DNA of 64,000 bases from Elusimicrobiota bacterium (lineage in GTDB: Bacteria > Elusimicrobiota > Elusimicrobia > Elusimicrobiales > UBA9959), in NCBI GenBank assembly GCA_016209085.1, contig JACQWV010000061.1, positions 21,710-85,709 on the forward strand. Direction: 5' to 3'. A program made the translations under genes and the position numbers. Shown one piece after another: positions 1 to 64,000 of this stretch. The notes beneath the pieces are model-generated. The model made no database searches. It was not told the origin of the DNA and saw nothing but the letters and a program-made list of their open reading frames with translations. How positions within the stretch are numbered: position 1 is the first letter of the stretch; every line of letters begins with the position of its first letter.

Positions 1-2
1 GT

Positions 3-788
3 GTTTTTTGCTGCATCAATGCTCCTTTTGGAAAACCAGGTATTCGCTATAGAAGCCCCGATCTTGTCGTTAAAGAGATCGGAGTACTAGTAAATAACTA
101 TGGAATAAAAAACATTAAAATTGTGGATGAACTTTTCGTCTTAAACGAGAAGCATTACATGACAATCGTTGACATGTTGATTGAGAAAGGCTATGACCTG
201 AATATCTGGGCATATGCAAGGGTTGATACTGTCAAGCCCGAGAATCTGCAAAAGATGAAAAAAGCAGGCATAAACTGGCTTGCCCTTGGAATTGAATCAG
301 CAAATCCTGATGTAAGAGACGGCGCTGAAAAGAGGATGAGGGTTAAAGATATAAAGCATGTTGTGCAGGCAATACAGGATGAAGGCATAAGGGTGATAGG
401 TAATTATATTTTTGGTCTGCCTGATGATAATTTGGAAACGATGCAGGAAACTCTGAATATGGCAATGGAGCTAAATTGTGAGTTCGTAAATTTCTATTGC
501 GCTATGGCATATCCTGGCTCGAAACTCTATGAGATTGCTATCAGGGAAGGATGGCAACTTCCCAATAAGTGGCATGGTTTTTCGCAACACTCTTACGAGA
601 CGCTACCTCTGCCGACAAAACATATCAGCGCTAAAGATGTCCTGAAATTCAGGGATGACGCTTTCCATAAATATTTTGAGAATCCGGATTATTTAAATAT
701 GGTTCAGCAAAAATTCGGCAGTGAAGTTGAAAGTCATATCAGGGAGATGACAAAAACGCGACTAAAAAGGAGATTGCTTGAAAGTTAA
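3..788 (+). CDS. radical SAM enzyme (B12-binding class), 5'-truncated by the window edge
   Basis: Frame 3 is open from nt 3 (VFCCINAPFGKPGIRYRSPDLVVKEIGVLVNNYGIKNIKIVDELF...). The track ORF 123..788 is therefore only the part after an internal GTG. A Cys-rich loop is followed by a radical-SAM-core-like sequence. A second radical SAM gene starts 40 nt downstream. Confidence 0.7.
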   Translation, partial: VFCCINAPFGKPGIRYRSPDLVVKEIGVLVNNYGIKNIKIVDELFVLNEKHYMTIVDMLIEKGYDLNIWAYARVDTVKPENLQKMKKAGINWLALGIESANPDVRDGAEKRMRVKDIKHVVQAIQDEGIRVIGNYIFGLPDDNLETMQETLNMAMELNCEFVNFYCAMAYPGSKLYEIAIREGWQLPNKWHGFSQHSYETLPLPTKHISAKDVLKFRDDAFHKYFENPDYLNMVQQKFGSEVESHIREMTKTRLKRRLLES

Positions 789-828
789 TTTTCAGTTTCA
801 TTCCGACTAATTTAATGAAGAAATCAGT

Positions 829-2544
829 ATGACAAAAGTACTCCTGATGAATATTCCTGGAGCAGTACTTCCATCGGATTATCCGCCAATAGCGATATCA
901 AGAGTTATTGAAGGGATAGATCCTTCATTGAACTGTGAAGCATCGTTTTATAATTTGGACTACTATAGACCTGATTTTGATGAAATAAAAAATAAGATTC
1001 AATCATGTGCGCCAAAAATTATTGGCTTTAGCGCAATATTAACGCCTTATTACGCCTACCTTAAAAGCTTGTCTAATTTCATTGGTGAAAAATTCCCGGA
1101 TATTATTCAGGTACTAGGCGGGCAGATGGCTGTAATATCTAATTTGATTCTTTTAAAAACAAAGGTTGATTTTTGTGTTATCGGCGAGTCGGAGCCTACT
1201 TTTAGCAATCTCATACGCAGACTCAAAGAAAATAATTTTGATATCAAGGATATGGGAAATTATACAGATATAAAGGGTCTTGGTTTTTTAAGGAATGATT
1301 TACCCTTTTTTATAGGGTACGAAAAGGAAGATACGCAGAAAGGTTTAAGGCAATTCAATTATAAAATAATGTCGAAATTTACATCTTTGGATAATTACAT
1401 TCATGGAGTTGATGGCCAGTATTTTAAAATCAGACTTGGTAATAGCAATATAAAACATTTTTTAAAATTACTCTACCACGATAATATACATAAAAATTTA
1501 GCTACTGTTTTTGCCAGCAAAGGCTGTGTAGGTAGATGTACTTTTTGCCATAGATATTATAAGGGATACAGAGTGACTGATTTTAATGAGCTTGTCAATT
1601 ATATCAATGCTTTAAAGAGAGATCATAACGTTGGAATGATATTGTTTTCAGAGGAAAACTTCGGAAGCAATAAAAAATTTACATCAAGACTTGTAGAATA
1701 TTTAAAAACAAGCGGTCTTAATTGGGCTGCGGGTGGTGTGAGGGTTAAAACTGTAGATGAAGAAACAATGAAGACATGGAAAGAGGCTGGCTGTGTACAT
1801 ATAAACTTTGGGATAGAATCCTTCTCTCAGAAAATGCTTGATATTATGGAAAAGAATGCGACTGTTGAGGAGAATATGAATGCTATTAGAATGTGTTATA
1901 AATACAAGATTTTTACTGTTCCTGGCATGGTTTTAGGAATGCCTGGCGAAACGGAAGAAACAATAGAAGAAACAATTAATAAGTTTTCGACGCTTATCCC
2001 GGATGATATGGATTTCCCTTTTGCAAATTATATTAATTTTGTTCAGGCCATACCAGGGATGCCATTGTATGGATATGCCAAAAGATTAGGCTTTATCGGA
2101 CGGTCCATCGAAGAAGAGGAGAAATACATAGAGAGTCTTTATGATGTAAATGCAAATGAAATAAAACATTATTTAAACTTCACCGATTACGAAAAAGAAG
2201 AGATAGCTTACTGGTGGTATTATGTTTATTTGGAACTGATTGCCGCATATATTGAAAAATTTGGTTATATAAATGTGTTAAAACATAAAAAGACCAAGCA
2301 ATATAAGGCTGGACTCATATATATTCTTTTACCAAGAAAGATGAGAAAATTTCTATTAAAATATATTGTGCTGGTTAAGGATTTTGGTGCCAAAGGATTA
2401 GTACATATCATTATTAAAAAAGTAATTAAAATATTTAATAATAAAAAAGCTGAAAGATTTAAAGAAGTTAATCGTTCTTTAAGGAAAATCAATTCGGAAA
2501 TTCCTCTGTCGTTGCGTGAAGACGAAGTTAGTCTGCCGCAGTAA
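829..2544 (+). CDS. B12-binding-domain radical SAM protein
   Basis: 571-aa ORF with an N-terminal Rossmann-like B12-binding-type region. CVGRCTFC matches the CxxxCxxC SAM-cluster motif. Its position at the head of a polysaccharide locus suggests sugar modification. Confidence 0.75.
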   Translation: MTKVLLMNIPGAVLPSDYPPIAISRVIEGIDPSLNCEASFYNLDYYRPDFDEIKNKIQSCAPKIIGFSAILTPYYAYLKSLSNFIGEKFPDIIQVLGGQMAVISNLILLKTKVDFCVIGESEPTFSNLIRRLKENNFDIKDMGNYTDIKGLGFLRNDLPFFIGYEKEDTQKGLRQFNYKIMSKFTSLDNYIHGVDGQYFKIRLGNSNIKHFLKLLYHDNIHKNLATVFASKGCVGRCTFCHRYYKGYRVTDFNELVNYINALKRDHNVGMILFSEENFGSNKKFTSRLVEYLKTSGLNWAAGGVRVKTVDEETMKTWKEAGCVHINFGIESFSQKMLDIMEKNATVEENMNAIRMCYKYKIFTVPGMVLGMPGETEETIEETINKFSTLIPDDMDFPFANYINFVQAIPGMPLYGYAKRLGFIGRSIEEEEKYIESLYDVNANEIKHYLNFTDYEKEEIAYWWYYVYLELIAAYIEKFGYINVLKHKKTKQYKAGLIYILLPRKMRKFLLKYIVLVKDFGAKGLVHIIIKKVIKIFNNKKAERFKEVNRSLRKINSEIPLSLREDEVSLPQ

Positions 2545-2546
2545 AC

Positions 2547-2647
2547 CCCCCGACTCTGTCGGGGGATGGAGGCGGCCGCCCAAAGGGCGCAAGCCATCAG
2601 GCTTGTTGGAGTTGAAGCCCCCGACTCCTGTCGGGGGAGTTTCACTA
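2547..2647. repeat. GC-rich multi-hairpin island bounded by two near-identical hairpins
   Basis: CCCCCGAC-TCT-GTCGGGGG (2547..2565) and CCCCCGAC-TCCT-GTCGGGGG (2628..2647) bracket GGCGGCCGCC, GCCC-AAA-GGGC and AAGCC-ATCA-GGCTT hairpins. The island lies in an otherwise AT-rich stretch. Confidence 0.7.
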
Positions 2648-2679
2648 AGAGAAAATAATTTACAGAAAGATTTGAAAAT

Positions 2680-3900
2680 ATGATTGCCTCAAAATGTCTT
2701 ATTTTATCATCTACCGAAAAAATTTGTCTTAATGATATTGGGAACGGGTATAACAGGGAATTTGTAAAGAACGGTGCAAAGTTTATAGATTATGAAGATG
2801 CATATCTAAAGTTTGGAAGTAAAAAGGTCTATGAATTTATATTAAAAAACATAGATGAAAATGATATAGAAGTTTTAATTTATCAAGCTGATTCAACTGA
2901 TTTTCGTTTTAGCTTAGAATTTTTCCTGTTGCTTCAGAAAAAGGTTTTTGTTGTAATGATGCTTGGGGACGCCGAGTATTATTTTGACAGTAGAGACGTT
3001 TACTATGCACAATGCGCTGATCTGGTAGTGGTCTATAATTATTCATTAAGATATAGATTCGAACATTACGGTATCAATGCTATCTCATTTTATAGTTCAT
3101 ATGATAAAAATAAATATTTTAAGATTAATAGCGTTAAAAAAGATATTGAAATTTCTTTTGTTGGTCAAATAACAAATTATGAAGATAGGAGAGAATATAT
3201 CGACTATATTGTTACAAATGGAATGCCTATAGAGATTTTTGGTCAAGGCTCTAAAAATGGCCAAGTTGCTCTGGGTCAGATGGTGAATATATTTAACAAA
3301 ACAAAGGTAAATATTAATTTTACGGGAATTACTACAAAAAATGTTTTAAGAAAAAGACTGAATATTGATTGTAGATTAAAACAGATGAAAGGAAGAATGA
3401 CTGAAATTGCTTTATGCTGTGGATTTGTTTTGAGTGAATATGTTCCGGGTATCAATGAAGTTTTTTGCATAGACAAGGAAATTGCAGTTTTTCATGCAAA
3501 GAAAGATTTGTTGGAAAAAATTAAATATTATCTTGAGCATGAAGATGAAAGAGAATCAATAGCAGAAAGAGGATATATTAGGGCTTTAAGGGACTATGAG
3601 ATAAGCGCCGCAATCCCAAAACTTATTAATAAAATAGAAGACTTCAGGAAGATTAAAGTAAAGAGATTGCAGGAAGTATATATAGACAGTCACTTCATAA
3701 GAAATTATACAACCTTTAGGGTGAAGATGATTGTAAAATTTCTGAGACTCAGAAAGTGGAAACTGCTTTGCGAAGAACTATCAGTAATTTTAAAGAATAG
3801 AAGGCTGAATATAATTAAAGCTTTGATAATTTTTATATCTGGGGTGGCTCCCTTTTTAAAAACTTGTTACCTGCGGGTAAGCAATGCCATTAAACATTAA
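2680..3900 (+). CDS. glycosyltransferase-like protein (CgeB/DUF3880-type), paralog 1
   Basis: 406-aa ORF. It shares architecture and motifs with 5345..6580 (D-I/V-x-I/V-SFVG, EYI-x-Y, K-I/V-N-L/I-NFT, SEY-x-P, basic hydrophobic C-terminal tail). The family assignment is by recollection only. Confidence 0.45.
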   Translation: MIASKCLILSSTEKICLNDIGNGYNREFVKNGAKFIDYEDAYLKFGSKKVYEFILKNIDENDIEVLIYQADSTDFRFSLEFFLLLQKKVFVVMMLGDAEYYFDSRDVYYAQCADLVVVYNYSLRYRFEHYGINAISFYSSYDKNKYFKINSVKKDIEISFVGQITNYEDRREYIDYIVTNGMPIEIFGQGSKNGQVALGQMVNIFNKTKVNINFTGITTKNVLRKRLNIDCRLKQMKGRMTEIALCCGFVLSEYVPGINEVFCIDKEIAVFHAKKDLLEKIKYYLEHEDERESIAERGYIRALRDYEISAAIPKLINKIEDFRKIKVKRLQEVYIDSHFIRNYTTFRVKMIVKFLRLRKWKLLCEELSVILKNRRLNIIKALIIFISGVAPFLKTCYLRVSNAIKH

Positions 3901-5341
3901 GAAAGACTCCAAGCTCAAGTCAGGCATTAACCTTATCATAGTACAGTTCTGCATGTTTTTTATCCCCCTGCTTGCTATACCTTATATTGTTGGCAGGGTC
4001 GGAATAGAAAAATACGGGGCATTTATTTTTTTCCAGGCTGTTATGGGACTGCTGTCTGTTATTGGAAGTTATGGCTTTATCCAGACAGGAGTCCGCGATG
4101 TGGCAAATGCCAGGACCCTGAGAAAACTTAATTATGAATATGCACTAATTTTTTATTCTAAATTTTTTGCTTTATTGGTAGCAATTTTTTTGGGTTTAAT
4201 ATTATTTTTATTTGATAAATTTAATAGTGATAAGCAGCTTTATGCTTATTCTTTTTTATTTCTTGTTGTAAATTTTCTGGATATATCGTTTGTATATCAG
4301 GGCATAGAGAAATTAAAAGACTATGTTATTGCAAATCTGGTTGGGAATATATTTTATCTGCTTTCTCTGTTTGTTTTTATCACCGATAAAAGCGATTATG
4401 TTTACCTGCCATTAGCGCTTGCTATACCAAGAATTATTGCTTCCTTATATTCTATAATTGCCTTGTATTTTAGATTCAAGATTGCTCCGGCATTCTTTAG
4501 TTTTGATGGGATAGCAAGAAAAATAAAGGAAGGGTTTAGTTTCTTTATGACAAATATATTTATCATAATTTATACACGCGCTACGGTAGTTCTTCTTGGC
4601 ATTATTACAAATAACACCTATGTTGGATATTATTCCATCGCTGACCAACTTGTATCCGCATATTCTATGATACAAGGCAAGGTGTCAACCGTGTATCAAC
4701 CCCAGATTGCCTCTGCCTTCAGGAATAATTTTTCAGGTGGTGTTTCTAAGGCAAAGGAGAACATGCTAGCAATCTCCATAATTGCGATTGCCGGGTTTAT
4801 TTTTACACAATTTTTTGCATACGATATGCTATTTTTTTTATTTAAGGAGAATGCAATACATTCCGAGGTAATTTTTAAAATACTATCGTTAAATCTTATA
4901 TCGATTCATCTAAGTTCCATTTTTGGTATCCAAATATTACTTGCTCTTCATAAAGATAAGGATTTATTAAAACCCTCTATATACGCTGCTTTTTTAAATT
5001 TGTCCATGGGGTCTGTTTTAGTTTTTTTGTTTAAGCATATAGGGGCAGCTGTTTCAGTTACTCTTATTGAAATTATAATATTTCTTTATTTTTACGCCAA
5101 GGTAAAAAGCTATGGCATTGAAGTTTTAGACAGGAGACTGATTCAAAAACTTATTACCTATACATTTTCTCTCGTTTTCCTGTTGGCTTTTTTAAAGTTC
5201 CTGTACAGTTCTATTGATATAAATATTTATATAAAATTTCCAGCCATTGTAAGCCTGTATGGGTTGTCAATTCTCGTCATTTTAAAATTATTGAACATTG
5301 TAGACTTTAAAAACAGGAAAATAATTGTTGGGCATGGATAA
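3884..5341 (+). CDS. wzx: polysaccharide flippase, Wzx/MOP superfamily
   Basis: 485-aa polytopic membrane protein with many hydrophobic helices and a PST-family-like N-terminus. It lies between glycosyltransferase genes. Confidence 0.7.
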   Translation: MPLNIKKDSKLKSGINLIIVQFCMFFIPLLAIPYIVGRVGIEKYGAFIFFQAVMGLLSVIGSYGFIQTGVRDVANARTLRKLNYEYALIFYSKFFALLVAIFLGLILFLFDKFNSDKQLYAYSFLFLVVNFLDISFVYQGIEKLKDYVIANLVGNIFYLLSLFVFITDKSDYVYLPLALAIPRIIASLYSIIALYFRFKIAPAFFSFDGIARKIKEGFSFFMTNIFIIIYTRATVVLLGIITNNTYVGYYSIADQLVSAYSMIQGKVSTVYQPQIASAFRNNFSGGVSKAKENMLAISIIAIAGFIFTQFFAYDMLFFLFKENAIHSEVIFKILSLNLISIHLSSIFGIQILLALHKDKDLLKPSIYAAFLNLSMGSVLVFLFKHIGAAVSVTLIEIIIFLYFYAKVKSYGIEVLDRRLIQKLITYTFSLVFLLAFLKFLYSSIDINIYIKFPAIVSLYGLSILVILKLLNIVDFKNRKIIVGHG

Positions 5342-5344
5342 AAA

Positions 5345-6580
5345 ATGAGTGATTTATGCAGGAGTAACCATATATTAGTCCTTAACGATTGCAAATTAGA
5401 TAACAGTAAAGCGAATGACTTTGCTGACTTTAATACCCAACTGTTGATAAAAAATTTTGATAGCGGCCATATAATATATTTCATCGACCTGATAAGAGAA
5501 AAGGGTATAAAGTATACTGAAACTCAAATATTAAATACAATAAGGGAGAATAATATCTCAATAGTTTTTTTTGCTCCAAATGGAAGCAATTATGAATTAT
5601 CAATTGAATTTTTTAAGAGGTTGAGAGATAAATCAAAAGTGAAAACTGTATTATGGGTATTAGATGACGAATTAATTTTTGATGTATTAACAAAATACTA
5701 TGCTCAGGTATTTGATGCAGTTGTAACATGCGATTATTATGCAACGTTTGCTTACCAGAAATTAAATATTCCAGCCCTGTATTTTTTTTCCAGTTTTAGT
5801 AAGAAAGACTTTTATCCAATTAATATGGACAAGGATATTGATGTTAGTTTTGTTGGTGATCGTACAAAGGCAGACAGGATGGAGTATATAACTTATCTGA
5901 AAACTAAAGATATTAAAATAGTAACTTATGGGAACGGAAGTAAAAACTGTTTTATAAGCAAAAGAGATTTACCAAAGATATTTTCCCGGAGCAAAATTAA
6001 TTTAAATTTTACAAAAATCGATAAGGTTAAACCATTTGCATGGTTTTTGGAAGATAATACTCTGACAAACATTATAAGGCAAAATAAAGGCCGGCCCATG
6101 GAACTTGCGCTGACAAATTCCTTTTGTTTAAGTGAATATGCGCCGTCGCTTGGTTATACTTTTGAGATAGGCAAGGACATAGATGTATTCTATGATAAGG
6201 AAGATTTGTTAAGAAAAGTTCATTATTATCTTAAAAATGACGACTTGCGAGTGCAAATGGCGAACAATGCATATTGCAAAGCGATTACGCTTTATGAGGC
6301 GGATATATTTATGCCGAGATTGGTTGAAAAGTTATGCGGCATTTTGGATAATCATGTGTATTTAAAGAAGGAACAAATAATATATAAGGATAGTATATTT
6401 AAAAAAAATCACCTGATAAGATTAACTACAATGATGGTTTATCAGCTATCAAAATTCAGGTTCCGGCCTGCTTTTGAAACATTTTTAAATCTTTTTCAAT
6501 ATGGTTTCGGTATTTTTTGTATTTGTTTTTGCAAAGGGATTAAATTATCTCTGGTCAAAGCGTTTTATAGAAGAATGTAA
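5345..6580 (+). CDS. glycosyltransferase-like protein (CgeB/DUF3880-type), paralog 2
   Basis: 411-aa ORF, paralogous to 2680..3900 with the same motif order. Confidence 0.45.
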   Translation: MSDLCRSNHILVLNDCKLDNSKANDFADFNTQLLIKNFDSGHIIYFIDLIREKGIKYTETQILNTIRENNISIVFFAPNGSNYELSIEFFKRLRDKSKVKTVLWVLDDELIFDVLTKYYAQVFDAVVTCDYYATFAYQKLNIPALYFFSSFSKKDFYPINMDKDIDVSFVGDRTKADRMEYITYLKTKDIKIVTYGNGSKNCFISKRDLPKIFSRSKINLNFTKIDKVKPFAWFLEDNTLTNIIRQNKGRPMELALTNSFCLSEYAPSLGYTFEIGKDIDVFYDKEDLLRKVHYYLKNDDLRVQMANNAYCKAITLYEADIFMPRLVEKLCGILDNHVYLKKEQIIYKDSIFKKNHLIRLTTMMVYQLSKFRFRPAFETFLNLFQYGFGIFCICFCKGIKLSLVKAFYRRM

Positions 6581-6652
6581 TTCCCAGATCCATGGATAAT
6601 GCGGTAAGCTGAAAAAAGCGGATACCAAGATTCAAATGAGGATAAAGGCTCC

Positions 6653-7972
6653 ATGAGAATTTCGAGCAGTTATGGCAGACTGTTTTACGTTGCGATGGCG
6701 CTCATGTATTGTCTTTTGTATGAGTGGGTGAATATCTTTAACATACCAGGCGTAACGACATACGTAAATATACTGAAGTTTGCCCTTCCTTTTTTGCTGT
6801 TTCTGGGTCTCTCGTCTTATTTGTTTCCGAACTTTTCTCTTCCCAAAAAATACCTCCTCTATTTTGCGCTGTTCATGGTATGGGGACTTGTCCCGAACGT
6901 CTTGTCCGGCCATATACCCGAAACTATGATGCAATGGATGAAGTTCATTCTCCGTTTTTTCTTCTGCTATGTCATATTTGCATACTTACTACAACGGCCA
7001 GAGGCGAAAACGGTCATCATGAAGGCTCTGGTCGCAATAGCATTAGGTAATGTTTTGCAGTATATGATTCTCTCCATGTACTATGTGCCAGGGGATCCAA
7101 GCGGGTTCCCCTTGCCGATATCCCAACCGACGACCTACTATGGACCATACGGCCTCATGGGGGACGGAAATGCCTATTTAAGTTTTGAAAACTTTAATCT
7201 CAGAATTTTCAGGCTAACGGGGTTTTGGTTTGAACCTTCGAGCATCTCCGGATTTCTTTTTATGGCTTTTTTTCTTGCGAAAGCGCTCTTTGAGCAAACG
7301 CAACAGCGACGGTGGAAACTGTCTGGGCTCGTATGTCTCGGAGGCGGACTGTTGACCTTCTCGAATGCAGGCTATTTAGCATTTGGATGCGCGCTTTTAT
7401 CCGGGTATATCGTGCGATTCAAAGAAAAAAGAAAAAACTATCTATGCAATATTGTCAAAGTGATTATTTTGTTAGTGTTTATTTTTCTCACTGTATTCGG
7501 CAGGGCGATCATTGCCGAGTATTATCCTGACAATATGGTCTTGCGGAATCTTTCAGGTGTTAGGGATTCAGTGGAAGATCCATATAGTGGACGAATTGAA
7601 CAATTGCAATGCAATTTAGAGATTGTTTTAGAGCATCCAGAGGGAATTGGTTTCAGGATCATGGGAATAGATGCAGAAGGAAGAGGAGTTGCTTACGCTG
7701 GCGCCGCTCCTTTTGTGTGGCTCGTGTGTACAGGTTGGATAGGTCTTTTTTTAATCCTTATGAGAGATGCCCAAGTGTTACGAGCAATGAGGAAACGCCC
7801 TCTCTCCTCCAATTCGATTAGCATTTTCCAAGCATGGGCTGTTTTGTTTTTTCAGAATTTCACCTTTGGGACATGGATGACTCCGCTCTATTTTCTGCTG
7901 GTTGCTATGGTATTTACCGCGACTTATTACCGCAATGATACTGGCACCATCATGAAAGGCTCTCCTGTATGA
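6653..7972 (+). CDS. polytopic membrane protein, O-antigen polymerase (Wzy)-like
   Basis: 439 aa with about 10 hydrophobic segments and one large loop, located in a polysaccharide locus. I recognised no diagnostic motif. A compositional jump to higher GC starts here. Confidence 0.4.
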   Translation: MRISSSYGRLFYVAMALMYCLLYEWVNIFNIPGVTTYVNILKFALPFLLFLGLSSYLFPNFSLPKKYLLYFALFMVWGLVPNVLSGHIPETMMQWMKFILRFFFCYVIFAYLLQRPEAKTVIMKALVAIALGNVLQYMILSMYYVPGDPSGFPLPISQPTTYYGPYGLMGDGNAYLSFENFNLRIFRLTGFWFEPSSISGFLFMAFFLAKALFEQTQQRRWKLSGLVCLGGGLLTFSNAGYLAFGCALLSGYIVRFKEKRKNYLCNIVKVIILLVFIFLTVFGRAIIAEYYPDNMVLRNLSGVRDSVEDPYSGRIEQLQCNLEIVLEHPEGIGFRIMGIDAEGRGVAYAGAAPFVWLVCTGWIGLFLILMRDAQVLRAMRKRPLSSNSISIFQAWAVLFFQNFTFGTWMTPLYFLLVAMVFTATYYRNDTGTIMKGSPV

Positions 7973-8964
7973 TAGTTGAAGAATGGAAGAAACGGATCGC
8001 TTGTGTGACGGGAGCCTCCGGTATGGTGGGGAGCCGGATTGTGCAAAGTCTTCTTCAACAGGGATATACAGTACGAGCCCTCACCCGAAGAAAGGATTTG
8101 ACGCTTTCGGGTGTTGATATGTCGGAACAGCGTCTCCGACGCCCCAGGTGCATGGGGCTCTGCGACATGCACTACGGTGATATTCGTGACGAATCAGTTC
8201 TAAAGTCTTTTTTGAATCAGGCGAATATTCTCTTTCACTGCGCCGCCGAATTGAAAGATGAATCAAGAATGTGGGATGTGAACGTTGCAGGAACGGAAAA
8301 TCTGCTTCGGTTGATACCGGGGGCTGGCATTACATATTTCTGCTATTTAAGCAGCGCAGGTGTTGTCGGTAAAACGGAGAGGCCCATTGTTGATGAGACA
8401 TCTCCCTGTAATCCCAGAAATATGTATGAACGTACGAAGTGGGAGGCAGAGAAGCGCGTTGCTAAAGGTGTCAACGGTTGTTGTGTGGTGGTCCTCCGGC
8501 CCACAAATGTGATAGATGAAAGGCGGTCTGGCGCCCTCGTGCTGCCGATGCGGAGCGGGTGGGCTGATTACCTCAAGATATTACTCAAGGGCGGAGAAAA
8601 CGCACACGTCATACATGCCGACGATGTCGCTGCTGCTGCATTGTATTTAATATCACACGCATCGGAAAACCCTCAGTGCTTTTTTGTCTCGTGCGATCAT
8701 GAACCTATGAATACATTTGCTGGAATATGGAAGCTCTATAAGAATTTCGAGCGAGCGGGCTCTTTTGATGAGAGCGGCCCGATGGTAGTGCATCTTCCTG
8801 TTGCCTTCCCCCACATGCTCCGGACCGTGATGCGCGGCGCATCGAACCGCGGCGACACCGTTTATTCTTCAAAAAAGCTGCTCCGTCATGGGTTCGTCTT
8901 TCCCTTGGGCTTGAAGGGAGCGATCAGACAAGTTATAGAGGAAAGGGGAAAGGTGACCCTATGA
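7969..8964 (+). CDS. NAD-dependent sugar epimerase/dehydratase (SDR)
   Basis: GASGMVGSRIV Rossmann motif and YERTK (YxxxK). The ATGA overlap with the upstream gene suggests translational coupling. Confidence 0.75.
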   Translation: MIVEEWKKRIACVTGASGMVGSRIVQSLLQQGYTVRALTRRKDLTLSGVDMSEQRLRRPRCMGLCDMHYGDIRDESVLKSFLNQANILFHCAAELKDESRMWDVNVAGTENLLRLIPGAGITYFCYLSSAGVVGKTERPIVDETSPCNPRNMYERTKWEAEKRVAKGVNGCCVVVLRPTNVIDERRSGALVLPMRSGWADYLKILLKGGENAHVIHADDVAAAALYLISHASENPQCFFVSCDHEPMNTFAGIWKLYKNFERAGSFDESGPMVVHLPVAFPHMLRTVMRGASNRGDTVYSSKKLLRHGFVFPLGLKGAIRQVIEERGKVTL

Positions 8965-10106
8965 GGGTATTGAATGTCAATTCATCAATTGACTCTCATA
9001 AGGGCGGAGGGATGGCCGAGAGGACATTCCAGATAAGTAGATTTCTTGCGAGAGCTGGAGTTGAATGTACTATATTGACAACTGACATGGGTCTGACGCC
9101 GGAGCGTGTGAGAGCGCTTGGGAACGTGGATGTCATTGCGCTGCCTTGCTTAAATCACCGCTTTTACCTGCCAAAGTTCTCCTATGCCGGTCTCAGAGAG
9201 TTGGTTGAGAGGGCAGACATCGTCCATCTTATGGGACACTGGACTTTTTTTAACGCACTTGCGTATCAGATAGTGCGCAGCCTCGGAAAGGCATATGCTG
9301 TTTGCCCTGCGGGAGCTCTTCCGGTGTTTGGCAGGTCGAAGATGATCAAGATGATGTACAACCAACTCGTCGGCAAGAGGATTATCCGAAATGCTGATTG
9401 CCATATCGCGATCACCAGAGGGGAACTTCCTGCTTTTTTGTCATACGGGGTGGATAGCGACAGGGTTTCCGTTATCCCCAATGGGATTAATCCGGATGAC
9501 TTCCTTGTGCGGGATGATACGGAATTTCGAAGAAAGTTTGGATTGAGTGAAAAACTTATTATGTTATATATAGGCCGTTTGAATCGTATAAAAGGTCCGG
9601 ACCTCCTTTTAAGGGCTTTCTGTAGCTTAAAAGATGAACTGCCGGAATACCAGTTGGTGTTCGCAGGCCCCGACGAGGGGATGATGGCGGAATTGAAAAA
9701 ACTTGTCGCTCTGTCCGATATGGAAGATAGAGTGCGTTTTATAGGCCACATTGGTGGTGAAGATAAATCTCTTGCCTATCACGCTGCAGAACTACTGGTA
9801 GTGCCTTCTCGGCAGGAGGCTATGTCTATTGTCGCACTGGAGTCCGGAGCCGCTGGAACACCGGTTCTGATAACCGACCAGTGCGGGTTTGATGAGATCG
9901 CCACGGTAGGCGGCGGCAGGGTAGTCCCTGCCACTGTTGATGGCCTGAAGGAGGGTTTGATTCTGATGATGGCGGATTGTGACGGAATGAGGACAATGGG
10001 AGCGAAACTGAAGCAGTTCGTCGAAGAAAATTTCACGTGGAACTTGGTCGCTGCCGAGTATATACATCTCTACCGCAGGATACTGTACAAGAAGAGCGTA
10101 ACATAA
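8961..10106 (+). CDS. glycosyltransferase family 4 (GT-B)
   Basis: EAMSIVALESGAAGTPVL matches the EX7E motif. 381 aa. Confidence 0.8.
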   Translation: MRVLNVNSSIDSHKGGGMAERTFQISRFLARAGVECTILTTDMGLTPERVRALGNVDVIALPCLNHRFYLPKFSYAGLRELVERADIVHLMGHWTFFNALAYQIVRSLGKAYAVCPAGALPVFGRSKMIKMMYNQLVGKRIIRNADCHIAITRGELPAFLSYGVDSDRVSVIPNGINPDDFLVRDDTEFRRKFGLSEKLIMLYIGRLNRIKGPDLLLRAFCSLKDELPEYQLVFAGPDEGMMAELKKLVALSDMEDRVRFIGHIGGEDKSLAYHAAELLVVPSRQEAMSIVALESGAAGTPVLITDQCGFDEIATVGGGRVVPATVDGLKEGLILMMADCDGMRTMGAKLKQFVEENFTWNLVAAEYIHLYRRILYKKSVT

Positions 10107-10166
10107 TTTAAATTTGTTATTATTTATTATTACTTTTGTGAAGATCATTAATTACATTAGCGGACT

Positions 10167-11057
10167 ATGAACCACCATAGAATATTGATACTTGGCGGAG
10201 GCGGGACTCTGGGACATAAGCTCTGGCAGATGCTTCCTCCAAGATTCCCGGATGCTTTCGTTACTATACGAAAACCGAAAGCGCAGTACGGAAAATGTCC
10301 TCTTTTTGCTCGGCATAATACAATAGACCGAGTAGATTTAAGAGATTTTGCGCGGCTTGAAAAGGTCCTGTGCGAAATCAAGCCTTCTGTTATAATCAAT
10401 TGCGCCGGAGTAACTCTGCGCAGAAAAGAAGATTCGGATAGAATTTCTAACATAGAGATGAACGCTCTTCTTCCACATAGACTGTCAAATTGGTGCGTTA
10501 AAAACAATGCAAGACTTATACATTTCAGCACGGTTTGCGTTTTTAACGGGAAAAAGGGCGGGTATGCGGAAGATAGCGTCGTGGATGCAGAAGACCTTTA
10601 CGGGAAAACCAAAGCACTGGGGGATGTGCAATCTCCATGTGCTATAACTTTACGTTCTTCTTTCATAGGTCGGGAGATATTCGCAGGAACAGAACTGCTG
10701 GAATGGTTCCTTTCTCAGGCTGGAAAGCGGGTCAAAGGTTACCGCAAAGTCCTTTTCACCGGTCTAACCACCAACCGCATGGCGGAGCTGATGGCGGATT
10801 TAATTGAAAACCATCCTGCCTTAAACGGCCTTTATCATGTTTCCAGTGAAATCCTTTCAAAATACGATTTGCTCTGCCTTATGAAAGAGGCTTATAAACT
10901 GAATGTTGAGATAGAGCCGGATGACAGTTTTGAGTGCCGGCGCGACTTGAACGGCAGCAGATTCGCGCAGGCAGCGGGTTTTAATTGCCCGCCATGGCGG
11001 CAGATGATGGCAGATATGGCCGCTGATAAAACGCCTTATGATGAATGGAGGAAATAA
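10167..11057 (+). CDS. RmlD/WbvR-like sugar-nucleotide 4-reductase (SDR)
   Basis: ILILGGGGTLGHKLW Rossmann motif and YGKTK (YxxxK). 296 aa. It sits directly upstream of the CapE/FnlA-like gene. Confidence 0.6.
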   Translation: MNHHRILILGGGGTLGHKLWQMLPPRFPDAFVTIRKPKAQYGKCPLFARHNTIDRVDLRDFARLEKVLCEIKPSVIINCAGVTLRRKEDSDRISNIEMNALLPHRLSNWCVKNNARLIHFSTVCVFNGKKGGYAEDSVVDAEDLYGKTKALGDVQSPCAITLRSSFIGREIFAGTELLEWFLSQAGKRVKGYRKVLFTGLTTNRMAELMADLIENHPALNGLYHVSSEILSKYDLLCLMKEAYKLNVEIEPDDSFECRRDLNGSRFAQAAGFNCPPWRQMMADMAADKTPYDEWRK

Positions 11058-11058
11058 T

Positions 11059-12126
11059 ATGATTTTTGAGGGAAAGACTGTGCTTGTGACCGGAGGAACG
11101 GGTTCCTTTGGCAAGGTGTTTGTAAAGCGCGTCCTTAGCGGCGAGCAGGGAACCCCCAAAAAGCTTATTGTGCTTTCCCGTGATGAAGCCAAGCAGAACG
11201 ACATGCGCATAGATTATATGAAAAAAACTGTAGCCACCGACGAGATAATATACCGCAACTTTATGAATGTGCTGGAATTCCGGATAGGCGATATAAGGAA
11301 TTATTCCGATGTCTGCTCATCTATGAAGCACGCCGATATCGTTGTTAACGCAGCCGCTCTCAAGCAGGTGCCGGCCTGCGAGTATTTTCCCGGCCAGGCC
11401 ATTCTCACCAACTGCATGGGGCCGTCCAATATAGTGCGGGCCATCACAGAGAACAACTATCCGGTTGAGACCGTGGCGGGCATCAGCACTGACAAAGCCT
11501 GCAAACCTATAAACGTGATGGGTATGACCAAGGCCCTCCAGGAGAGGATATTAACCTCTGCCAATGTGCTGAACTCAAAAACGAGGTTTATATGCGTGCG
11601 CTACGGTAATGTCCTGGCTTCCAGGGGCTCCGTGATACCGCTTTTCCATGAGCAGATAAAGCACGGTGGACCGGTAACGCTTACCGTGAAGGAAATGACG
11701 CGCTTTTTATTAAGCCTCGACCAAGCTGTGAACACAGTATTCGCGGCGATTAGGCACGCCAAGAGAGGAGAGACATATATTCCCATAGCCCCGGCCGCGC
11801 TGGTGACTGATATTGCCAAAGCCCTCATCGGGAAGCGCAAAATAGAGGTGAAGTTAATCGGCATAAGACCTGGCGAGAAATTATCCGAGATATTAGTTTC
11901 CGAGGAAGAGATACATCACTGCTTTAAGCGGGGGGATTATTATGTAATAGCGCCCATGCTGCCGGAACTGCTGGATAAAACTCCCTTGCCAAAGATGGCT
12001 CTTGAGAAGGAATACAGCTCTGGGGACAATGTACTGGATTATGAAGGGACACTGTCCCTGATGAAGAAGCATGACTTAATGGTGAAGAAAGGCCAGCTGC
12101 AGGAAGAAGGGGAGATGCTGAAATAG
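11059..12126 (+). CDS. UDP-GlcNAc 4,6-dehydratase/5-epimerase, CapE/FnlA/WbvB type
   Basis: Start moved to the ATG after GGAGGA. VLVTGGTGSFGK is present. INVMGMTKAL carries the MxxxK variant typical of CapE/FnlA rather than YxxxK. RYGNVLASRGSVIPLF is also present. Confidence 0.8.
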   Translation: MIFEGKTVLVTGGTGSFGKVFVKRVLSGEQGTPKKLIVLSRDEAKQNDMRIDYMKKTVATDEIIYRNFMNVLEFRIGDIRNYSDVCSSMKHADIVVNAAALKQVPACEYFPGQAILTNCMGPSNIVRAITENNYPVETVAGISTDKACKPINVMGMTKALQERILTSANVLNSKTRFICVRYGNVLASRGSVIPLFHEQIKHGGPVTLTVKEMTRFLLSLDQAVNTVFAAIRHAKRGETYIPIAPAALVTDIAKALIGKRKIEVKLIGIRPGEKLSEILVSEEEIHHCFKRGDYYVIAPMLPELLDKTPLPKMALEKEYSSGDNVLDYEGTLSLMKKHDLMVKKGQLQEEGEMLK

Positions 12127-12218
12127 AGGCTGCTCAAGCAGCCTCGTGATTACACAGATTTACTGCGGTAAATGATGTGCTTGTGTAATCAAAAGGTTTT
12201 TAGAACGAGGAGATTTTT

Positions 12219-13352
12219 ATGCCTTTAAAAGTAATGACCATTGTGGGCACCAGGCCGGAAATAATTAAGCTCAGCCGGGTTATATATGAGATAGATCAGC
12301 ATCTTGAACATGTCCTGGCGCATACCGGGCAGAACTACGATTACGAACTCAATGAGATATTTTTCAAAGAGATGGAAATACGCAAGCCGGATTATTTCCT
12401 CAAGTCGGTGGGAAAAACCCTAGCAGAAACCATAGGCAATATCATAGCGAAATCTGATAAGGTTATGGAAAAAGAAAAGCCTGACGCGCTTCTTCTTTAC
12501 GGCGATACCAACAGCTGTCTTTCGGTTATTGCGGCTAAAAGACGCAAAATACCTATTTTCCATATGGAGGCAGGAAACAGATGTTTTGACCAGAGAGTGC
12601 CTGAGGATCTTAATCGCAAAGTCGTTGACCATCTCAGCGACATCAATATGACTCTTACTGGGCATGCCCGCAGGTATTTGCTCGCGGAAGGGCTGAGACC
12701 TGAGACTGTTATCAAGACTGGGTCGCCAATGAAGGAAGTGCTCGCTCATTACATGCCGGCAATCAAAAGGTCTAATGTGCTCAATCGCCTGGATCTGAAG
12801 GAAAACAATTATTTCGTTCTAAGCGCTCATCGCGAGGAGAATATTGACAGCGAGCAGAATTTCCGTGATCTACTGGATTCTGTTAACGCTCTGGCGCATA
12901 AATATAAGAAACGGGTCATAGTTTCTACACATCCCCGCACCCGCAAGAAACTTGAAGAAATTGGCGGAAAAAAATTAGACGAACGCGTGGAACTGATGAA
13001 ACCACTGGGATTCTATGATTATATCAAGCTCCAACAAAAGGCCTTTTGCGTGCTCTCGGATAGCGGCACCATAACAGAAGAGTCATCCATCCTTAATATT
13101 CCCGCCGTTACCATACGGCAGGCGCATGAACGGCCGGAGGGAATGGATGAGGGGATCCTTATAATGTGTGGACTCAAGGCCGAAAGAGTACTTGAATCAG
13201 TGGAGATAGTAGTTCGCCAGCATTTTCGCGATAAAAGAAATTTTCGCCTGGTCCCGGATTATGACACTGACAATGTCTCAAAAAAAGTCCTGCACATCAT
13301 CATGAGCTACACAGACTATGTTAACCGTACTGTCTGGAAAAAGCAGGCCTGA
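12219..13352 (+). CDS. UDP-N-acetylglucosamine 2-epimerase family (non-hydrolysing; WecB/FnlC/CapG/WbvD-like)
   Basis: KVMTIVGTRPEIIKL N-terminus, 377 aa, located immediately after the CapE/FnlA-like gene. Confidence 0.85.
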   Translation: MPLKVMTIVGTRPEIIKLSRVIYEIDQHLEHVLAHTGQNYDYELNEIFFKEMEIRKPDYFLKSVGKTLAETIGNIIAKSDKVMEKEKPDALLLYGDTNSCLSVIAAKRRKIPIFHMEAGNRCFDQRVPEDLNRKVVDHLSDINMTLTGHARRYLLAEGLRPETVIKTGSPMKEVLAHYMPAIKRSNVLNRLDLKENNYFVLSAHREENIDSEQNFRDLLDSVNALAHKYKKRVIVSTHPRTRKKLEEIGGKKLDERVELMKPLGFYDYIKLQQKAFCVLSDSGTITEESSILNIPAVTIRQAHERPEGMDEGILIMCGLKAERVLESVEIVVRQHFRDKRNFRLVPDYDTDNVSKKVLHIIMSYTDYVNRTVWKKQA

Positions 13353-13377
13353 CACGGGAATCCCCGGCGAATGCACT

Positions 13378-14598
13378 ATGCCGGACAAAAAACTAAAGGT
13401 AATGATCCTCGCAGAGAGGTTTTATCCCGAAGAGTTCATAATCAATGACTTGGCCGCCAAGTGGTCCGAAAAGGATTTTGAGATTGATGTGCTCACCCAG
13501 GCGCCGAGCTATCCTTTCGGAAAAATTTTTAAGGGCTATTCCAATAAACTGTTCAGCCGCGATCAATGGAAAAATATAAACATTCTCCGGTTTTTCACAA
13601 TCACCGGCTACAAAGAATCCCTTTTCCTGAAACTGCTCAACTATTTCAGCTTCGCACTCGTTGGTTCGATAGTGGCGCTTTTTATAGGCAGGAAATACGA
13701 CAGGGTCTTTGTTTACCATGTTGGTCCGCTTACGTTGGCCATCCCTGCCGTGGTGATAGGAAAAATCTATAAAAAAGATGTCACTATCTGGACTCAGGAT
13801 GTCTGGCCTGACAGCGTATATGCCTACGGTTTTCGTAAGAGAAAGTTCCTTTCGGCGATTCTTGATGGATTTGTTTCGTTTGTTTATAGGAACTGCGACA
13901 GGATATTCGTCTCTTGCGAAGGTTTCCGGCAGAAAATAACTCCGTATGCTCCATGCAAACCTGTTTATCACTTTCCAAATTGGCCTGTGATTCCACAGGG
14001 TGTGGAAAGTGATTCAAAAAGAATAAAGCTTTCAGATAAATTTAATTTCACCTTCGCCGGGAATGTGGGAAAAGTGCAGAATTTGGAAAATGTTGTGCGG
14101 GGTTTCAGTATGGCCTCGGCCAAGAATGAAAATATCCAGCTGAATATAATAGGCGACGGGTCAAATCTGGAAAATCTAAAGGAAATTATTGATGCCGAAA
14201 AAATAAGTAATGTGGTTTTCTGGGGCAGAAGAAACCAGCAGGAAATGCCCGCGTATTTTAATGCGAGCGATGTTATGGTTATATCGTTGAATGACGCCCC
14301 GATTTTTACCCTTACCGTGCCATCTAAATTTCAGTCCTATCTGGCTGCCGGGAAACCCATTTTTTGTATTATGAACGGGGAAGTTCGCAGGATAGTAGAG
14401 CAATATCAGACGGGGCTTTGCGCTGCTCCGGGAGATCTCAAGGGAATAATGGAGGTTTTTTTGGAGTTTTACAGTTTAAGGTCGGGAGGATTGCAGTCCT
14501 TCGTTAAAAACTCCCGCATTCTCCTTGATAGCATTTATGATAGAGGCAAAATAGTGGATTCAATGACTAATCTTATCATTGACGGACGTTTACCCTGA
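13378..14598 (+). CDS. glycosyltransferase family 4, WbuB-like
   Basis: Start moved to ATG 13378 (MPDKKLKVMILAERFYPEEFIINDLA), clear of the upstream stop. This gene type commonly follows the L-FucNAc/L-QuiNAc genes. Confidence 0.7.
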   Translation: MPDKKLKVMILAERFYPEEFIINDLAAKWSEKDFEIDVLTQAPSYPFGKIFKGYSNKLFSRDQWKNINILRFFTITGYKESLFLKLLNYFSFALVGSIVALFIGRKYDRVFVYHVGPLTLAIPAVVIGKIYKKDVTIWTQDVWPDSVYAYGFRKRKFLSAILDGFVSFVYRNCDRIFVSCEGFRQKITPYAPCKPVYHFPNWPVIPQGVESDSKRIKLSDKFNFTFAGNVGKVQNLENVVRGFSMASAKNENIQLNIIGDGSNLENLKEIIDAEKISNVVFWGRRNQQEMPAYFNASDVMVISLNDAPIFTLTVPSKFQSYLAAGKPIFCIMNGEVRRIVEQYQTGLCAAPGDLKGIMEVFLEFYSLRSGGLQSFVKNSRILLDSIYDRGKIVDSMTNLIIDGRLP

Positions 14599-14697
14599 AT
14601 TAGTATTGCTGGTTCCGAGGCTGGAAGACTGGATGCAATACGCTGCGAACCAAACGTGTCTGCGAGAACAGAATCTTATTATCAGAGGGAACTGCTC

Positions 14698-15663
14698 ATG
14701 GGCAACATGCTGATAACCGGGGTTACCGGTTTCGTCGGCAGGCCGCTTTGTACGAAACTGCTGGCAGAATCCTGGAAGGTGCGCGGCGCCGTGTGGCGTG
14801 ATGAGTCTGCAGGGAGCATCCCGGCGGGAATTGACGCGGTTTTAATAGATTCCATAGGCCCGGATACCGACTGGACGCAAGCGTTGGCGGGAATTGGTAC
14901 CGTCGTCCATCTGGCGGCACGGGTCCACGTTATGAATGAGACGGCGGAAGAGCCGCTTGTCGCTTATCGGCGTGTGAATGTCGCCGGGACGGAAAGACTG
15001 GCCCGAATGGCTGCTGTCAACGGAGTAAAACGCCTGGTTTTCCTAAGTTCAGTGAAAGTTCATGGCGAGGAGACCTCAAGGCGCTACACGGAGAAAGACT
15101 GTCCATCGCCCCTTGACCCTTATGGAGTCAGCAAGCTTGAGGCCGAAGATATCTTGAAGCGGATCGCCGGGGAGACCGGGTTTGAGCTTGTAATAATCAG
15201 GTCTCCGCTGGTATACGGCCCTGGGGTTAAGGCCAATTTCTACCGGCTGTTAAACATTGTTGAGCACGGATTGCCGCTGCCCCTGGCCAGCATAAACAAT
15301 GCTCGCAGCCTGATATTTTTGGGCAACCTGGTTGATGTGATTTCCGTCTGCGCAACACATATTAGAGCCGCCGGGCAGACATTTCTCGTCAGCGACGGGG
15401 AGGATGTCTCTACGCCGGAGTTGATTAGACGGATTGCTGCTGCGCTTGGTCGTCCGGCACGGCTGCTGCCGTTCCCTCCCGTCGTGATGAGCCTGGTTGG
15501 AAAGCTGACCGGCAAAACAGCCGTCATGGAACGGCTACTGGGTTCCCTTGCGGTAGATAGCAGTAAAATCCGTAGTGAACTGGGTTGGATGCCGCCTTTC
15601 ACGATGTCAGATGGGTTAAAGGAAACAGCAGTATGGTATAAAAATTTTATTGCCGCTGATTAA
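14698..15663 (+). CDS. NAD-dependent epimerase/dehydratase (GalE/WbpP-like)
   Basis: Start moved to MGNMLITGVTGFVGRPL. YGVSKLEAE matches YxxxK. Confidence 0.75.
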   Translation: MGNMLITGVTGFVGRPLCTKLLAESWKVRGAVWRDESAGSIPAGIDAVLIDSIGPDTDWTQALAGIGTVVHLAARVHVMNETAEEPLVAYRRVNVAGTERLARMAAVNGVKRLVFLSSVKVHGEETSRRYTEKDCPSPLDPYGVSKLEAEDILKRIAGETGFELVIIRSPLVYGPGVKANFYRLLNIVEHGLPLPLASINNARSLIFLGNLVDVISVCATHIRAAGQTFLVSDGEDVSTPELIRRIAAALGRPARLLPFPPVVMSLVGKLTGKTAVMERLLGSLAVDSSKIRSELGWMPPFTMSDGLKETAVWYKNFIAAD

Positions 15664-15676
15664 CAAGGATTTCTGC

Positions 15677-16237
15677 ATGAAATGCTTTTTTGACGTTGTT
15701 TTATCTTTAATCTCACTTGTAATCTTGAGTATACCAATGCTTATTGTCGCCCTGTTGTTGAAGCTGACCTCAAAAGGACCTGTATTATATTGGTCGGACC
15801 GGATTGGCCGGAATAATATTACATTCAGGATGCCCAAGTTCCGCACCATGCGAAACGACACCCCGGCTGTAGCGACCCACCTACTGAAAGACCCTGACCG
15901 CTTTTTGAACCAGGTTGGCAAATTTCTCCGTAAATACAGCCTGGACGAACTGCCGCAGTTGTTCAGCATTATTAAGGGCGACATGAGCTTCGTGGGGCCC
16001 CGGCCGGCGCTTTTTAATCAGGACGATTTGATAAAACTTCGCACTGAGAAGGGCGTTCACGCGATTGCCCCGGGACTTACCGGCTGGGCGCAGATTAACG
16101 GGCGGGATGATTTGTCAATACCTGCCAAAGTTGATTATGATGAATATTATCTAACCCATCGCTCTATTGTTTTTGATGTTAAAATTCTCCTGATGACTTT
16201 TTATCAGGCATTAATGGGAAAAGGCGTAAAGCATTAA
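15677..16237 (+). CDS. undecaprenyl-phosphate sugar phosphotransferase, small PglC/WbaP-C type
   Basis: Start moved to MKCFFDVVLSLISL. DELPQLFSIIKGDMSFVGPRP is the bacterial sugar transferase signature. Confidence 0.9.
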   Translation: MKCFFDVVLSLISLVILSIPMLIVALLLKLTSKGPVLYWSDRIGRNNITFRMPKFRTMRNDTPAVATHLLKDPDRFLNQVGKFLRKYSLDELPQLFSIIKGDMSFVGPRPALFNQDDLIKLRTEKGVHAIAPGLTGWAQINGRDDLSIPAKVDYDEYYLTHRSIVFDVKILLMTFYQALMGKGVKH

Positions 16238-16295
16238 GTCAAACGCTCCCTCTGGAATTTTACTTGACTTTGAGGGAATTGGTATAATTCAATAA

Positions 16296-18182
16296 ATGAA
16301 GAGCAAAGGCATTAAGCACTTACACTGGGTTGTATTCTTTTTTGACGTCCTGGCAGTGGCCGTTTCGTACTGGATGGCTTTTCAGTTGAGATTTGATTTC
16401 GCCGTTCCCGAGTTATATTCAAAAAGCCTTTTTAATACAGTTCTGATAGTTGTTGGATTCCGGCTTGTTTCGTTTTATTATTTTAACCTTTATAAGGGAA
16501 TATGGCGTTATGCCAGTATTAATGATCTAACATCAATTTTCAAGGCTATTGTGGCAAGTCAGGTCGCAATTTTAGCTGTTATTCCGTCTTTTTACCGCGT
16601 AAACTTTCCACGTTCAGTATTGATCATTGATCCGGTACTGACTATAATTCTAATCGGAGGCATAAGGTTTTTCATTAGACTGACCAGGGAACTGCGTTAT
16701 AAAGGCAATACGAACGAACTACCAAAAGTTCTTATTTTCGGGGCCGGTGATCTTGGGGAAAGCATATTAAGAGAAATCAAAAGAGATAAGATTCACAAAT
16801 ATCATGTTGTTGGTTTTATTGATGATAACCCTGAAATGTGGCATCACCACATACATGGCACGCCAATTTTGGGCGGGCGGAACATGTTGCCCAAAATTAT
16901 CGCCAAGTATTCAGTGGATGAAGTGGTGATTGCGGTAAATCATTCAAGGGGCAAGCTTATCGGGGATTTGATCTCTCTTTATAAAAATAGCCAGATACTT
17001 AAAAAAGTTCAATTTAAAACCGTTCCGACACTGTCAGAGTCGTTGACACATTCATCCCGTTCCGGGAGGGTGTTAAGAAATATTGAACTGAGCGATCTTT
17101 TGAACAGAAAACAGGTCCAGACTGATATGGAGGCAGTCTCCCTGCTCATAGGAGGGAAAACCGTGTTTATTACCGGGGCTGGCGGCACAATAGGAGCGGA
17201 ACTTTGTAGACAGATAGTGCGGTTTCATCCCAAAACTCTTCTTATGCTGGAGAATCACAATACAGCGTTATTTTACATAGACAAGGAATTATCAGAACTA
17301 TCCGAAAACAGCAAAATCGTTTCTTTAGCCGGAGACGTCAGGGACCAGAGTTTGCTAAATAACATTTTTTCCAAATACAAGCCCGGTATTGTGTTTCATG
17401 CTGCGGCGCATAAACATGTTCCCTTAATGGAATCCAACCCTCAAGAAGCTGTCAAAAACAATACGCTTGCGACTCATCTTTTGGCTGCAACAGCTGTGGC
17501 CCACGGTACGGAGAAGGTTCTTTTTATTTCAACCGACAAGGCTGTGCGTCCTTCAAGCATAATGGGCGCCTCAAAGCGTCTGGGGGAAATGGTTATTAGC
17601 GAGATGGCCGCTTCTTCACAGACAAAATTTATGAGTGTTCGCTTTGGCAATGTGTTGGGCAGTTCAGGCAGCGCCGTTAATATTTTCAAGGAGCAAATAG
17701 CTAATGGCGGGCCTGTTACCGTAACGCACTCCGATGCCACCAGGTACTTTATGACAACGCAGGAAGCCATTCAGCTTATCTTGCAGGCTTGCGCTATGGG
17801 GTATGGCGGCGAGATTTTTGTGCTCAATATGGGTGAGCCGGTTAAAGTTCTTGATCTTGTCAAAAATTTAATTCTTCTTGCCGGATTAGAGCCTGACAAA
17901 GATATTGCGATTCGATTTACCAGCCTAAGACCAGGGGAAAAATTGCACGAAGAACTCTTCAGGGATGACGATATTCGCAAGGACACAGGGCATCCGGACA
18001 TTTTTATGGCTATCCCCGAAGGCGCAGTGCTGTCAAAAGCGCAAGTAATGGAACTCGCCAAATTGTGCGAAATAGCCGAGCCTAAGCCGTTACTAACATA
18101 TATCAAAGAATTGATTCCTGCCTACAAAAGCGTTCCAATAGATAAACATGCTTTCTTCCATGGTATGGATTATACGGAATAA
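16296..18182 (+). CDS. membrane-anchored nucleotide-sugar 4,6-dehydratase (CapD/PglF/WbpM family)
   Basis: 628 aa with N-terminal TM helices. FITGAGGTIGAEL and RFGNVLGSSGS motifs are present. Confidence 0.85.
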   Translation: MKSKGIKHLHWVVFFFDVLAVAVSYWMAFQLRFDFAVPELYSKSLFNTVLIVVGFRLVSFYYFNLYKGIWRYASINDLTSIFKAIVASQVAILAVIPSFYRVNFPRSVLIIDPVLTIILIGGIRFFIRLTRELRYKGNTNELPKVLIFGAGDLGESILREIKRDKIHKYHVVGFIDDNPEMWHHHIHGTPILGGRNMLPKIIAKYSVDEVVIAVNHSRGKLIGDLISLYKNSQILKKVQFKTVPTLSESLTHSSRSGRVLRNIELSDLLNRKQVQTDMEAVSLLIGGKTVFITGAGGTIGAELCRQIVRFHPKTLLMLENHNTALFYIDKELSELSENSKIVSLAGDVRDQSLLNNIFSKYKPGIVFHAAAHKHVPLMESNPQEAVKNNTLATHLLAATAVAHGTEKVLFISTDKAVRPSSIMGASKRLGEMVISEMAASSQTKFMSVRFGNVLGSSGSAVNIFKEQIANGGPVTVTHSDATRYFMTTQEAIQLILQACAMGYGGEIFVLNMGEPVKVLDLVKNLILLAGLEPDKDIAIRFTSLRPGEKLHEELFRDDDIRKDTGHPDIFMAIPEGAVLSKAQVMELAKLCEIAEPKPLLTYIKELIPAYKSVPIDKHAFFHGMDYTE

Positions 18183-18281
18183 TTGTCATTGATGCCAGAA
18201 GCGGCAATCTGAAGGTTAATTTTTTATCTTCGGGAGAGTGCGCATATCAAAGAAATTTTTTTACTATTACAGTATAAAAAT

Positions 18282-18330
18282 CTTCCAAATCTTTCAGGTT
18301 TTTATGTTTTCGTCCAGTTTTATATTCCTT
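18282..18330. repeat. 49-bp direct repeat, copy 1 (left flank of the DUF4143 cassette)
   Basis: CTTCCAAATCTTTCAGGTTTTTATGTTTTCGTCCAGTTTTATATTCCTT matches 19797..19845 at 48 of 49 nt. The minus strand reads ...DFTKEYKTGRKHKNLKDLEDFYTVIVKKFL*. Confidence 0.9.
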
Positions 18331-18528
18331 GGTAAAATCGTAAATGCTCACTGAAGCACGTCACTTTTGTGGGAATGACAACGGGATTCGCTGAATATTT
18401 ACTAAAAAAGTTTTGACAAATTAACTTTTACCTGCAATAATTATATACTGAGCTTTGCAGAAATGGTAAATCCTCACTAAAATAAAAAAAGAAGTCGGGT
18501 TAATGGGGTAAAGGGATGGAGAGTTTTT

Positions 18529-18583
18529 ATGGAAGTAACATTTCCAAAAATGGGCTAAAAATGGAATTTGTATTTCCAAAAAA
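18529..18583 (+). promoter_or_regulatory. two tandem TGGAA-N7-TTCCA palindromes upstream of the DUF4143 ATPase gene
   Basis: ATGGAAGTAACATTTCCAAAAA (18529..18550) and ATGGAATTTGTATTTCCAAAAAA (18561..18583) are spaced 32 bp apart and end 21 nt before the ATG. Confidence 0.45.
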
Positions 18584-18604
18584 TACTTTATATAATATAG
18601 CATC

Positions 18605-19759
18605 ATGAGAATAATAGACAGATACCTGGCGCCTTTAAAACAAAGTTTTTTTCTTTTTGGTCCAAGAGGGACGGGAAAGACATCATGGATAAAAGAAAAT
18701 TTTAAAGAAGCGCTTTATATAGATTTTCTTGATCCTAAAATTTTTAGGCTTTATTCCGCTTATCCTGAGCGCTTAAATGAAATAATTGAAGGTAATCCAG
18801 GGAAAAATGATATAGTTATTGATGAAATTCAAAGGGTTCCTCAAGTCCTTCCCGTGATACATTCTTTGATTGAAGATAAAAAAAATCTTCGTTTTATATT
18901 AACAGGTTCAAGTTCCAGAAAAATACGAAAAACCGGGACGGATTTGTTAGGCGGCCGGGCGGTGAGCCTTTCGATGTATCCTTTTATGGCTTCGGAGTTG
19001 GGAGGGAGTTTTTCTCTTGACAAGGCTTTAAGTGAAGGTCTCGTGCCTTTAATAGTTTCTTCAAATGATAGTTTAAAAACGCTTGCAGGATATATAACGC
19101 TTTATATAAAGGAGGAAATTCAAGCCGAAGCTCTTGTGAGAAATATCCCTTCTTTTGCCAGATTTATTGAGGCCGTAAGTTTTTCTCACGGAGCAGTTTT
19201 GAATGTTAGCGCCATTTCAAGGGAATGCCAGGTTGAAAGAAAAACAGTTGAGGGGTATATAAAGATCCTTGAAGATTTGCTTCTGAGTTTTAAGTTAAAC
19301 GTTTTTACAAAAAGAGCGAAAAGAAAAGTTATTGAACATCCCAAATTTTATATTTTTGACGTAGGGGTCTTTAGAAATTTGCGTCCGAAAGGTCCTTTTG
19401 ATCGTCCGCAAGAAATAGACGGCGCCGCTCTTGAAGGTCTCGTTGCCCAAAATATAAAGGCATGGATTGATTATAGGGGAAAGGATAATAAACTTTACTA
19501 TTGGCGAACCCCAAAGGGTATTGAGATTGATTTTATTGTATATGGAGAGGATGGAATATTTGCTATTGAAGTAAAAAATTCTTCCAAAATATATCCGGAG
19601 AATATTAGGGGGCTTGAGTTTTTTAAAGAAGATTATCCCGAAGCCCAATGCTTGCTTTTATATAGAGGTACCGAAAGAATAAAAAAGGGGAATGTGCTTT
19701 GTTTGCCATGTGAATCTTTTTTGAAAGATATTAAACCTGGAAAAAATATCCTGAAATAG
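18605..19759 (+). CDS. AAA-family ATPase with C-terminal DUF4143-type domain
   Basis: Walker A GPRGTGKTSW and Walker B VIDEIQRVP. The C-terminal GAALEGLVAQNI region is typical of DUF4143 proteins. Confidence 0.8.
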   Translation: MRIIDRYLAPLKQSFFLFGPRGTGKTSWIKENFKEALYIDFLDPKIFRLYSAYPERLNEIIEGNPGKNDIVIDEIQRVPQVLPVIHSLIEDKKNLRFILTGSSSRKIRKTGTDLLGGRAVSLSMYPFMASELGGSFSLDKALSEGLVPLIVSSNDSLKTLAGYITLYIKEEIQAEALVRNIPSFARFIEAVSFSHGAVLNVSAISRECQVERKTVEGYIKILEDLLLSFKLNVFTKRAKRKVIEHPKFYIFDVGVFRNLRPKGPFDRPQEIDGAALEGLVAQNIKAWIDYRGKDNKLYYWRTPKGIEIDFIVYGEDGIFAIEVKNSSKIYPENIRGLEFFKEDYPEAQCLLLYRGTERIKKGNVLCLPCESFLKDIKPGKNILK

Positions 19760-19796
19760 TTCTAAACGAATTTCTTTGCAATTAAAGTGTAGAAAC

Positions 19797-19845
19797 CTTC
19801 CAAATCTTTCAGGTTTTTATGTTTTCGTCCAGTTTCATATTCCTT
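19797..19845. repeat. 49-bp direct repeat, copy 2 (right flank of the DUF4143 cassette)
   Basis: See 18282..18330. The minus strand reads ...FKEYETGRKHKNLKDLEGFYTLIAKKFV*. Confidence 0.9.
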
Positions 19846-19988
19846 AAAGTAAAATCTTATTATACAAGTTTTAGTTTTATGGGTAAAATTTAATTTGTTA
19901 TAATAAAACTGCAGTGGTTAGTGGCGAGTGACGAGTGGTTAGTAACTAATCACTGACCACTACGCCACTGATGTTAAAGGAGGAAACT

Positions 19989-21074
19989 ATGGCGATTAAA
20001 ATAGGCATAAACGGTTTCGGAAGAATAGGAAGGCTGGTTGCGAGGGCGATTTTTGAACGAAATGACAGGAATCTGGAGCTTGTGGCTGTAAACGACATAA
20101 CTGACGCAAAAAGCAATGCCCATCTTTTTAAATATGATTCGGTGCACGGCCAGTTCCCGGGAGAAGTAAAAGCCGTAGGAGAAGACGCTATTTCAGTAAA
20201 CGGCAAAATAGTCAAAGTGTTGAAGAAAAAGGACCCTTCGGAACTTCCGTGGAAAGACCTTGGGGTTGAGATTGTGGTGGAATCCACAGGGCTTTTCACT
20301 GTTAAGAAGGATGGTGTAAACAAAAAAGGCAAGGAAGTGAAAGGCGCTGAAAATCACATCACAAAAGGCGGGGCAAAAAAGGTCATAATATCGGCTCCGG
20401 CCGAGGGCGAGGACCTTACCATAGTCATGGGCGTTAATGAGGACAAATACGACTCGCAGAACCACCACGTTGTTTCAAACGCTTCCTGCACCACCAACTG
20501 CCTGGCTCCTGTGGCAAAGATAATTCATGACAAATGGGGCATTGAAAAAGGCCTGATGACCACCATACACGCTTACACAAATGATCAGAAGGTGCAGGAT
20601 ATGGCTCATTCGGATTTAAGGCGCGCAAGGGCGGCAGCCCTGTCAATGATACCCACTTCCACCGGAGCGGCGAAAGCCATAGGGCTTGTAATACCTGAAC
20701 TCAAAGGAAAACTTGACGGGTTTTCCATACGTGTGCCTCTTCCGAACGTCTCCCTTGTTGACCTTTCCGCTCTTGTCTCAAAAACTGTGACTGCTGAGGA
20801 AATAAACGCGGCATTGAAAGAAGCGGCTGGTGGGAAATTTAAAAATATTCTTGGATATACGGAAGAACCGCTTGTATCCATAGATTTTAACCATTCTCCC
20901 CTGAGCGGAGTGGTTGACGGGAAAAGCACAAAGGTCATAGGCGGAAATTTTGTCAAGGTTCTTGCTTGGTATGACAATGAATGGGGTTATTCCTGCCGGG
21001 TGATTGACCTTGTGCTTTACATGAGTAAGCAGAAGTCAGAAGTCAGAGGACAGAAGTCAGAAATTAGAAATTAG
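19989..21074 (+). CDS. gap: glyceraldehyde-3-phosphate dehydrogenase, type I
   Basis: Start moved to the ATG after [16 protein letters not shown] and the [12 protein letters not shown] active site are present. The last ~16 residues are encoded by a tandem word repeat. Confidence 0.95.
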
Positions 21075-21089
21075 GAATTGGAATATGTT

Positions 21090-22418
21090 ATGCCGAAAAA
21101 AATTTTGATAATGGGGGCGGCGGGCCGGGATTTCCATAATTTCAACGTTTATTACAGGAATAACCCGGACTACGAGGTAGTCGCTTTTACGGCTTTCCAG
21201 ATACCCAATATAGCGGGCAGAAAATACCCTGCCGGTCTTGCCGGGAACGGTTATCTCAACGGCATACCGATTTATCCCGAGGAAGATTTGCCCGAGTTGG
21301 TTAAAAAATTTAAAGTTGACGAGGTGATTTTTTCCTACAGCGACGTGAGTTTTAACGCGGTAATGTCAAAAGGTTCAATAGCTCTTGCGTGCGGAGCGGA
21401 TTTCAGATTTTTGAGCGGTGAGCATACCATGATAACTTCCGCAAAGCCCGTGATTGCGGTCTGCGCGGTCAGGACCGGCTGCGGCAAGAGCCAGACTTCC
21501 AGAAAAATAGCCACGCTTTTAAAACAGATGGGCAGGAAAACGGTTATCGTGAGGCATCCTATGCCTTACGGGGATTTGGAGAAGCAGATCTGCCAGCGTT
21601 TTGCGTCTTTAAAAGACATGGAAGAGCAGAACTGCACCATAGAGGAAATGGAGGAATACGAGCCTCATATAAGGGAAGGCCATGTGGTTTACGCGGGCGT
21701 GGATTACGGCAAAATCCTTGGTGAAGCCGAGAAAGAGGCGGACGTCATATTGTGGGACGGCGGGAACAATGATTTGCCCTTTTACAAGACTGATTTGCAC
21801 ATAGTAGTGACCGACCCCCTGAGAGCCGGGCATGAATACGCGTATCACCCGGGCGCCACCAATCTGAGAATGGCCGACGTGGTGATAATCAACAAGGTTG
21901 ACACTGCGGAGCCGGACGATGTGGAAGACGTGAAAGACAACATAAAAAGAGTCAATCCCAAAGCCAAGATAATAGAAGCGGAATCCCCTGTTGTGATAGA
22001 AAATGAAAACAGCCGGGTAAAAAATAAAAAGGTTCTTGTGGTTGAAGACGGCCCTACCCTGACTCACGGCGAGATGGATTACGGAGCGGCTTATGTGGCT
22101 GCCAAGCAGTATGGCGCGAAAGAAATACTTGACCCGAGGCCGTACGCGGTCGGCACAATAAAAAAAGTTTACGAACAGTTCAAGCATCTGGAGGACGTCC
22201 TGCCTGCCATGGGATACGGCAAGGAACAGATGAAAGAGCTCAGGGAAACCATAAACGCGGTGCCGGCTGACATCGTTCTCGTGGGCACTCCTATAGACTT
22301 AGCCGCTCATCTTAAATTTAACAAGCCTTCGGTCAGGGTTACCTATTTTCTTAAAGAGCGCACCACGCCCGGACTCAAAGAAATCTTAACGAACCTTTTG
22401 AAAAGGGAGAAAATATGA
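21090..22418 (+). CDS. P-loop protein of the COG2403 / cyclic 2,3-diphosphoglycerate synthetase-like family
   Basis: ILIMGAAGRDFHNFNV N-terminus and an internal P-loop AVRTGCGKSQTS. About 440 aa. Family assignment is from memory of COG2403 ('predicted GTPase'). Confidence 0.5.
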   Translation: MPKKILIMGAAGRDFHNFNVYYRNNPDYEVVAFTAFQIPNIAGRKYPAGLAGNGYLNGIPIYPEEDLPELVKKFKVDEVIFSYSDVSFNAVMSKGSIALACGADFRFLSGEHTMITSAKPVIAVCAVRTGCGKSQTSRKIATLLKQMGRKTVIVRHPMPYGDLEKQICQRFASLKDMEEQNCTIEEMEEYEPHIREGHVVYAGVDYGKILGEAEKEADVILWDGGNNDLPFYKTDLHIVVTDPLRAGHEYAYHPGATNLRMADVVIINKVDTAEPDDVEDVKDNIKRVNPKAKIIEAESPVVIENENSRVKNKKVLVVEDGPTLTHGEMDYGAAYVAAKQYGAKEILDPRPYAVGTIKKVYEQFKHLEDVLPAMGYGKEQMKELRETINAVPADIVLVGTPIDLAAHLKFNKPSVRVTYFLKERTTPGLKEILTNLLKREKI

Positions 22419-23632
22419 CGACCGGAAATAAAGCCATATTGAAGCTTGCCAAGATACAGGACGCTCATATCAAAGGCAAGTCTGTTCTTGTCAGGGTTGA
22501 TTACAACGTTCCGATGGACAAAGGCGTTATAACAGACGATACCAGAATAAAGGAAACGATTAAGACCATAAAATTTCTGCTTGATTTAGATTGCAGGATT
22601 GTCCTGATGTCGCACTTGGGAAGGCCCAAGGGGAAGCAGGATCCCAAATACAGCCTGGCCCCTGTTGCTCCCTGCCTTGAAAAACTGGCAGGAGTCAAGG
22701 TGCATTTTGCTTTAGATTGCGTAGGAGAAGCAGCGAAAAAAACAGTTGCGTCAGCCAAAAACAAGGAGATAGTCCTTCTGGAAAATCTGCGTTACCATCC
22801 GGAAGAGGAGGCGAACGACGAGAATTTCGCCGCCCAGCTTGCCAAACATGCGGAATTCTTCGTGCAGGACGCATTCGGAGCGATTCACAGGGCGCACGCT
22901 TCCACTTCCGCAATCGCGAAACTTCTTCCCGGCGCCATAGGCTTTCTGGTTCAGAAGGAACTGGAATATCTTGACAAAGCCATGATAAACCCTGCAAGGC
23001 CTTTTGTGGCTTTGATAGGAGGGGCCAAAGTATCCGACAAGATAAACGTGCTTTACAGTCTTATTGACAAGGTGGATACCTTGATGATAGGCGGCGGCAT
23101 GGCTTATACTTTTCTAGCTGCCCAGCACAGCAATATAGGCAAATCCCTTCTGGAGCAGGAAAAAATACGGGAAGCCAGGGAAATCATACTCAAAGCTTTC
23201 AAAAACAACGTGGAAATCCTTCTGCCCGCTGACCATGTGGTGGTGAAAGAAATCAAGCCTGACGCGGCAAAAGAGACTACCCAGTCAATGGCGATAGCCG
23301 AGGAGTGGATAGGCGTTGACATAGGCCCGAGGACGGAATTACTGTTCGGGGAGAAGATAAAATCAGCCAAAACGATTTTCTGGAACGGGCCTGTCGGGAT
23401 ATTTGAAACGGATGCGTTTTCAGCCGGAACCAAAACCGTTGCAAAGGCCATGGCCGAAGCCACCAAGCACGGCGCGGTTACGATTCTCGGCGGGGGAGAT
23501 ACCGTGTCCGCTTTAAAGAAAGCGGACGTGGGCGTAGAACAGGTTTCCCATTGCTCAACAGGCGGCGGGGCAAGTCTTGAATTCATGGAAGGCAAGATGC
23601 TGCCCGGCCTTGTGGCATTGTCGCAGAAATAG
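22415..23632 (+). CDS. pgk: phosphoglycerate kinase
   Basis: RVDYNVP and SHLGRPKG motifs, plus STGGGASLEF at the C-terminus. ATGA overlap with the upstream gene. Confidence 0.95.
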   Translation: MTTGNKAILKLAKIQDAHIKGKSVLVRVDYNVPMDKGVITDDTRIKETIKTIKFLLDLDCRIVLMSHLGRPKGKQDPKYSLAPVAPCLEKLAGVKVHFALDCVGEAAKKTVASAKNKEIVLLENLRYHPEEEANDENFAAQLAKHAEFFVQDAFGAIHRAHASTSAIAKLLPGAIGFLVQKELEYLDKAMINPARPFVALIGGAKVSDKINVLYSLIDKVDTLMIGGGMAYTFLAAQHSNIGKSLLEQEKIREAREIILKAFKNNVEILLPADHVVVKEIKPDAAKETTQSMAIAEEWIGVDIGPRTELLFGEKIKSAKTIFWNGPVGIFETDAFSAGTKTVAKAMAEATKHGAVTILGGGDTVSALKKADVGVEQVSHCSTGGGASLEFMEGKMLPGLVALSQK

Positions 23633-23725
23633 TAGGGGCTCAATTTATTGAGCCCGCAATAGAAAACGGGTTTGATAAATCAAACCCCTACAATTTAGAG
23701 AAGGTTACAATAATTGGAGGTTCCT

Positions 23726-24085
23726 ATGTACGGATTTATATATTTTGTGCACATTCTCGTATGCGTGATTTTGATAATAGCTATTCTGGTTTTCCAGACC
23801 AGCAAAGGCTCCGCCCTTTCCATGTTCGGAGGAGGGGGGGATTCCCTTTTCATGAGCAGCACCGGAACAACTTTTATCAAAAAGTTTACAATAGGCGCCG
23901 CAATAGTATTCGCAATTACGTCGCTTTTATTGACTTTGCTCTCCCCGACCCTGAGCCTGCGTTCCGTAACTCAATCCTATCCCTTCCAGGCGGCTCCCCA
24001 GCAGCAGGAGCAGAAGACTCCGACTGCCGCTCCTTCCGGCGGACAGTCTGCAAAACCTTCGCCCCCGGCGGCTGAAAAAAAATAA
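23726..24085 (+). CDS. secG: preprotein translocase subunit SecG with Pro/Ala/Gln-rich tail
   Basis: Start moved to the ATG after GGAGG. Two TM helices are separated by a Gly-rich loop (SMFGGGGDSLF). The gap-pgk-secG neighbourhood is classic. Confidence 0.7.
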   Translation: MYGFIYFVHILVCVILIIAILVFQTSKGSALSMFGGGGDSLFMSSTGTTFIKKFTIGAAIVFAITSLLLTLLSPTLSLRSVTQSYPFQAAPQQQEQKTPTAAPSGGQSAKPSPPAAEKK

Positions 24086-24087
24086 AA

Positions 24088-25668
24088 TCATTTCATTACT
24101 TTGTTTTCAAAAGCTCTTATTATTTCAGAGAGTTGTTCCGGGTTTTTAGCCGACAGCAGTTTTTTTCTTAGGGTCAGGTTTGATATGAGGCCGGAGAGTT
24201 GAGAGAGGATGTTTAACTGAAAGGTCGGCTCATTGTAAGGAGTCAGTATTATAAATATGAGTTTTACGGGCTGGTTGTCAGGCGAGGGAAAATATATGCC
24301 GTGCTGGCTTTTGCCGATGGAAAGGAGCGGTTTATTCAGGGATTCCAGCCTTGCGTGGGGGAAAGCGGTCTGGTGTCCGAGAGCGGTTGAAAAATTCGTT
24401 TCCCTTTTTATTATGGCGTTTACGGCCGCTTCTTTGTCAAACATGGGATACGAAGCATGCAGTCTGGCAGCGAGATATTTTATCGTCTCAAATCTGCCTG
24501 TGGCTCCTGTGGCGTCAAGATTCAGCTCTAAGGCTTCTTTTACCAGTATCCTGCTCAGAAGTATCGGCGGGGCTTTTTCAAATTCGTCCCTGATTTCCCC
24601 TGCCAGTTCTTCAAGCAGGTCTTCCATTGTAAGAAGGCCTGTGATTTCTCCTCTGGAATTTTTGACCAGAGCTATCTGTATGCGTTTTTCCTGTAATTCC
24701 CTGAGCGCTCTTTCGGCTGAAATATCCTCTGATATGGAATGAATTTCCCTCTGGAGTTTTTCAATATCCGGAACAGCGCCTCCGGCGCCCCATGTGCCGG
24801 AGGCTATGCCGACGGCCGGGTTCTCGCGCTTTAACTCTAAGTCTAAAAACGACAGGGATATGTCCTTGAAATGAATAAAGCCGAAAATATCTTCCGGGGA
24901 TGCGCGAGCCAGAGGATATCTGGAAAGTTTCTTTTCTTTTATTATGCTGAGGTTTTCAATCCACGGTTTATCCGCCGAGAGATATACTATGGAATTTTTG
25001 GGAGTCATTATTTCTTTGACCTTGGTGCGGCCGAAGTCAAAAAGATTTTCAAACATCATGAGTCTGCCCAGGGATATTCTCCCGTGCTCCTGGGACTGGC
25101 CGAGAATCATTCTGAGCTCTTCTTCGGAATGAAGCAGTTCGCTTTCAGACGGTTTTATGCGGAAAAGCTTCAGAATGAAATTGGCGCTTGTGTTTATGAA
25201 AAGCATCGGGTAATAGGCAAGCCGGTAGAATATGTTAAGAGGCACAGCGCACAACAGGGTCGTCTTTTCAGGAGTCATTATGGCCATGTATTTCGGCACC
25301 TGCTCTCCTATTATGACGTGCAGCGCCGTTATTATGATGAATGCCAATCCGAAAGAGATGGAATACGTGATTGTTTTGGATAAAGGGAGGCTGAAATATT
25401 CAAAAAACGGATGTATTAATTTAGCCAGCGCAGGCTCTCCTATCCATCCAAGACCAAGGCTCGCGGCGGTGATGCCTAATTGTATGGCTGAAAGGTATCC
25501 GTCTAAGTGCTGGACCGCGTTTTTTGCGATTTTGGCTATCTGGTTTCCCTTTGAGGACAATTCTTCAAGCCTTGTGAATCTTACTTTGACTATGGCGAAT
25601 TCAGCCAGAACGAAAAAAGCGTTAAGGAGAAGAAAAATTAAAGCGGCAAGGAAGGCAAGATAATCCAT
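24088..25668 (-). CDS. CNNM/CorB-type DUF21-CBS-CBS protein fused to a C-terminal PTS EIIA(Ntr)-like domain
   Basis: Start moved to MDYLAFLAAL because the track start overlaps tRNA-Leu. The N-terminus is a DUF21 TM domain, followed by a CBS pair. The C-terminus (ALGHQTAFPHARLESLNKP...VKLIFIILTP) resembles PtsN/EIIA-2. Confidence 0.7.
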   Translation of the reverse strand: MDYLAFLAALIFLLLNAFFVLAEFAIVKVRFTRLEELSSKGNQIAKIAKNAVQHLDGYLSAIQLGITAASLGLGWIGEPALAKLIHPFFEYFSLPLSKTITYSISFGLAFIIITALHVIIGEQVPKYMAIMTPEKTTLLCAVPLNIFYRLAYYPMLFINTSANFILKLFRIKPSESELLHSEEELRMILGQSQEHGRISLGRLMMFENLFDFGRTKVKEIMTPKNSIVYLSADKPWIENLSIIKEKKLSRYPLARASPEDIFGFIHFKDISLSFLDLELKRENPAVGIASGTWGAGGAVPDIEKLQREIHSISEDISAERALRELQEKRIQIALVKNSRGEITGLLTMEDLLEELAGEIRDEFEKAPPILLSRILVKEALELNLDATGATGRFETIKYLAARLHASYPMFDKEAAVNAIIKRETNFSTALGHQTAFPHARLESLNKPLLSIGKSQHGIYFPSPDNQPVKLIFIILTPYNEPTFQLNILSQLSGLISNLTLRKKLLSAKNPEQLSEIIRAFENKVMK

Positions 25669-25679
25669 AAGGAAATATT

Positions 25680-25761
25680 TGCGCGGGGTGGGACTTGAAC
25701 CCACATGCCTTTCGGCATACGCCCCTCAAACGTACGCGTATACCAATTCCGCCACCCGCGC
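25680..25761 (-). tRNA. tRNA-Leu (anticodon GAG), class II with long variable arm
   Basis: Hand-folded. Acceptor GCGCGGG/CCCGCGC, anticodon stem UACGU/GCGUA, loop UUGAGGG, variable hairpin GCC-GAAA-GGC, T arm GUGGG-UUCAAGU-CCCAC, discriminator A. No encoded CCA. Confidence 0.85.
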
Positions 25762-25800
25762 ATCTTATTTATTTTATAATTTTCTGATTCAATTCACAAA

Positions 25801-27048
25801 ATGTTAAAATATTCTTCAACGCTGTTCATGAACAAATATTTTCCCCAAAAAATTATAAAAGAAATAGTCAAAAAAATCAGCACGCCCGTATATATCTATT
25901 CCCGCGAAAAATTAATTAAAAATTTTAAGGCCTATCAAAAAGCTTTCAGCAATTTTGACACCTTGATTTGCTATGCTCTCAAAGCCAATTCCAATAAGGC
26001 GGTATGCAGCGAACTTGCCTGGCTGGCAGCTGGCGCGGATGCGGTTTCAGGGGGAGAGCTTTTCAGGGCATTGAGAGCCGGGTTTAAACCGGAAAAAATA
26101 GTTTTTTCAGGCGCGGGCAAAACGCGGGAAGAGATTGAGTATGCCTTGACAAAGCGGATATTGATGATTAACGCGGAATCTTTTGAAGAACTGCTCGTTC
26201 TGGAAAAGACCGCTAAGAAGTTGAAAACTGCGGCAGATTTCTCGGTAAGAATAAATCCCGACATTGACCCCCATACCCATAAATTCATAACAACCGGCAA
26301 AGCAGGCACCAAATTCGGAGTCGCTCCGGCTGAAGCGTTTGAAATGTACCTTTATTCAAAGAAATCAAAATTTCTTAATCCTGTCGGGATTCACTGCCAT
26401 CTGGGTTCCCAGATTGATTCTGCCGGGCCGTACAAACTTGCTCTGCAAGTCGTTGCCGGATTGGCAAAAAGGCTCTCTTCGGCCGGCATTTTCCTGAAGT
26501 ACGTTGATATAGGAGGAGGATGGGCTGTAAGCGAAAGGAACGGAAAGATGAAATCCCCTGAAATCCTTTTTAAAACTCTTTCATCAGGCATGGCGTCTTT
26601 AAACGGGGTGAAATTGATAATTGAACCGGGAAGATCGCTTATAGCTTCGGCCGGAATTCTGGCAACAAAGGTCCTTTACCGCAAAAAAAGCGGGAAGAAA
26701 AACTTTGTTATCGTTGACGCGGGCATGAATGATTTTATAAGGCCTGCGTTTTATGGCGCTGAACATCTGATAATTCCGCTTGTCAAAAGAAAGGGGAAGC
26801 AGGTGAACGTTGACGTCGCGGGCCCGGTGTGCGAGACAGCCGATTTGCTTGGGAAAAACGTAAAAATGCCTTTACCTGAACAAGACGATTTGCTCATACT
26901 GTATCCGGCAGGCGCTTACGGTTTTTCAATGAGTTCTCAGTACAATTCCAGGCCAAGACCCGCTGAAGTAATGGTTTGTTCTGCAAATAAATGGCAGGTT
27001 ATAAGAAAAAGAGAAACATACCGGGATTTAATCGCGGGAGAAAAATAA
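25801..27048 (+). CDS. lysA: diaminopimelate decarboxylase
   Basis: TPVYIYS and YALKANSN (PLP-lysine region) motifs. 415 aa, with a fold-III decarboxylase layout. The start may instead be 25828. Confidence 0.8.
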   Translation: MLKYSSTLFMNKYFPQKIIKEIVKKISTPVYIYSREKLIKNFKAYQKAFSNFDTLICYALKANSNKAVCSELAWLAAGADAVSGGELFRALRAGFKPEKIVFSGAGKTREEIEYALTKRILMINAESFEELLVLEKTAKKLKTAADFSVRINPDIDPHTHKFITTGKAGTKFGVAPAEAFEMYLYSKKSKFLNPVGIHCHLGSQIDSAGPYKLALQVVAGLAKRLSSAGIFLKYVDIGGGWAVSERNGKMKSPEILFKTLSSGMASLNGVKLIIEPGRSLIASAGILATKVLYRKKSGKKNFVIVDAGMNDFIRPAFYGAEHLIIPLVKRKGKQVNVDVAGPVCETADLLGKNVKMPLPEQDDLLILYPAGAYGFSMSSQYNSRPRPAEVMVCSANKWQVIRKRETYRDLIAGEK

Positions 27049-28116
27049 CTTTTTAATATTTTCAAGATTTGCCGGAACAACTTGTGCGGCGGGAGGGATG
27101 TCAGGAAAGAAAATTTCCTTTTTAAGTTCAGGAATCATCTGGTAAAGACCATCACCCGGGCAATCGGTTGCGTTTAAATCCCTGTGCCCGAAAAAACTGC
27201 TAACCCGTATTTCATAAGTTTCTGAAACATATCTGCCTAAATTCACGATTGCATCAAAAGTTTTAACAGTCGGCGTGTCCGATTCAGGGGGATGGTAGTT
27301 TCCCATCACGGATATTCCTGCGTTGTTGGTGTTCTTCCATTTTGCGTGCGCTCCCACGACGTTTACCGGCCTTCCCTCAAATATGTTGCCGTACGGGTCA
27401 ATAAGAAAGTGATACCCTATGTCTATCCATCCGCGGGCGTTTTGATGGTAATCCTGGATAAACTGAACTTCGTCAAAAGATTCTTCAGGATTTAACGGGT
27501 ACCTTCCTGCAGTATGGTGAAGAGTGAGCATTCTGGGCGTGTGCGGGGTGTACGGCTGCGTGGGGGGACTGGCGCCCCACTGTCCTCTGACGATTATTCC
27601 CGGCATGGGAAAGCTTGAAACCTGCACGGGTTGTTCGGGCCTTTCAGAATACGCCTCTCTATCCTCCTTAAGCTGGGATTCTATGAATATCTCGGCTTCA
27701 TAAACCGCGAAAACATGGTCAAATTTCACTCCTGAATTTATCGCCGCGATTTTCAAAGGCTGGTCCGTAAGGGCTTTTAGTTTGAATTTTGCCCAGAATC
27801 TTCCGCTGTGAAATCTTCTCAGCGCAACAGGTTCGTATTTCTCATACTGTGAAAACAGGAAGAACTTTTGTTTAACCCATATTTCAAGTTTCAAATTTGC
27901 ATCAGGCATTTCCCCGTGTATCAGCGCCACATCGTACTTTTTTGAAGGCTGATTGCTTAATTCTGATTCAAAAACTATCGCGCCTATTTTTTCGGAAGCG
28001 GATATTTTTGAATATATGGGGGTAGGCCTTTCTTTAAAAATTATTGAACTTTCGCCCTCTCCCGCGCAGGAAGGATTTGTTCCGGAAAGAAAAAACAAAA
28101 AAACCAGTTTGAGCAT
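27028..28116 (-). CDS. secreted N-acetylmuramoyl-L-alanine amidase (Amidase_2/PGRP domain)
   Basis: Signal peptide. LTLHHTAG, GWIDIGYHFLIDPYGNIFEGRP and HRDLNATDCPG motifs are present. Confidence 0.75.
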   Translation of the reverse strand: MLKLVFLFFLSGTNPSCAGEGESSIIFKERPTPIYSKISASEKIGAIVFESELSNQPSKKYDVALIHGEMPDANLKLEIWVKQKFFLFSQYEKYEPVALRRFHSGRFWAKFKLKALTDQPLKIAAINSGVKFDHVFAVYEAEIFIESQLKEDREAYSERPEQPVQVSSFPMPGIIVRGQWGASPPTQPYTPHTPRMLTLHHTAGRYPLNPEESFDEVQFIQDYHQNARGWIDIGYHFLIDPYGNIFEGRPVNVVGAHAKWKNTNNAGISVMGNYHPPESDTPTVKTFDAIVNLGRYVSETYEIRVSSFFGHRDLNATDCPGDGLYQMIPELKKEIFFPDIPPAAQVVPANLENIKKLFFSRD

Positions 28117-28192
28117 ATACCAAGAAATAGTTTATTTTATGTTTTTACCAGTGTAAAGTGCCAAAAGTCCTATTTGAATTCAAAGGTAACTG

Positions 28193-28963
28193 TTACCTTT
28201 TTGGGTTATGGCGAGTAAATTCCACAAGTTTGGCGTATTTAAAAAAAGAGCCTCCTGCCTTTGTGAGGGCTATTACAAGTCCGTCAAGACCTTCAAGAAA
28301 GCCCGATTTAAGAACATATATTTTAAAGAACATTCCAAGCCCGTGAAAAACCGCCGTAAAACCGTTTGATGTTTTTCCTTTATGTTTCAATTCAGCCGCT
28401 ATGGACGAGGAATATGAATTGAGTTTGTGCAGCATATCGGAATATCCGGAAAAACTCAAATGTTCTATGGGTTTTTTAAGTTCTTTTAAAGTGTCTCTAG
28501 CAACCCATTTTTCATGCACTCCTTCTGAAAAAAAGCCCTGGTTTTTTTTAACTAACCTTATTACCCTGTCCGGCCAGAACCCCGCGTGTTTTATCCATTT
28601 GTCCCTGAGCAGGTTTTTTCGCGGGAAACTATACGCGTCTGCCGCCGGGTGTTTCAGGGTTTCAGCGATTTCCTCCTGCGTTTCAGGAGGAATTCTCTCG
28701 TCGGCGTCCAGAACCAGAACCCATTGATTTCTGCATTTTGAAATAGCGCTATTTTTTTGCGGGCCGTAACCTTTCCAGTCTTCAATAAAAATTTTTGCGT
28801 CCAGACTTTCAACTATCTGAACGGTTTTATCCGTGCTGCGGGAATCAACGACTACAATCTCGTCTGCAAAAGAAACGCTTTTAATGCAGGCTGCAATGTT
28901 TTTTTCTTCGTTTTTTGTGATAATCACGGCTGATAATGGGATTTTAGGCCGTTCCATTGGCAT
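28193..28963 (-). CDS. glycosyltransferase family 2 (LPS-core WaaE/KdtX-like)
   Basis: LSAVIITKNEEKNIAACIKSVSFADEIVVVDSRSTDKT N-terminus and a DADE motif. Confidence 0.8.
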   Translation of the reverse strand: MPMERPKIPLSAVIITKNEEKNIAACIKSVSFADEIVVVDSRSTDKTVQIVESLDAKIFIEDWKGYGPQKNSAISKCRNQWVLVLDADERIPPETQEEIAETLKHPAADAYSFPRKNLLRDKWIKHAGFWPDRVIRLVKKNQGFFSEGVHEKWVARDTLKELKKPIEHLSFSGYSDMLHKLNSYSSSIAAELKHKGKTSNGFTAVFHGLGMFFKIYVLKSGFLEGLDGLVIALTKAGGSFFKYAKLVEFTRHNPKR

Positions 28964-30146
28964 TGTCCAATCCTCCTGAAAAACCTGTGAATACGGCTAA
29001 AAGCATTCCCCACTGCACCTGGATTATCTGGGTGTCGGTCAGGCTTCCTATCGTCAATATGAGCGTTGCGGAACAGATGGAAAAGCCCAAAAGGGAGTTT
29101 CTGAATTTCCATGCTTTTTTCAGCAGGAACGCGAACATCCAGAGTAACGCTGAAAGCCCGATGATTCCGTGATTGACCGCCATGTAAAGAAAACTGTTAT
29201 GCGGATGGCGGAAAACTTCCGGAAGGTTTTTATCGGTTTTTTGTTTTGCCATTTCAGTCATGTATGCGCCTGTGCCTGCGCCGAAAATCGGATTTTCAAG
29301 AAAAATTTTCAGCGCTGCCTGCCACATGTAAAACCTCTGTCCCAGAGAAGTGTTTAAATTGCCTGCTTTGTATTCTTTTATGTCCTCTTTTGCCTTTGCG
29401 ATGCGTTCCTGAACAACGGGCGAGGCAAAGAGAACGATTCCGAGCAGCGCCGCCGTAATTGAAATTCTTGCAATGTGTTTTGTTCCGAAAATATTTGAGA
29501 TAAGAAAGGGAGAAAGAAGGATAAAAGACAGATATCCCGTCCGGCCAGGCACGACTCTAAGAGAAAGAAAAAACAACAGCGTTATGGAAGCAGTCAGAAT
29601 TTTATATTTCGGTTCTTTTGCCTTTTTAAAATAAAACGACATTACGAGAATCCCGAATACAAGAAGAAGAGATAGATTTATATAATTTGAAAAAAGGCCG
29701 ATGCACGCTTCTTTTTTTAACGGCAAAAGCCCTGCATACTGAAAAAGAGAGATAATAGAAGTAACAGAAAGCCCTGCTATGAATAATTTCAGGAAAACGC
29801 TGATTGAGTTTCTGTATATAATTACAGAACTTGCAATCGGGGCAAGAAGCCAGTAATGGGTTTCCCCCGCAAATTCAAGGCCTGTTTTCAGATTTTCGGT
29901 ATAAAACAGTCCTATCCAGGGAAGAAGCGCCAAGACCGCTGTCGGTACCAGCCAATCTTGTTTCAAATATATTTTTGCGTCTTTTATGAATCTGCCGGAC
30001 GCAATCCATATAAGAACCGCAAATAAAGACGCTATCACGGCCGGGGAAGTGGCTACCGGCAGAAAAAAGAACATGCAGCAGAAAGCGTAAAAAAGCAGTT
30101 TGTCCGCAGAGGTCATAATTTTTGTATCCCGTTCCTGCATACGCAA
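28944..30146 (-). CDS. O-antigen ligase-like membrane protein (Wzy_C domain)
   Basis: Polytopic protein. HPHNSFLYMAVNHGIIGL is a motif typical of the WaaL/Wzy_C family. Confidence 0.7.
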   Translation of the reverse strand: MRMQERDTKIMTSADKLLFYAFCCMFFFLPVATSPAVIASLFAVLIWIASGRFIKDAKIYLKQDWLVPTAVLALLPWIGLFYTENLKTGLEFAGETHYWLLAPIASSVIIYRNSISVFLKLFIAGLSVTSIISLFQYAGLLPLKKEACIGLFSNYINLSLLLVFGILVMSFYFKKAKEPKYKILTASITLLFFLSLRVVPGRTGYLSFILLSPFLISNIFGTKHIARISITAALLGIVLFASPVVQERIAKAKEDIKEYKAGNLNTSLGQRFYMWQAALKIFLENPIFGAGTGAYMTEMAKQKTDKNLPEVFRHPHNSFLYMAVNHGIIGLSALLWMFAFLLKKAWKFRNSLLGFSICSATLILTIGSLTDTQIIQVQWGMLLAVFTGFSGGLDNANGTA

Positions 30147-30901
30147 CTCCCGGATTTAAGGCTCTGTTCCAGCAGTTTGTCGTTTCTGTCCAGTTCTTTT
30201 CTTGAGAGATGCTCGTGCCAGAGATGAAAACATATGGTTCTGAAAGGATGAAATTTTTTTTTGAGCCCGTATTTGAAGAAACGAACGGCTAATTCCGAAT
30301 CTTCCCTGCCCCAGCCGGTGAAATCTTCGTTGAATCCGTTGACCGCAAGAAAGTCTTTCTTGAAAAAGCCCATGTTGCAGCTTTTTATTCCGTTGAGTTT
30401 CGTATTTTTAAAGTCGGGGAACCAAGGCATTCTGAGAATATGGTGAGTGTTGGACATGCGGCCCTTTAGCGCCAATCCCAGCAGATATGGGATGGAATCT
30501 GAATTTTCAGCGGAAAAATTCCCGGATGCCTTCCTGGCGAGGAGGATTCTTTTTCCCTGAACAAAGAAACCCTGTTCCGACATGTCAAGGTGGTCCGATA
30601 TGAAATGTTTATTCGGGACGCAGTCTCCGTCCATCAGGATTATGTAATCCGCCAGGGTTTTTTTTATGGCCTCGTTTCTTATTTTGGCGGCCCTAAAACC
30701 GGCGTTTTCCTGCCATATATGCAGAATCGGAAAAGACGCTTTTGCGGCGAATCCTGCTATAAGCTCTCTGGTTCGGGCTCCGGAGCCGTCGTCGGCTGTT
30801 ATTATTTCATCCGGCGGTCTTGTCTGGCGCAAAAATCCTTCAAGGGATTTTTCCAGGGCGCAGGGATTGTCGTAAGTGGCGACGATAACGGATATTTTCA
30901 T
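30113..30901 (-). CDS. glycosyltransferase family 2
   Basis: MKISVIVATYDNP...ADDGS...DGDC motifs of GT-A fold enzymes. Confidence 0.8.
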   Translation of the reverse strand: MKISVIVATYDNPCALEKSLEGFLRQTRPPDEIITADDGSGARTRELIAGFAAKASFPILHIWQENAGFRAAKIRNEAIKKTLADYIILMDGDCVPNKHFISDHLDMSEQGFFVQGKRILLARKASGNFSAENSDSIPYLLGLALKGRMSNTHHILRMPWFPDFKNTKLNGIKSCNMGFFKKDFLAVNGFNEDFTGWGREDSELAVRFFKYGLKKKFHPFRTICFHLWHEHLSRKELDRNDKLLEQSLKSGSCVCRNGIQKL

Positions 30902-30934
30902 AAAAAAATATGGACCCGACCGGGATTGAACCGG
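30863..30934. repeat. 72-bp direct repeat, copy 1 (GT2 start codon region plus 3' 24 nt of tRNA-Ala)
   Basis: Matches 31023..31094 at 70 of 72 nt. Contains a partial tRNA (T arm plus 3' acceptor strand, 30911..30934, minus strand). Confidence 0.9.
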
Positions 30935-31022
30935 AGGATGAACGCACGAGCTTCGCTCGTTTTTTGAAGGCGTTCACCTTTCTTTAATAACTGAAAGGTC
31001 GCCGGTTCAACTATTTATCTAC

Positions 31023-31094
31023 GGGATTGCCGTAAGCGGCGACGATAACGGATATTTTCATAAAAAAATATGGACCCGACCGGGATTGAACCGG
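31023..31094. repeat. 72-bp direct repeat, copy 2 (truncated GT2 5' end plus 3' end of the intact tRNA-Ala)
   Basis: See copy 1. It encodes a relic MKISVIVAAYGNPVDK* on the minus strand. Confidence 0.9.
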
Positions 31095-31143
31095 CGACCT
31101 TACCCATGCCAAGGGTACGCTCTCCCAGCTGAGCTACGGGCCC
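31071..31143 (-). tRNA. tRNA-Ala (anticodon GGC)
   Basis: Hand-folded, 73 nt. Acceptor GGGCCCG/CGGGUCC with the G3:U70 Ala identity pair, anticodon loop UUGGCAU, T loop UUCAAUC. No encoded CCA. Confidence 0.9.
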
Positions 31144-31331
31144 ATAAACGGCAGTAACCAGTTACCAGTATAAGCAAGTAACCAGTAACTACAAAAAGAG
31201 CAAAGAAATAACGGCAGCTTGCCCGCCAACGCAGTGTGGCGGGTAATCAGTGACCAGTGGCCGGCAGCCACATAGAAAATATTTTAACAATTTTATGATA
31301 TAAATTAAAAATCTTGTAAAATATTTTTATT

Positions 31332-33398
31332 GTGTTTGAAAAAGTTCCGAGAATCATACGCTTTCTGCTTTTCAGCGTTCTCATTAATCTTCTGATTTTC
31401 TCGTCAATGAGGATTGCGTTCTTTTTGATATTCCGCAATCTGGATGAGATTATTCCGTTTGCGCTATTATGGAAGTCTTTTTACCTTGGATTTAAATTTG
31501 ACCTCAGGCTGGCGCTTCTGATAAATCTGCCTCTCCTGTTTTTGTTTAACGTCAGAAAAATTCATGCGTTTGAGAGCGTTTCCGGAAAAAGACTATGGAC
31601 CGCTTATTTCAGCCTGAGCGGCGCGGTTATACTGCTTTTTTATATTTTTGATTTCGGGCATTACGCGTATCTTCAGACCAGACTTAACGCAGCTGCTTTC
31701 AAGCTTCTTGCCAATCCTCTTATTTCTCTGAAAATGCTGTGGGAAACCTATCCAGTGATATCCGGCATCGCCGGAATCGGGTTGTTCAGCGCTCTTTACG
31801 GATATGCTTATAAAAGGGTTTTATATGGCCTGACGCAGGCGGAATCAATCAGCCGAAAAAAACAGACAGCCGTAGTGATTTTTACCGCAGTGTTTTTTGC
31901 AGCCGGAATTTACGGGAAATTTTCTTACTATCCCCTGCGCTGGTCCGACGCTTTTTTTTCAACTCGCTCATTTGCCTCCAACCTTGCCTTAAATCCGGCG
32001 CTTTATTTTTTTGACACTTTTAAAAGCAGGGATGAGGGTTTTGATATTGAAAAAGTGAAAACGTATTATCCTCTGATTGCCGATTATCTCGGAGTAAATC
32101 CCCCTTACTCCCCCTTTACCCCCACGCCAACCCGGTTGGTGTGGGGGTTTACAAAAGGGGGAAAAGAGGGGTATTTTACAAAAAAAATTGATTTTTCAAG
32201 GCGCGTAAGTTTTGCCGGAAAACAAACCAGCAATAAAAAAATAAACATAATCATAGTTCTGCTTGAGTCTTTTGCCGCTTATAAAAGCGGGATATTCGGC
32301 AATCCTCTGAATCCCACTCCTCATATGGACGGGCTGGCGAAAAATTCATGGCTTTTCAGAAGATTTTACGTCCCGAGCGAAGGAACCGCCCGTTCGGTGT
32401 TTACTCTTGTCGCTGGAATCCCCGACATAGAAATAAACGCCACTTCAAGCAGAAATCCCGCTATAGTCAAACAATCCACCGTTTTAAACGCTTTTAAAGG
32501 TTATGAGAAATTCTATTTTCTGGGCGGCAGCGCCACATGGGCCAACATAAGAGGGCTTCTTTTCCATAACGTGCCGGGGCTGAAAATATACGAGGAAGGC
32601 AGTTATGATTCTTCAAGGGTTGACGTGTGGGGGATTTCTGATTTGAATCTCTTTGAAGAGGCAAACAGGGTGTTAAAAAAATCCAAGGGTCCGTTTATCG
32701 CGATTATCCAGACCTCAGGCAGTCATAGGCCATATACCATACCCAAAGACAACAGGGGATTTAAAGTAATGCCCATGAAAGACGAAGAAACGGCTAAATA
32801 CGGGTTCGTATCCTCCGCTGAATTTAATTCATTCAGATTCCTGGACCACAGCGTGGGCTTTTTTATGGAAACAGCCGGAAAAGAAAAATATTTTGAGAAT
32901 ACCGTTTTTGTTTTTCTAGCTGACCATGGCCTTCCCGGTAAGGCTCCTCACATGGGGAAAGCCGAAGAACTTCTTGAATTGACCAGGTTTCACGTTCCTT
33001 TTTTGATTTATTTCCCCAAGGCGACGCAAAAGGGGGCTGTTTTTGACGGGATAGTCACTGAAATGGATGTTCTGCCCACCTTGGCTTCAATGGCTGGGAT
33101 TCCCCATCTTAATACGGGGTTCGGCAGGGACATGTTTGACAGGCGTTTTGACAAAAAACGCCGCGCTTTTACCCTTATCGCCGACGGCCCGGATCCGACG
33201 ATAGGGCTTTTAACCGATAAATTTTATTTTGCGATGAATAGAAGCGGAAAAAACAAAAGATTGCATGACTATCATTCAAAAACTCCCGGAGACAACCTTT
33301 TTGGAAAACATCCTGAAATTTCATCGGAAATGGAGAATTTTTTGAACGCTTTTTATGAAACCGCCAGATACGTGCGCTATCATAATCACAGCAGGTGA
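31332..33398 (+). CDS. LtaS/MdoB-like membrane sulfatase-family transferase (phosphoglycerol/phosphoethanolamine transferase-like)
   Basis: N-terminal TM helices and a C-terminal alkaline-phosphatase-superfamily domain (IIVLLESF, SGSHRPY, FLADHG). GTG start. Carries an in-frame palindromic insert at 32098..32176. Confidence 0.7.
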   Translation: MFEKVPRIIRFLLFSVLINLLIFSSMRIAFFLIFRNLDEIIPFALLWKSFYLGFKFDLRLALLINLPLLFLFNVRKIHAFESVSGKRLWTAYFSLSGAVILLFYIFDFGHYAYLQTRLNAAAFKLLANPLISLKMLWETYPVISGIAGIGLFSALYGYAYKRVLYGLTQAESISRKKQTAVVIFTAVFFAAGIYGKFSYYPLRWSDAFFSTRSFASNLALNPALYFFDTFKSRDEGFDIEKVKTYYPLIADYLGVNPPYSPFTPTPTRLVWGFTKGGKEGYFTKKIDFSRRVSFAGKQTSNKKINIIIVLLESFAAYKSGIFGNPLNPTPHMDGLAKNSWLFRRFYVPSEGTARSVFTLVAGIPDIEINATSSRNPAIVKQSTVLNAFKGYEKFYFLGGSATWANIRGLLFHNVPGLKIYEEGSYDSSRVDVWGISDLNLFEEANRVLKKSKGPFIAIIQTSGSHRPYTIPKDNRGFKVMPMKDEETAKYGFVSSAEFNSFRFLDHSVGFFMETAGKEKYFENTVFVFLADHGLPGKAPHMGKAEELLELTRFHVPFLIYFPKATQKGAVFDGIVTEMDVLPTLASMAGIPHLNTGFGRDMFDRRFDKKRRAFTLIADGPDPTIGLLTDKFYFAMNRSGKNKRLHDYHSKTPGDNLFGKHPEISSEMENFLNAFYETARYVRYHNHSR
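32115..32152. repeat. 38-bp palindromic element, intragenic copy
   Basis: TTTACCCCCACGCCAACCCGGTTGGTGTGGGGGTTTAC. The second copy is at 54274..54311. C-runs and G-runs on either side extend the palindrome to about 32098..32176. Confidence 0.85.
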
Positions 33399-33453
33399 TA
33401 AGGTGATACTGAGTAAGTAACTAAAAAATACAAATTTGATACAATTTATGTTT

Positions 33454-33679
33454 TTACTGAGCTTCGCAGAAATAATGGATACGTTGGAGGCTCAGATTTG
33501 GATTGGATGCAAGGCGCGACGAATAAGCATAGCGTCTGCTATGTGAGTGAGGAGCAACGCAGCAGACGGCCAAATATGAGCCTCCCCTTTCCCTTGAAGG
33601 GAAAGGGGCTGGCCGCTTTTCTGTCTCGCTCAAAAATCGGCTCAGCCAGCGTACCCATTATTTCTGCGAAGCTCAGTAA
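33454..33679. repeat. nested-palindrome element (MITE-like or structured leader) upstream of glgP
   Basis: A perfect 23-bp inverted repeat ACTGAGCTTCGCAGAAATAATGG (33456..33478 and 33655..33677) encloses two further stems. These are GGAGGCTCAGATTTGG/CCAAATATGAGCCTCC and the hairpin CCCCTTTCCCT-TG-AAGGGAAAGGGG. Confidence 0.8.
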
Positions 33680-33692
33680 TGGAGGAACATTC

Positions 33693-36257
33693 ATGAAAAT
33701 AACTTCATTTAACGTTGTTCCCAATCTTCCGGAAAATTTAAAAGCATTGAACGAGCTGACTGAAAACATGTGGTTTACATGGAACTGGGACGCCATAATG
33801 CTGTTCGTCGGAATTGACGAGGATTTGTGGCACAGGTCGCACAGGAATCCCAAATGGATGCTGGGCGCTCTTCCGCCCGAAAGGTTTGAAGCGTTGAGCA
33901 GGGACCAGGCCTTTCTTGAAAAGCTGGAAAAAATTAAGAATAAGTTTGACGCTTATATGAACTGCCCAGACACATGGTTCAGCAAAAACTGTCCTCCTGA
34001 CATGAAGGATTTCACGGCGGCTTACTTTTCCATGGAATACGGAATCGGGGAAGGACTTCCGATATATTCAGGAGGGCTCGGCATGCTTTCAGGGGACCAT
34101 TTGAAAACAGCGAGCGAGCTGGGTATTCCTGTCTTTGCGGTGGGCTTGCTGTACAGGAAGGGCTATGTCCAGCAGGTTCTGAACAGGGATAACTGGCAGG
34201 TGGAAAGGTATCCGGAGAATGACTGGTACAACATGCCGGTTCAGATAGTCAATGATTCTTCAGGCAATCCGCTCCGCATAGATTTGAACCTGGCCGGCGA
34301 AAACGTGCAAGTCGGGATATGGCGCGTTCCTGTGGGCAGGAATTCGCTGTTTCTGCTTGACACGAACCTTCCTGAAAACAAGGCTCATGTCAGGAGCATA
34401 ACCGAACAGCTTTACGGAGGAGACAGGGAAAACAGGATATGCCAGGAAATAGTTTTAGGCGTAGGCGGGGCCAGGGCTCTTGAGGCAATGGGCGTCAATC
34501 CCTCGGTTTACCATGTGAATGAAGGTCATTCGGCTTTTCTGCTTTTTGAACGGATAAGGCAGTTCATGAAAAACAGGAAGATTTCTTTTGAAGAGGCCAA
34601 GGAAGCGGTCTGGAGTTCCTCGGTTTTTACCACACACACCCCGGTCATAGCCGGCAATGAATATTTTGATTTTGAGTTGGTGCGGAAATACATGGAGTCG
34701 TATTCCGGGGAACTCGGAATATCATGGCCCGAGTTCCTTGAAATCGGAAAGGAGGAACCTTCTTCAACTACTTTCTGCATGACGATTCTCGCGTTGAGAT
34801 TATGCGCTTTTCTGAACGCTGTAAGCCGCCTGCACCGCGATACGACGCGGGACATGTGGCAGAAAATATGGTCCGGGCTTGCGAAATATGAAATTCCGAT
34901 TTACGGCATAACCAACGGGGTGCATACCTGCTCATGGATAAGCCACGAGCATCTGGATTTATATAAAAAATACGCGCTCAGGGACAGTCAGAGCATTGAA
35001 GACCTGCCTGAGAACTGCGACTGGCAGAAAATCATGGACATTGACGATAGGGAATTCTGGGAAGTTCACATGTCCAGAAAGAATAAATTGATAAACATGA
35101 TAATCCGGGAGAGAATGCAGAGGCAGTATAAGCGGCTTGGAGCCGACGCCACTGTTCTGGAGGAAATAAAAAACGTCTTAAATCCCGGCTATCTGACCAT
35201 AGGCTTTGCCAGGAGATTCGCCTCTTATAAAAGGGCCAATCTGATTTTCAGGAATCCCGACAGACTTCTTGAAATAGCTGCCAGCGACAAAATGCCGGTG
35301 CAGTTCGTTTTCGCGGGCAAGGCGCACCAGGCCGACGCTTTCGGCAAGGAAATAATAAAAGAAGTGGCCAGATACAGCATGGACAAGAAGTTCAAGCAGA
35401 GAATTGTTTTCGTGGAAGATTATAACATGAACGTCGCGCGATACATGGTGCAGGGAGTCGACGTGTGGCTTAATAATCCGGTAAGACCTCTTGAGGCTTC
35501 GGGAACAAGCGGGATGAAAGCGGTCATTAACGGCGTTTTAAATCTCTCCGTTCTGGACGGCTGGTGGATGGAAGGATATTCCTCGCAGACAGGATGGGCC
35601 GTCGGGGGCCTGGAAAATTACAGGGACGACGCTGAAAGGGATTATGTGGAATCGGAATCCATATATAATCTCCTGCAAAAAGTCATAGCCCCGCTTTATT
35701 ACGACAGGGGCGAGGACGGAATACCGCACGGCTGGATAAAAATGATGAAAAACTCAATCGTCAGGCTCGTTCCCGAATTCAACACAAACCGGATGCTTAA
35801 AGAATACTGGGAAAAATTTTACGGCCGCGCCTATTCAATGAACAAGAGATTGCTGGACAACGGCAAAGTCATGGAGCTTGCAAAATGGCGGAAGAAAATC
35901 AGAGACAACTGGCAGAAAGTCAAAGTCGTTCTTGAACCTTTCAAACCCATGATGGAAATACATTCGGGCGCGAAAATCCCGGTAAAAGCGCGCGTGTGGC
36001 TTGGAGATTTGACGCCTGAAGACGTGGACGTGCAGGTTCACATAGGAAGCATTGACGGGGACGTTTTTTTCAAACAAGGGACTTCTTTCAGCATGGGGTG
36101 CGAGTCTCATCAGGGGGACGCCTGGATTTTCAGGGGCGACATAGTATGCGTAAAAAGCGGCAAGCACGATTTTGCCGTAAGGGTCGTTCCCAAACATCCT
36201 GACATCGTGCATCCCTACATGCCTTTGTTCATTAAATGGAATGACGAGGGTAGTTGA
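33693..36257 (+). CDS. glgP: alpha-glucan (glycogen/maltodextrin) phosphorylase, GT35
   Basis: Start moved to the ATG after GGAGG (MKITSFNVVPNLPENL...WFTWNWD). EASGTSGMK is the PLP-lysine motif. The track start 33498 would translate the palindromic leader. Confidence 0.9.
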   Translation: MKITSFNVVPNLPENLKALNELTENMWFTWNWDAIMLFVGIDEDLWHRSHRNPKWMLGALPPERFEALSRDQAFLEKLEKIKNKFDAYMNCPDTWFSKNCPPDMKDFTAAYFSMEYGIGEGLPIYSGGLGMLSGDHLKTASELGIPVFAVGLLYRKGYVQQVLNRDNWQVERYPENDWYNMPVQIVNDSSGNPLRIDLNLAGENVQVGIWRVPVGRNSLFLLDTNLPENKAHVRSITEQLYGGDRENRICQEIVLGVGGARALEAMGVNPSVYHVNEGHSAFLLFERIRQFMKNRKISFEEAKEAVWSSSVFTTHTPVIAGNEYFDFELVRKYMESYSGELGISWPEFLEIGKEEPSSTTFCMTILALRLCAFLNAVSRLHRDTTRDMWQKIWSGLAKYEIPIYGITNGVHTCSWISHEHLDLYKKYALRDSQSIEDLPENCDWQKIMDIDDREFWEVHMSRKNKLINMIIRERMQRQYKRLGADATVLEEIKNVLNPGYLTIGFARRFASYKRANLIFRNPDRLLEIAASDKMPVQFVFAGKAHQADAFGKEIIKEVARYSMDKKFKQRIVFVEDYNMNVARYMVQGVDVWLNNPVRPLEASGTSGMKAVINGVLNLSVLDGWWMEGYSSQTGWAVGGLENYRDDAERDYVESESIYNLLQKVIAPLYYDRGEDGIPHGWIKMMKNSIVRLVPEFNTNRMLKEYWEKFYGRAYSMNKRLLDNGKVMELAKWRKKIRDNWQKVKVVLEPFKPMMEIHSGAKIPVKARVWLGDLTPEDVDVQVHIGSIDGDVFFKQGTSFSMGCESHQGDAWIFRGDIVCVKSGKHDFAVRVVPKHPDIVHPYMPLFIKWNDEGS

Positions 36258-36371
36258 AAATCCTCCCAAATAATGTATAATATAATGTGCCGGGTTTTGT
36301 AAATCCCGGTGCTTTTGTCGGTACTTTTCCGGCAGGAGCTAAGTTAAGTAGAAAGCGAGGTATAGTAAGAA

Positions 36372-36578
36372 ATGGCAAAAGGCAAAGTAAAGTGGTTTAA
36401 CGATAAAAAGGGATTCGGTTTTATAGTCCCTGATGATGGTTCAAAGGATCTCTTTGTGCATCATTCTTCCATTCAGGGAGACGGCTTCAAAACTCTGGCT
36501 GAGGGCCAGGAAGTGGAATATGAGCTGGAGAATACCGACAAGGGTCCGAAGGCTGTCAATGTGAAGAAAAGTAAATAG
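36372..36578 (+). CDS. cspA: cold-shock protein (CSD)
   Basis: [16 protein letters not shown] and DLFVHHS are the RNP1 and RNP2 motifs. 68 aa. Confidence 0.95.
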
Positions 36579-36610
36579 GTTTTTTGAAAACACGATTCAA
36601 AAAACTCACT

Positions 36611-36642
36611 CCGCCCCGGCTTTGCGTCGGGGCGGTTTTTTT
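36611..36642 (+). terminator. rho-independent terminator after csp
   Basis: CCGCCCCG-GCTTTGCGT-CGGGGCGG followed by TTTTTTT. Confidence 0.85.
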
Positions 36643-36652
36643 GCCCTGATGC

Positions 36653-37624
36653 CTATTCTATTTCCCTGCGGGTTGTTTTCGGGGGTTCCTGTTTGTCCTG
36701 TATTTTTTTATCGTAAAAATTTATCATTTTTATCCTGGTTTCTTTTGTCCAGTTTCCGTTTTTATCTATCAGACGTTCGTATAAATACTCAAAAGACGGT
36801 TCCTCTGAGTTTCCCGAATAATGGAGTTCCCTGTTTTTCTGTCCGGAACTGTCGTGCAAACTTTCAATTTTTGAAAGAACCTGTTCGCCTTTGTCAAAAG
36901 AAAATATCGTTTCCTTGCGCAGCGCGCCGTTATCCCGGTATTCTATGATTGTTTTTTCAATCAGCTGTTCGGCGTCGTCAAAGACAGAAACGGTTTTCGT
37001 ATGCGTTGCATCGTTATAAGAAACCAATTCCTTATTAATCTGTATTCCCTCAATGTCATAAGCCGCCGTTTCAATAATTCTGTCTTGTTTGTCGTATTTA
37101 AACGTTTTTCTGGATTCAAAATTTCCCATTGAATCGTAAAGGTATTCCCCGGTTCTCCTGCCTTTTTTGTCTTTGATTGTCAGGATCAGGTTTACCAGGT
37201 TCATCTGGGCGGCGGACGGGCCTTTATATACGCGGGTTTGGGCAAAGGGGGTTTTTCCGAATTCTTTGCAGAAATCTTTTATTGAATAGCCGGAACCATC
37301 TATTGAAAAAGGAGCGCCGGCGTCTTCGTTTTTTTTGCACAGCCCGGATTCTCCGCCGGTTTTGCGTTCAAATCTCGTCTTTGAAACAAGCGTTTTTCCC
37401 TCAAACTTTTCTTCTTCCGCCTGCATTCCTTCAGAGTCAAAACGGATTGTTGTCAGAAATTTAGGCGAGCCTTCAATCCATTTTTTATCTTTCCTGAGAC
37501 TTTGTATTTCCATGATTTTGATTGATTTTATGCGGCCTTTTAATTTTAAGGACTCTAAATCCTCCTGCATATGTGAATTCAGGGGGAGAGCCGCGAAAAA
37601 TAAAAACAGAAACGATTTTGTCAT
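36653..37624 (-). CDS. hypothetical secreted protein with weak YD-like beta-hairpin repeats
   Basis: Signal peptide MTKSFLFLFFAALPLNS. There are repetitive Y/F-x-YD-like segments. No family recognised. Confidence 0.4.
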   Translation of the reverse strand: MTKSFLFLFFAALPLNSHMQEDLESLKLKGRIKSIKIMEIQSLRKDKKWIEGSPKFLTTIRFDSEGMQAEEEKFEGKTLVSKTRFERKTGGESGLCKKNEDAGAPFSIDGSGYSIKDFCKEFGKTPFAQTRVYKGPSAAQMNLVNLILTIKDKKGRRTGEYLYDSMGNFESRKTFKYDKQDRIIETAAYDIEGIQINKELVSYNDATHTKTVSVFDDAEQLIEKTIIEYRDNGALRKETIFSFDKGEQVLSKIESLHDSSGQKNRELHYSGNSEEPSFEYLYERLIDKNGNWTKETRIKMINFYDKKIQDKQEPPKTTRREIE

Positions 37625-37846
37625 ATATTTGGATATATTATACTTTATATAATAACCCTAATAGTCATTAACCCAAATTCCTCAGTTGGAATTTGGGAAT
37701 TATGAGTTTTAAATGTTGAATTTTGAATTATTCTCAATTAAGAATTCATAATTTAAAATTTATAACTCCGAAAAATTCAGTCGCACTTTTTTATTCAATG
37801 AATTATCAACATAAAATGGAGCAAAGACACTACGGAGGTGCGTTCT

Positions 37847-38149
37847 ATGCCTGAAGAAAAAAATCAGCCCGCCCAGCAGATGCAGCTGCAGGTGGAGATG
37901 GATGAAAACACATCGCAGGGAATCTATGCGAATCTCGCCGGCGTTACTCACAGCGAAACGGAGTTTATATTTGATTTTTTGTTTCTCCAGCCCAACCAGC
38001 CCAAGGCAAAACTCAGGGCAAGAGTCATATCAAGCCCCGTGCATACCAAACGCTTCTTATTGGCGTTGATGGAAAATATCAAAAGGTACGAGGAGAGGTT
38101 CGGAGCGATTCCCGAGAGGGCCATCAGCACGGCGCACGGACACAGCTGA
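37847..38149 (+). CDS. DUF3467-like small protein
   Basis: GIYANLAGVTHSETEFIFDFLF...ARVISSPVHTKRF resembles the DUF3467 family by recollection. Confidence 0.55.
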   Translation: MPEEKNQPAQQMQLQVEMDENTSQGIYANLAGVTHSETEFIFDFLFLQPNQPKAKLRARVISSPVHTKRFLLALMENIKRYEERFGAIPERAISTAHGHS

Positions 38150-38242
38150 GTTAAAGAAGTGATTAAGAGATTGAGTGATTGAGAGATTAAGTGATTTAGC
38201 TTTTAAACTTAATTACTTAATCACTATTTGCTTAATCACAAA
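38150..38242. terminator. long imperfect hairpin built from GATTAAG/GATTGAG words between convergent genes
   Basis: GTGATTAAGAGATTGAGTGATTGAGAGATTAAGTGATTTAGC ... CTTAATTACTTAATCACTATTTGCTTAATCAC. The two arms are approximate reverse complements. Confidence 0.5.
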
Positions 38243-39583
38243 TTATATGTTGCCTTTCAATAAAATGGTCTGGGATTCGGCGGCCAGACGGCACTGGAGA
38301 GAATAGCCTTTCGTTTTTATAAGTGTCTGCGCCGCGGCAAGCATGGCGTCAAGAGCCTGGTCGGTATATTCGGAATTCAGGTGAAATAAAATCAATTCTT
38401 TTGCCTGCGCCTTTTCAGCCGCAAATTCCACCACGTTCGCCAATCCCGAATGCCCCTGCTTTTTGTTTGTCTCGTAATCCTTGTCGTCATAATTTGAGTC
38501 GTGGATGAATATGTCGGCGTTTGCCGCAAATTTTCCGAATTTCTCGTCATAGTCCTGAAGAGCCGTCGCTTCTCCCCATATTTCGCTGTCCGGGGAATAA
38601 ACTATCTTTTTGCCAGATATCTCAAGAGAATATATAAGGGTGCTGGTGGGGTGATTGGCGTACATCGTGGCAATCTTGACGCCGGGCATGATCTCATAAT
38701 TGTCTTCCAGAACTTCATATAAATCTATCTTTGCGTGCGGAGGGCTTTTTGTAAAAGCGTAAGAGCTGTAAAACAGGGACTGCGCCGTTTCTCTCAGGGT
38801 TCTTTCAGGGTCGTTCGCTCCGACTATGTGTATTGCAAAATTCGGGTCGTGTATGGGAGCGAAGTTCCCGAAGCCGAGGATGTGGTCAAGATGAAAATGA
38901 GACAGGAAAACCCATATTTCCTTGTAGTATTTTTTTCTCGTTGCTATGTCTTTGCCCAGAGAAAGCATTCCGGTGCCAGCGTCAAATACGAAAATGTTTT
39001 CTCTGGTTTCAACGGAAACGCATGAGGTCTGCCTGCCGTATTTTGAAACGGCATTGGGGATTGCCGAAGGGAGTCCCCTTGCCCCCCAGATTGTAAGGCG
39101 AATCTGCCCCGGATCCAGGTCGCTTGCCTGCAGTTTGTCGTCCTCCTGTTCAATGACAAGGCCGCCTTTTATCGGAGCCGAGGGAGGGGGGGACGGAGCG
39201 GCGGAAGTTTCTTCCAGTATGTTTTTTACCGTTTTTGAAAATGTTTCAACGTTATACGGCTTCTGGAGAAAGAAATCGGCGCCGAACTGGAAAGCGCGCT
39301 GTTTTTCAACCTGATAGGATTTTCCCGAGACTATTATCACTTTGATGGCTTTGAGTTCCGGATCCGATTTGATCGTCTTGCATATATCCATTCCGGTGAT
39401 GCCGGGCATCATTATGTCGCTTATGACCAGACGCGGTTTTTGGGTTCTGACAATGTCAATTGCATTTATTGAATCCTGTATGAGAATGACTTTGTATCCT
39501 TCGTCCGTCAGAAGGTCCCTTGATAATTCGCCTACCATCGGATCGTCGTCTATTATTATGATGTCAGGATTGCCGTTTGTCAT
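38243..39583 (-). CDS. response-regulator receiver domain fused to an MBL-fold metallo-hydrolase
   Basis: REC domain (IIIIDDDPMV...VISDIMMPGITG...VSGK) followed by the HxHxDH motif (SHFHLDHILG). Confidence 0.7.
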   Translation of the reverse strand: MTNGNPDIIIIDDDPMVGELSRDLLTDEGYKVILIQDSINAIDIVRTQKPRLVISDIMMPGITGMDICKTIKSDPELKAIKVIIVSGKSYQVEKQRAFQFGADFFLQKPYNVETFSKTVKNILEETSAAPSPPPSAPIKGGLVIEQEDDKLQASDLDPGQIRLTIWGARGLPSAIPNAVSKYGRQTSCVSVETRENIFVFDAGTGMLSLGKDIATRKKYYKEIWVFLSHFHLDHILGFGNFAPIHDPNFAIHIVGANDPERTLRETAQSLFYSSYAFTKSPPHAKIDLYEVLEDNYEIMPGVKIATMYANHPTSTLIYSLEISGKKIVYSPDSEIWGEATALQDYDEKFGKFAANADIFIHDSNYDDKDYETNKKQGHSGLANVVEFAAEKAQAKELILFHLNSEYTDQALDAMLAAAQTLIKTKGYSLQCRLAAESQTILLKGNI

Positions 39584-39685
39584 AGATGTTCAAAAATGCT
39601 GTTTAAATCGGCATTTTTTTGCGATAATATTACATACATTATATATTTTTTTAAATTAAGAAATTGTTACAGAATTGAAAACTCA

Positions 39686-40192
39686 ATGAGAATAATAGCA
39701 GGAGAAAAGAAAGGCAGAATAATATTTTCTGTCCCGAAATCCATGTTCGTAAAACCCATTTCATCCAGAATCAGGCAGTCTCTTTTTGATATACTCCGGC
39801 CCCGCGTGCCGGGTTCTATTTTTCTTGATCTTTATGCCGGAGTGGGAACCGTAGGCCTTGAGGCTCTTTCCAGAGGCAGCCGCAACGCCGTTTTCGTTGA
39901 AAAAGAAGGGATATGCGTCAAAATCATAGAGAAGAATATAAAACATCTTGATTTTTCTTCAAAGGCCAGGGTTCTAAAAGCAGACGTCATGAGCGGGCTT
40001 GAATGGCTCAAACATTTCAGCATGTATGAGGGCTATGACATCATTTTTCTCGGCCCGCCCTACAGAGACGAGAACAACATTCCCCTTGAATACGGTTCCA
40101 AAACTCTTGAATTAATCAGCGTGTCAGACCTGTTTGCCCCGGACGGGATAGCGGTGCTTCAGCAACGGGGACACCATCCTGAGTTTTTTTAA
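39686..40192 (+). CDS. rsmD: 16S rRNA (guanine966-N2)-methyltransferase RsmD-like
   Basis: Start moved to MRIIAGEKKGR. DLYAGVGTVGLEALSRG (SAM motif) and FLGPPY (DPPY-type motif) are present. Confidence 0.75.
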   Translation: MRIIAGEKKGRIIFSVPKSMFVKPISSRIRQSLFDILRPRVPGSIFLDLYAGVGTVGLEALSRGSRNAVFVEKEGICVKIIEKNIKHLDFSSKARVLKADVMSGLEWLKHFSMYEGYDIIFLGPPYRDENNIPLEYGSKTLELISVSDLFAPDGIAVLQQRGHHPEFF

Positions 40193-40194
40193 AT

Positions 40195-40914
40195 ATGCCG
40201 GCATTTGATCCTTTGGAGCTGAATTATTCAAAAATAAAGGCTTATCTGAATTGTCCTTTTCTTTACAGATATGCGTATGTGGAAGGCAAATACGCTCCTC
40301 ATAACCCCCAGTCTTCGCTTGGCGTATCCGTGCACCGCGCTATTGAAGAATATTCCAAGAGAGGAGGGGATTTAAACGATTTGTTCGTGTATTATGAAAC
40401 CGGCTGGCTGAACCAGGGATATCCCTCGCCCCGGGAAAGCATGGAATTTTACAGGAAAGGCAGCGAGATTCTTGAAAACTACTGGCTCGGGGAGCAAGGG
40501 AGAGATTCGGAGATAATACTGGTTGAGAGGGATTTTGAATTTTCTTTTGAAAAATGGAAAGTCAAAGGCACCATGGACCGGGTTGACAGACTGAAAGACG
40601 GTTCTCACGAGCTTATTGATTATAAAATGGGTTTTGAAGATAGAAACGATCATGACATCTCAGGAAGCCTTCAACTGGGAATTTATGCCATAGGCCTTAA
40701 GAGAGCTTTCAACATAGAAGTTAAAAAACTGACCTACTGGCTGCTTTTAAAATCGGAAAAGATATCGTGTCTTTACAATCCCGGAAACGAGGAAAAAATT
40801 TTTTCCGTTCTCAGAGATACGGGAGAAAAAATTCTGAGAGAAGATTATTCAAAAAAAGGGAATTGCAGCGCCTGCCAGATAAAAAAGCGCTGTCCGGACA
40901 AAACAGCAAGTTGA
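40195..40914 (+). CDS. PD-(D/E)XK nuclease, Cas4/AddB-like with 4-Cys cluster
   Basis: An N-terminal Cys (NCPFLYRY), D...ELIDYK, QLGIYA, and a C-terminal C-x2-C-x5-C (CSACQIKKRC). Confidence 0.65.
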   Translation: MPAFDPLELNYSKIKAYLNCPFLYRYAYVEGKYAPHNPQSSLGVSVHRAIEEYSKRGGDLNDLFVYYETGWLNQGYPSPRESMEFYRKGSEILENYWLGEQGRDSEIILVERDFEFSFEKWKVKGTMDRVDRLKDGSHELIDYKMGFEDRNDHDISGSLQLGIYAIGLKRAFNIEVKKLTYWLLLKSEKISCLYNPGNEEKIFSVLRDTGEKILREDYSKKGNCSACQIKKRCPDKTAS

Positions 40915-40993
40915 TAAGATGATAAGTTGATACGGTGATAAGTAAAAAATTTTTCACTTATAACCTTGTCACCTTATAAACTTGTCTCCTTAT
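40905..40993. terminator. GATAAG-word hairpin between convergent genes
   Basis: GTTGATAAGATGATAAGTTGATACGGTGATAAGT-AAAAAATTTTT-CACTTATAACCTTGTCACCTTATAAACTTGTCTCCTTAT. Confidence 0.5.
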
Positions 40994-42043
40994 TTATTCA
41001 GTTTTTGTTTGCTGTCTGTATATCTGCAGGAAAGTTATGACGCAGGAAACGAGAAGCGGACCAAGGAATATGCCGATCGGACCATAAGCCCTCATCCCCC
41101 CGAAAATTGCGAGAAAGAGCAGGAAGAAAGGCAGTTTTGCCTGTTTCCCTATCAGCATGGGTCTGACTATGTTGTCTATCAGGCTGACAATCAGCATTCC
41201 CCAGAGAAGAATGAATATCCCCCATTCGGTATTCTGAGTCATAAGAAGCACTATCCCGGTCGGCAGCCACACGAGCGTGGCGCCTCCGTAAGGAATGAGA
41301 GCGGCGAAAGCCGTAAGCATTCCCAGAAGAACCGGCGCCGGCAATCCGGCTATTACGTAGCCTATCGTGGCGGCGGCTCCCTGTATGAGAGCGGTCAGGA
41401 GAATTCCTCTTACCACAGCTATGGTCGTTATGTAGAGCTGATTGGCGATTTTATATTTGTATTCATAATCCATCGGAATCATGTCAATCAGCCACCTGAG
41501 AAGTTTTTCTCCGCTTCTGAAAAACAAAAAAAGAGTAAAAACGACTGCCACCAGGTCTATCACAAAAAATATGATGTTTTTAACGATTTTCCCGCCTGAT
41601 TTTATGATTCCTTCCTGAATCGTCTTGAGATTTTTGAGAATCAAATCCCCAGTGTTTATGTCCAGACTGTTTTTCAGTTTTGAAAGCACGGGAATATCCG
41701 CGTCAAACTGTTCAAAATTTGCCAGCCAATCATGGGTTCTCGGGTATATCCGGAGAGATTCCCTGAACAAAAGCCAGCCGAACAAGAGAATCGGCAGAAT
41801 TACTGTCAGAATAACCACTGACGTCGTCAATATGGAGGAGGCCGTCCTGCCTGCGACCCGTTTTTTAACTGCCATGTGCAGAGGATAAAAAACAATCGTC
41901 AGGGTCGTTGATACGAGAATCGCGCCCGTGAAAGGAGACAGTATTTTAAGAAGCTGATACAGGAGAAATATCAGGATTCCGAAGAAGAAAAATTTAAAAA
42001 CCTGGGCCTTGTCGAATTTTAAGAATTTCTGGTTTTGTTCCAT
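40994..42043 (-). CDS. AI-2E family transporter (PerM/UPF0118)
   Basis: Start moved to MEQNQKFLKF. A polytopic protein with the LIPYGGATLVWLP region typical of the family. Confidence 0.8.
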   Translation of the reverse strand: MEQNQKFLKFDKAQVFKFFFFGILIFLLYQLLKILSPFTGAILVSTTLTIVFYPLHMAVKKRVAGRTASSILTTSVVILTVILPILLFGWLLFRESLRIYPRTHDWLANFEQFDADIPVLSKLKNSLDINTGDLILKNLKTIQEGIIKSGGKIVKNIIFFVIDLVAVVFTLFLFFRSGEKLLRWLIDMIPMDYEYKYKIANQLYITTIAVVRGILLTALIQGAAATIGYVIAGLPAPVLLGMLTAFAALIPYGGATLVWLPTGIVLLMTQNTEWGIFILLWGMLIVSLIDNIVRPMLIGKQAKLPFFLLFLAIFGGMRAYGPIGIFLGPLLVSCVITFLQIYRQQTKTE

Positions 42044-42242
42044 AGAGTTATTATATAAATTTGGTAAAATTATAAATACCTTATAAGAGGGGTTCAGCGA
42101 GCGTGACGCCGTAAGGCTCAAAGCGAGCGACGAAGAAATGGGGGGATTATCCCCCCTTGTAGAGCACCCCGCCGATAACCTTAAGAGGCGGGGCGGGTAA
42201 TCCGCCCGAGCACGAATGTGCGAGGGTGCGACAGGAGATACG

Positions 42243-42812
42243 ATGAAGTACCTTCTTAATGTAAAGAATTTAAACTCTGAATTCGTCCGCGAGATACAGG
42301 CTGAAAGTAAAACCAGGATTCTGCACTGCTACCAGTGCGGCAAATGCTCGGCCGGGTGTCCCATCGCCAATGAAATGGAGTATAAACCCAATCAGATAAT
42401 CAGAATGATTCAGCTTGGAATGGAGGAATCCGTTCTTAAGGCAAATACGATGTGGCTATGCGCCTCCTGCATTACCTGCACGGTCAGGTGCCCCCGCGAA
42501 ATAGACATAGCCGAGATAATGGACGTGCTCAGAAGATACGCGTTTAAAAGAGGAATATTTCCAGCTGCAGTGGCCGACATTCCTGTTTTCAACAGGATAT
42601 TTCTGCGCAACATCAAACTTTTCGGCAGGCTTTACGAACTGGGATTGATAGGTTTTTTTAATCTTTTGACAGGCAATCCTTTCAAGGACGTTTTGCTCGG
42701 GCCTAAAATGTTTTTCAAAGGCAAAATAAACCTTATTCCGGAAAGGATAAAGAACGCTTCCGAGATAAAAGACATTTTTAAACGCTCCGCCGAAATTGAA
42801 CATAGTGATTAA
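42243..42812 (+). CDS. hdrC: heterodisulfide reductase subunit C-like
   Basis: CYQCGKCSAGCP and CASCITCTVRCP ferredoxin-like motifs. Located upstream of hdrB and hdrA. Confidence 0.8.
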   Translation: MKYLLNVKNLNSEFVREIQAESKTRILHCYQCGKCSAGCPIANEMEYKPNQIIRMIQLGMEESVLKANTMWLCASCITCTVRCPREIDIAEIMDVLRRYAFKRGIFPAAVADIPVFNRIFLRNIKLFGRLYELGLIGFFNLLTGNPFKDVLLGPKMFFKGKINLIPERIKNASEIKDIFKRSAEIEHSD

Positions 42813-42935
42813 GTCATTGCGTGATTAAGAGATTAAGCATGAGTGAAAGGTCTAACAGTCTGCTAATAAACTGCATATGAGTAAATCACTGAATCACTTA
42901 CTCACTAAATCACTTATTCATTTAATCACTTATTT
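42804..42935. repeat. GATTAAG/AATCAC word-stutter inverted repeat between hdrC and hdrB
   Basis: The 5' arm is AGTGATTAAGTCATTGCGTGATTAAGAGATTAAGCATGAGTG. The 3' arm is GAGTAAATCACTGAATCACTTACTCACTAAATCACTTATTCATTTAATCACTT. Confidence 0.6.
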
Positions 42936-43811
42936 ATGAAATACGCTTATTATCCCGGCTGTTCCCTTCATTCAACTTCAAGAGAATACGATATGTCCGC
43001 AAAAGAAGTCTCTACCCGGCTCGGCATAGAATTGATTGAAGCGCCTGACTGGGTTTGCTGCGGTGCCACTCCCGCTCACGTCACGATGCACGTACTCTCC
43101 CAGGCCCTGCCTGTCAAAAGCCTGATTAACGCGAAACAGACCGGAGCCGATACCATGGCCGTATGCTGCGCAGCCTGCTTCAGCAGGCTGAAAATAGCGA
43201 ATTACCACGTGCTCAACGACCCAGGGAAGAAAGCAAAAATCAACAGGGCTGTCGGCGCCGAATACAACGGAGAGGTTGCGGTAAAACATCTGCTTGAAAT
43301 CCTTGCAAAAGATTTCGGACTGGAAAATCTGAAGGGGAAAATGACGGCAAAACTTGACGGCTTGAAGGTTGCCTGCTATTACGGCTGCCTTCTGGTCAGA
43401 CCCCGCAAGATAATGCAGTTTGACGATGAAGAAAATCCCACGATAATGGATGCGGTGGTGGAAACCACGGGAGCCAAAACGGTTGACTGGCCTGGCAAGG
43501 TTGAATGCTGCGGGGCAAGTTTCTCTATTACCAAAACCGGGGTCGTCCTGCGGCTGTGCAGGGACATACTTCAGCTTGCATCTGACGCGGGAGCCGAGTG
43601 CATTGCGGTTGCGTGCCCCCTGTGCCAGTCAAATCTTGATTTGCGCCAGCCTGAAGTCAATAAAAAATACGATAAAAAATTTGATATGCCTGTCCTTTAT
43701 TTTACCCAGATTCTCGGTCTGGCCATGGGCATTGATTGGAAAAAATTAGGTCTGGACAAACACATAGTCAGTCCGCTGAAGTTTTTAAAAGGCAAAAATA
43801 TCATCAAATGA
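42936..43811 (+). CDS. hdrB: heterodisulfide reductase subunit B-like (two CCG domains)
   Basis: YYPGCSL and WVCCG motifs, with a second CCG motif ECCGASF. Confidence 0.85.
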   Translation: MKYAYYPGCSLHSTSREYDMSAKEVSTRLGIELIEAPDWVCCGATPAHVTMHVLSQALPVKSLINAKQTGADTMAVCCAACFSRLKIANYHVLNDPGKKAKINRAVGAEYNGEVAVKHLLEILAKDFGLENLKGKMTAKLDGLKVACYYGCLLVRPRKIMQFDDEENPTIMDAVVETTGAKTVDWPGKVECCGASFSITKTGVVLRLCRDILQLASDAGAECIAVACPLCQSNLDLRQPEVNKKYDKKFDMPVLYFTQILGLAMGIDWKKLGLDKHIVSPLKFLKGKNIIK

Positions 43812-45784
43812 AAATCGGCGTTTTCGTATGCCATTGCGGAACCAACATAAGCGCGGTCATTGACGTGCAGAAAGTCGTCAATGACCTTGCAAAGATGCCC
43901 GGCGTTTTTGCAATGGACTATAAATTCATGTGTTCTGACCCGGGCCAGAACATGATTATTTCCGAGATTAAACAAAAAAAGCTTGATGCCGTCATTGTGG
44001 CGGCGTGTTCTCCCTGCCTGCATGAGCTTACTTTCAGGAACACGCTGATAAGGGGGGGGCTGAATCCCTACATGCTTGAAATAGCCAACATAAGGGAGCA
44101 GGATTCATGGGTTCATACTGACAGGGATAAAGCAACTGAAAAGGCAGTCAGACTGGCCAAGATGGCTGTTGCAAAAGCAAAGCGCAACCAGCCGCTGTTC
44201 CCGCAGGAAGTAAGCGTTGAAAAGAGCTGTCTTGTCATAGGAGGCGGAATAGCCGGCATACAGGCCGCGATAGACATATCATCGGCCGGTTATCAGACCG
44301 TTATTGTTGAAAAAGAGCCTTCAATCGGCGGCAAGATGGCGATGTTTGACAAGACTTTTCCGACCCTTGACTGCTCAGCCTGCATACTTACGCCTAAAAT
44401 GGTGCAGGCAAGCCAGTCCAAAAAAGTGAAAATTTATACTTATTCCGAAGTTGAGGAAATAGGGGGGTACGTGGGGAATTTCAATGCCAGAATACGCGTA
44501 AAAGCCAGGTCCGTGAACATGGAAAAATGCACCGGTTGCGGAATCTGCTGGCAGAAATGCCCGGTCAAAGTAAATTCAGAATTTGAGCAGAACCTGGGCC
44601 CGAGAAAAGCAGTGTACGTCCCGTTTGCCCAGGCAGTCCCCAACGTGCCAGTGATTGACTGCGTCAACTGCACTTATTACAGAAGCAAAAGACAGAATCC
44701 GGAAAGCAAGGGTTTGTGCAGAATCTGCGAAAAATTCTGTCCTGCCGGAGCCATTGAATTTGACCAGAAGGATAAAATAATTGAAGAAAAATTCGGCGCC
44801 GTGATAGTGGCGACCGGGTTTTCCGCGTTTGACCACAAGGTTTACGGAGAATACGGGGCAGGCAGATACAAGGACGTGGTTACGGCTCTGCAGTTTGAGC
44901 GCCTGTTGAATTCAAGCGGCCCGACTCAGGGCAAAATTTTAAGGCCGTCAGATTCAAAAGAAGCCAGAACGATAGTATTCGTGCAGTGCGTCGGTTCCAG
45001 GGACGAGTCAAAAGGAGTCCCGTATTGTTCAAGAGTCTGCTGCATGTACACTGCAAAGCAGGCGCTTCTTTTAAAGGAGCACATTCCTGACGCAAATGCC
45101 TATGTTTTTTACATAGACATACGGGCGGCTGGCAAAAACTATGAGGAGTTCATAGAGCGGGTTCAGGATGAATACGGCGTTTTGTACCTGCGCGGAAGGG
45201 TTTCAAAAATTTACAGGACCGGCGACGGCGCTTTGCTTGTGCGGGGAGCGGATACATTGAGCGGCACGCAGGTTGAAATTTCAGCGGACATGGTTGTTCT
45301 GGCCACAGGGCTCGTTTCTAATCCCGAGACCGTAAAATTAGGCCAGATGATAGGAATTCCTTACGATAAAAACAGGTTTTTTACCGAATCCCATCCGAAG
45401 CTGGCGCCTGCAGAAACCCAGACAGCGGGAGTGTTCATCTGCGGCGCATGCCAGTTTCCGAAGGACATTCCTGACAGCGTTGCCCAGGCCGGAGCGGCTG
45501 CTTCAAAAGTCCTGGGGCTTTTTTCACAGGAACATCTCATGCTGGAACCGGTTCTGGCGTGCGTGAACCAGAAAATCTGCAACGGCTGTTTCCACTGCAG
45601 GGCGGTCTGTCCTTATAATGCGATAGATGAGGAAATTCTGAAAGACAAGTCTGTGGTCGCCCGTGTGATTGAAAGCAAATGCCACGGCTGCGGGAACTGC
45701 ATAAGCGCGTGCCCGGTTTCGGCTGTTGATTTGAAGGGTTATACTAACGAACAGATTCTGGAGCAGTTACAGAGTTTAAGGTAG
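43808..45784 (+). CDS. hdrA: heterodisulfide reductase subunit A-like flavoprotein
   Basis: Start moved to MKIGVFVCHCGTNIS (ATGA overlap with hdrB). GGGIAGIQAA is the FAD motif, and several CxxCxxCxxxCP clusters are present. Confidence 0.9.
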   Translation: MKIGVFVCHCGTNISAVIDVQKVVNDLAKMPGVFAMDYKFMCSDPGQNMIISEIKQKKLDAVIVAACSPCLHELTFRNTLIRGGLNPYMLEIANIREQDSWVHTDRDKATEKAVRLAKMAVAKAKRNQPLFPQEVSVEKSCLVIGGGIAGIQAAIDISSAGYQTVIVEKEPSIGGKMAMFDKTFPTLDCSACILTPKMVQASQSKKVKIYTYSEVEEIGGYVGNFNARIRVKARSVNMEKCTGCGICWQKCPVKVNSEFEQNLGPRKAVYVPFAQAVPNVPVIDCVNCTYYRSKRQNPESKGLCRICEKFCPAGAIEFDQKDKIIEEKFGAVIVATGFSAFDHKVYGEYGAGRYKDVVTALQFERLLNSSGPTQGKILRPSDSKEARTIVFVQCVGSRDESKGVPYCSRVCCMYTAKQALLLKEHIPDANAYVFYIDIRAAGKNYEEFIERVQDEYGVLYLRGRVSKIYRTGDGALLVRGADTLSGTQVEISADMVVLATGLVSNPETVKLGQMIGIPYDKNRFFTESHPKLAPAETQTAGVFICGACQFPKDIPDSVAQAGAAASKVLGLFSQEHLMLEPVLACVNQKICNGCFHCRAVCPYNAIDEEILKDKSVVARVIESKCHGCGNCISACPVSAVDLKGYTNEQILEQLQSLR

Positions 45785-45834
45785 CGGCGGGTGTAAACCC
45801 GCAAGGTAGGCAAATGTAAATTCGCACTAAATTT

Positions 45835-46263
45835 ATGGAAGAGAAAAAAGAAAAAAACGGATTTGAGCCGCGTCTTGTCGGGATTTTGTGCAGATGGTGC
45901 TCTTATCAGGGAGCGGACCTTGCAGGCACAAGCAGGCTGAAATACGAACCCAATATGACGGTTCTGCGGGTGCCCTGTTCCGCGCGCATGAGCCCTTTGT
46001 TTCTGATGAAGGGTTTGACCAGCGACATTGACGGGATATTGTTTTCAGGGTGCCATCCCGGGGACTGCCATTACATATCCGGCAACATGAACGCAAGGCG
46101 GAGGTTCGTTATATTCAAAAAGCTACTTGAATTTGCAGGCATGGAGCCGGAGAGAATTCAGATGTCATGGTGCTCGGCCAGCGAAGACAAAAAATGGGCG
46201 GATATAGTTGATTCGGTGACAATAGAGGTGAAAAAAACAGGACCCAATAATAAATTTAAATGA
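45835..46263 (+). CDS. mvhD: MvhD/FlxD-like iron-sulfur protein
   Basis: ILCRWCSYQGADLAG...LRVPCSARM...GCHPGDCHY. Confidence 0.85.
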   Translation: MEEKKEKNGFEPRLVGILCRWCSYQGADLAGTSRLKYEPNMTVLRVPCSARMSPLFLMKGLTSDIDGILFSGCHPGDCHYISGNMNARRRFVIFKKLLEFAGMEPERIQMSWCSASEDKKWADIVDSVTIEVKKTGPNNKFK

Positions 46264-47117
46264 AAGAACTGATAGACAAAGCAAAAGAATTGCTGAAAGA
46301 AAAAAAGGTTGAAACAGTCATCGGCTACAGGGAAATCAGAGGCTGTGTCGTGCCTGCTTATGTTGACAGTCCCTGTGACGCTGACTGTCTTATTTTTGAC
46401 AAAAGATGCGTGTATAATCTTGCGAATTACCTGAAATGGTTTAAAAACAAAAACGTCGCCCTTGTTTTAAAAGGCTGCGACGCAAAGTCCATAAACGTAT
46501 GGCTCCAGGAATTCCAGATTAAGCGCGAGAACATTTTTATAATAGGAGTTGAATGTTACGGCGTTATGAATGAAAAATCCGCAGATGCCGGATTATCCGA
46601 TAAATGCGGGCATTGCGAGGCGCACGTTCCAAATATATACGATGCGGTTATAAAACATCAGGGGGATAAAAAAGAATCTGTTCAAGGAGAACCATTCAAA
46701 GACATTCAGGAATTTGAAAAACTGCCGCACGATGAAAGGTGGGATTTCTGGAAAAAGCAGTTTGAAAAATGCATAAAATGCTATGCGTGCAGGGAAATAT
46801 GTCCCATGTGCTATTGCAAAGAGTGCATAGTTGAACGCAACATCCCGCAGTGGATAATGTCTTCCCCGTCTGTAAAAGGAAATTTTGAATGGAACATGGT
46901 AAGGGCTTTTCACCTGGCCGGCAGGTGCGTTGAATGCGGGGAATGCGAAAGAGCGTGTCCCGTGAACATTCCGCTTATGAAATTAAATAAAAAGCTGATA
47001 AAAGAAATGAAAGAATTATTTGACTATTCAGCGGGACAGAAAGAGGACGTTAAGTCGGCTATTGACGATTTTTATCCAGAAAAAGACATAAAAATAGATG
47101 ATAAGATGATAAGATGA
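46260..47117 (+). CDS. 4Fe-4S dicluster protein, FlxC-like
   Basis: CIKCYACREICPMCYC and CVECGECERACP motifs. Its position in the cluster matches FlxC. Confidence 0.6.
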   Translation: MKELIDKAKELLKEKKVETVIGYREIRGCVVPAYVDSPCDADCLIFDKRCVYNLANYLKWFKNKNVALVLKGCDAKSINVWLQEFQIKRENIFIIGVECYGVMNEKSADAGLSDKCGHCEAHVPNIYDAVIKHQGDKKESVQGEPFKDIQEFEKLPHDERWDFWKKQFEKCIKCYACREICPMCYCKECIVERNIPQWIMSSPSVKGNFEWNMVRAFHLAGRCVECGECERACPVNIPLMKLNKKLIKEMKELFDYSAGQKEDVKSAIDDFYPEKDIKIDDKMIR

Positions 47118-48187
47118 TAAGTGAAATGAAAAAATTTATTATCAGCAAAAATGAGTTAAAGAAAATTCTGGCCGGGATTGTTGCGGAGAATATAAAACTC
47201 ATTGCTCCGGTTTCAAGGGATAACGCTTTTTTTCTGGAAGAGGTCAGTGATGCAGAAAAAATCGCATGGGATTATTCAAATGTCGTAAAACCGGTTAAGG
47301 AGCATATTTTCCCGATGAGGGAAGTTCTTTTGGATTTCGGCAGGGGGACAGATCCCCCTGCACTTGATGAGCCAGAGGCTCGTTCTTCCGGCAAAGAGAA
47401 AAATCCGGCAGGGAACATGCCTCCGGTTAAAGAACAGGTAATATTCGGCTTAAGGCCCTGTGACGCGCGCTCCCTTCTTGTATTGGATAAACCATTCTTG
47501 CAAGAGAAATACGTTGATTCGTATTATAAGGAAAGGCGGGAGAAAACCACCCTTATTGCAATGGCGTGTCTTAATCCGGAAAAAACCTGCCTGTGCTCTT
47601 CTTTTGAAAACGGCGGTCCTTTTTCTTCTGCCGGAAGCGACGTTTTGTGCGTGCAAACCGGGCAGGACGAATTTTTGGTTGAAATCTTGTCTGAAAAAGG
47701 GGAAAAAATATTTAAAAATCCGTCTTTTGCGCAACCTTCCGGAGAAGTTCTGAAAAAGTTGGAAAATCTTAAGGCGGATTCAGAGGCAAAAATCTGCAAG
47801 GCCCTTAAAGTTCCTGAAAACCTGCGGGAGCTTTTTGAAGCAGGTACTTGGGAAACAGAATCCCTTTCCTGCATTGCGTGCGGAATCTGCAGGTATCTGT
47901 CAGCCACCTGCTATTGCTTCAACATTACGGACGAGTTTGAACAGCGTCTCAGGTACTGGATACCGTGCAGTTTTAAAAACTACACAAAAATGACTTCAGG
48001 CGAGATTTCCAGGGAGAAAAAAAGCGCAAGATTCAAGCACTGGTATTTTCATAAATTTTCCTATCACAAGGACAATTTCGGGGAATATCTGTGCGTGGGC
48101 TGCGGCAGGTGCATAAAATACTGCCCCGTAAAAATAGATTTTACCGAAGTGCTTGGAAAAATAGGAAACAGCAAACAGGAACAGTGA
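47114..48187 (+). CDS. Fe-S protein, FlxB/AsrA/HydB-like
   Basis: FGLRPCDARS, CIACGICRYLSATCYC and CVGCGRCIKYCP motifs. The start may instead be 47126. Contains an in-frame repeat at 47339..47392. Confidence 0.6.
   Translation: MISEMKKFIISKNELKKILAGIVAENIKLIAPVSRDNAFFLEEVSDAEKIAWDYSNVVKPVKEHIFPMREVLLDFGRGTDPPALDEPEARSSGKEKNPAGNMPPVKEQVIFGLRPCDARSLLVLDKPFLQEKYVDSYYKERREKTTLIAMACLNPEKTCLCSSFENGGPFSSAGSDVLCVQTGQDEFLVEILSEKGEKIFKNPSFAQPSGEVLKKLENLKADSEAKICKALKVPENLRELFEAGTWETESLSCIACGICRYLSATCYCFNITDEFEQRLRYWIPCSFKNYTKMTSGEISREKKSARFKHWYFHKFSYHKDNFGEYLCVGCGRCIKYCPVKIDFTEVLGKIGNSKQEQ
47339..47392 (+). repeat. GC-rich multi-hairpin repeat, copy A (intragenic, sense)
   Basis: GGCAGGGGGACAGATCCCCCTGCACTTGATGAGCCAGAGGCTCGTTCTTCCGGC. 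It matches the reverse complement of 61367..61420 at 51 of 54 nt. Confidence 0.9.
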
Positions 48188-48249
48188 ATAAAAGGTAATA
48201 AGGTTATAAGATGATAAGGTGATAAGTAAAAAAGCAGTGGAAATTTATT

Positions 48250-49083
48250 ATGCAGAATATTTATCTGCCTGAACTGGCGAAAATTGAGAAAATAACGGAA
48301 GAAACTCCGGATATAAAGACTTTTGACATAAGTTTTGCCGACGCAGGAGCCAGAGAAAAATTCACTTATCTTCCGGGTCAGTTCATAATGATGTCTGTTT
48401 TCGGCTTCGGAGAAGCGCCGTTCGGCCTTGCTTCTACCCCGGACCGGAAGGGATATTTCCAGTGCAGCATAAAAAAAATGGGAAAAGTAACCAGCGAGAT
48501 ACACAGGCTTGATGCCGGCAATATAGTCGGCATCAGGGGTCCGTACGGCAACGGCTTTCCGGTAAAAGAAATTGAAGGGCAGAGGTTGCTTTTTATCGCC
48601 GGCGGAATAGGTCTTGCCCCTTTGAGGAGCCTTATTTATTACTGTTTTGAAAGAAGAAAAAAATTCCCGGACATAACCATACTTTACGGCGCGAGAACGG
48701 TTAAGGATCTGGTCTATAAGCCGGAACTGAAAAAATGGCAGGAAGACAAAAGCATAAAAACGGTTTTAACTGTTGACCCGGGCGGCGAAGACAAAAACTG
48801 GACCGGTAAAATCGGGCTGGTGCCTAAGATTCTTGCGGAGATGAACCCTTTTGCTGAAAATACCGCTGTTGTCCTGTGCGGACCTCCGATAATGATAAAG
48901 TTCACGTTTATAGAACTGCTGAGAATGGGTTTCAGAGAAAAACAGGTTATCACCACCCTGGAGCGCACAATGCAGTGCGGCGTAGGGAAGTGCGGACACT
49001 GTTCAATAGACAAATATTACGTGTGCAAAGACGGCCCTGTTTTCAATTACGAGCAGATTAAAACTTTTCTTGAAGAAATTTAA
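48250..49083 (+). CDS. FAD/NAD(P)H oxidoreductase with C-terminal 2Fe-2S site, FlxA/AsrB/HydG-like
   Basis: PGQFIMMS, FIAGGIGLAPLRS, and CGVGKCGHC at the C-terminus. Confidence 0.75.
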   Translation: MQNIYLPELAKIEKITEETPDIKTFDISFADAGAREKFTYLPGQFIMMSVFGFGEAPFGLASTPDRKGYFQCSIKKMGKVTSEIHRLDAGNIVGIRGPYGNGFPVKEIEGQRLLFIAGGIGLAPLRSLIYYCFERRKKFPDITILYGARTVKDLVYKPELKKWQEDKSIKTVLTVDPGGEDKNWTGKIGLVPKILAEMNPFAENTAVVLCGPPIMIKFTFIELLRMGFREKQVITTLERTMQCGVGKCGHCSIDKYYVCKDGPVFNYEQIKTFLEEI

Positions 49084-49864
49084 ATTTGTAAAGAATCAAG
49101 CCGCCGAGAAGTATCCTGTAAACTATGAAGATTGTCAGGTTTTTTGTTTTAAGATAAGACAATAAAAATTTTATTGAAAGCCAACCGGATATAAACGAAA
49201 ATAAAAAGCCCAGAACAAGAGATGCGTCCATCGCGGATGCAGTGAATTTTCTCATTTCCAGAATCCCGGCTCCGAATATTATAGGCGTTGCCAGAAGAAA
49301 AGAAAACCTGGCTGAATCCTGTCTTTTGTATCCAAGGAAAAGCCCTGCCATAATGGTCATTCCTGCACGGGATGCTCCTGGAAAAATGGCCAGAGCCTGG
49401 GCAATTCCAATTATCAAAGCGTCTTTGACATTGATTGAACTTATTTCAAGAGATTGTTCGGGATTCCTGTCCGCCAGATAGATGAATATTGAAAAGAATA
49501 TCAGGTTTAAGCCTATCCATGCAGGATTTCTGAAAACCGTTTCTGCTAAATCCTCAAGAAAATATCCGGCCAGAGCGCCCGGGATGGTAGCCAGAACCAC
49601 AAGCCACAGGATTTTGCCATCGTTTTCACGTGGTTTTTTCACTCCGTCATGTATTATTTTAACCCAGTCCTTTGCAAAATAAATCAATATGGCGCAGAGA
49701 GTTCCCAGATGAAGCATCACGTCGTAAGCAAGTCCCTGATATTTCCAGCCGAAAAAATAAGGGGCGATTGCAAGATGAGCCGAGCTTGAGACGGGCAGGA
49801 ATTCTCCCACGCCCTGAAGTATTCCGAGAACAGCAGACTGAAAGTTACTCATAAGAACGGGCAC
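49058..49864 (-). CDS. uppP: undecaprenyl-diphosphate phosphatase
   Basis: GILQGVGEFLPVSSSAHL signature. Polytopic, 268 aa. Confidence 0.9.
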   Translation of the reverse strand: MPVLMSNFQSAVLGILQGVGEFLPVSSSAHLAIAPYFFGWKYQGLAYDVMLHLGTLCAILIYFAKDWVKIIHDGVKKPRENDGKILWLVVLATIPGALAGYFLEDLAETVFRNPAWIGLNLIFFSIFIYLADRNPEQSLEISSINVKDALIIGIAQALAIFPGASRAGMTIMAGLFLGYKRQDSARFSFLLATPIIFGAGILEMRKFTASAMDASLVLGFLFSFISGWLSIKFLLSYLKTKNLTIFIVYRILLGGLILYKFKFLQEKF

Positions 49865-50370
49865 GGATTATATATGTCAATCAGTTTTCCGCAGGATTTG
49901 AAGTTTTGTTTTAATTTTTCCCGGTCTATTTTAACCAGCGCAAAAGCGCCTGTGTGCATGTCAATCGGGTTTGAACCGGAAATATAGCCGCACAGCGCGC
50001 CTATCAGGGGCTGGTGGCCTATTATCACCGGAAAATTTCTGTTGATTATGCGGGGGCGGACAGCGTTCATTAATAAGACCGGATCCGTCTGGCATGCAAG
50101 TTCTTCAAGAGTAAGAAATTCGCAAGGGTTGTTTAAAAGAGAAAGAATCATCTTGGAGGTTTCCATTGCCCTTACAAGAGGACTGGTCAATATCAGGTCA
50201 GGATTAAATTTAATGGAAATGAGTTTGTTTGCACAGGAGGTTATTTCTTCTTTTCCTCTTTGAGAAAGTTTTCTTCTGGAATCCGAATCAGCTCCTGATT
50301 CGGCGGGCGTCATAGCATGGCCGTGTCTCAAAAATACCGCGTTTATACCGTCATTCATTTGCTTTCTCAA
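49849..50370 (-). CDS. histidine phosphatase family protein, SixA-like
   Basis: FLRHGHA matches the RHG motif. 173 aa. Confidence 0.55.
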   Translation of the reverse strand: MRKQMNDGINAVFLRHGHAMTPAESGADSDSRRKLSQRGKEEITSCANKLISIKFNPDLILTSPLVRAMETSKMILSLLNNPCEFLTLEELACQTDPVLLMNAVRPRIINRNFPVIIGHQPLIGALCGYISGSNPIDMHTGAFALVKIDREKLKQNFKSCGKLIDIYNPCPFL

Positions 50371-50761
50371 TGCCCCGCAGATATTTTATCATCGTGTCCA
50401 GATGATTCTGTTCCTGCGATATTATGCCTTTTATGAGCAAAACCTGATTTGATTTCAGGGGGAACTTTAATAAATCATTGTAAATTTTAATACTTTCTGT
50501 TTCTCTTTCAATGTGAATCCGCAGAGTTTTTCTGAGGGATTTCCCGGTTTCTATTATTCTCGGCTCGGGTTTGATTTGAGGAAGCAATTCGCTCATGAAT
50601 TCCAGATGGCTTGCTTCTTCCCTGGCAAATATTCTGAATTTGTCCGATATTTTTTCCCCGCCTATTATTTTTTCCTGAAAAAGAGCGGCTTCTTTTTCAT
50701 ACATTAAAACGTCGGTTGCTTCCTCGTTCGCCAATCCTTTAGTTAGTTCTTCGTAATTCAT
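50351..50761 (-). CDS. ferritin-like di-iron domain protein
   Basis: Two ExxH motifs (REEASH, QEQNH) in a four-helix-like 136-aa protein. Confidence 0.45.
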   Translation of the reverse strand: MNYEELTKGLANEEATDVLMYEKEAALFQEKIIGGEKISDKFRIFAREEASHLEFMSELLPQIKPEPRIIETGKSLRKTLRIHIERETESIKIYNDLLKFPLKSNQVLLIKGIISQEQNHLDTMIKYLRGIEKANE

Positions 50762-50786
50762 AATTATATATTCTATAATTTTATTT

Positions 50787-52463
50787 ATGAAAAAGAGACT
50801 CTATATATCAATTTTAATAACAACTGTAATTTGTATCTCAACTATAATTTATTCTGGAACGGATGCTTTAATAAATACTGCTCCGCTCTGGCCGCCTTTC
50901 ATAGCAATTATTTTAGCTTTAATAACAAGGGATGTGATAATATCCCTTTTTACAGGCGTATGGGCCGGCGCTGTGATAGCGTTAAAACCGTCCGGTGTTG
51001 CGGATTTGATTAAATCCCTTGCCATAGGTTTTTTTAATGCGCTTGATACTTACATATTGAAATCAGTGGCAGATTCCGACCATGTTTCTATAATTTTATT
51101 TACTCTCCTGATAGGCGGAACAGTGGGAGTGATATCTTCTTCAGGAGGGCTTGAAGGTTTTGTTTCGGTAATTGCAAAAAAAGTATCCTCAAGAATAAAA
51201 GCTCAGATTTCAGCCTGGCTTTTGGGAATGGCAGTTTTCTTTGACGATTATACAAATTGTCTTATAGTCGGCAATATGATGAGGCCGATATTTGACAGAT
51301 TTAGAATTTCAAGAGAAAAGCTTTCTTTCATAGTAGATACCACGGCAGCGCCGGTTTCATCCCTGTTTCTTGTTTCAACATGGATAGGATTTGAAATTGG
51401 ACTGATAAGCGAAGCAATGAAAGCCCTAAATATTCCAATGGATGCTTATGCTATTTTTTTGAGTTCTATACCGTACAGATTTTATGTAATAATAGTGCTT
51501 TTGTTCATACCTCTGCTTATTTTTATGAAGAGAGAATTCGGCGCCATGTTTCAAGCAGAGGAAAGGGCAGTGACGAAAAATCAACCTCTCCGTCCCGGCT
51601 CAAAACCCTTAGGCGAAACAGACATTTCTTTGAAAGCAAAACCCCAACAAAGGTCTGCAATTCTTGCAATATTACCAATACTTATTCTTATATTTGCCGT
51701 AATAGTCAGTCTTATTGGAACAGGTATAAATAATTTAAACGGCAAAGAAAAAACCATAAGTAATATTTTAGGCAGCGCTAATTCATATAAGGCGCTTTTG
51801 TGGGCATCTCTGGCTTCAAGTCTTGCGGCAATATCAGCAGTGATTTTTTCCAAAGCGCTTACATTCAAAGACGCAATTGATTCATGGATTTCAGGGATAA
51901 AGTCCATGCTTATGGCAGTCATAGTATTGTCTCTTGCCTGGGCGATAGGAGGGATAACAAAGGAATTAAAAACTGCCGAGTATGTTATAGCCATTCTTTC
52001 AAGCCATGTATCCAGCTGGTTTCTTCCTGCCGCCATATTTGTATCTGCCGCGCTTATATCCTTTGCAACAGGCACATCATGGGGAACTATGGCTATACTT
52101 TTTCCAATAGCAATTCCGCTGGCGCATAAAATATCTCTTGCTTCAGGTTTTCCTGCGGGAGATGTTTCTCTTATCTATATAACAAGCGGCGCTGTCTTGT
52201 CAGGTTCTGTATTCGGGGACCATTGTTCTCCGATTTCAGACACGACCATATTGTCTTCTATAGGAAGTTGTGTTGACCACATTGACCATGTGAATACTCA
52301 ATTATATTACGCGGTTTTCGTAGCAATAATATGTCTTTTATTCGGATACATTCCGGCTGGGTTTGGAATAAATCCGTGGATATTAAACGCCGTTTCCTTG
52401 TTTGCAATATTTCTTATAATGCTTAAAATCGGCAAAAAAATCCAGGAGGGAAACAATGTTTGA
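50787..52463 (+). CDS. nhaC: Na+/H+ antiporter NhaC family
   Basis: Polytopic protein. FFDDYTNCLIVGNMMRPIFDRFRISREKLSFIVDTTAAPV is typical of the NhaC family. Confidence 0.7.
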   Translation: MKKRLYISILITTVICISTIIYSGTDALINTAPLWPPFIAIILALITRDVIISLFTGVWAGAVIALKPSGVADLIKSLAIGFFNALDTYILKSVADSDHVSIILFTLLIGGTVGVISSSGGLEGFVSVIAKKVSSRIKAQISAWLLGMAVFFDDYTNCLIVGNMMRPIFDRFRISREKLSFIVDTTAAPVSSLFLVSTWIGFEIGLISEAMKALNIPMDAYAIFLSSIPYRFYVIIVLLFIPLLIFMKREFGAMFQAEERAVTKNQPLRPGSKPLGETDISLKAKPQQRSAILAILPILILIFAVIVSLIGTGINNLNGKEKTISNILGSANSYKALLWASLASSLAAISAVIFSKALTFKDAIDSWISGIKSMLMAVIVLSLAWAIGGITKELKTAEYVIAILSSHVSSWFLPAAIFVSAALISFATGTSWGTMAILFPIAIPLAHKISLASGFPAGDVSLIYITSGAVLSGSVFGDHCSPISDTTILSSIGSCVDHIDHVNTQLYYAVFVAIICLLFGYIPAGFGINPWILNAVSLFAIFLIMLKIGKKIQEGNNV

Positions 52464-52722
52464 CAAATTCAGGGATATGTTTGAAATGAGAAAGAAAATG
52501 GAAGAAGTAAAAAAAGAATTGGATTCAATTTTGCTTGACAGCGAAGATAATCTTGTGAGGATTTCCATTTCAGTCTCCCAGGAAGTAAAATCCGTTACGA
52601 TAAAAGAAGATTTGCAAAAAATAGAAAAGAAGAAACTTGAGGATTCCTTGGTTGAAACCATAAACAGGGCAATCAAACAGGCGCAGATGTCTGCGGCTGA
52701 AAAAATGTCGCGGATATCATAA
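52456..52722 (+). CDS. ybaB: YbaB/EbfC-family nucleoid-associated protein
   Basis: 88 aa. M-x-KKMEEVKKEL then beta strands then a LEDSLVETINRAIKQAQ helix. It overlaps the nhaC stop by 8 nt. Confidence 0.65.
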   Translation: MFDKFRDMFEMRKKMEEVKKELDSILLDSEDNLVRISISVSQEVKSVTIKEDLQKIEKKKLEDSLVETINRAIKQAQMSAAEKMSRIS

Positions 52723-52736
52723 AAAGGGGGTTTCTG

Positions 52737-52979
52737 ATGCATGACGCGATTATATTGACGGGGTCTTTCTGTTCCATAGTAATCCTGGCGGTTTTCTGGA
52801 AGATAACAAAACAGCTGGATAAAGTGGTGATGATGTTTGAGATATTAAACAAACGGGTGCACGACCTGAATGAAGTGGCTTCGTGGCAGGGCAAAAACCT
52901 GGCGCATTTTGAAGGCAGTATCAACAAACTGTGCGCCGTTTTTTCAAAAGGAGACAACTCGGATAGCTGGAAGGGATAA
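52737..52979 (+). CDS. hypothetical small membrane-anchored protein
   Basis: 80-aa ORF with one N-terminal TM helix and then a coiled region. No family recognised. Confidence 0.35.
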   Translation: MHDAIILTGSFCSIVILAVFWKITKQLDKVVMMFEILNKRVHDLNEVASWQGKNLAHFEGSINKLCAVFSKGDNSDSWKG

Positions 52980-52983
52980 AAAA

Positions 52984-53020
52984 ACGCCGCCCGGATTTAT
53001 CGGGCGGCGTTAAATTTTTT
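52984..53020. terminator. bidirectional rho-independent terminator
   Basis: ACGCCGCCCG-GATTTAT-CGGGCGGCGT is preceded by AAAAA and followed by TAAATTTTTT. It lies between convergent genes. Confidence 0.75.
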
Positions 53021-53048
53021 ATTGCTGGTTACTCAACTTGCCGAAGCA

Positions 53049-53747
53049 TTAGTTCATTATCTGATAAGAAACAAGCTGGATTTTTTCCTGCACGTCCTCT
53101 CCGAGAATTTCTTCGTACACAAGACCTGTTCCGGAAGCGTAATATCTTGAGGCAGTTCCTGCGTCTCCGTCGCCGATTTTAGCGGTTATTTTCAGGCAGT
53201 TTTCAAAAGACCCCGCCGGGACGGCTGTTTTCGCGTTAAGGGAGGTTATCCTGTATGTGTTTGAACCTTCCTCCCACGTCTTGCCTCTGTATAGCGGGAA
53301 AGGTATTTCGGTCCTTTTGCCGGCCAATATGCTGTCTGAAGAATGAAGGCCTTTTTCAGTCAGCTGAATGAAGAACGTGCCTGACTGGATTTTGGAGCCT
53401 CTTATGACCGTGACTTTGACCGTTGTCGTGTAATCCTTCTCCGAATATTCAACGAACTCAACGACTACCCGTTTGGTTCCGAGGAATTCGCTGCTTGTGT
53501 ATTCATATTCATATCTCATCTTTTTTTCCATCGGGAAATAGCTGAGGGGCGACGGCGAATTTGCCGCATCTTTTGTTTCTTCCGTCAGACCGGACGGGAG
53601 TTCAACGGGTTTTTGAACCTGAAGCATGTTCAGGGAATCAACTGGAGCGGCGTTTTGCAGAGCGCTCAACGCTTCTGATTCGGCGTATAAAACAGCCTGT
53701 CCCGCGCAAATGAGCGCTGAAAAAATAAATACAATAATCCTTTTCAT
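53049..53747 (-). CDS. hypothetical secreted protein
   Basis: Signal peptide MKRIIVFIFSALICAGQAVLYA. 232 aa. No family recognised. Confidence 0.4.
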   Translation of the reverse strand: MKRIIVFIFSALICAGQAVLYAESEALSALQNAAPVDSLNMLQVQKPVELPSGLTEETKDAANSPSPLSYFPMEKKMRYEYEYTSSEFLGTKRVVVEFVEYSEKDYTTTVKVTVIRGSKIQSGTFFIQLTEKGLHSSDSILAGKRTEIPFPLYRGKTWEEGSNTYRITSLNAKTAVPAGSFENCLKITAKIGDGDAGTASRYYASGTGLVYEEILGEDVQEKIQLVSYQIMN

Positions 53748-54089
53748 GATAAGTTCCTCCTTGCTTGAGCGGCATTTTTAAAATGCCGCATACTGAACGT
53801 GATTTTTTTGTGTTATTATATCCCGGTACTTTGTGCTAAGTTTCGGAGGTGGGAGAAACTTAACGCGCCCGACTTTCGCCGACTGGCGGAGCGGGACTTC
53901 ACTTCGCAGGTAGGTTTGAGACTTTACGGATACCGGCGAAGCTTGTAAGATACGGAAACTTCTGCTTTAAATTATGATACCAAAAACCGCAAAAATTGTC
54001 AAGTGTTATGGAAAATACTGACATTTTAAAAAAATTTTGACAAGCGAAATCAAAATGAAGTTGTAAATTTGTATAATAAATAAATCAGC

Positions 54090-54272
54090 ATCATTGCGCG
54101 GGGGAATCCTGTGAGAAGCAGGAACTGCCCCGCAACGGTGATACCCTGCATAGTTTAGCGGGGGTAAGTCCGGTCCACCGCGCATGCCTCAAGGCGGTAT
54201 TTCCGCCTACTGTGGCAGGTCTCCGTGGGGAGAAACAGGATAAACCCTGCCTTGCGGAGGCGGGGTTTTTTG
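54090..54272 (+). promoter_or_regulatory. cobalamin riboswitch with intrinsic terminator
   Basis: P1 is GCGCGG...CCGCGC. The aptamer core is GGGAATCCTGTGAGAAGCAGGAACTGCCCCGCAACGGTGA, with a B12-box-like GTAAGTCCGGTCCACCGC. The terminator is CCCTGCC-TTGCGGA-GGCGGGG plus TTTTTT. btuFCD-like genes lie downstream. Confidence 0.8.
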
Positions 54273-54273
54273 A

Positions 54274-54311
54274 TTTACCCCCGCACCAACCCGGTTGGCG
54301 CGGGGGTTTAC
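54274..54311. repeat. 38-bp palindromic element, intergenic copy
   Basis: TTTACCCCCGCACCAACCCGGTTGGCGCGGGGGTTTAC. It lies between the riboswitch terminator and the btuF RBS. Four differences from 32115..32152, all within the stem. Confidence 0.85.
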
Positions 54312-54330
54312 GGCGGGAGAGGAGGAAGAA

Positions 54331-55134
54331 ATGAAAATTCTGATTTTTGTTCTGATGAACTGTATGCCCGGTTTTTCGCAGGAAAAGGAGCAGCGGATTG
54401 TCTCGCTCATGCCGTCTTACACGGAGATAATTTTTGAATTGGGCGCAGGCAGCCGTCTGGCCGGAATTTCTAATTTCTGCAATTATCCTCAGGGAACAGC
54501 CGGCATTGAAAAAATCGGGGATTATTTCACCCCGAACATTGAAAAGATATACTCTATGAGGCCTGATATTGTGTTTGCAGGCAAATGGAAAAATTCAAAA
54601 GCTGTTTCTGCTCTTAAAAACCTGGGGATTAACTTGGTGGAAATTTCCGAGGAGCGCAAAATTGAAGATATTTTCGCGACAATCAGGATCATCGGGAAAA
54701 ACACCGGCTCGGAAAAAAGAGCCGGAATCCTTGTGTCCGGCATGAAAAAGGAGCTCGGTAAAATAAAAAAGTCCTCCAAAAAGACTGCAAAAAGCGTTTA
54801 CGCTGAAATTGACAGGGGATACTGGACCTGCGGAAAAAATTCTTTTATATCGGACGTGATTAAGAAAGCAGGGGGGAAAAACGTCTTTTCCGGCGTTAAT
54901 ATGCCTTATTTCCAGGCTTCATGGGAGGACGTGATAAAGGCAAAGCCGGAAATAGTGGTTTTGATTAATTCGGAAAAAGAGGAATTTCTGAAAAGGCCGC
55001 TCGCGGAGAAAATACCGGCGGTGAAAAGCGGAAAAATAATAACAGGCATTGACAAGGATGTTATTTCAAGGCCCGGCCCGCGCATAATTTCCGTCATAAA
55101 ACAGCTTAAAAAGGAATTTGATGGCAAAAATTAA
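54331..55134 (+). CDS. btuF: periplasmic cobalamin/siderophore-binding protein of an ABC importer (BtuF-like)
   Basis: Start moved to the ATG after GGAGGAAG (MKILIFVLMNC). RIVSLMPSYTEIIFELG is a class III SBP motif. It is under a cobalamin riboswitch. Confidence 0.75.
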   Translation: MKILIFVLMNCMPGFSQEKEQRIVSLMPSYTEIIFELGAGSRLAGISNFCNYPQGTAGIEKIGDYFTPNIEKIYSMRPDIVFAGKWKNSKAVSALKNLGINLVEISEERKIEDIFATIRIIGKNTGSEKRAGILVSGMKKELGKIKKSSKKTAKSVYAEIDRGYWTCGKNSFISDVIKKAGGKNVFSGVNMPYFQASWEDVIKAKPEIVVLINSEKEEFLKRPLAEKIPAVKSGKIITGIDKDVISRPGPRIISVIKQLKKEFDGKN

Positions 55135-56062
55135 ACTAACGATTCTTATCCTAATATTAATCGCGGCTTCTATGGTTTCCATTATTGCCGGGCCATCAGT
55201 CACTTTTGACAGGGACATTCTTCTGCGCATAAGACTGCCGCGCGTTTTTGAAGCCGTAATAGCAGGCTCCTCGCTTTCGGTCGCCGGAGTCATTTTTCAG
55301 GGCGTGCTTAAAAATCCTCTTTCAGACCCCTACATACTCGGCACTTCAAGCGGGGCTCTGCTGGGAGCGATAATTTGTTTCATGTCCGGCATAGGACATT
55401 CTAACGTTTTGTTTTATCCGGTTGTCGTGTTTTTTGCTTTTGGAGCGACTGTCTCTAGTTATTTCCTGGCAAGAACCGATAAAAACGTTTCAAACGTGAA
55501 TCTGCTTCTTGCCGGCGTGGTCGTAAGCACTTTTCTGACCGCTCTGGTTATAGCTTATTTAACGCTCAACAGGGAGAATGCTTTGAATATCTTTTCTTTC
55601 GTAATGGGAGGATTTTACCAGACCGACAAGACCGTGCTGGCCGTTGCCTTTGTGTTTTCCATGGCAGGGATAATTACAGCCGGAATTTTATCCCGTTATC
55701 TGGATGTAATGTCTTTAGGCGACGAGAAAGCGGTTCAATTAGGGCTTGACGCAAATAAAATAAAATTTATTTTTTTCGGCCTGGCCGCGTTGATTACCGG
55801 ATGCGCCGTTTCCGTTTCAGGGACGATCGGTTTCGTGGGGCTGCTGGTTCCGCACGTCGCAAGGCTGATTTTCGGTCCCGCTCATTTGAGACTTCTGCTT
55901 GTATCCGGCATCGGAGGAGCGGTTTTTCTGATTCTTGCGGACTGCATAGCCAGAAGCGTGTTTTCACCGGCTGAACTGCCTGTGGGCATAATCACTGCTC
56001 TCAGCGGAGCCCCTTTTTTCCTGTGGCTTTTGCGCCGCAGCCGCGCTAACGCCAGCGAGTAG
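55121..56062 (+). CDS. btuC: FecCD/BtuC-family ABC permease
   Basis: RLPRVFEAVIAGSSLSVAGVIFQGVLKNPLSDPYILGTSSGA is the FecCD signature region. Confidence 0.85.
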   Translation: MAKIKLTILILILIAASMVSIIAGPSVTFDRDILLRIRLPRVFEAVIAGSSLSVAGVIFQGVLKNPLSDPYILGTSSGALLGAIICFMSGIGHSNVLFYPVVVFFAFGATVSSYFLARTDKNVSNVNLLLAGVVVSTFLTALVIAYLTLNRENALNIFSFVMGGFYQTDKTVLAVAFVFSMAGIITAGILSRYLDVMSLGDEKAVQLGLDANKIKFIFFGLAALITGCAVSVSGTIGFVGLLVPHVARLIFGPAHLRLLLVSGIGGAVFLILADCIARSVFSPAELPVGIITALSGAPFFLWLLRRSRANASE

Positions 56063-56129
56063 TTGCAGAAATTGCCCGACTCTTATGACTTGAGACCTGA
56101 GACTTGAGACTTGAGACTTGTGACTAACT

Positions 56130-56894
56130 ATGCCTGTTCTTGAAGTCAAAAATCTGAGTTTCGGATATAACGGCGCCGGGGTGTTGAAAAACGTTTCTTT
56201 TTCACTGGATAAAGGGGACTTTACCGGGATTTTGGGACACAACGGGTCCGGAAAATCAACCCTGCTTAAAATTATAAGCGGGATTTTAACGTCAGATTCA
56301 GGAGCGATTCTTTTAAACGGCAAACCGGTTTTATCCTATTCCAGACAGGAAACAGCGCGGCTGATAGGCCATGTGCCGTCCGAGATATTCGTGCCTTATG
56401 AGTTCACTGTTTTTGAGACCGTATTAATGGGAAGGTCCCCTTATCTGAATTGGTGGCAGGGCTACGGCAGGAGGGATTTTATAAAAACCCATGAGGTTCT
56501 TGAAAGAGCCGGAATTTCACATCTTAAAAACAGACATTTGAATTCTCTTTCAAGCGGGGAAAAACAGCTGGTTTTCATTGCCCAGGCTCTGGCCCAGGAG
56601 CCGGAAATTTTGATTCTTGACGAACCTACTTCTCACCTGGACATAAACCATAAAATAGAGATTTTTGCTCTTCTGTCGGGACTGATAAAAGAAAAAGGCA
56701 TATCCGTAATCGTGGTCACTCATGATTTGAATCTGGCGGCGGGTTATTGCAATAAAATTCTTCTGTTAAGAAACGGGGAGACGATATATTTCGGGAATAC
56801 GCGGGAAGGCCTGGAAACTGAGAAAATTTCCAGGTCCTACGGCGTAAAGAACACTGAGGCTCTGAAACGCATTATGAAAGGCCTGACAGCGTAG
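56130..56894 (+). CDS. btuD: ABC transporter ATPase (BtuD/FepC-like)
   Basis: Walker A GHNGSGKST, LSSGEKQ signature, Walker B ILILDEPT. Confidence 0.85.
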   Translation: MPVLEVKNLSFGYNGAGVLKNVSFSLDKGDFTGILGHNGSGKSTLLKIISGILTSDSGAILLNGKPVLSYSRQETARLIGHVPSEIFVPYEFTVFETVLMGRSPYLNWWQGYGRRDFIKTHEVLERAGISHLKNRHLNSLSSGEKQLVFIAQALAQEPEILILDEPTSHLDINHKIEIFALLSGLIKEKGISVIVVTHDLNLAAGYCNKILLLRNGETIYFGNTREGLETEKISRSYGVKNTEALKRIMKGLTA

Positions 56895-56967
56895 TGCGGC
56901 GTGGTCCTATGTTGATATAGGTCAAAAGTCCCTTGTTTATACAATTCCTTTATCTTATACTATTCTC

Positions 56968-58263
56968 ATGAAAAAATTTATTTACATTCTACCCCTGCTG
57001 GTTGGTTTCAATTTCAACGTTTTTTCAGGCCCGGCTTCTGAAAATCCGATTCAGCCTGCTGTTTCGGCCGTTCGTATAACTCACGGCACCGATTGCGGAC
57101 AATGCCGCCCTCTTCCGGAAGAGCTTATTTCCGGGATATCAGGCAATTTCGGCCTCTCCGCCGAAGGCGGACAATTTAATGTTTCTGCGCCGGCTGAAAT
57201 CCCCGGTGTTGAGACCCTGACGCCCCAGCCTTCTTTTGCAAAAACAGATTTTTCCGGCATATACGATTATTATTTCGGCTATATCAACGAGATGATTGTA
57301 AAAGCGATTGACGCCTCCCAGAAATCCTTTGAGGGCGCGGTATACAGCATTACCATGAAGGACATTCCTGACGCTCTCATAAAAGCCAAGGAAAGGGGAA
57401 TCAAGGTGCGGCTTATAATAGACGAAGCGCACATTTATCCGAGAATGGACGCGCAGATAAAAAAACTTATTAATGCGGGAATAGACCTAAGGTCGCTTCG
57501 CGGGACCAGAACTTACGGCGTAATGCACAACAAAATCACGATACACGACGGCGAGCTCGTCACCGTGGGCTCTTATAACTGGACGTTTGGCGCTACTTTT
57601 TCAAACTATGAAAATGCGCTGGTGTTGCGCCATCCCATTTATGTTACCGGCTATAATAAATACTGGGACTGGATGTGGTCAAAAGCCAGAAAACTTTCCG
57701 ATGGACCTTCGCCCGAAGTGCCGGAGGGGCATTACGGGACTCCGCCCCAGGACACCAAGCCCATAATGAATCTGAACGGCACTCCTGTGCCGGCGTATCT
57801 TTTCTCCCCCGGCTCTACTTCTCAGGAAAGGCTTGCCAAGATTATAGATTCCGCAAAAGGCTCTATAGACGCTTTGACTTACACCTTTTCTTCAAAAGTT
57901 CTTGCGGATGCGTTAATCAACGCCAAAAAAAGAGGGCTCAAAGTGAGATTTCTGATAGACAAGAACAGGGGCAAGGAATCCGTAATGACCAAGTATCTTT
58001 TTGACAACGGGGTGGAAATGAAATGGGGGATAGGCAGAAACGGCAAAGGCGCCCTGCACAGCAAATTCGCCATACTGGACGGAGCTCTTCTGGAAACAGG
58101 CTCTTTCAACTGGACCGAGAACGCGAGCATCAATTCTTTTGAAAACATGGTTTTTGTAAACGATACCAAGGTGCTAAAAGCCTATCAGACAAAATACGAC
58201 ACTCTTTTTACCGGCGCGGAAGTTCCCACTGCTGCAGATTTTACAATAGAGCCTGCCGAGTAG
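56968..58263 (+). CDS. secreted phospholipase D-superfamily protein with two HKD motifs
   Basis: Signal peptide. HNKITIHDGELVTVGSYNWT and HSKFAILDGALLETGSFNWT. Confidence 0.8.
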   Translation: MKKFIYILPLLVGFNFNVFSGPASENPIQPAVSAVRITHGTDCGQCRPLPEELISGISGNFGLSAEGGQFNVSAPAEIPGVETLTPQPSFAKTDFSGIYDYYFGYINEMIVKAIDASQKSFEGAVYSITMKDIPDALIKAKERGIKVRLIIDEAHIYPRMDAQIKKLINAGIDLRSLRGTRTYGVMHNKITIHDGELVTVGSYNWTFGATFSNYENALVLRHPIYVTGYNKYWDWMWSKARKLSDGPSPEVPEGHYGTPPQDTKPIMNLNGTPVPAYLFSPGSTSQERLAKIIDSAKGSIDALTYTFSSKVLADALINAKKRGLKVRFLIDKNRGKESVMTKYLFDNGVEMKWGIGRNGKGALHSKFAILDGALLETGSFNWTENASINSFENMVFVNDTKVLKAYQTKYDTLFTGAEVPTAADFTIEPAE

Positions 58264-58305
58264 TGTAACTTAAGTTACATACCTTTTTTGAAAAAATTGA
58301 AAAAA

Positions 58306-58334
58306 TTGACTTATTTGCGGTTTTTTGATATACT
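58306..58334 (+). promoter_or_regulatory. sigma70-like promoter for the DUF4912/GH57 operon
   Basis: TTGACT, a 17-nt spacer, then TATACT. It is preceded by a TTGAAAAAA TTGAAAAAA repeat. Confidence 0.55.
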
Positions 58335-58427
58335 TTCTTGTTAATAAACGGGGTTCAGGGAAATCGTTGTTAAAACTTTTATCAGCGGCATTTTAGGAAG
58401 CGCCTCCTAAAATTCTAAACCCCTTAA

Positions 58428-58485
58428 CCCCGTGAAATTGCCCCGACGTATCGTCGGGACACCCGCAAAGCGGGATTTCACGGGG
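58428..58485 (+). promoter_or_regulatory. compact GC-rich three-way-junction element just 5' of the RBS
   Basis: P1 is CCCCGTGAAAT/ATTTCACGGGG. It encloses CCCGACG-TAT-CGTCGGG and CCCGC-AAA-GCGGG. AAGGAG begins 4 nt downstream. Confidence 0.6.
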
Positions 58486-58502
58486 TAAAAGGAGAAATAA
58501 AA

Positions 58503-59369
58503 ATGACTTCATCAGGTCAACTCAATCAGGACAATAAAAAGGCTGATTTCAGCCAGACGGCCTCGCTTCCCCAGGGATACGGAAACACCGAAGGGACGCT
58601 TTTGCCGAGAGATCCCAACTGGATGTTCATTTACTGGGAAATAACCGACGCTTCCAGGAATAATTTGCGCAAAGAACACGGGCAGGATCTTTTTGATAAA
58701 TCCAGGCCCGTCATAAGAGTGCACGACGTAACGGGTATTGAGCGTTTTGACGGAGCAAACTCTAATAGGTATTTTGATATTCCGATAATGCTTGACGCCA
58801 GAAACTGGTACATAAACGTGCAGGACAGCGGAAAATGCTATTGCTGCGAAGTCGGGCTGGTCCTGCCTGACGGAAAATTCCTCGGCATTGTAAGAACCAA
58901 TAGCGTCTCGCTTCCTTCCGGCAGGGTTTCAGACGTCACGGATGAGAAGTGGATGAGCATTTCTTCGGATTTTGACAAACTTCTTCAGCTTTCGGGCGTG
59001 GAATATATCGGCAAAGGCTCGGGGGAAGTCGCAAAGTCCCTGGCTCAGAGATGGGAAATGCTGAGAGCCGTTTTTTCAAGAGCCGCTTCATGGGGGATAA
59101 GCTCCATATCTTCCCATGTCAGGGAAAAGCCCCAGGAAAAAAAATTCTGGCTTGTTGCCGACTGCGAACTGATACTTTACGGCGCGACAGAGCCGGACGC
59201 TTTTGTGACCGTGGCCGGCAGAAAAGTGACGTTAAATCCTGACGGAACTTTTTCAATGCGGTTTGCTCTTCCCGACGGCAACATGGACCTTCCTATAAAA
59301 GCCGTTTCCAGGGACGAGTCTGATACCAGGAAAATAGAAATGAAAGTTTCAAGGGCAACGAACACTTAA
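58503..59369 (+). CDS. DUF4912 domain protein
   Basis: LPQGYGNTEGTLLPRDPNWMFIYWEI is typical of DUF4912 proteins, which are often paired with GH57 branching enzymes. Confidence 0.7.
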   Translation: MTSSGQLNQDNKKADFSQTASLPQGYGNTEGTLLPRDPNWMFIYWEITDASRNNLRKEHGQDLFDKSRPVIRVHDVTGIERFDGANSNRYFDIPIMLDARNWYINVQDSGKCYCCEVGLVLPDGKFLGIVRTNSVSLPSGRVSDVTDEKWMSISSDFDKLLQLSGVEYIGKGSGEVAKSLAQRWEMLRAVFSRAASWGISSISSHVREKPQEKKFWLVADCELILYGATEPDAFVTVAGRKVTLNPDGTFSMRFALPDGNMDLPIKAVSRDESDTRKIEMKVSRATNT

Positions 59370-59425
59370 TGGCAAAGCAAGCTTTGCAGCTACCTTAGAT
59401 TTAGGATCAAGATTAATCAAGATTA

Positions 59426-61048
59426 ATGGAAAACCAAGAAAAAGGCTACCTCGCCCTTGTTTTGCACGCTCACCTTCCTTTTATCCGTCATCCCGAGTAC
59501 GAGGATTTTCTGGAAGAGGACTGGTTTTTTGAAGCAATGACGGAAACCTACATCCCGTTGCTTGACATTTATGAAAGGCTTACCAGGGAAAACATAGATT
59601 TCAGAATAACCATGTCCCTTACCCCGCCGCTGTGCGCGATGATGACCGACGAGCTTTTGCGCGAGAGATTCAGGAACTATCTGTACCAGCGCGTAGAACT
59701 TTCCGAAAAAGAAACCGTAAGATTAAGAAATACCCAGTTCTACGAATCCGCAAAGATGTATGAGGGAAAGTTCAAAAGGATACGGGAGCTTTACCAGGAT
59801 TACTACGGGGAGAACATTCTCAACGGCTTTAAAAAATTCCAGGACATGGGAAAACTGGAAATAATAACCTGCGGCGCCACGCACGGGTTTCTTCCCCTGC
59901 AGGTAAAAAAAGAAGCCGTCCACGCGCAGGTTAAAACCGCGGCGGACGACTACAGGAGATGCTTCGGCAGAAATCCCAGAGGAATATGGCTTGCGGAATG
60001 CGCTTACAACCCGGGAGACGACGCGTATCTCAAGACCAGCGGCATAAGGTATTTTTTCCTTGAAACCCACGGCATAATTTACGGAAGTCCCAGACCCAGA
60101 TACGGGGTTTACGCTCCGGTGTATTGTCCGAGCGGGGTGGCGGCTTTCGGAAGGGACATGGAATCGGCCCATCAGGTATGGAGCGCGGAAATGGGTTATC
60201 CCGGCGACTACAGGTACAGGGAATTTTACAGAGACGTGGGTTATGACCTTGAATACGATTACGTAAAGCCCTACCTGCACTCGGACGGCGTCAGGAGAAA
60301 CATCGGCATAAAATATTACAAAATAACCGGCAGGGTTCCGTTAAGCGAAAAGGCTCCTTACAATCCGTGGGAGGCTAAGGAAACCGCCGCTGGGCATGCG
60401 GGCAATTTTATGTTCAACAGGGAAAGACAGATAGAACATCTTTACGGATTTTTGGGAAGGAAGCCAATACTCGTTTCAATGTACGACGCCGAGTTGTTCG
60501 GCCACTGGTGGTATGAAGGCCCGGATTTTATAGAATACCTGTTCAGAAAGATTCATTACGACCAGAAGACCATAAAACTCATAACCCCGAGCGAATATCT
60601 CCAGATTCAGCCCGATAACCAGGTGATACAGCCCTCAATGTCTTCATGGGGGGATAAAGGCTACAACGAGGTTTGGCTGAACGGCACGAACGACTGGATG
60701 TACAGGCACCTTCACAAAGCGGTTGAAAGAATGATTGAAATGGCAAATAAATTTCCGGATGTCGACGGCGTTCTGAAGAGGGCTTTGAATCAGTGCGCAA
60801 GGGAGATATTTCTTGCCGCTTCTTCGGACTGGGCTTTTCTTATGACGGTCGGCACTGCCAAGACGTATTCCACAAAAAGGTTCGTGGACCACGTACACCG
60901 TTTTTTCGCTCTCCACGGCCAGATAATGTCAAATTCAATAGATGAGAATTTTCTGAAAGACATTGAATGGAAGGATAACGTTTTTCCCGCCATTGACTAC
61001 CGGGTTTATTCCTCAACCCGCGCACCCGATAATATCTTTACCAGGTAG
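59426..61048 (+). CDS. GH57 1,4-alpha-glucan branching enzyme (DUF1957 type)
   Basis: GYLALVLHAHLPFIRHPE, EEDWFFEAMTETYIPLL, CGATHGFLP and DAELFGHWW. Confidence 0.85.
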   Translation: MENQEKGYLALVLHAHLPFIRHPEYEDFLEEDWFFEAMTETYIPLLDIYERLTRENIDFRITMSLTPPLCAMMTDELLRERFRNYLYQRVELSEKETVRLRNTQFYESAKMYEGKFKRIRELYQDYYGENILNGFKKFQDMGKLEIITCGATHGFLPLQVKKEAVHAQVKTAADDYRRCFGRNPRGIWLAECAYNPGDDAYLKTSGIRYFFLETHGIIYGSPRPRYGVYAPVYCPSGVAAFGRDMESAHQVWSAEMGYPGDYRYREFYRDVGYDLEYDYVKPYLHSDGVRRNIGIKYYKITGRVPLSEKAPYNPWEAKETAAGHAGNFMFNRERQIEHLYGFLGRKPILVSMYDAELFGHWWYEGPDFIEYLFRKIHYDQKTIKLITPSEYLQIQPDNQVIQPSMSSWGDKGYNEVWLNGTNDWMYRHLHKAVERMIEMANKFPDVDGVLKRALNQCAREIFLAASSDWAFLMTVGTAKTYSTKRFVDHVHRFFALHGQIMSNSIDENFLKDIEWKDNVFPAIDYRVYSSTRAPDNIFTR

Positions 61049-63634
61049 TATTCCCGCTTTTTCGCTTATTTTCTCAGACAAATCAATGAATTCCTGATTC
61101 TCGCCCGCATTTCTGGAAATATCAATCAGGAAATTCTGGATGTGAAATATCAGGTCATCCATCCGGAGCATTTTTGAAATTTCAAGAATGCTGCCGACCA
61201 TTTTCAGATTTTCAGCCGTCGGGCTTGTTTTAAAATCTATCAGTATTTTTAAAAACTTCAGCAGGGTTTCGGCCTCCGGCTGTATCTGGACTTTGATTCC
61301 GTGTTTTGTCAATTTTTCCGAAAATCCGATAATCTTTTCAAGCAAGGCCGGAACAGCCGCACCGCGGCCGGAGCAACGAGCCTCTGGCTCATCAAGTGCA
61401 GGGGGCTCTGTCCCCCTGCCACAGGTGCCGTGAGTTATACGAACGGCCTCTTCCCGGATGTGTATAAACTCGTTAAGATAAGAATTTATCAAATATTTTG
61501 CGCATCTTTTTATTTCATCGGCAGGATCCCTGCCCGGCTCAAAACCGTTCCCCGACAAATGCTCCATTAACAGAAAATGCTCTTCAATAGCGCTTTCAAA
61601 CGCGGCTCTGTGTTTTGTCTGGATGTTACGGGAAACAAGTTTAAATACGGACAGTTTCTCTGAAAAAGGCAGAGTCTGAAGGTCGACTGCCGTAAATCCT
61701 TTGATTGCTTGCGGGGTTTTATCGGCGTCCAAGAGAGATACGGCGTTTTCAAAAACTTTCTGCGCGTCGTTTTTTGAGAGGTATATGGCCGGAAGAGACG
61801 TCGCCGTTTCGGAGAGACATGCAAAAGTCTTTCTGAATTCTTCTCCTGTCGTTTTATTCCTGAGATTGAGAATGCCCGCCGCTGACATGTTTTTCTTGAT
61901 TAATTTTTCAAAGCCGGCAACGTAGCCGTAGAGATAAGGAAATTCTTTGTCCTGATAAATCGTTCTAATCAAAAAAGCCGCGAAGATATGCTCCAAAGAA
62001 GGGACTGAAGAAATTACAAGTCTTTCATAAATTTCCAGGCCGTTCGCAGCGCTCGCGGCACATGGGGGTCGGGTGGCATAGCGCCCGACACTTGATGAGC
62101 CAGAGGCTCGTTGTTCCGCGGCAGCGCCGCTGTTCCGTCCGTTTCCATATGAGGTAAAATTTGAAGGAGCGGTTTCAAGCAGAGAAAGAAATCCTTTTTC
62201 CAGGCCTTTATAGCCCAGATCCTCTGCTGTTTCAACGGCTTTTGCCGCGTATTTCAGATTCTGGACCGCTTCTATGCGGGATATGTCTGAAAAGAACCAG
62301 CCGCAGCTTGTAAACATGTACATGGAGTTCTTCTGCATTTCAAGCAGTTTAACGGCTTTGATTTTCTCGGCGCGTTCAAGAGTCCTTTCGGAGTTTCTGG
62401 AGAAAAACGAGTTGAAGTTCTCTTCTGACCTGTCAATCATCAGGTTTATGTAATCGTTTCTTGCCTGCCAGACATCCCTAAAAAGCGGAGCCGCCTCTAC
62501 TTTGTAAATTTCATACAATGCGTCCCTGAGCCAGTTCATGGCGGCTCTTAACGGATGCCTCCAGTTGAGGTGAAAATTTTTTTCCTTTCCGCACTCGCAG
62601 CCGCCTTTCCATCTTCTGACTCCGTGGAAACAGCTCCATGAAGCGCCTTCTCCGTCCGGGCCTTTTTTGAGTTCAACTTCTAAGTGGGGTTTGTGGTCGC
62701 TGAGGAACAGGGAAAGGCTTGTCGTTTCTATGCCGTATTTTTTTAATTCGTGCCTGAACGCATGCGCAATCGTCATATCCGCGAATTTATGGTGATGCCC
62801 GTAGCTTTCCCCGTCCGCCGCTATCAGCACGAGCTGGTCCCGGGTCGGGTCCGTATAACAGAGGGAAATTCTCCGGACAAAATTTTCGGAGTTTTTCAGA
62901 GCGTCTTCAAACGAGACTGCCCCGGAAATTCCGGCATCGTAAAAGAAAACCGCTATGCTTCTGTGTTTGATTCTGTTTCCTTCGGCATCCCTGTCGCGCC
63001 AGGCATAAGGCTTTTTCGGGTCAATGCTTCCGTTTGAAACATCTGTCCATTTATTCGTTTCAGGAGACTTTATTTTTTCAGCCTGATGGGGGGACAGAAT
63101 CACGTATTTCATTCCGTGGTCAATCAGGAGTCTGAGAGTGTCTTCATTGACGGCTGTTTCCGGCAGCCACATCGCCTCGGGCCTGAAGCCGAACCTGTAT
63201 TCAAAATCCTTTATGCCCCACACAATCTGGGTTACCTGGTCCTGAAAACTCGCCAAAGGCATTATTATGTGATTATATGCCTGGGCTATCGCGTTCGGAT
63301 GTCCGCTTGAATCTTTTATCCTCCCGACCGTGTTTACAATCTGCTCATGGATGAAAGGATATTCTTTTTCCAGCCAGTTCAAAAGCGTGGGGCCGAAATC
63401 AAAATTCAGATATTCATAATTGTTTACTGCTTCTATTATTTTCCCTGCATTATCGGTTATTCTGGCATAAAGATTGGGGATGTAACATTCCCTTGATATT
63501 CTCCGGTTCCAGTTGTCATAAGGATAGGCAGAAGGATCAAAGTCAGGCTCGCCGGTCCAGGGATTTTCCCGCGGCGGCTGATAAAAATGCGCGTGAACCG
63601 CTAAACATTTTTTCGCTTGTCTGGTTTCCGGCAT
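61013..63634 (-). CDS. GH57 family glycoside hydrolase (DUF3536 type)
   Basis: LAVHAHFYQPPRENPW N-terminus. WLPETAV and DGESYGHH motifs. 873 aa. Carries two in-frame repeat copies. Confidence 0.8.
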   Translation of the reverse strand: MPETRQAKKCLAVHAHFYQPPRENPWTGEPDFDPSAYPYDNWNRRISRECYIPNLYARITDNAGKIIEAVNNYEYLNFDFGPTLLNWLEKEYPFIHEQIVNTVGRIKDSSGHPNAIAQAYNHIIMPLASFQDQVTQIVWGIKDFEYRFGFRPEAMWLPETAVNEDTLRLLIDHGMKYVILSPHQAEKIKSPETNKWTDVSNGSIDPKKPYAWRDRDAEGNRIKHRSIAVFFYDAGISGAVSFEDALKNSENFVRRISLCYTDPTRDQLVLIAADGESYGHHHKFADMTIAHAFRHELKKYGIETTSLSLFLSDHKPHLEVELKKGPDGEGASWSCFHGVRRWKGGCECGKEKNFHLNWRHPLRAAMNWLRDALYEIYKVEAAPLFRDVWQARNDYINLMIDRSEENFNSFFSRNSERTLERAEKIKAVKLLEMQKNSMYMFTSCGWFFSDISRIEAVQNLKYAAKAVETAEDLGYKGLEKGFLSLLETAPSNFTSYGNGRNSGAAAEQRASGSSSVGRYATRPPCAASAANGLEIYERLVISSVPSLEHIFAAFLIRTIYQDKEFPYLYGYVAGFEKLIKKNMSAAGILNLRNKTTGEEFRKTFACLSETATSLPAIYLSKNDAQKVFENAVSLLDADKTPQAIKGFTAVDLQTLPFSEKLSVFKLVSRNIQTKHRAAFESAIEEHFLLMEHLSGNGFEPGRDPADEIKRCAKYLINSYLNEFIHIREEAVRITHGTCGRGTEPPALDEPEARCSGRGAAVPALLEKIIGFSEKLTKHGIKVQIQPEAETLLKFLKILIDFKTSPTAENLKMVGSILEISKMLRMDDLIFHIQNFLIDISRNAGENQEFIDLSEKISEKAGILPGKDIIGCAG
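61367..61420 (-). repeat. GC-rich multi-hairpin repeat, copy B (intragenic, sense relative to its host gene)
   Basis: The reverse complement reads GGCAGGGGGACAGAGCCCCCTGCACTTGATGAGCCAGAGGCTCGTTGCTCCGGC. Confidence 0.9.
62068..62120 (+). repeat. GC-rich multi-hairpin repeat, copy C (intragenic, antisense relative to its host gene)
   Basis: GTCGGGTG-GCATAG-CGCCCGAC followed by the identical 24-nt core CACTTGATGAGCCAGAGGCTCGTT (62089..62112). Confidence 0.8.
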
Positions 63635-63658
63635 ATATTAGATTATATTTAAAACCGG

Positions 63659-64000
63659 CTAACTTTTACACGGGAAAAACGTCAGAAGCCGGATAATTTC
63701 TTCTTCGTAAGCGGATAGGGAGCCGTGTTTATGAACGGAAAGGTTTCTGTCGTTTATTATGGCGCGGAATGTTTCATTTTTAACTGCTTTAAGGGATATA
63801 CGGTCAAGTTCTTTGAGAAACGTCCGGAAATTTTCAATGGTTGAATAACTCTTGGTTTTCCCTAAAAGCGAGTAATCAAATTCATCGTGTTTCATTCTGA
63901 GTCTGTGGGGAGGAACCCTTGAGAAGATGTCCGCGTAAAAACAAAGCTCTTTGCCTCTTAAAATTTGAGAAGGCGGTTCCGGAAAGATTCTGTAAAACAA
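63659..64000 (-). CDS. hypothetical protein, N-terminus outside the window; possible HEPN-like Rx4H motif
   Basis: The ORF is open to the window edge. RNLSVH near the C-terminus fits Rx4H. It lies 24 nt upstream of the GH57 gene on the same strand. Confidence 0.3.
   Translation of the reverse strand: MFYRIFPEPPSQILRGKELCFYADIFSRVPPHRLRMKHDEFDYSLLGKTKSYSTIENFRTFLKELDRISLKAVKNETFRAIINDRNLSVHKHGSLSAYEEEIIRLLTFFPCKS

Follow-up and report, generated by a model that had tools for sequence, protein, structure and literature searches.

SDR1-8 of Nostocaceae cyanobacteria are reportedly mobile, dispersed repeats of 21–27 nt. They are said to have a predicted stem-loop with compensatory changes, to be nested in repeats and to use specific short targets. 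Published reports place SDRs in one cyanobacterial subgroup only (PMC5861425, PMC3116915). MITEs, such as Correia/NEMIS, RUP, ERIC and Nezha, are larger, at ~70–500 bp, carry internal sequence between their TIRs and are usually AT-rich; their transcripts form a stable hairpin, and they can fuse in frame with host ORFs (PMC10969869). REP/REPIN sequences, which are associated with RAYT, are dispersed palindromes of 20–40 nt (Bertels & Rainey 2011, PMC3116915) and are sometimes found inside ORFs and translated (Di Nocera et al. 2013, PMC3733652). Finally, Rickettsia palindromic elements (RPEs; Ogata et al. 2000) of ~100–150 bp lie in frame in unrelated intact genes (PMC10969869).

Here we describe a palindrome that occurs twice in a 64-kb stretch of Elusimicrobiota DNA (hereafter the window) and that is best read as a further form among the known small mobile palindromes and repeats of the MITE and SDR kinds. 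Like the SDRs, it is too small to encode anything and combines a stem-loop, compensatory changes, mobility and nesting, in this case in an outer hairpin. Its hosts, however, are MAGs labelled Elusimicrobia and Chloroflexota together with unbinned contigs, not Nostocaceae, and its 29 nt form a perfect palindrome from end to end, with a 4-nt duplication, the likeness being judged by the SDR description only. With MITEs it shares a non-coding nature, inverted repeats, a target-site duplication, a stable hairpin and in-frame fusion, but it consists of two 14-bp arms only, is far smaller and is GC-rich, and no cognate IS with the same TIRs was found among the 50 window ORFs or by a half-site search. 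It falls in the 20–40-nt range of REP palindromes and is similarly dispersed, with Chloroflexota relatives that lie beside GTAG-tagged palindromes, whereas the window element has no GTAG/CGTC tag, has a target duplication and is solitary, and a RAYT gene was not seen in the window. As with RPEs, the palindromic insert is in frame, the gene is intact and the peptide lies in a permissive part of the protein; RPEs, in contrast, are confined to Rickettsia and encode a conserved peptide, whereas the insert here measures 29 nt (69 nt with its outer layer). We know of no target duplication of this kind for RPEs. The G+C-rich palindromic clusters of yeast mitochondria (e.g. in var1) are optional sequences of ~30–50 nt that can lie in a coding region and have short duplicated target bases. 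The element resembles them as a GC-rich palindrome in an AT-richer genome, with a coding location and a short flanking duplication, but the clusters belong to a eukaryotic organelle, are propagated in crosses through gene conversion and are unrelated in sequence. The 13-mer core sequences of the element had no mention in the literature searched.

Results

An extra segment in the linker of an LtaS/MdoB-like enzyme

The first copy lies in a gene whose relevant features are as follows.

31332..33398, + strand: gene for an LtaS/MdoB-like membrane-anchored sulfatase-family enzyme (intact ORF, 688 aa)
32106..32174, + strand: insertion relative to all homologues, 69 nt/23 aa (residues 259–281, YSPFTPTPTRLVWGFTKGGKEGY; gap in 23/23 aligned homologues; ends may shift by 1–2 nt)

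The Sulfatase domain (Pfam PF00884) spans residues 305–590 of the product (E = 5e-39), and NCBI record MBI4656310.1 (from an 'Elusimicrobia bacterium' MAG) is identical to it. The ORF is unbroken; homologues at 48–58% identity, the closest of which is 57% identical, align over 96–100% of its length. The linker is of uniform length at the insertion point across the 23 aligned homologues, and, judged by this alignment, the 69-nt segment is an insertion, made in frame as an earlier note on this DNA had proposed. The same note had placed the translated palindrome in the linker between the membrane and sulfatase domains. Consistent with this, the palindromic region is read in frame as LGVNPPYSPFTPTPTRLVWGFTKGGKEGYFTKKIDF, upstream of the Sulfatase domain, and residues 259–284 form a coil with pLDDT <50 between helix 239–253 and strand 290–292 in an AF2 model. 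The protein with its 23 extra residues probably still works. A phmmer search of the 30-aa composite peptide against 1.84 billion representatives returned two spurious repeat-protein matches and no real match, and thus the 69-nt composite does not recur as a translated unit. In a local phmmer test, the 9–11-aa element peptides scored E ~1e3–1e4 at the size of the database searched, far beyond an E limit of 10.

The probable mobile unit, a 29-nt palindrome with a 4-nt duplication

The two copies of the inner palindrome, their flanking repeats and the outer hairpin around copy 1 are located as follows.

32119..32147: copy 1 of the inner element, a 29-nt palindrome (CCCCCACGCCAACC-C-GGTTGGTGTGGGGG) whose stem holds one G.T
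32115..32118: TTTA, left putative 4-nt target duplication of copy 1 (from sequence and by analogy with the epimerase empty/filled sites)
32148..32151: TTTA, right putative 4-nt target duplication of copy 1 (on the same grounds)
54278..54306: inner element copy 2, CCCCCGCACCAACC-C-GGTTGGCGCGGGGG, intergenic (identical sequence in Logan contig L040)
54274..54277: TTTA to the left of copy 2, putative target duplication
54307..54310: TTTA to the right of copy 2, putative target duplication
32100..32118: outer hairpin, left arm CCCCCTTACTCCCCCTTTA, in part ancestral coding sequence (the conserved Pro is encoded by ccc cct)
32152..32171: outer hairpin, right arm CAAAAGGGGGAAAAGAGGGG

The earlier note had reported a core palindrome, TTTACCCCCACGCCAACCCGGTTGGTGTGGGGGTTTAC, at 32115..32152, extended by C-runs and G-runs to ~75 nt. 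The core is indeed present on the + strand, with matches in 0/100 shuffles, and the extension holds, the outer arms (32100–32117 versus 32154–32171) being 78% complementary. RNA from 32095–32180 folds at −52.2 kcal/mol (z = −6.5), which was equalled by 0/200 shuffles. The outer layer, a 36-nt hairpin of a C-run and a G-run, surrounds the inner palindrome; minus the inner 33 nt it reads CCCCCTTT-ACA-AAAGGGGG within CCCCCTTACT...AAAAGAGGGG. The ~75-nt palindrome is a composite, in which a 33-nt unit occupies the loop of another hairpin, of 36 nt, and the mobile unit is the 29-nt palindrome with its 4-nt duplication rather than the 38-nt or ~75-nt stretch. The arrangement suggests that the inner unit entered an outer hairpin that already existed.

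The element is built of two 14-nt inverted arms (consensus CCCCCACACCAACC) and one central base, and is GC-rich in a host genome of 44% GC. As the earlier note had it, the four differences between the window copies (core positions 10, 12, 26 and 28) all fall in the stem, with one position altered on both arms together: pair 10/28 changes from A-T to G-C, whereas pair 12/26, G.T in copy 1, is A.C in copy 2, leaving copy 2 with one compensated pair plus one A.C mismatch relative to copy 1. Among the element copies compared, 99% of cells pair, three pairs are altered on both sides, and the covariation score was reached in 0/500 shuffles; by this comparison, stem pairing is preserved via two-sided changes. 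Both window copies have the same TTTA followed by C at their flanks. For the TTTAC at either flank, the best reading is the TTTA target duplication plus either the first C of the element or the next base of the target. That TTTA and C are shared by both sites could reflect a target preference, or TTTAC could be part of the element. From the sequence, the empty inner LtaS site is expected to be CCCCCTTTA joined to CAAAAGGGGG, and the empty btuF leader site TTGATTTA joined to CGGCGGG.

Several other identities were considered for the palindrome and rejected: an attC site (core sites incompatible with GTTRRRY), a dif/Xer site (14-nt arms with a 1-nt spacer do not fit), a solo CRISPR repeat (for which a palindrome perfect over its full length is atypical) and an intrinsic terminator (no T-tract). 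For a third repeat family, a hammerhead ribozyme was rejected (no GAAA).

Copy 2 lies in the leader of a B12-uptake operon

The surroundings of copy 2 comprise the following features.

54075-54211, + strand: AdoCbl riboswitch-like aptamer (Rfam RF01482, sub-threshold at 43.1 bits versus a gathering score of 50, E = 1.5e-6)
54242-54268, + strand: intrinsic terminator after the aptamer (terminator scan)
54331..55134, + strand: periplasmic binding protein gene (BtuF-like, Peripla_BP_2, Pfam PF01497), downstream of copy 2, with ATG at 54331
After the BtuF-like gene: FecCD and ABC ATPase genes (Pfam PF01032 and PF00005)

The second copy, at 54274..54311 in the earlier note and described there as intergenic, does lie between the terminator and the ATG, and its element lies 9 nt past the terminator stem. 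Neither palindrome copy was flagged by the terminator scan, the 54242-54268 hairpin being separate and upstream of copy 2. An Rfam search gave no family at the gathering threshold, only generic long-hairpin (miRNA precursor) matches at ≤30 bits versus 63–230, and permissive thresholds added nothing meaningful.

Empty and filled sites in an epimerase gene

In the DNA of an epimerase gene, three sites without the element (L033, L035 and L036) read GCGGCAGGTCGGG, whereas two filled sites (L028 and L034) read GCGGCAGG-CCCCCACACCAACCCGGTTGGTGTGGGGG-CAGGTCGGG, a gain of 33 nt and 11 aa in frame. One gene thus offers both states of the site, empty and filled, and with them a 4-bp duplication, and the duplication by which MITEs are recognized in such a comparison is found at the epimerase site, the window copies showing direct repeats. 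At the protein level, SHPAAAG-PHTNPVGVGAG-RVFNVTDG is present in 7 of the 120 homologues listed (60–100% identity), and nearly all the others among those listed have SHPAAAGRVFNVTDG or a close variant. In five scanned metagenome contigs, the gene that holds the epimerase copy is also split by a 10-nt deletion. Direct repeats of 4 nt flank the element at five of six independent sites: TTTA at copy 1, TTTA at copy 2, CAGG at the epimerase, CGCG at L030 and TAAA at L032. At the sixth (L007), the flanks are inverted (TTCA/TGAA), not direct.

The palindrome occurs in other organisms

By exact-pattern scans, the palindrome is also present in another 'Elusimicrobia' MAG and in unbinned metagenome contigs, and so in organisms other than the window's host. 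The scan specifies 21 bases, for which ~0.3 matches are expected by chance in 596 Gb; it returned 22 loci in genome_contigs and 7 in metagenome_contigs, a census that is biased and a lower bound because the search patterns fix those 21 bases. Two of the host MAGs appear to share one groundwater study, going by record name and accession range. Three Chloroflexota MAGs carry a variant of the palindrome with compensated arm changes, and in one Chloroflexi MAG this variant has 18 or more exact-pattern copies. The Chloroflexota copies have no flanking duplications and sit in larger REP-like mosaics; in the Chloroflexi MAG, these mosaics contain a canonical GTAG-tagged palindrome (GGGCGCAGCAAGCnGCGCCCCTAC), and GTAG also lies directly 3' of the related hairpin. 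The exact-pattern scan of viral contigs gave 0 matches, and blastn of the 38-mer against plasmids and phages gave only chance-level partial matches (E ≥ 1).

The earlier note had spoken of a palindromic element family and had set two things against its own reading, that the element is unique to the two window sites and that the LtaS linker is conserved at the protein level in unrelated homologues. Neither half holds: the scans match other MAGs and metagenome contigs, and the 23 residues are missing from every aligned homologue.

Assembly support

An assembly artefact, which the earlier note had named as a point to check, is contradicted by independent assemblies. Copy 1 is found in three independent Logan assemblies (SRR12113404, SRR12113406 and SRR12113399), and copy 2 is spanned in SRR12113406, with two other Logan contigs stopping at the palindrome centre. 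No element-free allele of either window copy was found in the sister assemblies, each of which carries the element or breaks at it; in the same comparison, neither of two variants of the BtuF start had a record, nor did the last ORF of the window. Other active mobile DNA in the same population fits a mobile element: the window has a 222-nt MITE, with a TA duplication, that is missing from an otherwise identical Logan contig.

Discussion

The results are probably best explained by an ultra-small, non-autonomous, MITE/SDR-like mobile DNA element, a 29-bp palindrome with a 4-bp target-site duplication that is moved in trans. Each insertion would add 29 bp plus the 4-bp duplication, that is 33 bp or 11 codons, and because this net length is a multiple of three, genic insertions keep the reading frame. 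Since the element encodes nothing, its movement would depend on an enzyme supplied in trans, one that binds the arms and cuts DNA in a staggered way, like a DDE transposase. Genic insertions would persist when they fall in permissive segments. Copy 1 would have entered the disordered linker of the LtaS-like enzyme, in the loop of the pre-existing 36-nt hairpin, the two layers together contributing 23 residues, and copy 2 the leader of the B12-uptake operon, just past the riboswitch terminator. No transposase or RAYT gene was detected among the 50 window ORFs compared with Pfam, and a search for solitary half-sites revealed no parent IS in the sequences examined, in which every element copy is whole and solitary half-sites are absent.

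We consider it unlikely that the palindrome is instead a REP/REPIN-type element moved by a RAYT (HUH Y1, IS200/IS605-like) via a single-stranded hairpin, with TTTAC as a fixed cleavage/target motif. Identical TTTAC stands on both sides of both window copies, and TTAC serves as such a fixed motif in IS608. The size and hairpin shape are compatible with REPs, the Chloroflexi mosaics combine the GTAG-tagged palindrome with GTAG after the hairpin, and REPs within ORFs are documented (PMC3733652). However, the flanks outside the window vary (CAGG, CGCG, TAAA), the window copies have neither a GTAG nor a CGTC tag and are single with no REPIN pairs, and a Y1 transposase gene is absent from the window ORFs. 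Moreover, the epimerase empty/filled pair is a true duplication of target bases, and to our knowledge IS200/IS605-type insertion makes none. Rather improbable, in our view, is an origin that involves no transposon, either by copying during repair or replication (a template switch to an ectopic hairpin, or a hairpin oligonucleotide captured where a break is staggered) or by an inverted duplication of the C-run/T-run target in place, giving the whole 69 nt. The outer arms do look like a reverse-complemented copy of the DNA around them (CCCCCTTT(T)AC versus (GT)AAAAGGGGG), neither a mobilising enzyme nor a parent IS was found, and the 69-nt composite is not translated in other proteins among the 1.84 billion representatives. 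The inner palindrome has no local template, however, so local duplication fails, and the same 29-nt sequence at six unrelated sites of different organisms, with precise ends and a constant-length duplication at five of them, is hard to reconcile with untargeted repair.

It is also very unlikely that the hairpin is kept for a benefit to the host, as an mRNA structure that pauses ribosomes or stabilises the message, a protein-binding DNA site or a linker extension, with mobility incidental. The very stable fold (−52 kcal/mol, z = −6.5), the two-sided changes that keep pairing and the position of copy 2 in a regulatory leader, between riboswitch terminator and RBS, are what such a role would predict, but the contexts (LtaS linker, B12 leader, epimerase core and intergenic DNA) have no common function, and the split epimerase genes of the five metagenome contigs look like damage. 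In addition, the palindrome has no U-tract and thus is not an intrinsic terminator, it matches no Rfam family at threshold, and the sense-strand mismatch is G.U-compatible in copy 1 but A.C in copy 2. The chance that the copies are an assembly or binning artefact is negligible: palindromes can create chimeric joins, and two Logan unitigs stop exactly at the centre of copy 2, yet copy 1 is identical in the NCBI MAG and the three independent assemblies, its flanks form one intact ORF, and an independent contig spans copy 2.

If the reading of the palindrome as a MITE/SDR-like element is right, 29 bp can suffice for a complete transposable unit. This size is below the range of MITE and repeat finders, and such insertions would therefore go unnoticed or pass for protein loops specific to a lineage. 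The element is also a tractable test case for how the cyanobacterial SDR-type 'very small mobile repeats' move, with arms that are defined and empty and filled sites that exist. That such dissimilar bacteria carry it points to horizontal spread, either of the element itself or of the enzyme that mobilises it. It is possible, but doubtful, that it represents a distinct class of minimal mobile element across bacterial phyla, made of just two arms bound by a transposase, nuclease or integrase, with a 33-bp length tuned to the reading frame and a widespread host or IS-encoded enzyme as mobiliser; such a class could colonise coding and intergenic DNA alike and seed new protein loops. With 11 codons added at every landing, the element would offer a simple mobile-DNA route to in-frame indels, as in the envelope enzyme and the sugar epimerase.

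Palindrome Insertion in the LtaS-like Gene

The 38-nt core of the first palindrome copy (TTTACCCCCACGCCAACCCGGTTGGTGTGGGGGTTTAC, 32115-32152) had no match in shuffled versions of the window, and its self-complementarity is extended by C-run/G-run arms at 32100-32117 and 32154-32171, much as the earlier note had described; the RNA fold predicted for 32095-32180 has an energy of -52.2 kcal/mol (z = -6.5). The stretch lies in frame (translation ...LGVNPPYSPFTPTPTRLVWGFTKGGKEGYFTKKIDF...) within ORF 31332..33398, which encodes an LtaS/MdoB-type protein of the sulfatase family (688 aa), identical to MBI4656310.1 (NCBI) of an "Elusimicrobia bacterium" MAG, and the translated segment precedes the Pfam Sulfatase domain (residues 305-590). 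Residues 259-281 (YSPFTPTPTRLVWGFTKGGKEGY), exactly 23 aa, are missing in 23/23 aligned homologues (48-58% identity), all of which have a linker of one length from LGV to the conserved Arg290. The 23-aa segment is, judged from the aligned sequences, an insertion, as had been proposed. The ORF is unbroken, and homologue alignments span 96-100% of its length.

In the AlphaFold model of the protein (mean pLDDT 79), residues 259-284 form a coil with pLDDT below 50, a low value of the kind expected where alignment depth is lacking. The coil sits between helix 239-253 and strand 290-292, which precedes the sulfatase fold, and the location of the insert in the inter-domain linker is nonetheless clear. 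Both copies are unchanged in independent Logan assemblies and assembly error, a concern raised earlier, is therefore excluded.

The second copy (54274-54311) differs from the first at four positions, all in the stem; one pair is altered on both sides (A-T to G-C) and the other changes from G.T to A.C, in agreement with the earlier note. It is intergenic: it lies 9 nt past the stem of an intrinsic terminator (54242-54268), and 24 nt separate its end from the start codon (ATG) of a gene for a BtuF-like binding protein, with FecCD and ABC ATPase genes next in line. T-tracts are absent from both copies, and the terminator scan flagged neither. Upstream of the terminator, 54075-54211 matches the AdoCbl (B12) riboswitch with 43.1 bits against an Rfam gathering score of 50 (E = 1.5e-6) and is probably a real riboswitch.

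The Family beyond the Window

The pattern CCCCNNNCCAACCCGGTTGGNNNGGGG, with 21 fixed bases and a chance expectation of about 0.3 in 596 Gb on both strands, matched 22 loci in a collection of species-representative genomes that leaves out the window's own contig, and a variant-restricted pattern matched seven JGI metagenome contigs. The palindrome is thus a family, the term used in the earlier note, and one that extends past the window.

Loci matching the pattern in species-representative genomes
Chloroflexi groundwater MAG JACRBK01: 19
Anaerolineae MAG: 1
Another Chloroflexota MAG: 1
"Elusimicrobia bacterium" MAG (locus L007): 1

No match was found among the viral contigs, plasmids or phages searched, and the core 13-mers did not occur in the literature searched. 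In all matches, the three base pairs left free by the pattern show complementarity: ACA/TGT, TCT/AGA, GCA/CGC (one A.C), ACG/TGT (G.T) and ATA/TGT (T.G). Among nine distinct variants, pairing is kept in 99% of cells and three pairs vary on both sides; the covariation score was reached by no shuffle, with only the three free pairs and the terminal pair being informative, all others having been fixed by the pattern.

Filled and Empty Sites

Five contigs of metagenome Ga0180009 carry the palindrome within an NAD-dependent epimerase gene. When the intact epimerase version was searched against a protein database, nearly all of the 120 homologues listed had ...SHPAAAGRVFNVTDG... or a close variant, and seven had SHPAAAG-PHTNPVGVGAG-RVFNVTDG, an 11-residue in-frame insert. 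At the DNA level, empty sites (L033 twice, L035, L036) read GCGGCAGGTCGGG and filled sites (L034 and the L028 copy at 487) read GCGGCAGG|CCCCCACACCAACCCGGTTGGTGTGGGGG|CAGGTCGGG, a difference of +33 nt. This increment can be read as the 29-nt palindrome plus a 4-nt CAGG duplication, although 28+5 or 27+6 could equally be written from the sequence. In the 29+4 register, which we used to compare flanks, a 4-nt direct repeat is found at 5/6 independent sites (chance at a single site, 1/256).

Flanks of the palindrome, 29+4 register
Window, copy 1 (32119-32147): left TTTA, right TTTA
Window, copy 2 (54278-54306): left TTTA, right TTTA
Locus L030: left CGCG, right CGCG
Locus L032 (terminal pair T..A replacing C..G): left TAAA, right TAAA
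Locus L007, the exception: left TTCA, right TGAA, inverted
Epimerase: CAGG duplicated

Five epimerase copies (L026, L027, L029, L031 and the L028 copy at 2276) have a 10-nt deletion, TGCGGCAGGC, beside the palindrome's left end that is absent from L034 and the L028 copy at 487. The resulting frameshift breaks the gene in two, and the second ORF begins at a GTG in the palindrome's right arm (MGAGRVFNVTDG...). Given that the deletion-bearing copies differ at many other positions, the split form appears to persist. The epimerase genes or fragments concerned alternate with toxin-antitoxin modules (PIN, DUF4258, NTP_transf_2, UPF0175).

Outer Layer of the LtaS Insert

Removal of 33 nt (32119-32151) from the LtaS insert leaves ...AAT CCCCCTTACTCCCCCTTT ACA AAAGGGGGAAAAGAGGGG TAT..., which exceeds the homologues by 36 nt (12 aa) and retains a hairpin; the inner element thus occupies the loop of an outer 36-nt hairpin. 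The outer layer may be an older insertion of a different short element, the same element in a longer form, or a C-run/T-run target duplicated locally and inverted; bearing on the last candidate, the right arm of the layer is similar to the left flank in reverse complement. A search of 1.84 billion representative proteins gave no real match to the 30-aa composite peptide, so the composite as such does not recur as a translated unit. The Chloroflexota variant, too, is enclosed by nested G/C-run hairpins (L016, L009).

Mobilization of the Palindrome

No transposase or Y1/RAYT was found among the 50 window ORFs scanned against Pfam, which are ordinary chromosomal genes (a polysaccharide biosynthesis cluster; gap, pgk and secG; the LtaS-like gene; alpha-glucan phosphorylase; Hdr/Mvh-like genes; btuFCD; GH57 enzymes), and no solitary 14-nt arm occurred in any sequence examined. 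Mobilization of the RAYT/REP type has some support from JACRBK01, whose mosaic repeats include among their modules a related hairpin (CCCCTCTCC-loop-GGAGAGGGG, in which the loop varies) and a GTAG-tagged palindrome; GTAG also comes after the hairpin. However, duplications are missing from the mosaic copies of this Chloroflexi MAG, and the solitary copies have no GTAG tag. Staggered cleavage by a DDE-type transposase produces duplications of constant length and variable sequence. Because the duplications observed here are of this kind, we prefer spread by a MITE-like mechanism in trans, for which we infer the enzyme. Spread may occur in two ways, as solitary palindromes of the ACA/TGT type and as TCT/AGA-type palindromes carried in larger repeats.

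The JACRBK01 mosaics (L001-L022) are ∼120 nt long and consist of the GTAG-tagged palindrome GGGCGCAGCAAGCnGCGCCCCTAC, a spacer, the hairpin with loops such as AACCCGGTT, AACCGGGTT, AACTGAGTT, ATGCAAT and others, and then GTAGGGGGTGAGGC. In some, such as L013 near 2286, the hairpin module is missing, and the hairpin's central base is found in either orientation with respect to the flanks (12 versus 9). Beside the L007 palindrome, within 484-2545, lie a gene for a small GIY-YIG protein (484..741, minus strand), an Avd-like four-helix-bundle ORF (777..1043) and a reverse transcriptase ORF (1493..2545), an arrangement that, judged on translations only, resembles a diversity-generating retroelement.

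Other Repeats in the Window

A 222-nt MITE (33455-33676) with a TA target duplication (33453-54 and 33675-76) and terminal inverted repeats that match perfectly over 22 bp (CTGAGCTTCGCAGAAATAATGG / CCATTATTTCTGCGAAGCTCAG) lies 16 nt upstream of the alpha-glucan phosphorylase start codon (ATG, 33693) and contains a hairpin with an 11-bp stem (CCCCTTTCCCTTGAAGGGAAAGGGG, 33584-33608). Logan contig L023 (SRR12113404), otherwise identical over 31065-36620, is without it (empty site gtttttTAatggagg); the MITE is an insertion polymorphism in the sampled population. A third short repeat family occurs in ORFs at 47339-47392 (+), 61367-61420 (-) and about 62066-62120 (+). Its 54-nt unit of two hairpins (GGCAGGGGGACAGATCCCCCTGCACTTGATGAGCCAGAGGCTCGTTCTTCCGGC), with no Rfam match, shows 51/54 identity between two unrelated genes. 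A Fer4_22 protein contains its translation as GRGTDPPALDEPEARSSG and a GH57/DUF3536 protein as GRGTEPPALDEPEARCSG; the GH57 gene also holds a partial copy that is antisense and differs in its first hairpin.

Twin hairpins spaced 52 nt apart (CCCCCGAC-TCT-GTCGGGGG, 2547-2565, and CCCCCGAC-TCCT-GTCGGGGG, 2618-2637) lie directly 3' of a radical-SAM gene; all three independent Logan contigs (L037-L039) terminate within the first, which suggests a multi-copy genomic repeat. Long intergenic AT-rich palindromes (38158-38225, 40908-40991, 42804-42930) are inverted tandem octamers, AGWGATTR (GATAAG-type at 40908), and are presumably the "first" palindromic family of the earlier note. Another AT-rich palindrome, with 31-nt arms (31269-31334), overlaps the start of the LtaS-like ORF. 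The tRNA-Ala(GGC) gene (31070-31144, minus strand) has a perfect 16-nt inverted partial copy 75 nt away (30995-31010 / 31086-31101), which may be an integration-site remnant.

Relation to Known Elements

Functionally closest to the palindrome are the SDRs, 21-27-nt small dispersed repeats of Nostocaceae. As Elhai et al. reportedly described in 2008, SDRs are mobile, nested stem-loops with compensatory changes that are moved by an unknown mechanism and are said to be restricted to one cyanobacterial group. Passages of PMC5861425 and PMC3116915 cite these repeats. In its terminal inverted repeats and target-site duplication, the palindrome formally fits the description of a MITE (PMC10969869), but described MITEs are several-fold larger, and the palindrome has no known parent IS. 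In-frame palindromic insertion is itself a known phenomenon from Rickettsia RPEs and from REPs, which occur inside ORFs (PMC3733652). Overall, the insertion is real, and its earlier interpretation holds with refinements. New in this palindrome are its size of 29 bp with nothing separating the arms, a duplication that is demonstrated, a constant gain of 33 bp by which the reading frame is preserved, and the distribution over distant lineages.

Follow-up and report, generated by a model that had tools for sequence, protein, structure and literature searches.

The glgP locus and its genomic setting

The window analysed here, a 64-kb stretch of DNA taken as a whole, comes, according to exact protein look-ups (NCBI proteins MBI46563xx, locus tags HY746_), from an Elusimicrobiota MAG and has the character of an ordinary chromosome, containing a polysaccharide-synthesis cluster, gap-pgk, secG, lysA, Hdr/Mvh-like genes, an ABC transporter and glycogen genes of the GH57 type. 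The alpha-glucan phosphorylase gene glgP is preceded by a gene for a sulfatase-like membrane protein and followed by a cold-shock protein gene. The spacer from the upstream stop codon to the start codon of glgP measures 294 nt, and 222 of these belong to a palindromic unit (Table 1), which consequently covers most of the glgP leader and not the whole of it, as a preliminary description of this DNA had proposed.

Several other parts of the window deserve mention. At the start of the polysaccharide-synthesis cluster (window 1-6000), which encodes radical-SAM/B12 enzymes, glycosyltransferases and a flippase, the G+C content is 31-36%, compared with about 45% in the rest of the window; this low value suggests a horizontally exchanged surface-polysaccharide module. 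A second set of glycogen genes, comprising DUF4912, a DUF1957 branching enzyme of the GH57 type and DUF3536, is located at 58503-63634, 25 kb away from glgP, so that glgP lies outside that cluster. In addition, Pfam recognises nothing in three sizeable ORFs of 323, 439 and 232 aa (36653-37624 on the minus strand, 6653-7972 on the plus strand and 53049-53747 on the minus strand, respectively).

Table 1. Features of the glgP leader, its neighbours and the solo terminus, in window coordinates
Feature	Position	Strand	Remarks
Gene for sulfatase-like membrane protein	31332-33398		upstream gene
Candidate extended -10 box TGATACAAT	33437..33445	+	read by eye in the 72-nt empty spacer
Duplicated TA target site, left copy	33455..33456	.	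empty/filled comparison
Putative MITE body, 220 bp	33457..33676	.	CTGAGC... to ...GCTCAG; absent from L001
Left terminal inverted repeat	33457..33499	+	25 bp perfect including flanking T and TA
Right terminal inverted repeat	33634..33676	-	repeat finding
Internal arm P2	33486..33585	.	16-18-bp stem GGAGGCTCAGATTTGG / CCAAATATGAGCCTCC; distal hairpin 33527-33544
Internal perfect palindrome P3	33584..33608	.	CCCCTTTCCCTT-G-AAGGGAAAGGGG; 33584-33595 / 33597-33608
Internal arm P4	33607..33647	.	15-bp imperfect hairpin CTGGCCGC...GGCTCAGCCAG
Duplicated TA target site, right copy	33677..33678	.	empty/filled comparison
glgP RBS GGAGG (33681-33685) and start codon ATG (33693-33695)	33681..33695	+	target DNA, outside the element
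glgP, alpha-glucan phosphorylase	33693-36257		DUF3417 and Phosphorylase domains
Strain-variable block, 141 nt	18342..18482	.	contains the solo 19-mer and a promoter-like site; alignment
Solo TIR-like 19-mer TACTGAGCTTTGCAGAAAT	18446..18464	+	18/19 identical to the MITE arm

Architecture of the palindromic unit

The unit is bounded by a 23-mer, ACTGAGCTTCGCAGAAATAATGG, with a single copy on either strand (33456-33478 on the plus and 33655-33677 on the minus strand). Two matches were reached in none of 100 shuffles, and the inverted repeats of the element are far above chance. The 23-bp perfect inverted repeat described beforehand is present and in fact extends to 25 bp (TTACTGAGCTTCGCAGAAATAATGG), whereas its extension with one mismatch, previously put at about 28 bp, is real and measures 30 bp. 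Repeat finding stretches the arms further, up to 46 nt with 85% complementarity (33454-33499 / 33634-33679). Inside the arms, a 16-nt stem matching at 94% (33486-33501 / 33570-33585) corresponds to the inner stem with one mismatch that had been noticed before, while the hairpin reported as having 11-bp arms and a TG loop exists in a slightly longer form, the P3 palindrome, with arms of 12 nt and a loop of 1 nt. On the minus strand, P3 was also marked as a weakly terminator-like sequence. On the right side, the distance of 3 nt separating the end of the perfect 23-mer from the glgP GGAGG was confirmed.

Folding of the unit, one of the checks put forward in the preliminary description, yielded very low energies, with z-scores of about -11 to -12 for RNA of the two strands: -129.7 kcal/mol (z = -10.95) for the plus strand and -118.9 kcal/mol (z = -12.4) for the minus strand. 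Single-stranded DNA reaches -72.7 kcal/mol (z = -10.8). As both strands and the DNA fold equally well, a palindrome at the DNA level fits these values better than a strand-specific RNA does. The predicted architecture is that of a 31-bp closing helix around three hairpin arms, at about -127 kcal/mol.

Empty and filled alleles of the insertion site

The most direct evidence on the nature of the unit comes from the comparison of alleles. An exact look-up of the GlgP protein in Logan contigs led to a contig of 6,411 bp from an independent SRA run (SRR12113404; hereafter L001), which encodes an identical GlgP of 854 aa. All of its 6,411 bases match the window in two segments (2,392 + 4,019) with 0 mismatches, and exactly 222 bp of the window, corresponding to the element plus one TA, are absent from it. 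Consequently, the gap between the sulfatase-like gene and glgP is 72 nt in L001 versus 294 nt in the window, and the empty allele retains the same RBS and start codon of glgP. The empty site, gttttTAatggagg, contains one TA and lies in the context ...atgtttttAatggagg..., whereas the filled site of the window reads gttttTA[CTGAGC...220 bp...GCTCAG]TAatggagg, or, in a longer form, ...atgttttTA-CTGAGCTTCGC...GCGAAGCTCAG-TA-atggagg..., with a TA on both sides. The filled and empty sites therefore differ by an insertion/deletion with exact boundaries and display a duplication of the target TA. The comparison of glgP upstream regions for presence or absence of the unit as a block, as had been advised, thus ended in the absence of precisely that block.

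Two further Logan contigs, retrieved with the upstream sulfatase protein, bear on the distribution of the alleles. The first of them (L028, from SRR12113406) contains the filled left junction and proceeds 23 nt into the element with 0 mismatches, these 23 nt being the C of the TA-C junction and 22 nt of the left arm, and ends at window position 33479. The 25-bp inverted repeat is shorter than k = 31 and by itself should not break the graph of this contig; possible reasons for the stop are that few reads cover the palindrome or that its interior differs in SRR12113406. The second one (L029, from SRR12113399) ends exactly at the TA, at window position 33456. A fork between filled and empty alleles would stop a de Bruijn contig at this very point, and the position of the contig end hence suggests that both alleles occur in SRR12113399. 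Judging from these sequence comparisons, the insertion is segregating among closely related, otherwise identical genomes, which, together with the perfect 25-bp arms, argues for a very recent event.

Identity of the element and its mobilisation

The terminal inverted repeats and the duplicated TA around a body of 220 bp point to transposition by a cut-and-paste element that targets TA. Accordingly, we are highly confident in regarding the unit as a mobile element with inverted repeats and a duplicated TA, and it is very probably a MITE, i.e., a non-autonomous DNA transposon of 220 bp (33457-33676) with TIRs of about 25-46 bp, inserted at a TA 15 bp upstream of the glgP start. The earlier suggestion of a MITE or a recently formed element is in this way borne out by the otherwise identical contig that lacks exactly 222 bp and by the TA duplication around the TIRs. 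The element has several attributes of such transposons: it is small, carries no transposase gene, ends in terminal inverted repeats and is flanked by a target-site duplication evident from the filled and empty sites. It has been described that bacterial MITEs typically possess inverted repeats, TA termini and target duplications and give rise to long stem-loop transcripts (PMC2229807).

The insertion at TA with a 2-bp TA duplication is also what characterizes the IS630/Tc1-mariner family. ISY100, a member of this group, inserts almost exclusively at TA, which becomes duplicated, has inverted repeats of 24 bp and requires about 30 bp per end (PMC2170065), and it is thought that RUP, a pneumococcal MITE, is mobilised by IS630-Spn1 (PMC2229807). 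An IS630-type assignment of the element, drawn solely from the TA duplication, is fairly likely. The sequence of events would then be that, in one lineage of the Elusimicrobiota population, the element entered a TA that was duplicated in the process, by cut-and-paste transposition catalysed in trans by a DDE transposase of the IS630/Tc1-mariner family encoded elsewhere in the genome or the population. A Pfam scan of the about 50 ORFs of the window detected no transposase, and full-length IS with these ends were found in none of the genome, metagenome, viral and plasmid scans. The window contains one full copy of the element, plus one 19-nt fragment resembling its end. Concatenated six-frame translations of the element matched no homologue among 5.8 billion proteins at E <= 0.01, a search that also covers copies miscalled as genes, and an exact look-up of the two element-overlapping ORFs of at least 30 aa (59 aa and 36 aa) returned no record. 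Likewise, a consensus scan reported no promoter-like site inside the element.

Among the alternatives, mobilisation of the same inverted-repeat element by something other than an IS630/Tc1-mariner transposase, be it another DDE family that generates 2-3-bp duplications or a REP/BIME-like system, appears unlikely, though less so than the others. In its favor, no cognate transposase was recovered from the window or from the genome and metagenome scans, and the betaproteobacterial relatives of the element (see below) are mosaic, with a first hairpin module that stands alone at the loci L016 and L023, recalling REP/BIME-type sequences. IS30 and similar families give 2-3-bp duplications, and a 2-bp duplication alone cannot exclude them. 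On the other hand, it is TA that is duplicated here, and TA also flanks L015 and L022, the complete betaproteobacterial copies, on either side, with their right ends lying outside the search pattern. IS200/IS605- or RAYT-type mobilisation is not known to produce TIRs this long or a target duplication. A palindromic element derived from IS200/IS605 (PATE) or a REP, which are recognised by subterminal hairpins without long TIRs and without target duplication, was also considered and does not agree with the 25-46-bp TIRs and the TA duplication.

It is improbable that the element is old at this locus and that the empty alleles arose by precise excision or by deletion between the two TAs. The comparison of filled and empty sites is by itself symmetric, and the DNA would be mobile either way; nevertheless, the arms have kept 25 perfect bp and the flanks are identical over 6.4 kb, as expected for a very young event, and deletion between 2-bp repeats situated 222 bp apart is rare. 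Moreover, excision by the cut-and-paste mechanism of the Tc1/IS630 type usually leaves a footprint. As to direction, we infer that insertion at glgP is favored over excision elsewhere.

Much less credit still can be given to the view that the unit is an evolved, conserved structured leader, such as a riboswitch, an attenuator or a protein-binding RNA, regulating glycogen phosphorylase. Such a leader would agree with the highly stable, multi-branched fold that immediately precedes the glgP RBS and with the open frame +1, which is in frame with glgP. Against it, the block is missing as a whole from L001, where the flanks and GlgP are 100% identical, so that conservation among orthologous leaders is not what is observed; its bounds consist of perfect inverted repeats and a duplicated TA; and the opposite strand and the DNA fold just as well. 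At gathering thresholds, Rfam recognises two tRNAs in the window and nothing in the region of the element, and at E <= 10 there is no match beyond two chance-level hits to eukaryotic families. The earlier alternative of a large structured leader that controls glycogen phosphorylase is hence abandoned as regards an evolved regulator, although the element may still be transcribed within the leader and alter expression as a side effect. Finally, the palindrome is scarcely conceivable as an artefact of MAG assembly (a chimeric join or fold-back reads), given that, although long palindromes can stem from library artefacts and contigs break nearby, with L028 ending 23 nt into the element, this contig, assembled independently from another run, carries the filled left junction without a single mismatch, the bounds are clean and transposon-like (TA...TA) instead of a fold-back of local sequence, and the interior has no relation to the flanking DNA.

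The identification of the element as a putative MITE has practical consequences, as the most conspicuous structured-RNA-like feature of the window ought to be annotated as a mobile element and not as a regulatory RNA. It also shows that transposition has taken place recently, or is still under way, in a population of uncultured Elusimicrobiota, visible as a filled/empty polymorphism between metagenomic samples. No description of MITEs in Elusimicrobiota was found in the literature searched; what is new is this particular element and the phylum, the kind of element being already known, that of an ordinary mobile element.

The solo terminus and the DUF4143 region

The end-like fragment mentioned above is a 19-mer situated upstream of the DUF4143 gene. 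Its presence had been noted previously, and its position is corrected here from 18438-18461 to the one given in Table 1. It has no inverted partner within 2 kb. The upstream TTGACA-17-AATAAT arrangement that had also been pointed out is indeed the best promoter-like match of the region (11/12 positions, with a TG extension, 18413-18441), so that the 19-mer starts about 5-7 nt downstream of a near-consensus sigma-70-like site, TTGACA-17-TGcAATAAT. Three Logan samples (SRR12113404, SRR12113405 and SRR12113399) have an unrelated 59 nt instead of window 18342-18482, and the DUF4143 gene downstream of this block is identical in all three contigs. The left flanks of the solo 19-mer and of the glgP copy, compared with regard to a shared target or promoter, show no significant similarity.

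The simplest reading of these sequences is that the solo 19-mer probably survives from one end of a related element, within a rearranged segment, because it sits in a block that is replaced between strains and because the same 19-mer ends TA-bounded elements in Betaproteobacteria. The arm sequence may also mark an operator or a transcript 5' end, as had been proposed, and it does begin about 7 nt beyond a strong promoter-like site; no evidence in favor of such a role was found, however, and the two observations make it the less simple reading.

The DUF4143/AAA_14 ATPase gene (18605-19759) belongs to a cassette of low G+C (about 35%), bracketed by a direct repeat of 82 nt (18249-18330 / 19764-19845, 88% identical) that is longer by about 60 nt in other samples. 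The Logan contigs for the DUF4143 gene and for the downstream gap gene all break inside the bracketing repeats, and when an allele without the cassette was sought through GAPDH contigs, the contig was again found to break in the repeat. Overall, window 18249-19845 resembles a gene cassette whose insertion duplicated the upstream region of gap.

Relatives and shared termini

The search for further copies covered GTDB representative genomes, scanned with the pattern TACTGAGCTTNGCAGAAAT, JGI metagenomes, scanned with TACTGAGCTTYGCAGAAATRRT, and viral and plasmid sequences. The genome scan returned 20 loci, a number close to chance expectation. Fourteen of them are single, chance-like matches, most of which, together with both viral hits, lie inside ORFs of at least 100 codons; the other six fall in soil betaproteobacterial MAGs, four of these in one MAG. 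The metagenome scan gave only two contigs, from soil and of the same betaproteobacterial type. Apart from these betaproteobacterial relatives, neither GTDB representatives nor JGI metagenomes contain exact or near-exact matches to the terminal repeat. Viral contigs searched with three patterns gave no match or chance matches without TA, and blastn of the element, of its 37-nt end and of the betaproteobacterial module against plasmids and phages retrieved nothing meaningful. The 23-mer, whose occurrence elsewhere had been suggested as a check, was accordingly found nowhere beyond the two arms, either in the 64-kb window or in the collections searched. This absence is not decisive against a MITE, the source genome being outside those collections.

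The betaproteobacterial loci (L009, L013, L015, L016 (MAG BP_30), L018, L020, L022 and L023) have in common a terminal 19-mer that is identical to the solo 19-mer and matches the MITE arm at 18 of 19 positions. TA+CTGAGCTTYGCAGAAAT is the end shared by the MITE and by these TA-flanked, multi-copy elements of 130-160 bp, the layout of which is TA-CTGAGCTTTGCAGAAATGAYTGAC...GTCAACCATTTCCGTAARRCTYAG-TA, with the 19-mer outermost. Their inverted repeats match at 22 of 26 positions, TA is present on both sides, and their internal G/C-rich hairpins are of the CCCCTCTCCC...GGGAGAGGGG type. The family is modular, being composed of a first 45-bp hairpin, which also stands alone (L016, L023), of CCCTCACCCC/CCCCTCTCCC...GGGAGAGGGG hairpins and of a ACGGAAATGGT...ACCATTTCCGT end. 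Its copies often adjoin gene starts (L018, L022, L023), and those of L009 and L020 supply the TGA stop codon of the upstream ORF. In L022, an RBS and ATG follow the copy at a distance of 15 nt, an arrangement close to that at glgP.

How far this relationship extends has to be stated with care. A MAFFT alignment of the MITE with the betaproteobacterial elements looks colinear; the local-alignment scores of the interiors are within shuffled expectation in three of four comparisons and marginal in the remaining one. Homology of the whole elements was consequently dropped, and only the termini are claimed as shared. A coincidental match of 18-19 of 19 terminal positions in the correct orientation is unlikely, with a probability roughly estimated at below 1e-4. 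The resemblance of the terminal sequences indicates related ends and hence probably related transposases, which hints at a widely spread transposase lineage. No mention of the terminal sequences or of the SRA run numbers was found in the literature searched.

A broader and rather doubtful reading would unite all these observations in an undescribed, currently active MITE lineage, distributed across Elusimicrobiota and soil Betaproteobacteria, with TA-CTGAGCTTYGCAGAAAT as its end and acting as a portable leader module. As part of this reading, the elements may land preferentially in the few nucleotides separating promoter and RBS, and three cases would fit: at glgP, the copy follows a possible extended -10 box by about 10 nt, the solo 19-mer stands about 5 nt beyond a near-consensus promoter, and the L022 copy precedes its RBS by 15 nt. 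Were it true, the element would be a portable module of roughly -127 kcal/mol that resets mRNA processing and stability, and a transcript starting at the solo end could base-pair with the glgP copy along 19 nt of its right arm, including one G-U, and so connect the two loci.

Possible consequences for glgP expression

Whatever its origin, the element probably forms a transcribed addition of 222 nt to the glgP leader, as it sits between a likely promoter or the upstream gene, on one side, and the RBS on the other. The candidate extended -10 box TGATACAAT was not reported by the consensus scan, as no -35 box reaches 4/6; transcription from it would start 3-5 nt before the insertion site. Alternatively, glgP would be read through from a co-transcribed upstream gene. 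The added leader is expected to fold as a self-contained multi-branched domain. In the predicted folds, a weak hairpin surrounds the RBS and start codon and is left unaltered by the insertion, so that these models do not foresee the RBS being occluded directly.

Three routes by which the insertion might affect glgP are plausible by analogy with other elements: RNase III would cut the 31-bp stem, the base-paired 5' end would stabilise or protect the mRNA, or transcription would in part terminate at the G+C hairpin inside the element. The insertion may just as well be neutral. It has been established that RNase III cuts Correia elements at their inverted repeats and that ERIC elements affect mRNA decay (PMC10969869, PMC2649163). 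The natural pair of alleles, identical except for the 222 nt, could serve to measure the effect of an insertion on the expression of a carbon-storage gene.

With respect to coding, one frame of the element (+1) is free of stops and in frame with glgP, such that a TTG at 33498 would open an ORF of 919 aa (window 33456-33692). This in-frame extension is probably a coincidence, one that could lead gene callers to mis-extend GlgP by 65 residues.

Comparison with known elements

The soil betaproteobacterial elements, in spite of the common terminus, differ from the glgP element in being modular, in the phylum and G+C of their hosts and in interiors that are not significantly similar. Among the classical families, the enterobacterial ERIC (IRU) sequences share with it the imperfect palindrome, the TA termini and the insertion in transcribed intergenic regions, where their effect on mRNA stability depends on orientation (PMC2229807, PMC10969869). 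However, ERIC sequences are 127 bp long, have perfect inverted repeats of 7 bp and are old and largely immobile, whereas the element at glgP has a perfect stretch of 25 bp and is present in some members of a single population and absent from others.

A closer likeness in the presumed mode of mobilisation is found with RUP and its partner IS630-Spn1 (PMC2229807), in that RUP is short and non-coding, carries TIRs, inserts at TA and presumably depends on an IS630-family transposase acting in trans. Similarly, ISY100 needs 24-30 bp per end and duplicates TA (PMC2170065), which parallels the 25-bp perfect ends and the TA duplication at glgP. Compared by description, RUP is a 107-bp element with about 100 copies whose repeats resemble those of a known IS; here, in contrast, one copy of 220 bp is known, no cognate IS was found and the host is an uncultured member of the Elusimicrobiota.

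Finally, the Correia elements of Neisseria (NEMIS, CREE) have inverted repeats of 24-26 bp and duplicate TA, are often located near gene starts and co-transcribed, and form a long RNA hairpin that can be cut by RNase III; their insertions are polymorphic between strains and alter the expression of neighbouring genes (PMC2229807, PMC2649163, PMC10969869). They differ from the present element in sequence family and phylum, in their length of 100-155 bp and in carrying an IHF site and promoter-forming ends, the scan of the glgP element having reported no promoter-like site inside it; the likeness is a functional one. By this analogy, Correia could provide the best model for how the insertion upstream of glgP acts.

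Follow-up and report, generated by a model that had tools for sequence, protein, structure and literature searches.

Does a GC-rich, hairpin-forming block that is read in frame within a bacterial Fe-S protein gene belong to the protein's own history, or is it mobile DNA that has settled in the coding sequence? The question arises in the 64,000-nt stretch of an Elusimicrobiota contig (JACQWV010000061.1) analyzed here, hereafter the window, in which the initial annotation had proposed a dispersed palindromic element that colonizes open reading frames (ORFs) in the manner of the Rickettsia palindromic elements (RPEs). Gaps in homologous proteins and the reproduced nucleotide identity between copies support that proposal, and we consider it likely, with a probability of roughly 0.8, that the block belongs to a family of mobile DNA elements which are non-autonomous, form hairpins, have spread within the genome of a single Elusimicrobia MAG (locus tag HY746) and survive in protein genes. 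Its insertions are lineage-specific, and the family is dispersed and multi-copy, with members in both orientations, in five frames, in protein loops and, in one case, nested.

A 51-nt insertion in the Fe-S protein gene

The block that raised the question, copy A (47340-47390, + strand), is a 51-nt type-1 cassette lying sense to a Fer4_22 gene (47114-48187) for a 357-aa protein. The DNA of one relative (L004), the only one from which a DNA-level empty site was obtained and for this copy only, is uninterrupted at the corresponding position, and copy A is therefore a 51-nt in-frame insertion, the boundary of which has up to 5 nt of play, CGGCA being present at both ends. The longer span of 47337-47413 first assigned to the element was not upheld. 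The 8-nt direct repeat CGGCAGGG described at 47338 and 47406 is present, but its supposed bearing on the element boundaries did not survive, as the second repeat copy (47406) lies in host sequence 16 nt past the insertion and marks no boundary of the element. The 68-nt spacing of this repeat, once seen as an obstacle to explaining how the frame was preserved, is irrelevant; because the insert is 51 nt long, the frame is kept without special explanation. As anticipated, the insert reads in frame as 17 extra residues, GRGTDPPALDEPEARSS, and the alignment of homologues that had been called for identified these residues as lineage-specific, since they are missing from 13 of 13 homologues, including relatives with 76% and 66% identity.

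Within copy A, hairpin 1 (47340-47361) is followed by an invariant 24-nt core (47361-47384), which contains the GAGCC/GGCTC hairpin (47369-47381), and then by the tail CTTCCG. Both hairpins that had been proposed form in the computed DNA fold, which for the 51-nt insert reaches -16 kcal/mol (z -5.3), a stability equaled by 0 of 200 shuffles, and the block is indeed richer in GC than its flanks (63% versus 41%). In the AlphaFold model of the 357-aa protein, residues 78-101 are predicted as coil with pLDDT <50. Outside the insert segments, the models of this protein and of the 873-aa protein described below are reasonably confident.

Two composite copies in a GH57/DUF3536 gene

The match claimed for copy A some 14 kb away is real: BLASTN pairs 47339-47392 with 61367-61420 read in reverse complement, 51 of 54 nt being identical (94.4%, E 2.7e-15), and the 24-nt core CACTTGATGAGCCAGAGGCTCGTT occurs exactly at all three reported places, namely 47361-47384 (+), 61375-61398 (-) and 62089-62112 (+). 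A core of this kind, with 3 mismatches allowed, was contained in 0 of 100 dinucleotide shuffles, and 0 are expected by chance. The picture of the distant copies could be refined, in that those at 61-62 kb are 99-nt composites situated in opposite orientations within one gene, which encodes an 873-aa GH57/DUF3536 protein (61013-63634, minus strand). Copy B (61349-61447, - strand) is sense to this gene and is ordered as a left module, a type-1 cassette, and a right hairpin with a GCTGTTCCG tail; it contributes residues 730-762, AVRITHGTCGRGTEPPALDEPEARCSGRGAAVP, recovered by tblastn as 33 aa at 100% identity. Copy C (62039-62137, + strand) is antisense to the gene and contributes residues 500-532, RNSGAAAEQRASGSSSVGRYATRPPCAASAANG, which interrupt the DUF3536 domain: the Pfam match is broken at residue 501, and the best match of nearly all 150 homologues stops at about residue 500. 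Eight of eight aligned homologues have a 33-column gap at copy B and another at copy C, and the AlphaFold model assigns pLDDT <50 to residues 499-532 (copy C) and 735-757 (copy B).

Additional copies in the window

Copy D (57067-57117, + strand) is a 51-nt variant sense to a gene (56968-58263) for a 431-aa PLD-like protein, where it spans residues 34-50, directly after the signal peptide. It opens with the same left module as copy B, GCCGTTCGTATAACTCACGGCAC (24 nt exact; chance expectation 0), and continues with a different hairpin and the CTTCCG tail; its assignment to the family is based on this nucleotide match and on an nhmmer E of 6.6e-6. Copy E (24769-24816, - strand), located through nhmmer matches to the left (L) and right (R) modules plus motif searches, is a 48-nt type-2 cassette sense to a 538-aa CNNM/CBS/EIIA gene (24088-25704, minus strand). 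It consists of the left and right modules without the type-1 core and contributes AVGIASGTWGAGGAVP to the linker joining two CBS domains, which is about 20 residues shorter in the PDB homologues 7m1t and 3lv9. Copy F (8123-8166, - strand), antisense to a 331-aa SDR epimerase gene (7969-8964), is probably a further type-2 cassette, GCACCTGGGGCGTCGGAGACGCTGTTCCG, given that it is the top-ranking nhmmer hit for the R module and carries the GCTGTTCCG motif. It reads as about SEQRLRRPRCMGLCDM, with a length of 44-48 nt that reflects an uncertain 5' boundary, and the loop in which it lies varies in length across the SDR family in a PDB alignment. All six members found in the window (A-F) are thus inside ORFs, and the AlphaFold models of the 357-aa and 873-aa proteins place the inserts of copies A, B and C in low-confidence, mostly coil segments or loops.

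Modular architecture and folding of the family

The family is modular, comprising a 51-nt cassette (type 1), a 48-nt cassette (type 2) and, as its commonest unit, a 99-nt composite in which type 1 is housed within type 2; the unit lengths are additive (99 = 48 + 51) and all are divisible by three. Type 1 is built from a hairpin with a covarying 8-bp stem (hairpin 1), the invariant 24-nt core with its GAGCC/GGCTC hairpin, and a single-stranded tail ending in TTCCG, while type 2 runs from GCCGT at its start to GCTGTTCCG at its end, with CGGCACNTGGGG and a hairpin in between. Elements begin with GCCGTTCG or GCAGGG and finish with GCTGTTCCG or CTTCCG. Among five sequences, hairpin 1 displays compensatory two-sided changes in 3 of its 8 pairs and standard pairs in 98.5% of cells, as against 32-49% with slid partners. 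The stem of the right hairpin is GCCGC/GCGGC in copy B, GCGGC/GCCGC in copy C and GCGCC/GGCGC in copy G, a copy from outside the six described above, and family elements have DNA fold z-scores of -5.3 and -3.5. That the frames are open does not go beyond what GC-richness leads one to expect; by our own calculation, chance alone would leave approximately 65% of 17-codon frames open.

The elements have no terminal inverted repeats, as their 5' and 3' ends are not reverse-complementary and the hairpins are internal. Direct repeats of 3-5 nt are found at the junctions of copies A, B, C and E (CGGCA, GGCC, CCGTT and CCGG) and none at copy G. These repeats overlap the element termini and could be target duplications, microhomology, or the outcome of GC...CCG ends meeting a G^G target; across copies A, B, C, E and G and the one empty site, no clear or consistent target-site duplication was found.

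Spread within the MAG and beyond

A peptide search returned 14 more insertions in 12 further unrelated host proteins of the same MAG, so that the known in-frame insertions number at least 20 and are distributed over 17 proteins, all from one GenBank accession series (MBI46556xx-46563xx). This host count is a lower bound because the peptide word index is incomplete, the host P0228 not having been returned by a query that includes an exact 27-aa stretch of it. The search that yielded the further hosts also missed two of the window hosts. The insertions use five reading frames and both orientations and encode unrelated peptides; the family is therefore an entity at the nucleotide level and not a peptide, and a conserved peptide module was rejected as its identity on account of the five unrelated frames. 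In one host (P0227) a 33-aa composite is nested within a 17-aa type-1 copy, which indicates mobility, and GcvPA (P0226) has two inserts, both missing from Thermus GcvPA (1wyt_A).

Scanning of GTDB genomes with a 20-mer produced one true copy (L001), a 51-nt unit located between two genes of a different Elusimicrobia MAG with 64% GC, so that an identical 24-nt core is common to this genome and to the present 44%-GC one. Two 20-mer matches (L002 and L003) were set aside as chance coding matches that have neither hairpin 1 nor the tail. JGI metagenomes gave 0 matches to a 23-mer or a degenerate 22-mer, viral contigs gave 0 matches to the family, and the best matches in plasmid and phage BLAST searches were only at E ~0.8-0.9. 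The family is known from two MAGs.

Proposed mechanism and alternative explanations

A mobile family of this kind would insert in any frame and in either orientation, after which selection would purge those copies that bring stop codons or land in structured parts of the protein. The survivors would be copies that are open and in frame and that lie in surface loops or linkers, predicted to be translated as 16-33 extra residues that differ wholly by frame; GTDPPALDEPEAR is one example of a predicted insert-encoded tryptic peptide. With regard to the means of movement, a structure-conserving hairpin is combined with an adjoining invariant sequence and a 3' tail that stays unpaired, without terminal inverted repeats or a consistent target duplication, and from this combination we tentatively infer, by analogy with REP/RAYT and IS200/IS605 systems, that the elements might be mobilized in trans by an enzyme recognizing single-stranded hairpins. 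A more elaborate scheme is also conceivable, albeit more speculative. In it the cassettes would be substrates of REP/RAYT-like or IS200/IS605-like single-strand transposition whose niche had moved from intergenic to intragenic, and recognition and cleavage would take place at a joint site made up of the covarying hairpin, the core of 24 invariant nt and the unpaired tail TTCCG; nesting would build larger units, transfer would link Elusimicrobia genomes that differ widely in GC, and housekeeping proteins would keep gaining loop peptides.

Spread without a dedicated transposase, through copying during recombination or repair such as microhomology-mediated template switching or gene conversion of hairpin-forming sequences at stalled forks, appears improbable. 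It would be in keeping with junction microhomologies of just 3-5 nt and with a Pfam scan that found no transposase or autonomous partner among ~40 ORFs of the window, and several members are mosaics resembling recombination products (copy D, copy G with a 12-nt deletion, and the P0232 insert with 10 extra residues). However, the ends recur precisely (GCCGT...GTTCCG and GCAGGG...TTCCG), the discrete lengths of 48, 51 and 99 nt recur at approximately 20 unrelated sites, and the core is identical across genomes of 44% and 64% GC, for which reason recognition by an enzyme fits better than random template switching.

A covarying hairpin beside an invariant core is also a typical functional-RNA pattern, and folding of copies A and B as RNA gives z-scores between roughly -2.9 and -3.0, which would suit a structured RNA or cis-regulatory mRNA element (a ribozyme, protein-binding site or stability element). 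We judge this very unlikely, since the elements sit in unrelated genes and run either with or against transcription, close relatives live without them, and Rfam offers no match even at E<=10: Rfam 15 at gathering score detected two tRNAs only in the whole window, and at E<=10 the region 61250-62250 gave chance matches only, the best with 19.9 bits where the gathering score is 63.5. There is a likeness to CUGAUGAG, yet the hammerhead GAAA and cleavage site are missing. A hammerhead ribozyme, prompted by CUUGAUGAG, was thus rejected for want of the GAAA motif and of any matching model; a SECIS element was rejected because there is no TGA in frame, and a diversity-generating retroelement because the copies do not differ at adenines in particular.

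We give even less credence to the idea that the segments remain untranslated, whether by ribosomal bypass, as at the T4 gene 60 gap and the Magnusiomyces mitochondrial byp elements, or by mRNA excision. Bypass is unnecessary because the retained copies are all open and multiples of three in length, and among the hosts no copies in stop-containing frames are seen. The flanking codons do match (GGC...GGC at A, GCC...GCC at B, AAC GG...AAC GG at C and CCG...CCG at E) and the hairpin begins at the would-be take-off codon, but element ends meeting their target account for the matching codons, and the putative take-off site has no stop codon after it. An artefact of assembly or binning, with repeats creating chimeras in genes as they often break or mis-join short-read MAGs such as this one, can practically be dismissed, given that every copy is in frame with homologous sequence intact on both sides, that copy G is also present in the independent Logan assembly of SRR12113402, and that another study's MAG holds a copy.

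Significance and comparison with known systems

Translated selfish DNA in housekeeping genes has been regarded as a near-speciality of Rickettsia. The proposed mobile hairpin family described here would be a rare instance of such Rickettsia-like selfish DNA within genes in a new phylum, and a case this dense (6 copies per 64-kb window) in an unrelated, uncultivated phylum suggests a more general outcome of combining a small hairpin element with a gene-dense genome. Its discrete 48-, 51- and 99-nt units, nesting and sharp core could aid in finding the mobilizing enzyme, and the family could serve the study of how proteins acquire new loops. Elements of this sort also break short-read assemblies, inflate apparent protein divergence and yield spurious "shared motifs" across unrelated proteins in MAG annotation.

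Yeast mitochondria harbor mobile, hairpin-forming GC clusters in an AT-richer genome. Together with the coding palindromes of Nematomorpha mitochondria, these resemble the present family as GC-rich hairpins in an AT-richer genome, some tolerated within coding sequence, but both are organellar and of other sequence. The Nematomorpha palindromes, moreover, encode conserved protein regions (PMC8811140, PMC6649704), whereas the present inserts are extra loops. Among MITEs, Coxiella QMITE1, intragenic ERIC and the Anabaena MITEs are likewise small non-autonomous repeats, some of them fused in frame with genes; QMITE1 measures 300-400 bp and comes with inverted repeats, direct repeats of 2-3 nt and promoters of its own (PMC5896051, PMC10969869), while the present cassettes, smaller by a factor of 5-8, lack terminal inverted repeats.

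The REP/REPIN-RAYT and IS200/IS605-derived palindromes come closer in structure, as they are short, GC-rich, imperfect palindromes adjoining conserved sequence, have no terminal inverted repeats or clear target duplication, and keep the stem in structure and not in sequence. REPs are extragenic by definition, with GTAG or CGTC as their head (PMC3733652); in contrast, six of six window copies are intragenic, and the bases in front of hairpin 1 are TTTCG, CTGTG, GGGG or CTCAG.

RPEs, as summarized in PMC10969869 from Ogata et al. (2000, 2002), are elements of ~100-150 bp in obligate intracellular Alphaproteobacteria, with a conserved peptide for each RPE. To the extent covered by that summary, the likeness is considerable: both are dispersed palindromic repeats, multi-copy within one genome and in frame in many unrelated housekeeping genes, here with at least 20 insertions in 17 proteins, and in both the extra peptide segments, which for the present cassettes are predicted translations, fit the host fold. 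The present units differ in their lengths of 48, 51 and 99 nt, which fall outside the RPE range given there, in their richness in GC within a genome of 44% GC, in their modularity and nesting, in their use of five frames, and in their host, a groundwater-type Elusimicrobia MAG. On our best reading, the present family behaves like the RPEs yet is probably unrelated to them, and it differs in length, architecture and host.

Copy A is an insertion in an Fe-S protein gene

The GC-rich hairpin repeat that the initial annotation had described at 47337-47413, as a block in frame in an Fe-S gene, has the sequence reported there and is copy A of the family (47340-47390, plus strand). Its 24-nt core, CACTTGATGAGCCAGAGGCTCGTT, occurs exactly three times in the window, at 47361-47384 (+), 61375-61398 (-) and, as had been claimed, 62089-62112 (+), and not once in 100 shuffles with up to three mismatches allowed. 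BLASTN reproduced the hand alignment of 47339-47392 with the reverse complement of 61367-61420 (51/54 identical, E 2.7e-15). Both hairpins proposed for the 51-nt block form in a DNA fold of -16 kcal/mol (z -5.3; equalled by 0/200 shuffles), and the block is indeed more GC-rich than its flanks (63% vs 41%; whole window, 43.8%).

The host of copy A is a 357-aa Fer4_22 protein, whose gene belongs to an HdrA-MvhD/FlpD-FeS-FeS-FAD/NAD cluster. A database search with this protein recovered the same protein in an NCBI Elusimicrobia MAG and relatives of 76% and 66% identity that are ~25 residues shorter. Alignment with homologues, the check proposed in the initial annotation for lineage specificity, showed that the 17-residue segment GRGTDPPALDEPEARSS is missing from 13 of 13 while the flanks match residue for residue, and Logan contig L004, from the 76% relative, holds the empty site in its DNA, ...GGATTT/TGGTAAA..., where the window reads ...GGATTT[51 nt]CGGCAAA.... 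Because CGGCA stands at both ends, the boundary slides by 5 nt. The 8-nt repeat previously taken as a flank, CGGCAGGG, is present, but its second copy (47406) lies 16 nt past the insert, in host sequence; likewise the frame is kept, but the puzzle drawn from the 68-nt spacing, which is not a multiple of 3, disappears since the insert is 51 nt long and needs no special explanation.

The cluster itself (43736-49083) encodes HdrA-like (682 aa), MvhD/FlpD-like (142 aa), two Fe-S (285 and 357 aa) and FAD/NAD-binding DHODB-type (277 aa) subunits, and its gene order is kept in L004 from the FlpD-like gene onward. Upstream lie a Fer4_8 protein and a CCG-domain (HdrB-like) protein (42216-43811).

The family is built from modular units

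Copies B (61349-61447, minus strand) and C (62039-62137, plus strand) share one host, a minus-strand 873-aa GH57 + DUF3536 gene, in which B is sense and C antisense. A full HMMER search with this protein gave 3839 homologues, and among the best 150 of these nearly all alignments end at about query residue 500; comparison with eight homologues delimits two private 33-residue blocks, 500-532 (C) and 730-762 (B), each exactly 99 nt. The host ORF (61013-63634, minus strand) converges on a 540-aa ORF (59426-61048, plus strand) with a 36-nt 3'-end overlap; immediately upstream there is a DUF4912 gene.

Low-stringency BLAST, motif searches and nhmmer profiles recovered three further members in the window and no others: D (57067-57117) in a PLD-like gene, E (24769-24816) in a CNNM/CBS/EIIA gene and F (~8123-8166) in an SDR epimerase gene, placing 6/6 window copies in ORFs. 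Comparison of the copies resolves units of 51, 48 and 99 nt. Type 1 (51 nt; A and a copy on L001, a contig of another Elusimicrobia MAG) comprises hairpin 1, the core with its GAGCC/GGCTC hairpin and a tail with TTCCG at its end; type 2 (48 nt; E, probably F) runs GCCGT...CGGCACNTGGGG, a hairpin, then GCTGTTCCG; and the composite (99 nt; B and C) is a type 2 split into its two halves with type 1 placed precisely between them. D is the left module of B plus a different hairpin, and G, on Logan contig L005 from the same organism, is a composite shortened to 87 nt by a 12-nt deletion. Every copy with fixed boundaries (A-E, G, L001) has a multiple-of-three length; the 5' boundary of F is uncertain (44-48 nt).

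Host sequence at 47404-47413 (TCCG/GCAGGG), 16 nt downstream of copy A, resembles a type-1 3' end joined to a 5' end and may represent a junction or footprint, or else another target-like site; in the L004 relative this stretch has equal length but unrelated bases. Separately, the intergenic stretch 2545-2680, flanked by a B12-binding radical SAM gene on one side and a glycosyltransferase-like gene on the other, holds near-identical GC hairpins, CCCCCGACTCTGTCGGGGG (~2547-2565) and CCCCCGACTCCTGTCGGGGG (~2619-2638), around a ~53-nt GC-rich spacer; this arrangement may be another kind of small repeat or a structured RNA.

One DNA sequence is read in five frames

The open frames of B and C were translated, concatenated and used as a protein-database query. 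They matched 12 proteins, every one of them from NCBI "MAG: Elusimicrobia bacterium" (locus tag HY746). Accession numbers looked up for four of these hosts form one series with those of the two window hosts, which therefore belong with them to one MAG. The 12 are unrelated: GcvPA (two inserts), DUF438, LysM, TauE/SafE, FecR, cob(I)alamin adenosyltransferase, an AMP-binding enzyme, ThiL and four hypothetical proteins. The MAG holds at least 20 insertions, a lower bound, as the word-indexed protein search missed even the window's own hosts and a second, shorter query returned no match. Assigned by tblastn against element DNA, the inserts use two sense frames, ...PALDEPEAR... (5 copies) and ...HLMSQRLV... 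(2), and three antisense frames, ...EQRASGSSS... (6), ...NEPLAHQV... (3 and the L001 copy) and ...SLWLIKC... (1); the sixth frame, with TGATGA, was not seen among them. Because five unrelated peptides come from one DNA sequence, the conserved entity is the nucleotide sequence and not a protein module.

In P0227, a database protein of this MAG, the insert reads RNNEPLA-[33-aa composite]-HQALGAMPPS, a composite nested inside a type-1 copy; such nesting is a hallmark of mobile DNA. Both inserts of P0226, the GcvPA, are missing from Thermus GcvPA 1wyt_A, and the CBS1-CBS2 linker in PDB CorC/CNNM structures is ~20 residues shorter than the E-bearing linker. The composite insert of P0232, outside the window, has 10 extra residues (PACRSLGAGR) relative to the otherwise equivalent insert of P0233 from the same MAG, suggesting that its left arm contains either an additional small module or an internal duplication.

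AlphaFold models the 357-aa protein with a mean pLDDT of 72; the longest low-confidence segment, 78-101, is a coil between two strands that includes the insert, and two low-confidence segments of the 873-aa model (mean pLDDT 78.6), 499-532 and 735-757, coincide with C and B. The models thus place the inserts in predicted loops or linkers, a location also reported for RPE inserts (PMC10969869). At ~65% GC, chance alone leaves about two thirds of 17-codon frames open, so no special adaptation is required to explain them; the remainder would be accounted for by selection that removes stops and frame-shifting indels.

Beyond this MAG, when one genome was scanned for each GTDB species, a single true copy came to light, that on L001 (MAG X2_MetaBAT.4, 64% GC over the 8 kb read), a 51-nt type 1 whose core is identical and whose hairpin 1 is a third version. 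It (985-1051) fills the ~50 nt that separate an ABC-2 permease gene from the co-directional gene that follows. On the genes' strand its hairpin 1 loop, common to the C, G and L001 subfamily, reads GCTATGCC and would supply the downstream membrane protein (MPPCLRDIAAGLLFF...) with an ATG in frame. Two other scan matches were chance coding matches, and JGI metagenomes, viral contigs, plasmids and phages yielded no family member.

Structure and mobility

Across five type-1 copies, 98.5% of hairpin 1 cells are paired, vs 32-49% with partners slid, and 3/8 pairs change on both sides (CG/UA, AU/CG, CG/GC/UG). The core and 5-bp stem are essentially invariant, with two changes, in G only, and the right-hand hairpin covaries (GCCGC-GGT-GCGGC in B, GCGGC-AGC-GCCGC in C, GCGCC-ATT-GGCGC in G). 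With only five sequences, this covariation is suggestive but does not amount to proof. Since some copies run with transcription and others against it, DNA or a transposition intermediate is a likelier setting than mRNA for the selected structure. The element has no match among Rfam families. Elsewhere in the window, 54075-54211 (+) matches the AdoCbl (cobalamin) riboswitch over the full model (43.1 bits vs a gathering score of 50; E 1.5e-6) directly upstream of a Peripla_BP_2/FecCD/ABC_tran (BtuFCD-like) operon (54295-56894), and is probably a genuine divergent B12 riboswitch missed by the gathering-score scan.

The units insert repeatedly, lineage-specifically, in either orientation, nested and as discrete lengths. 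They have no terminal inverted repeats, their junctions show only 3-5-nt direct repeats overlapping the element termini, and their targets resemble (C/A)G^G(C/A). Substrates of REP/RAYT and IS200/IS605 systems are transposed in single-stranded form, leaving neither inverted repeats nor duplications behind. Since the structure-conserved hairpin, invariant neighbouring sequence and unpaired 3' tail recall such substrates, we tentatively favor, at a probability of roughly 0.3, mobilisation in trans by a REP/RAYT- or IS200/IS605-type enzyme, that is, a single-strand enzyme that would recognise the hairpin. No transposase was found among the window ORFs; the main alternative, copying by template switching free of any transposase, appears improbable.

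Relation to known elements

With six window copies in ORFs and inserts in 12 further proteins, the colonisation of genes without breakage that the initial annotation had likened to RPEs (Rickettsia palindromic elements) holds, and the family appears to be the functional equivalent of the RPE phenomenon, selfish DNA translated within genes. Full-text literature searches found no report of such elements in Elusimicrobia. Classical MITEs are defined by the terminal inverted repeats that this family lacks, and REPs by a GTAG or CGTC head and an extragenic location, neither of which it has. Compared with RPEs, its units are far shorter, modular and nested. The phenomenon itself is known in Rickettsia; its occurrence through such elements in Elusimicrobia appears to be new.
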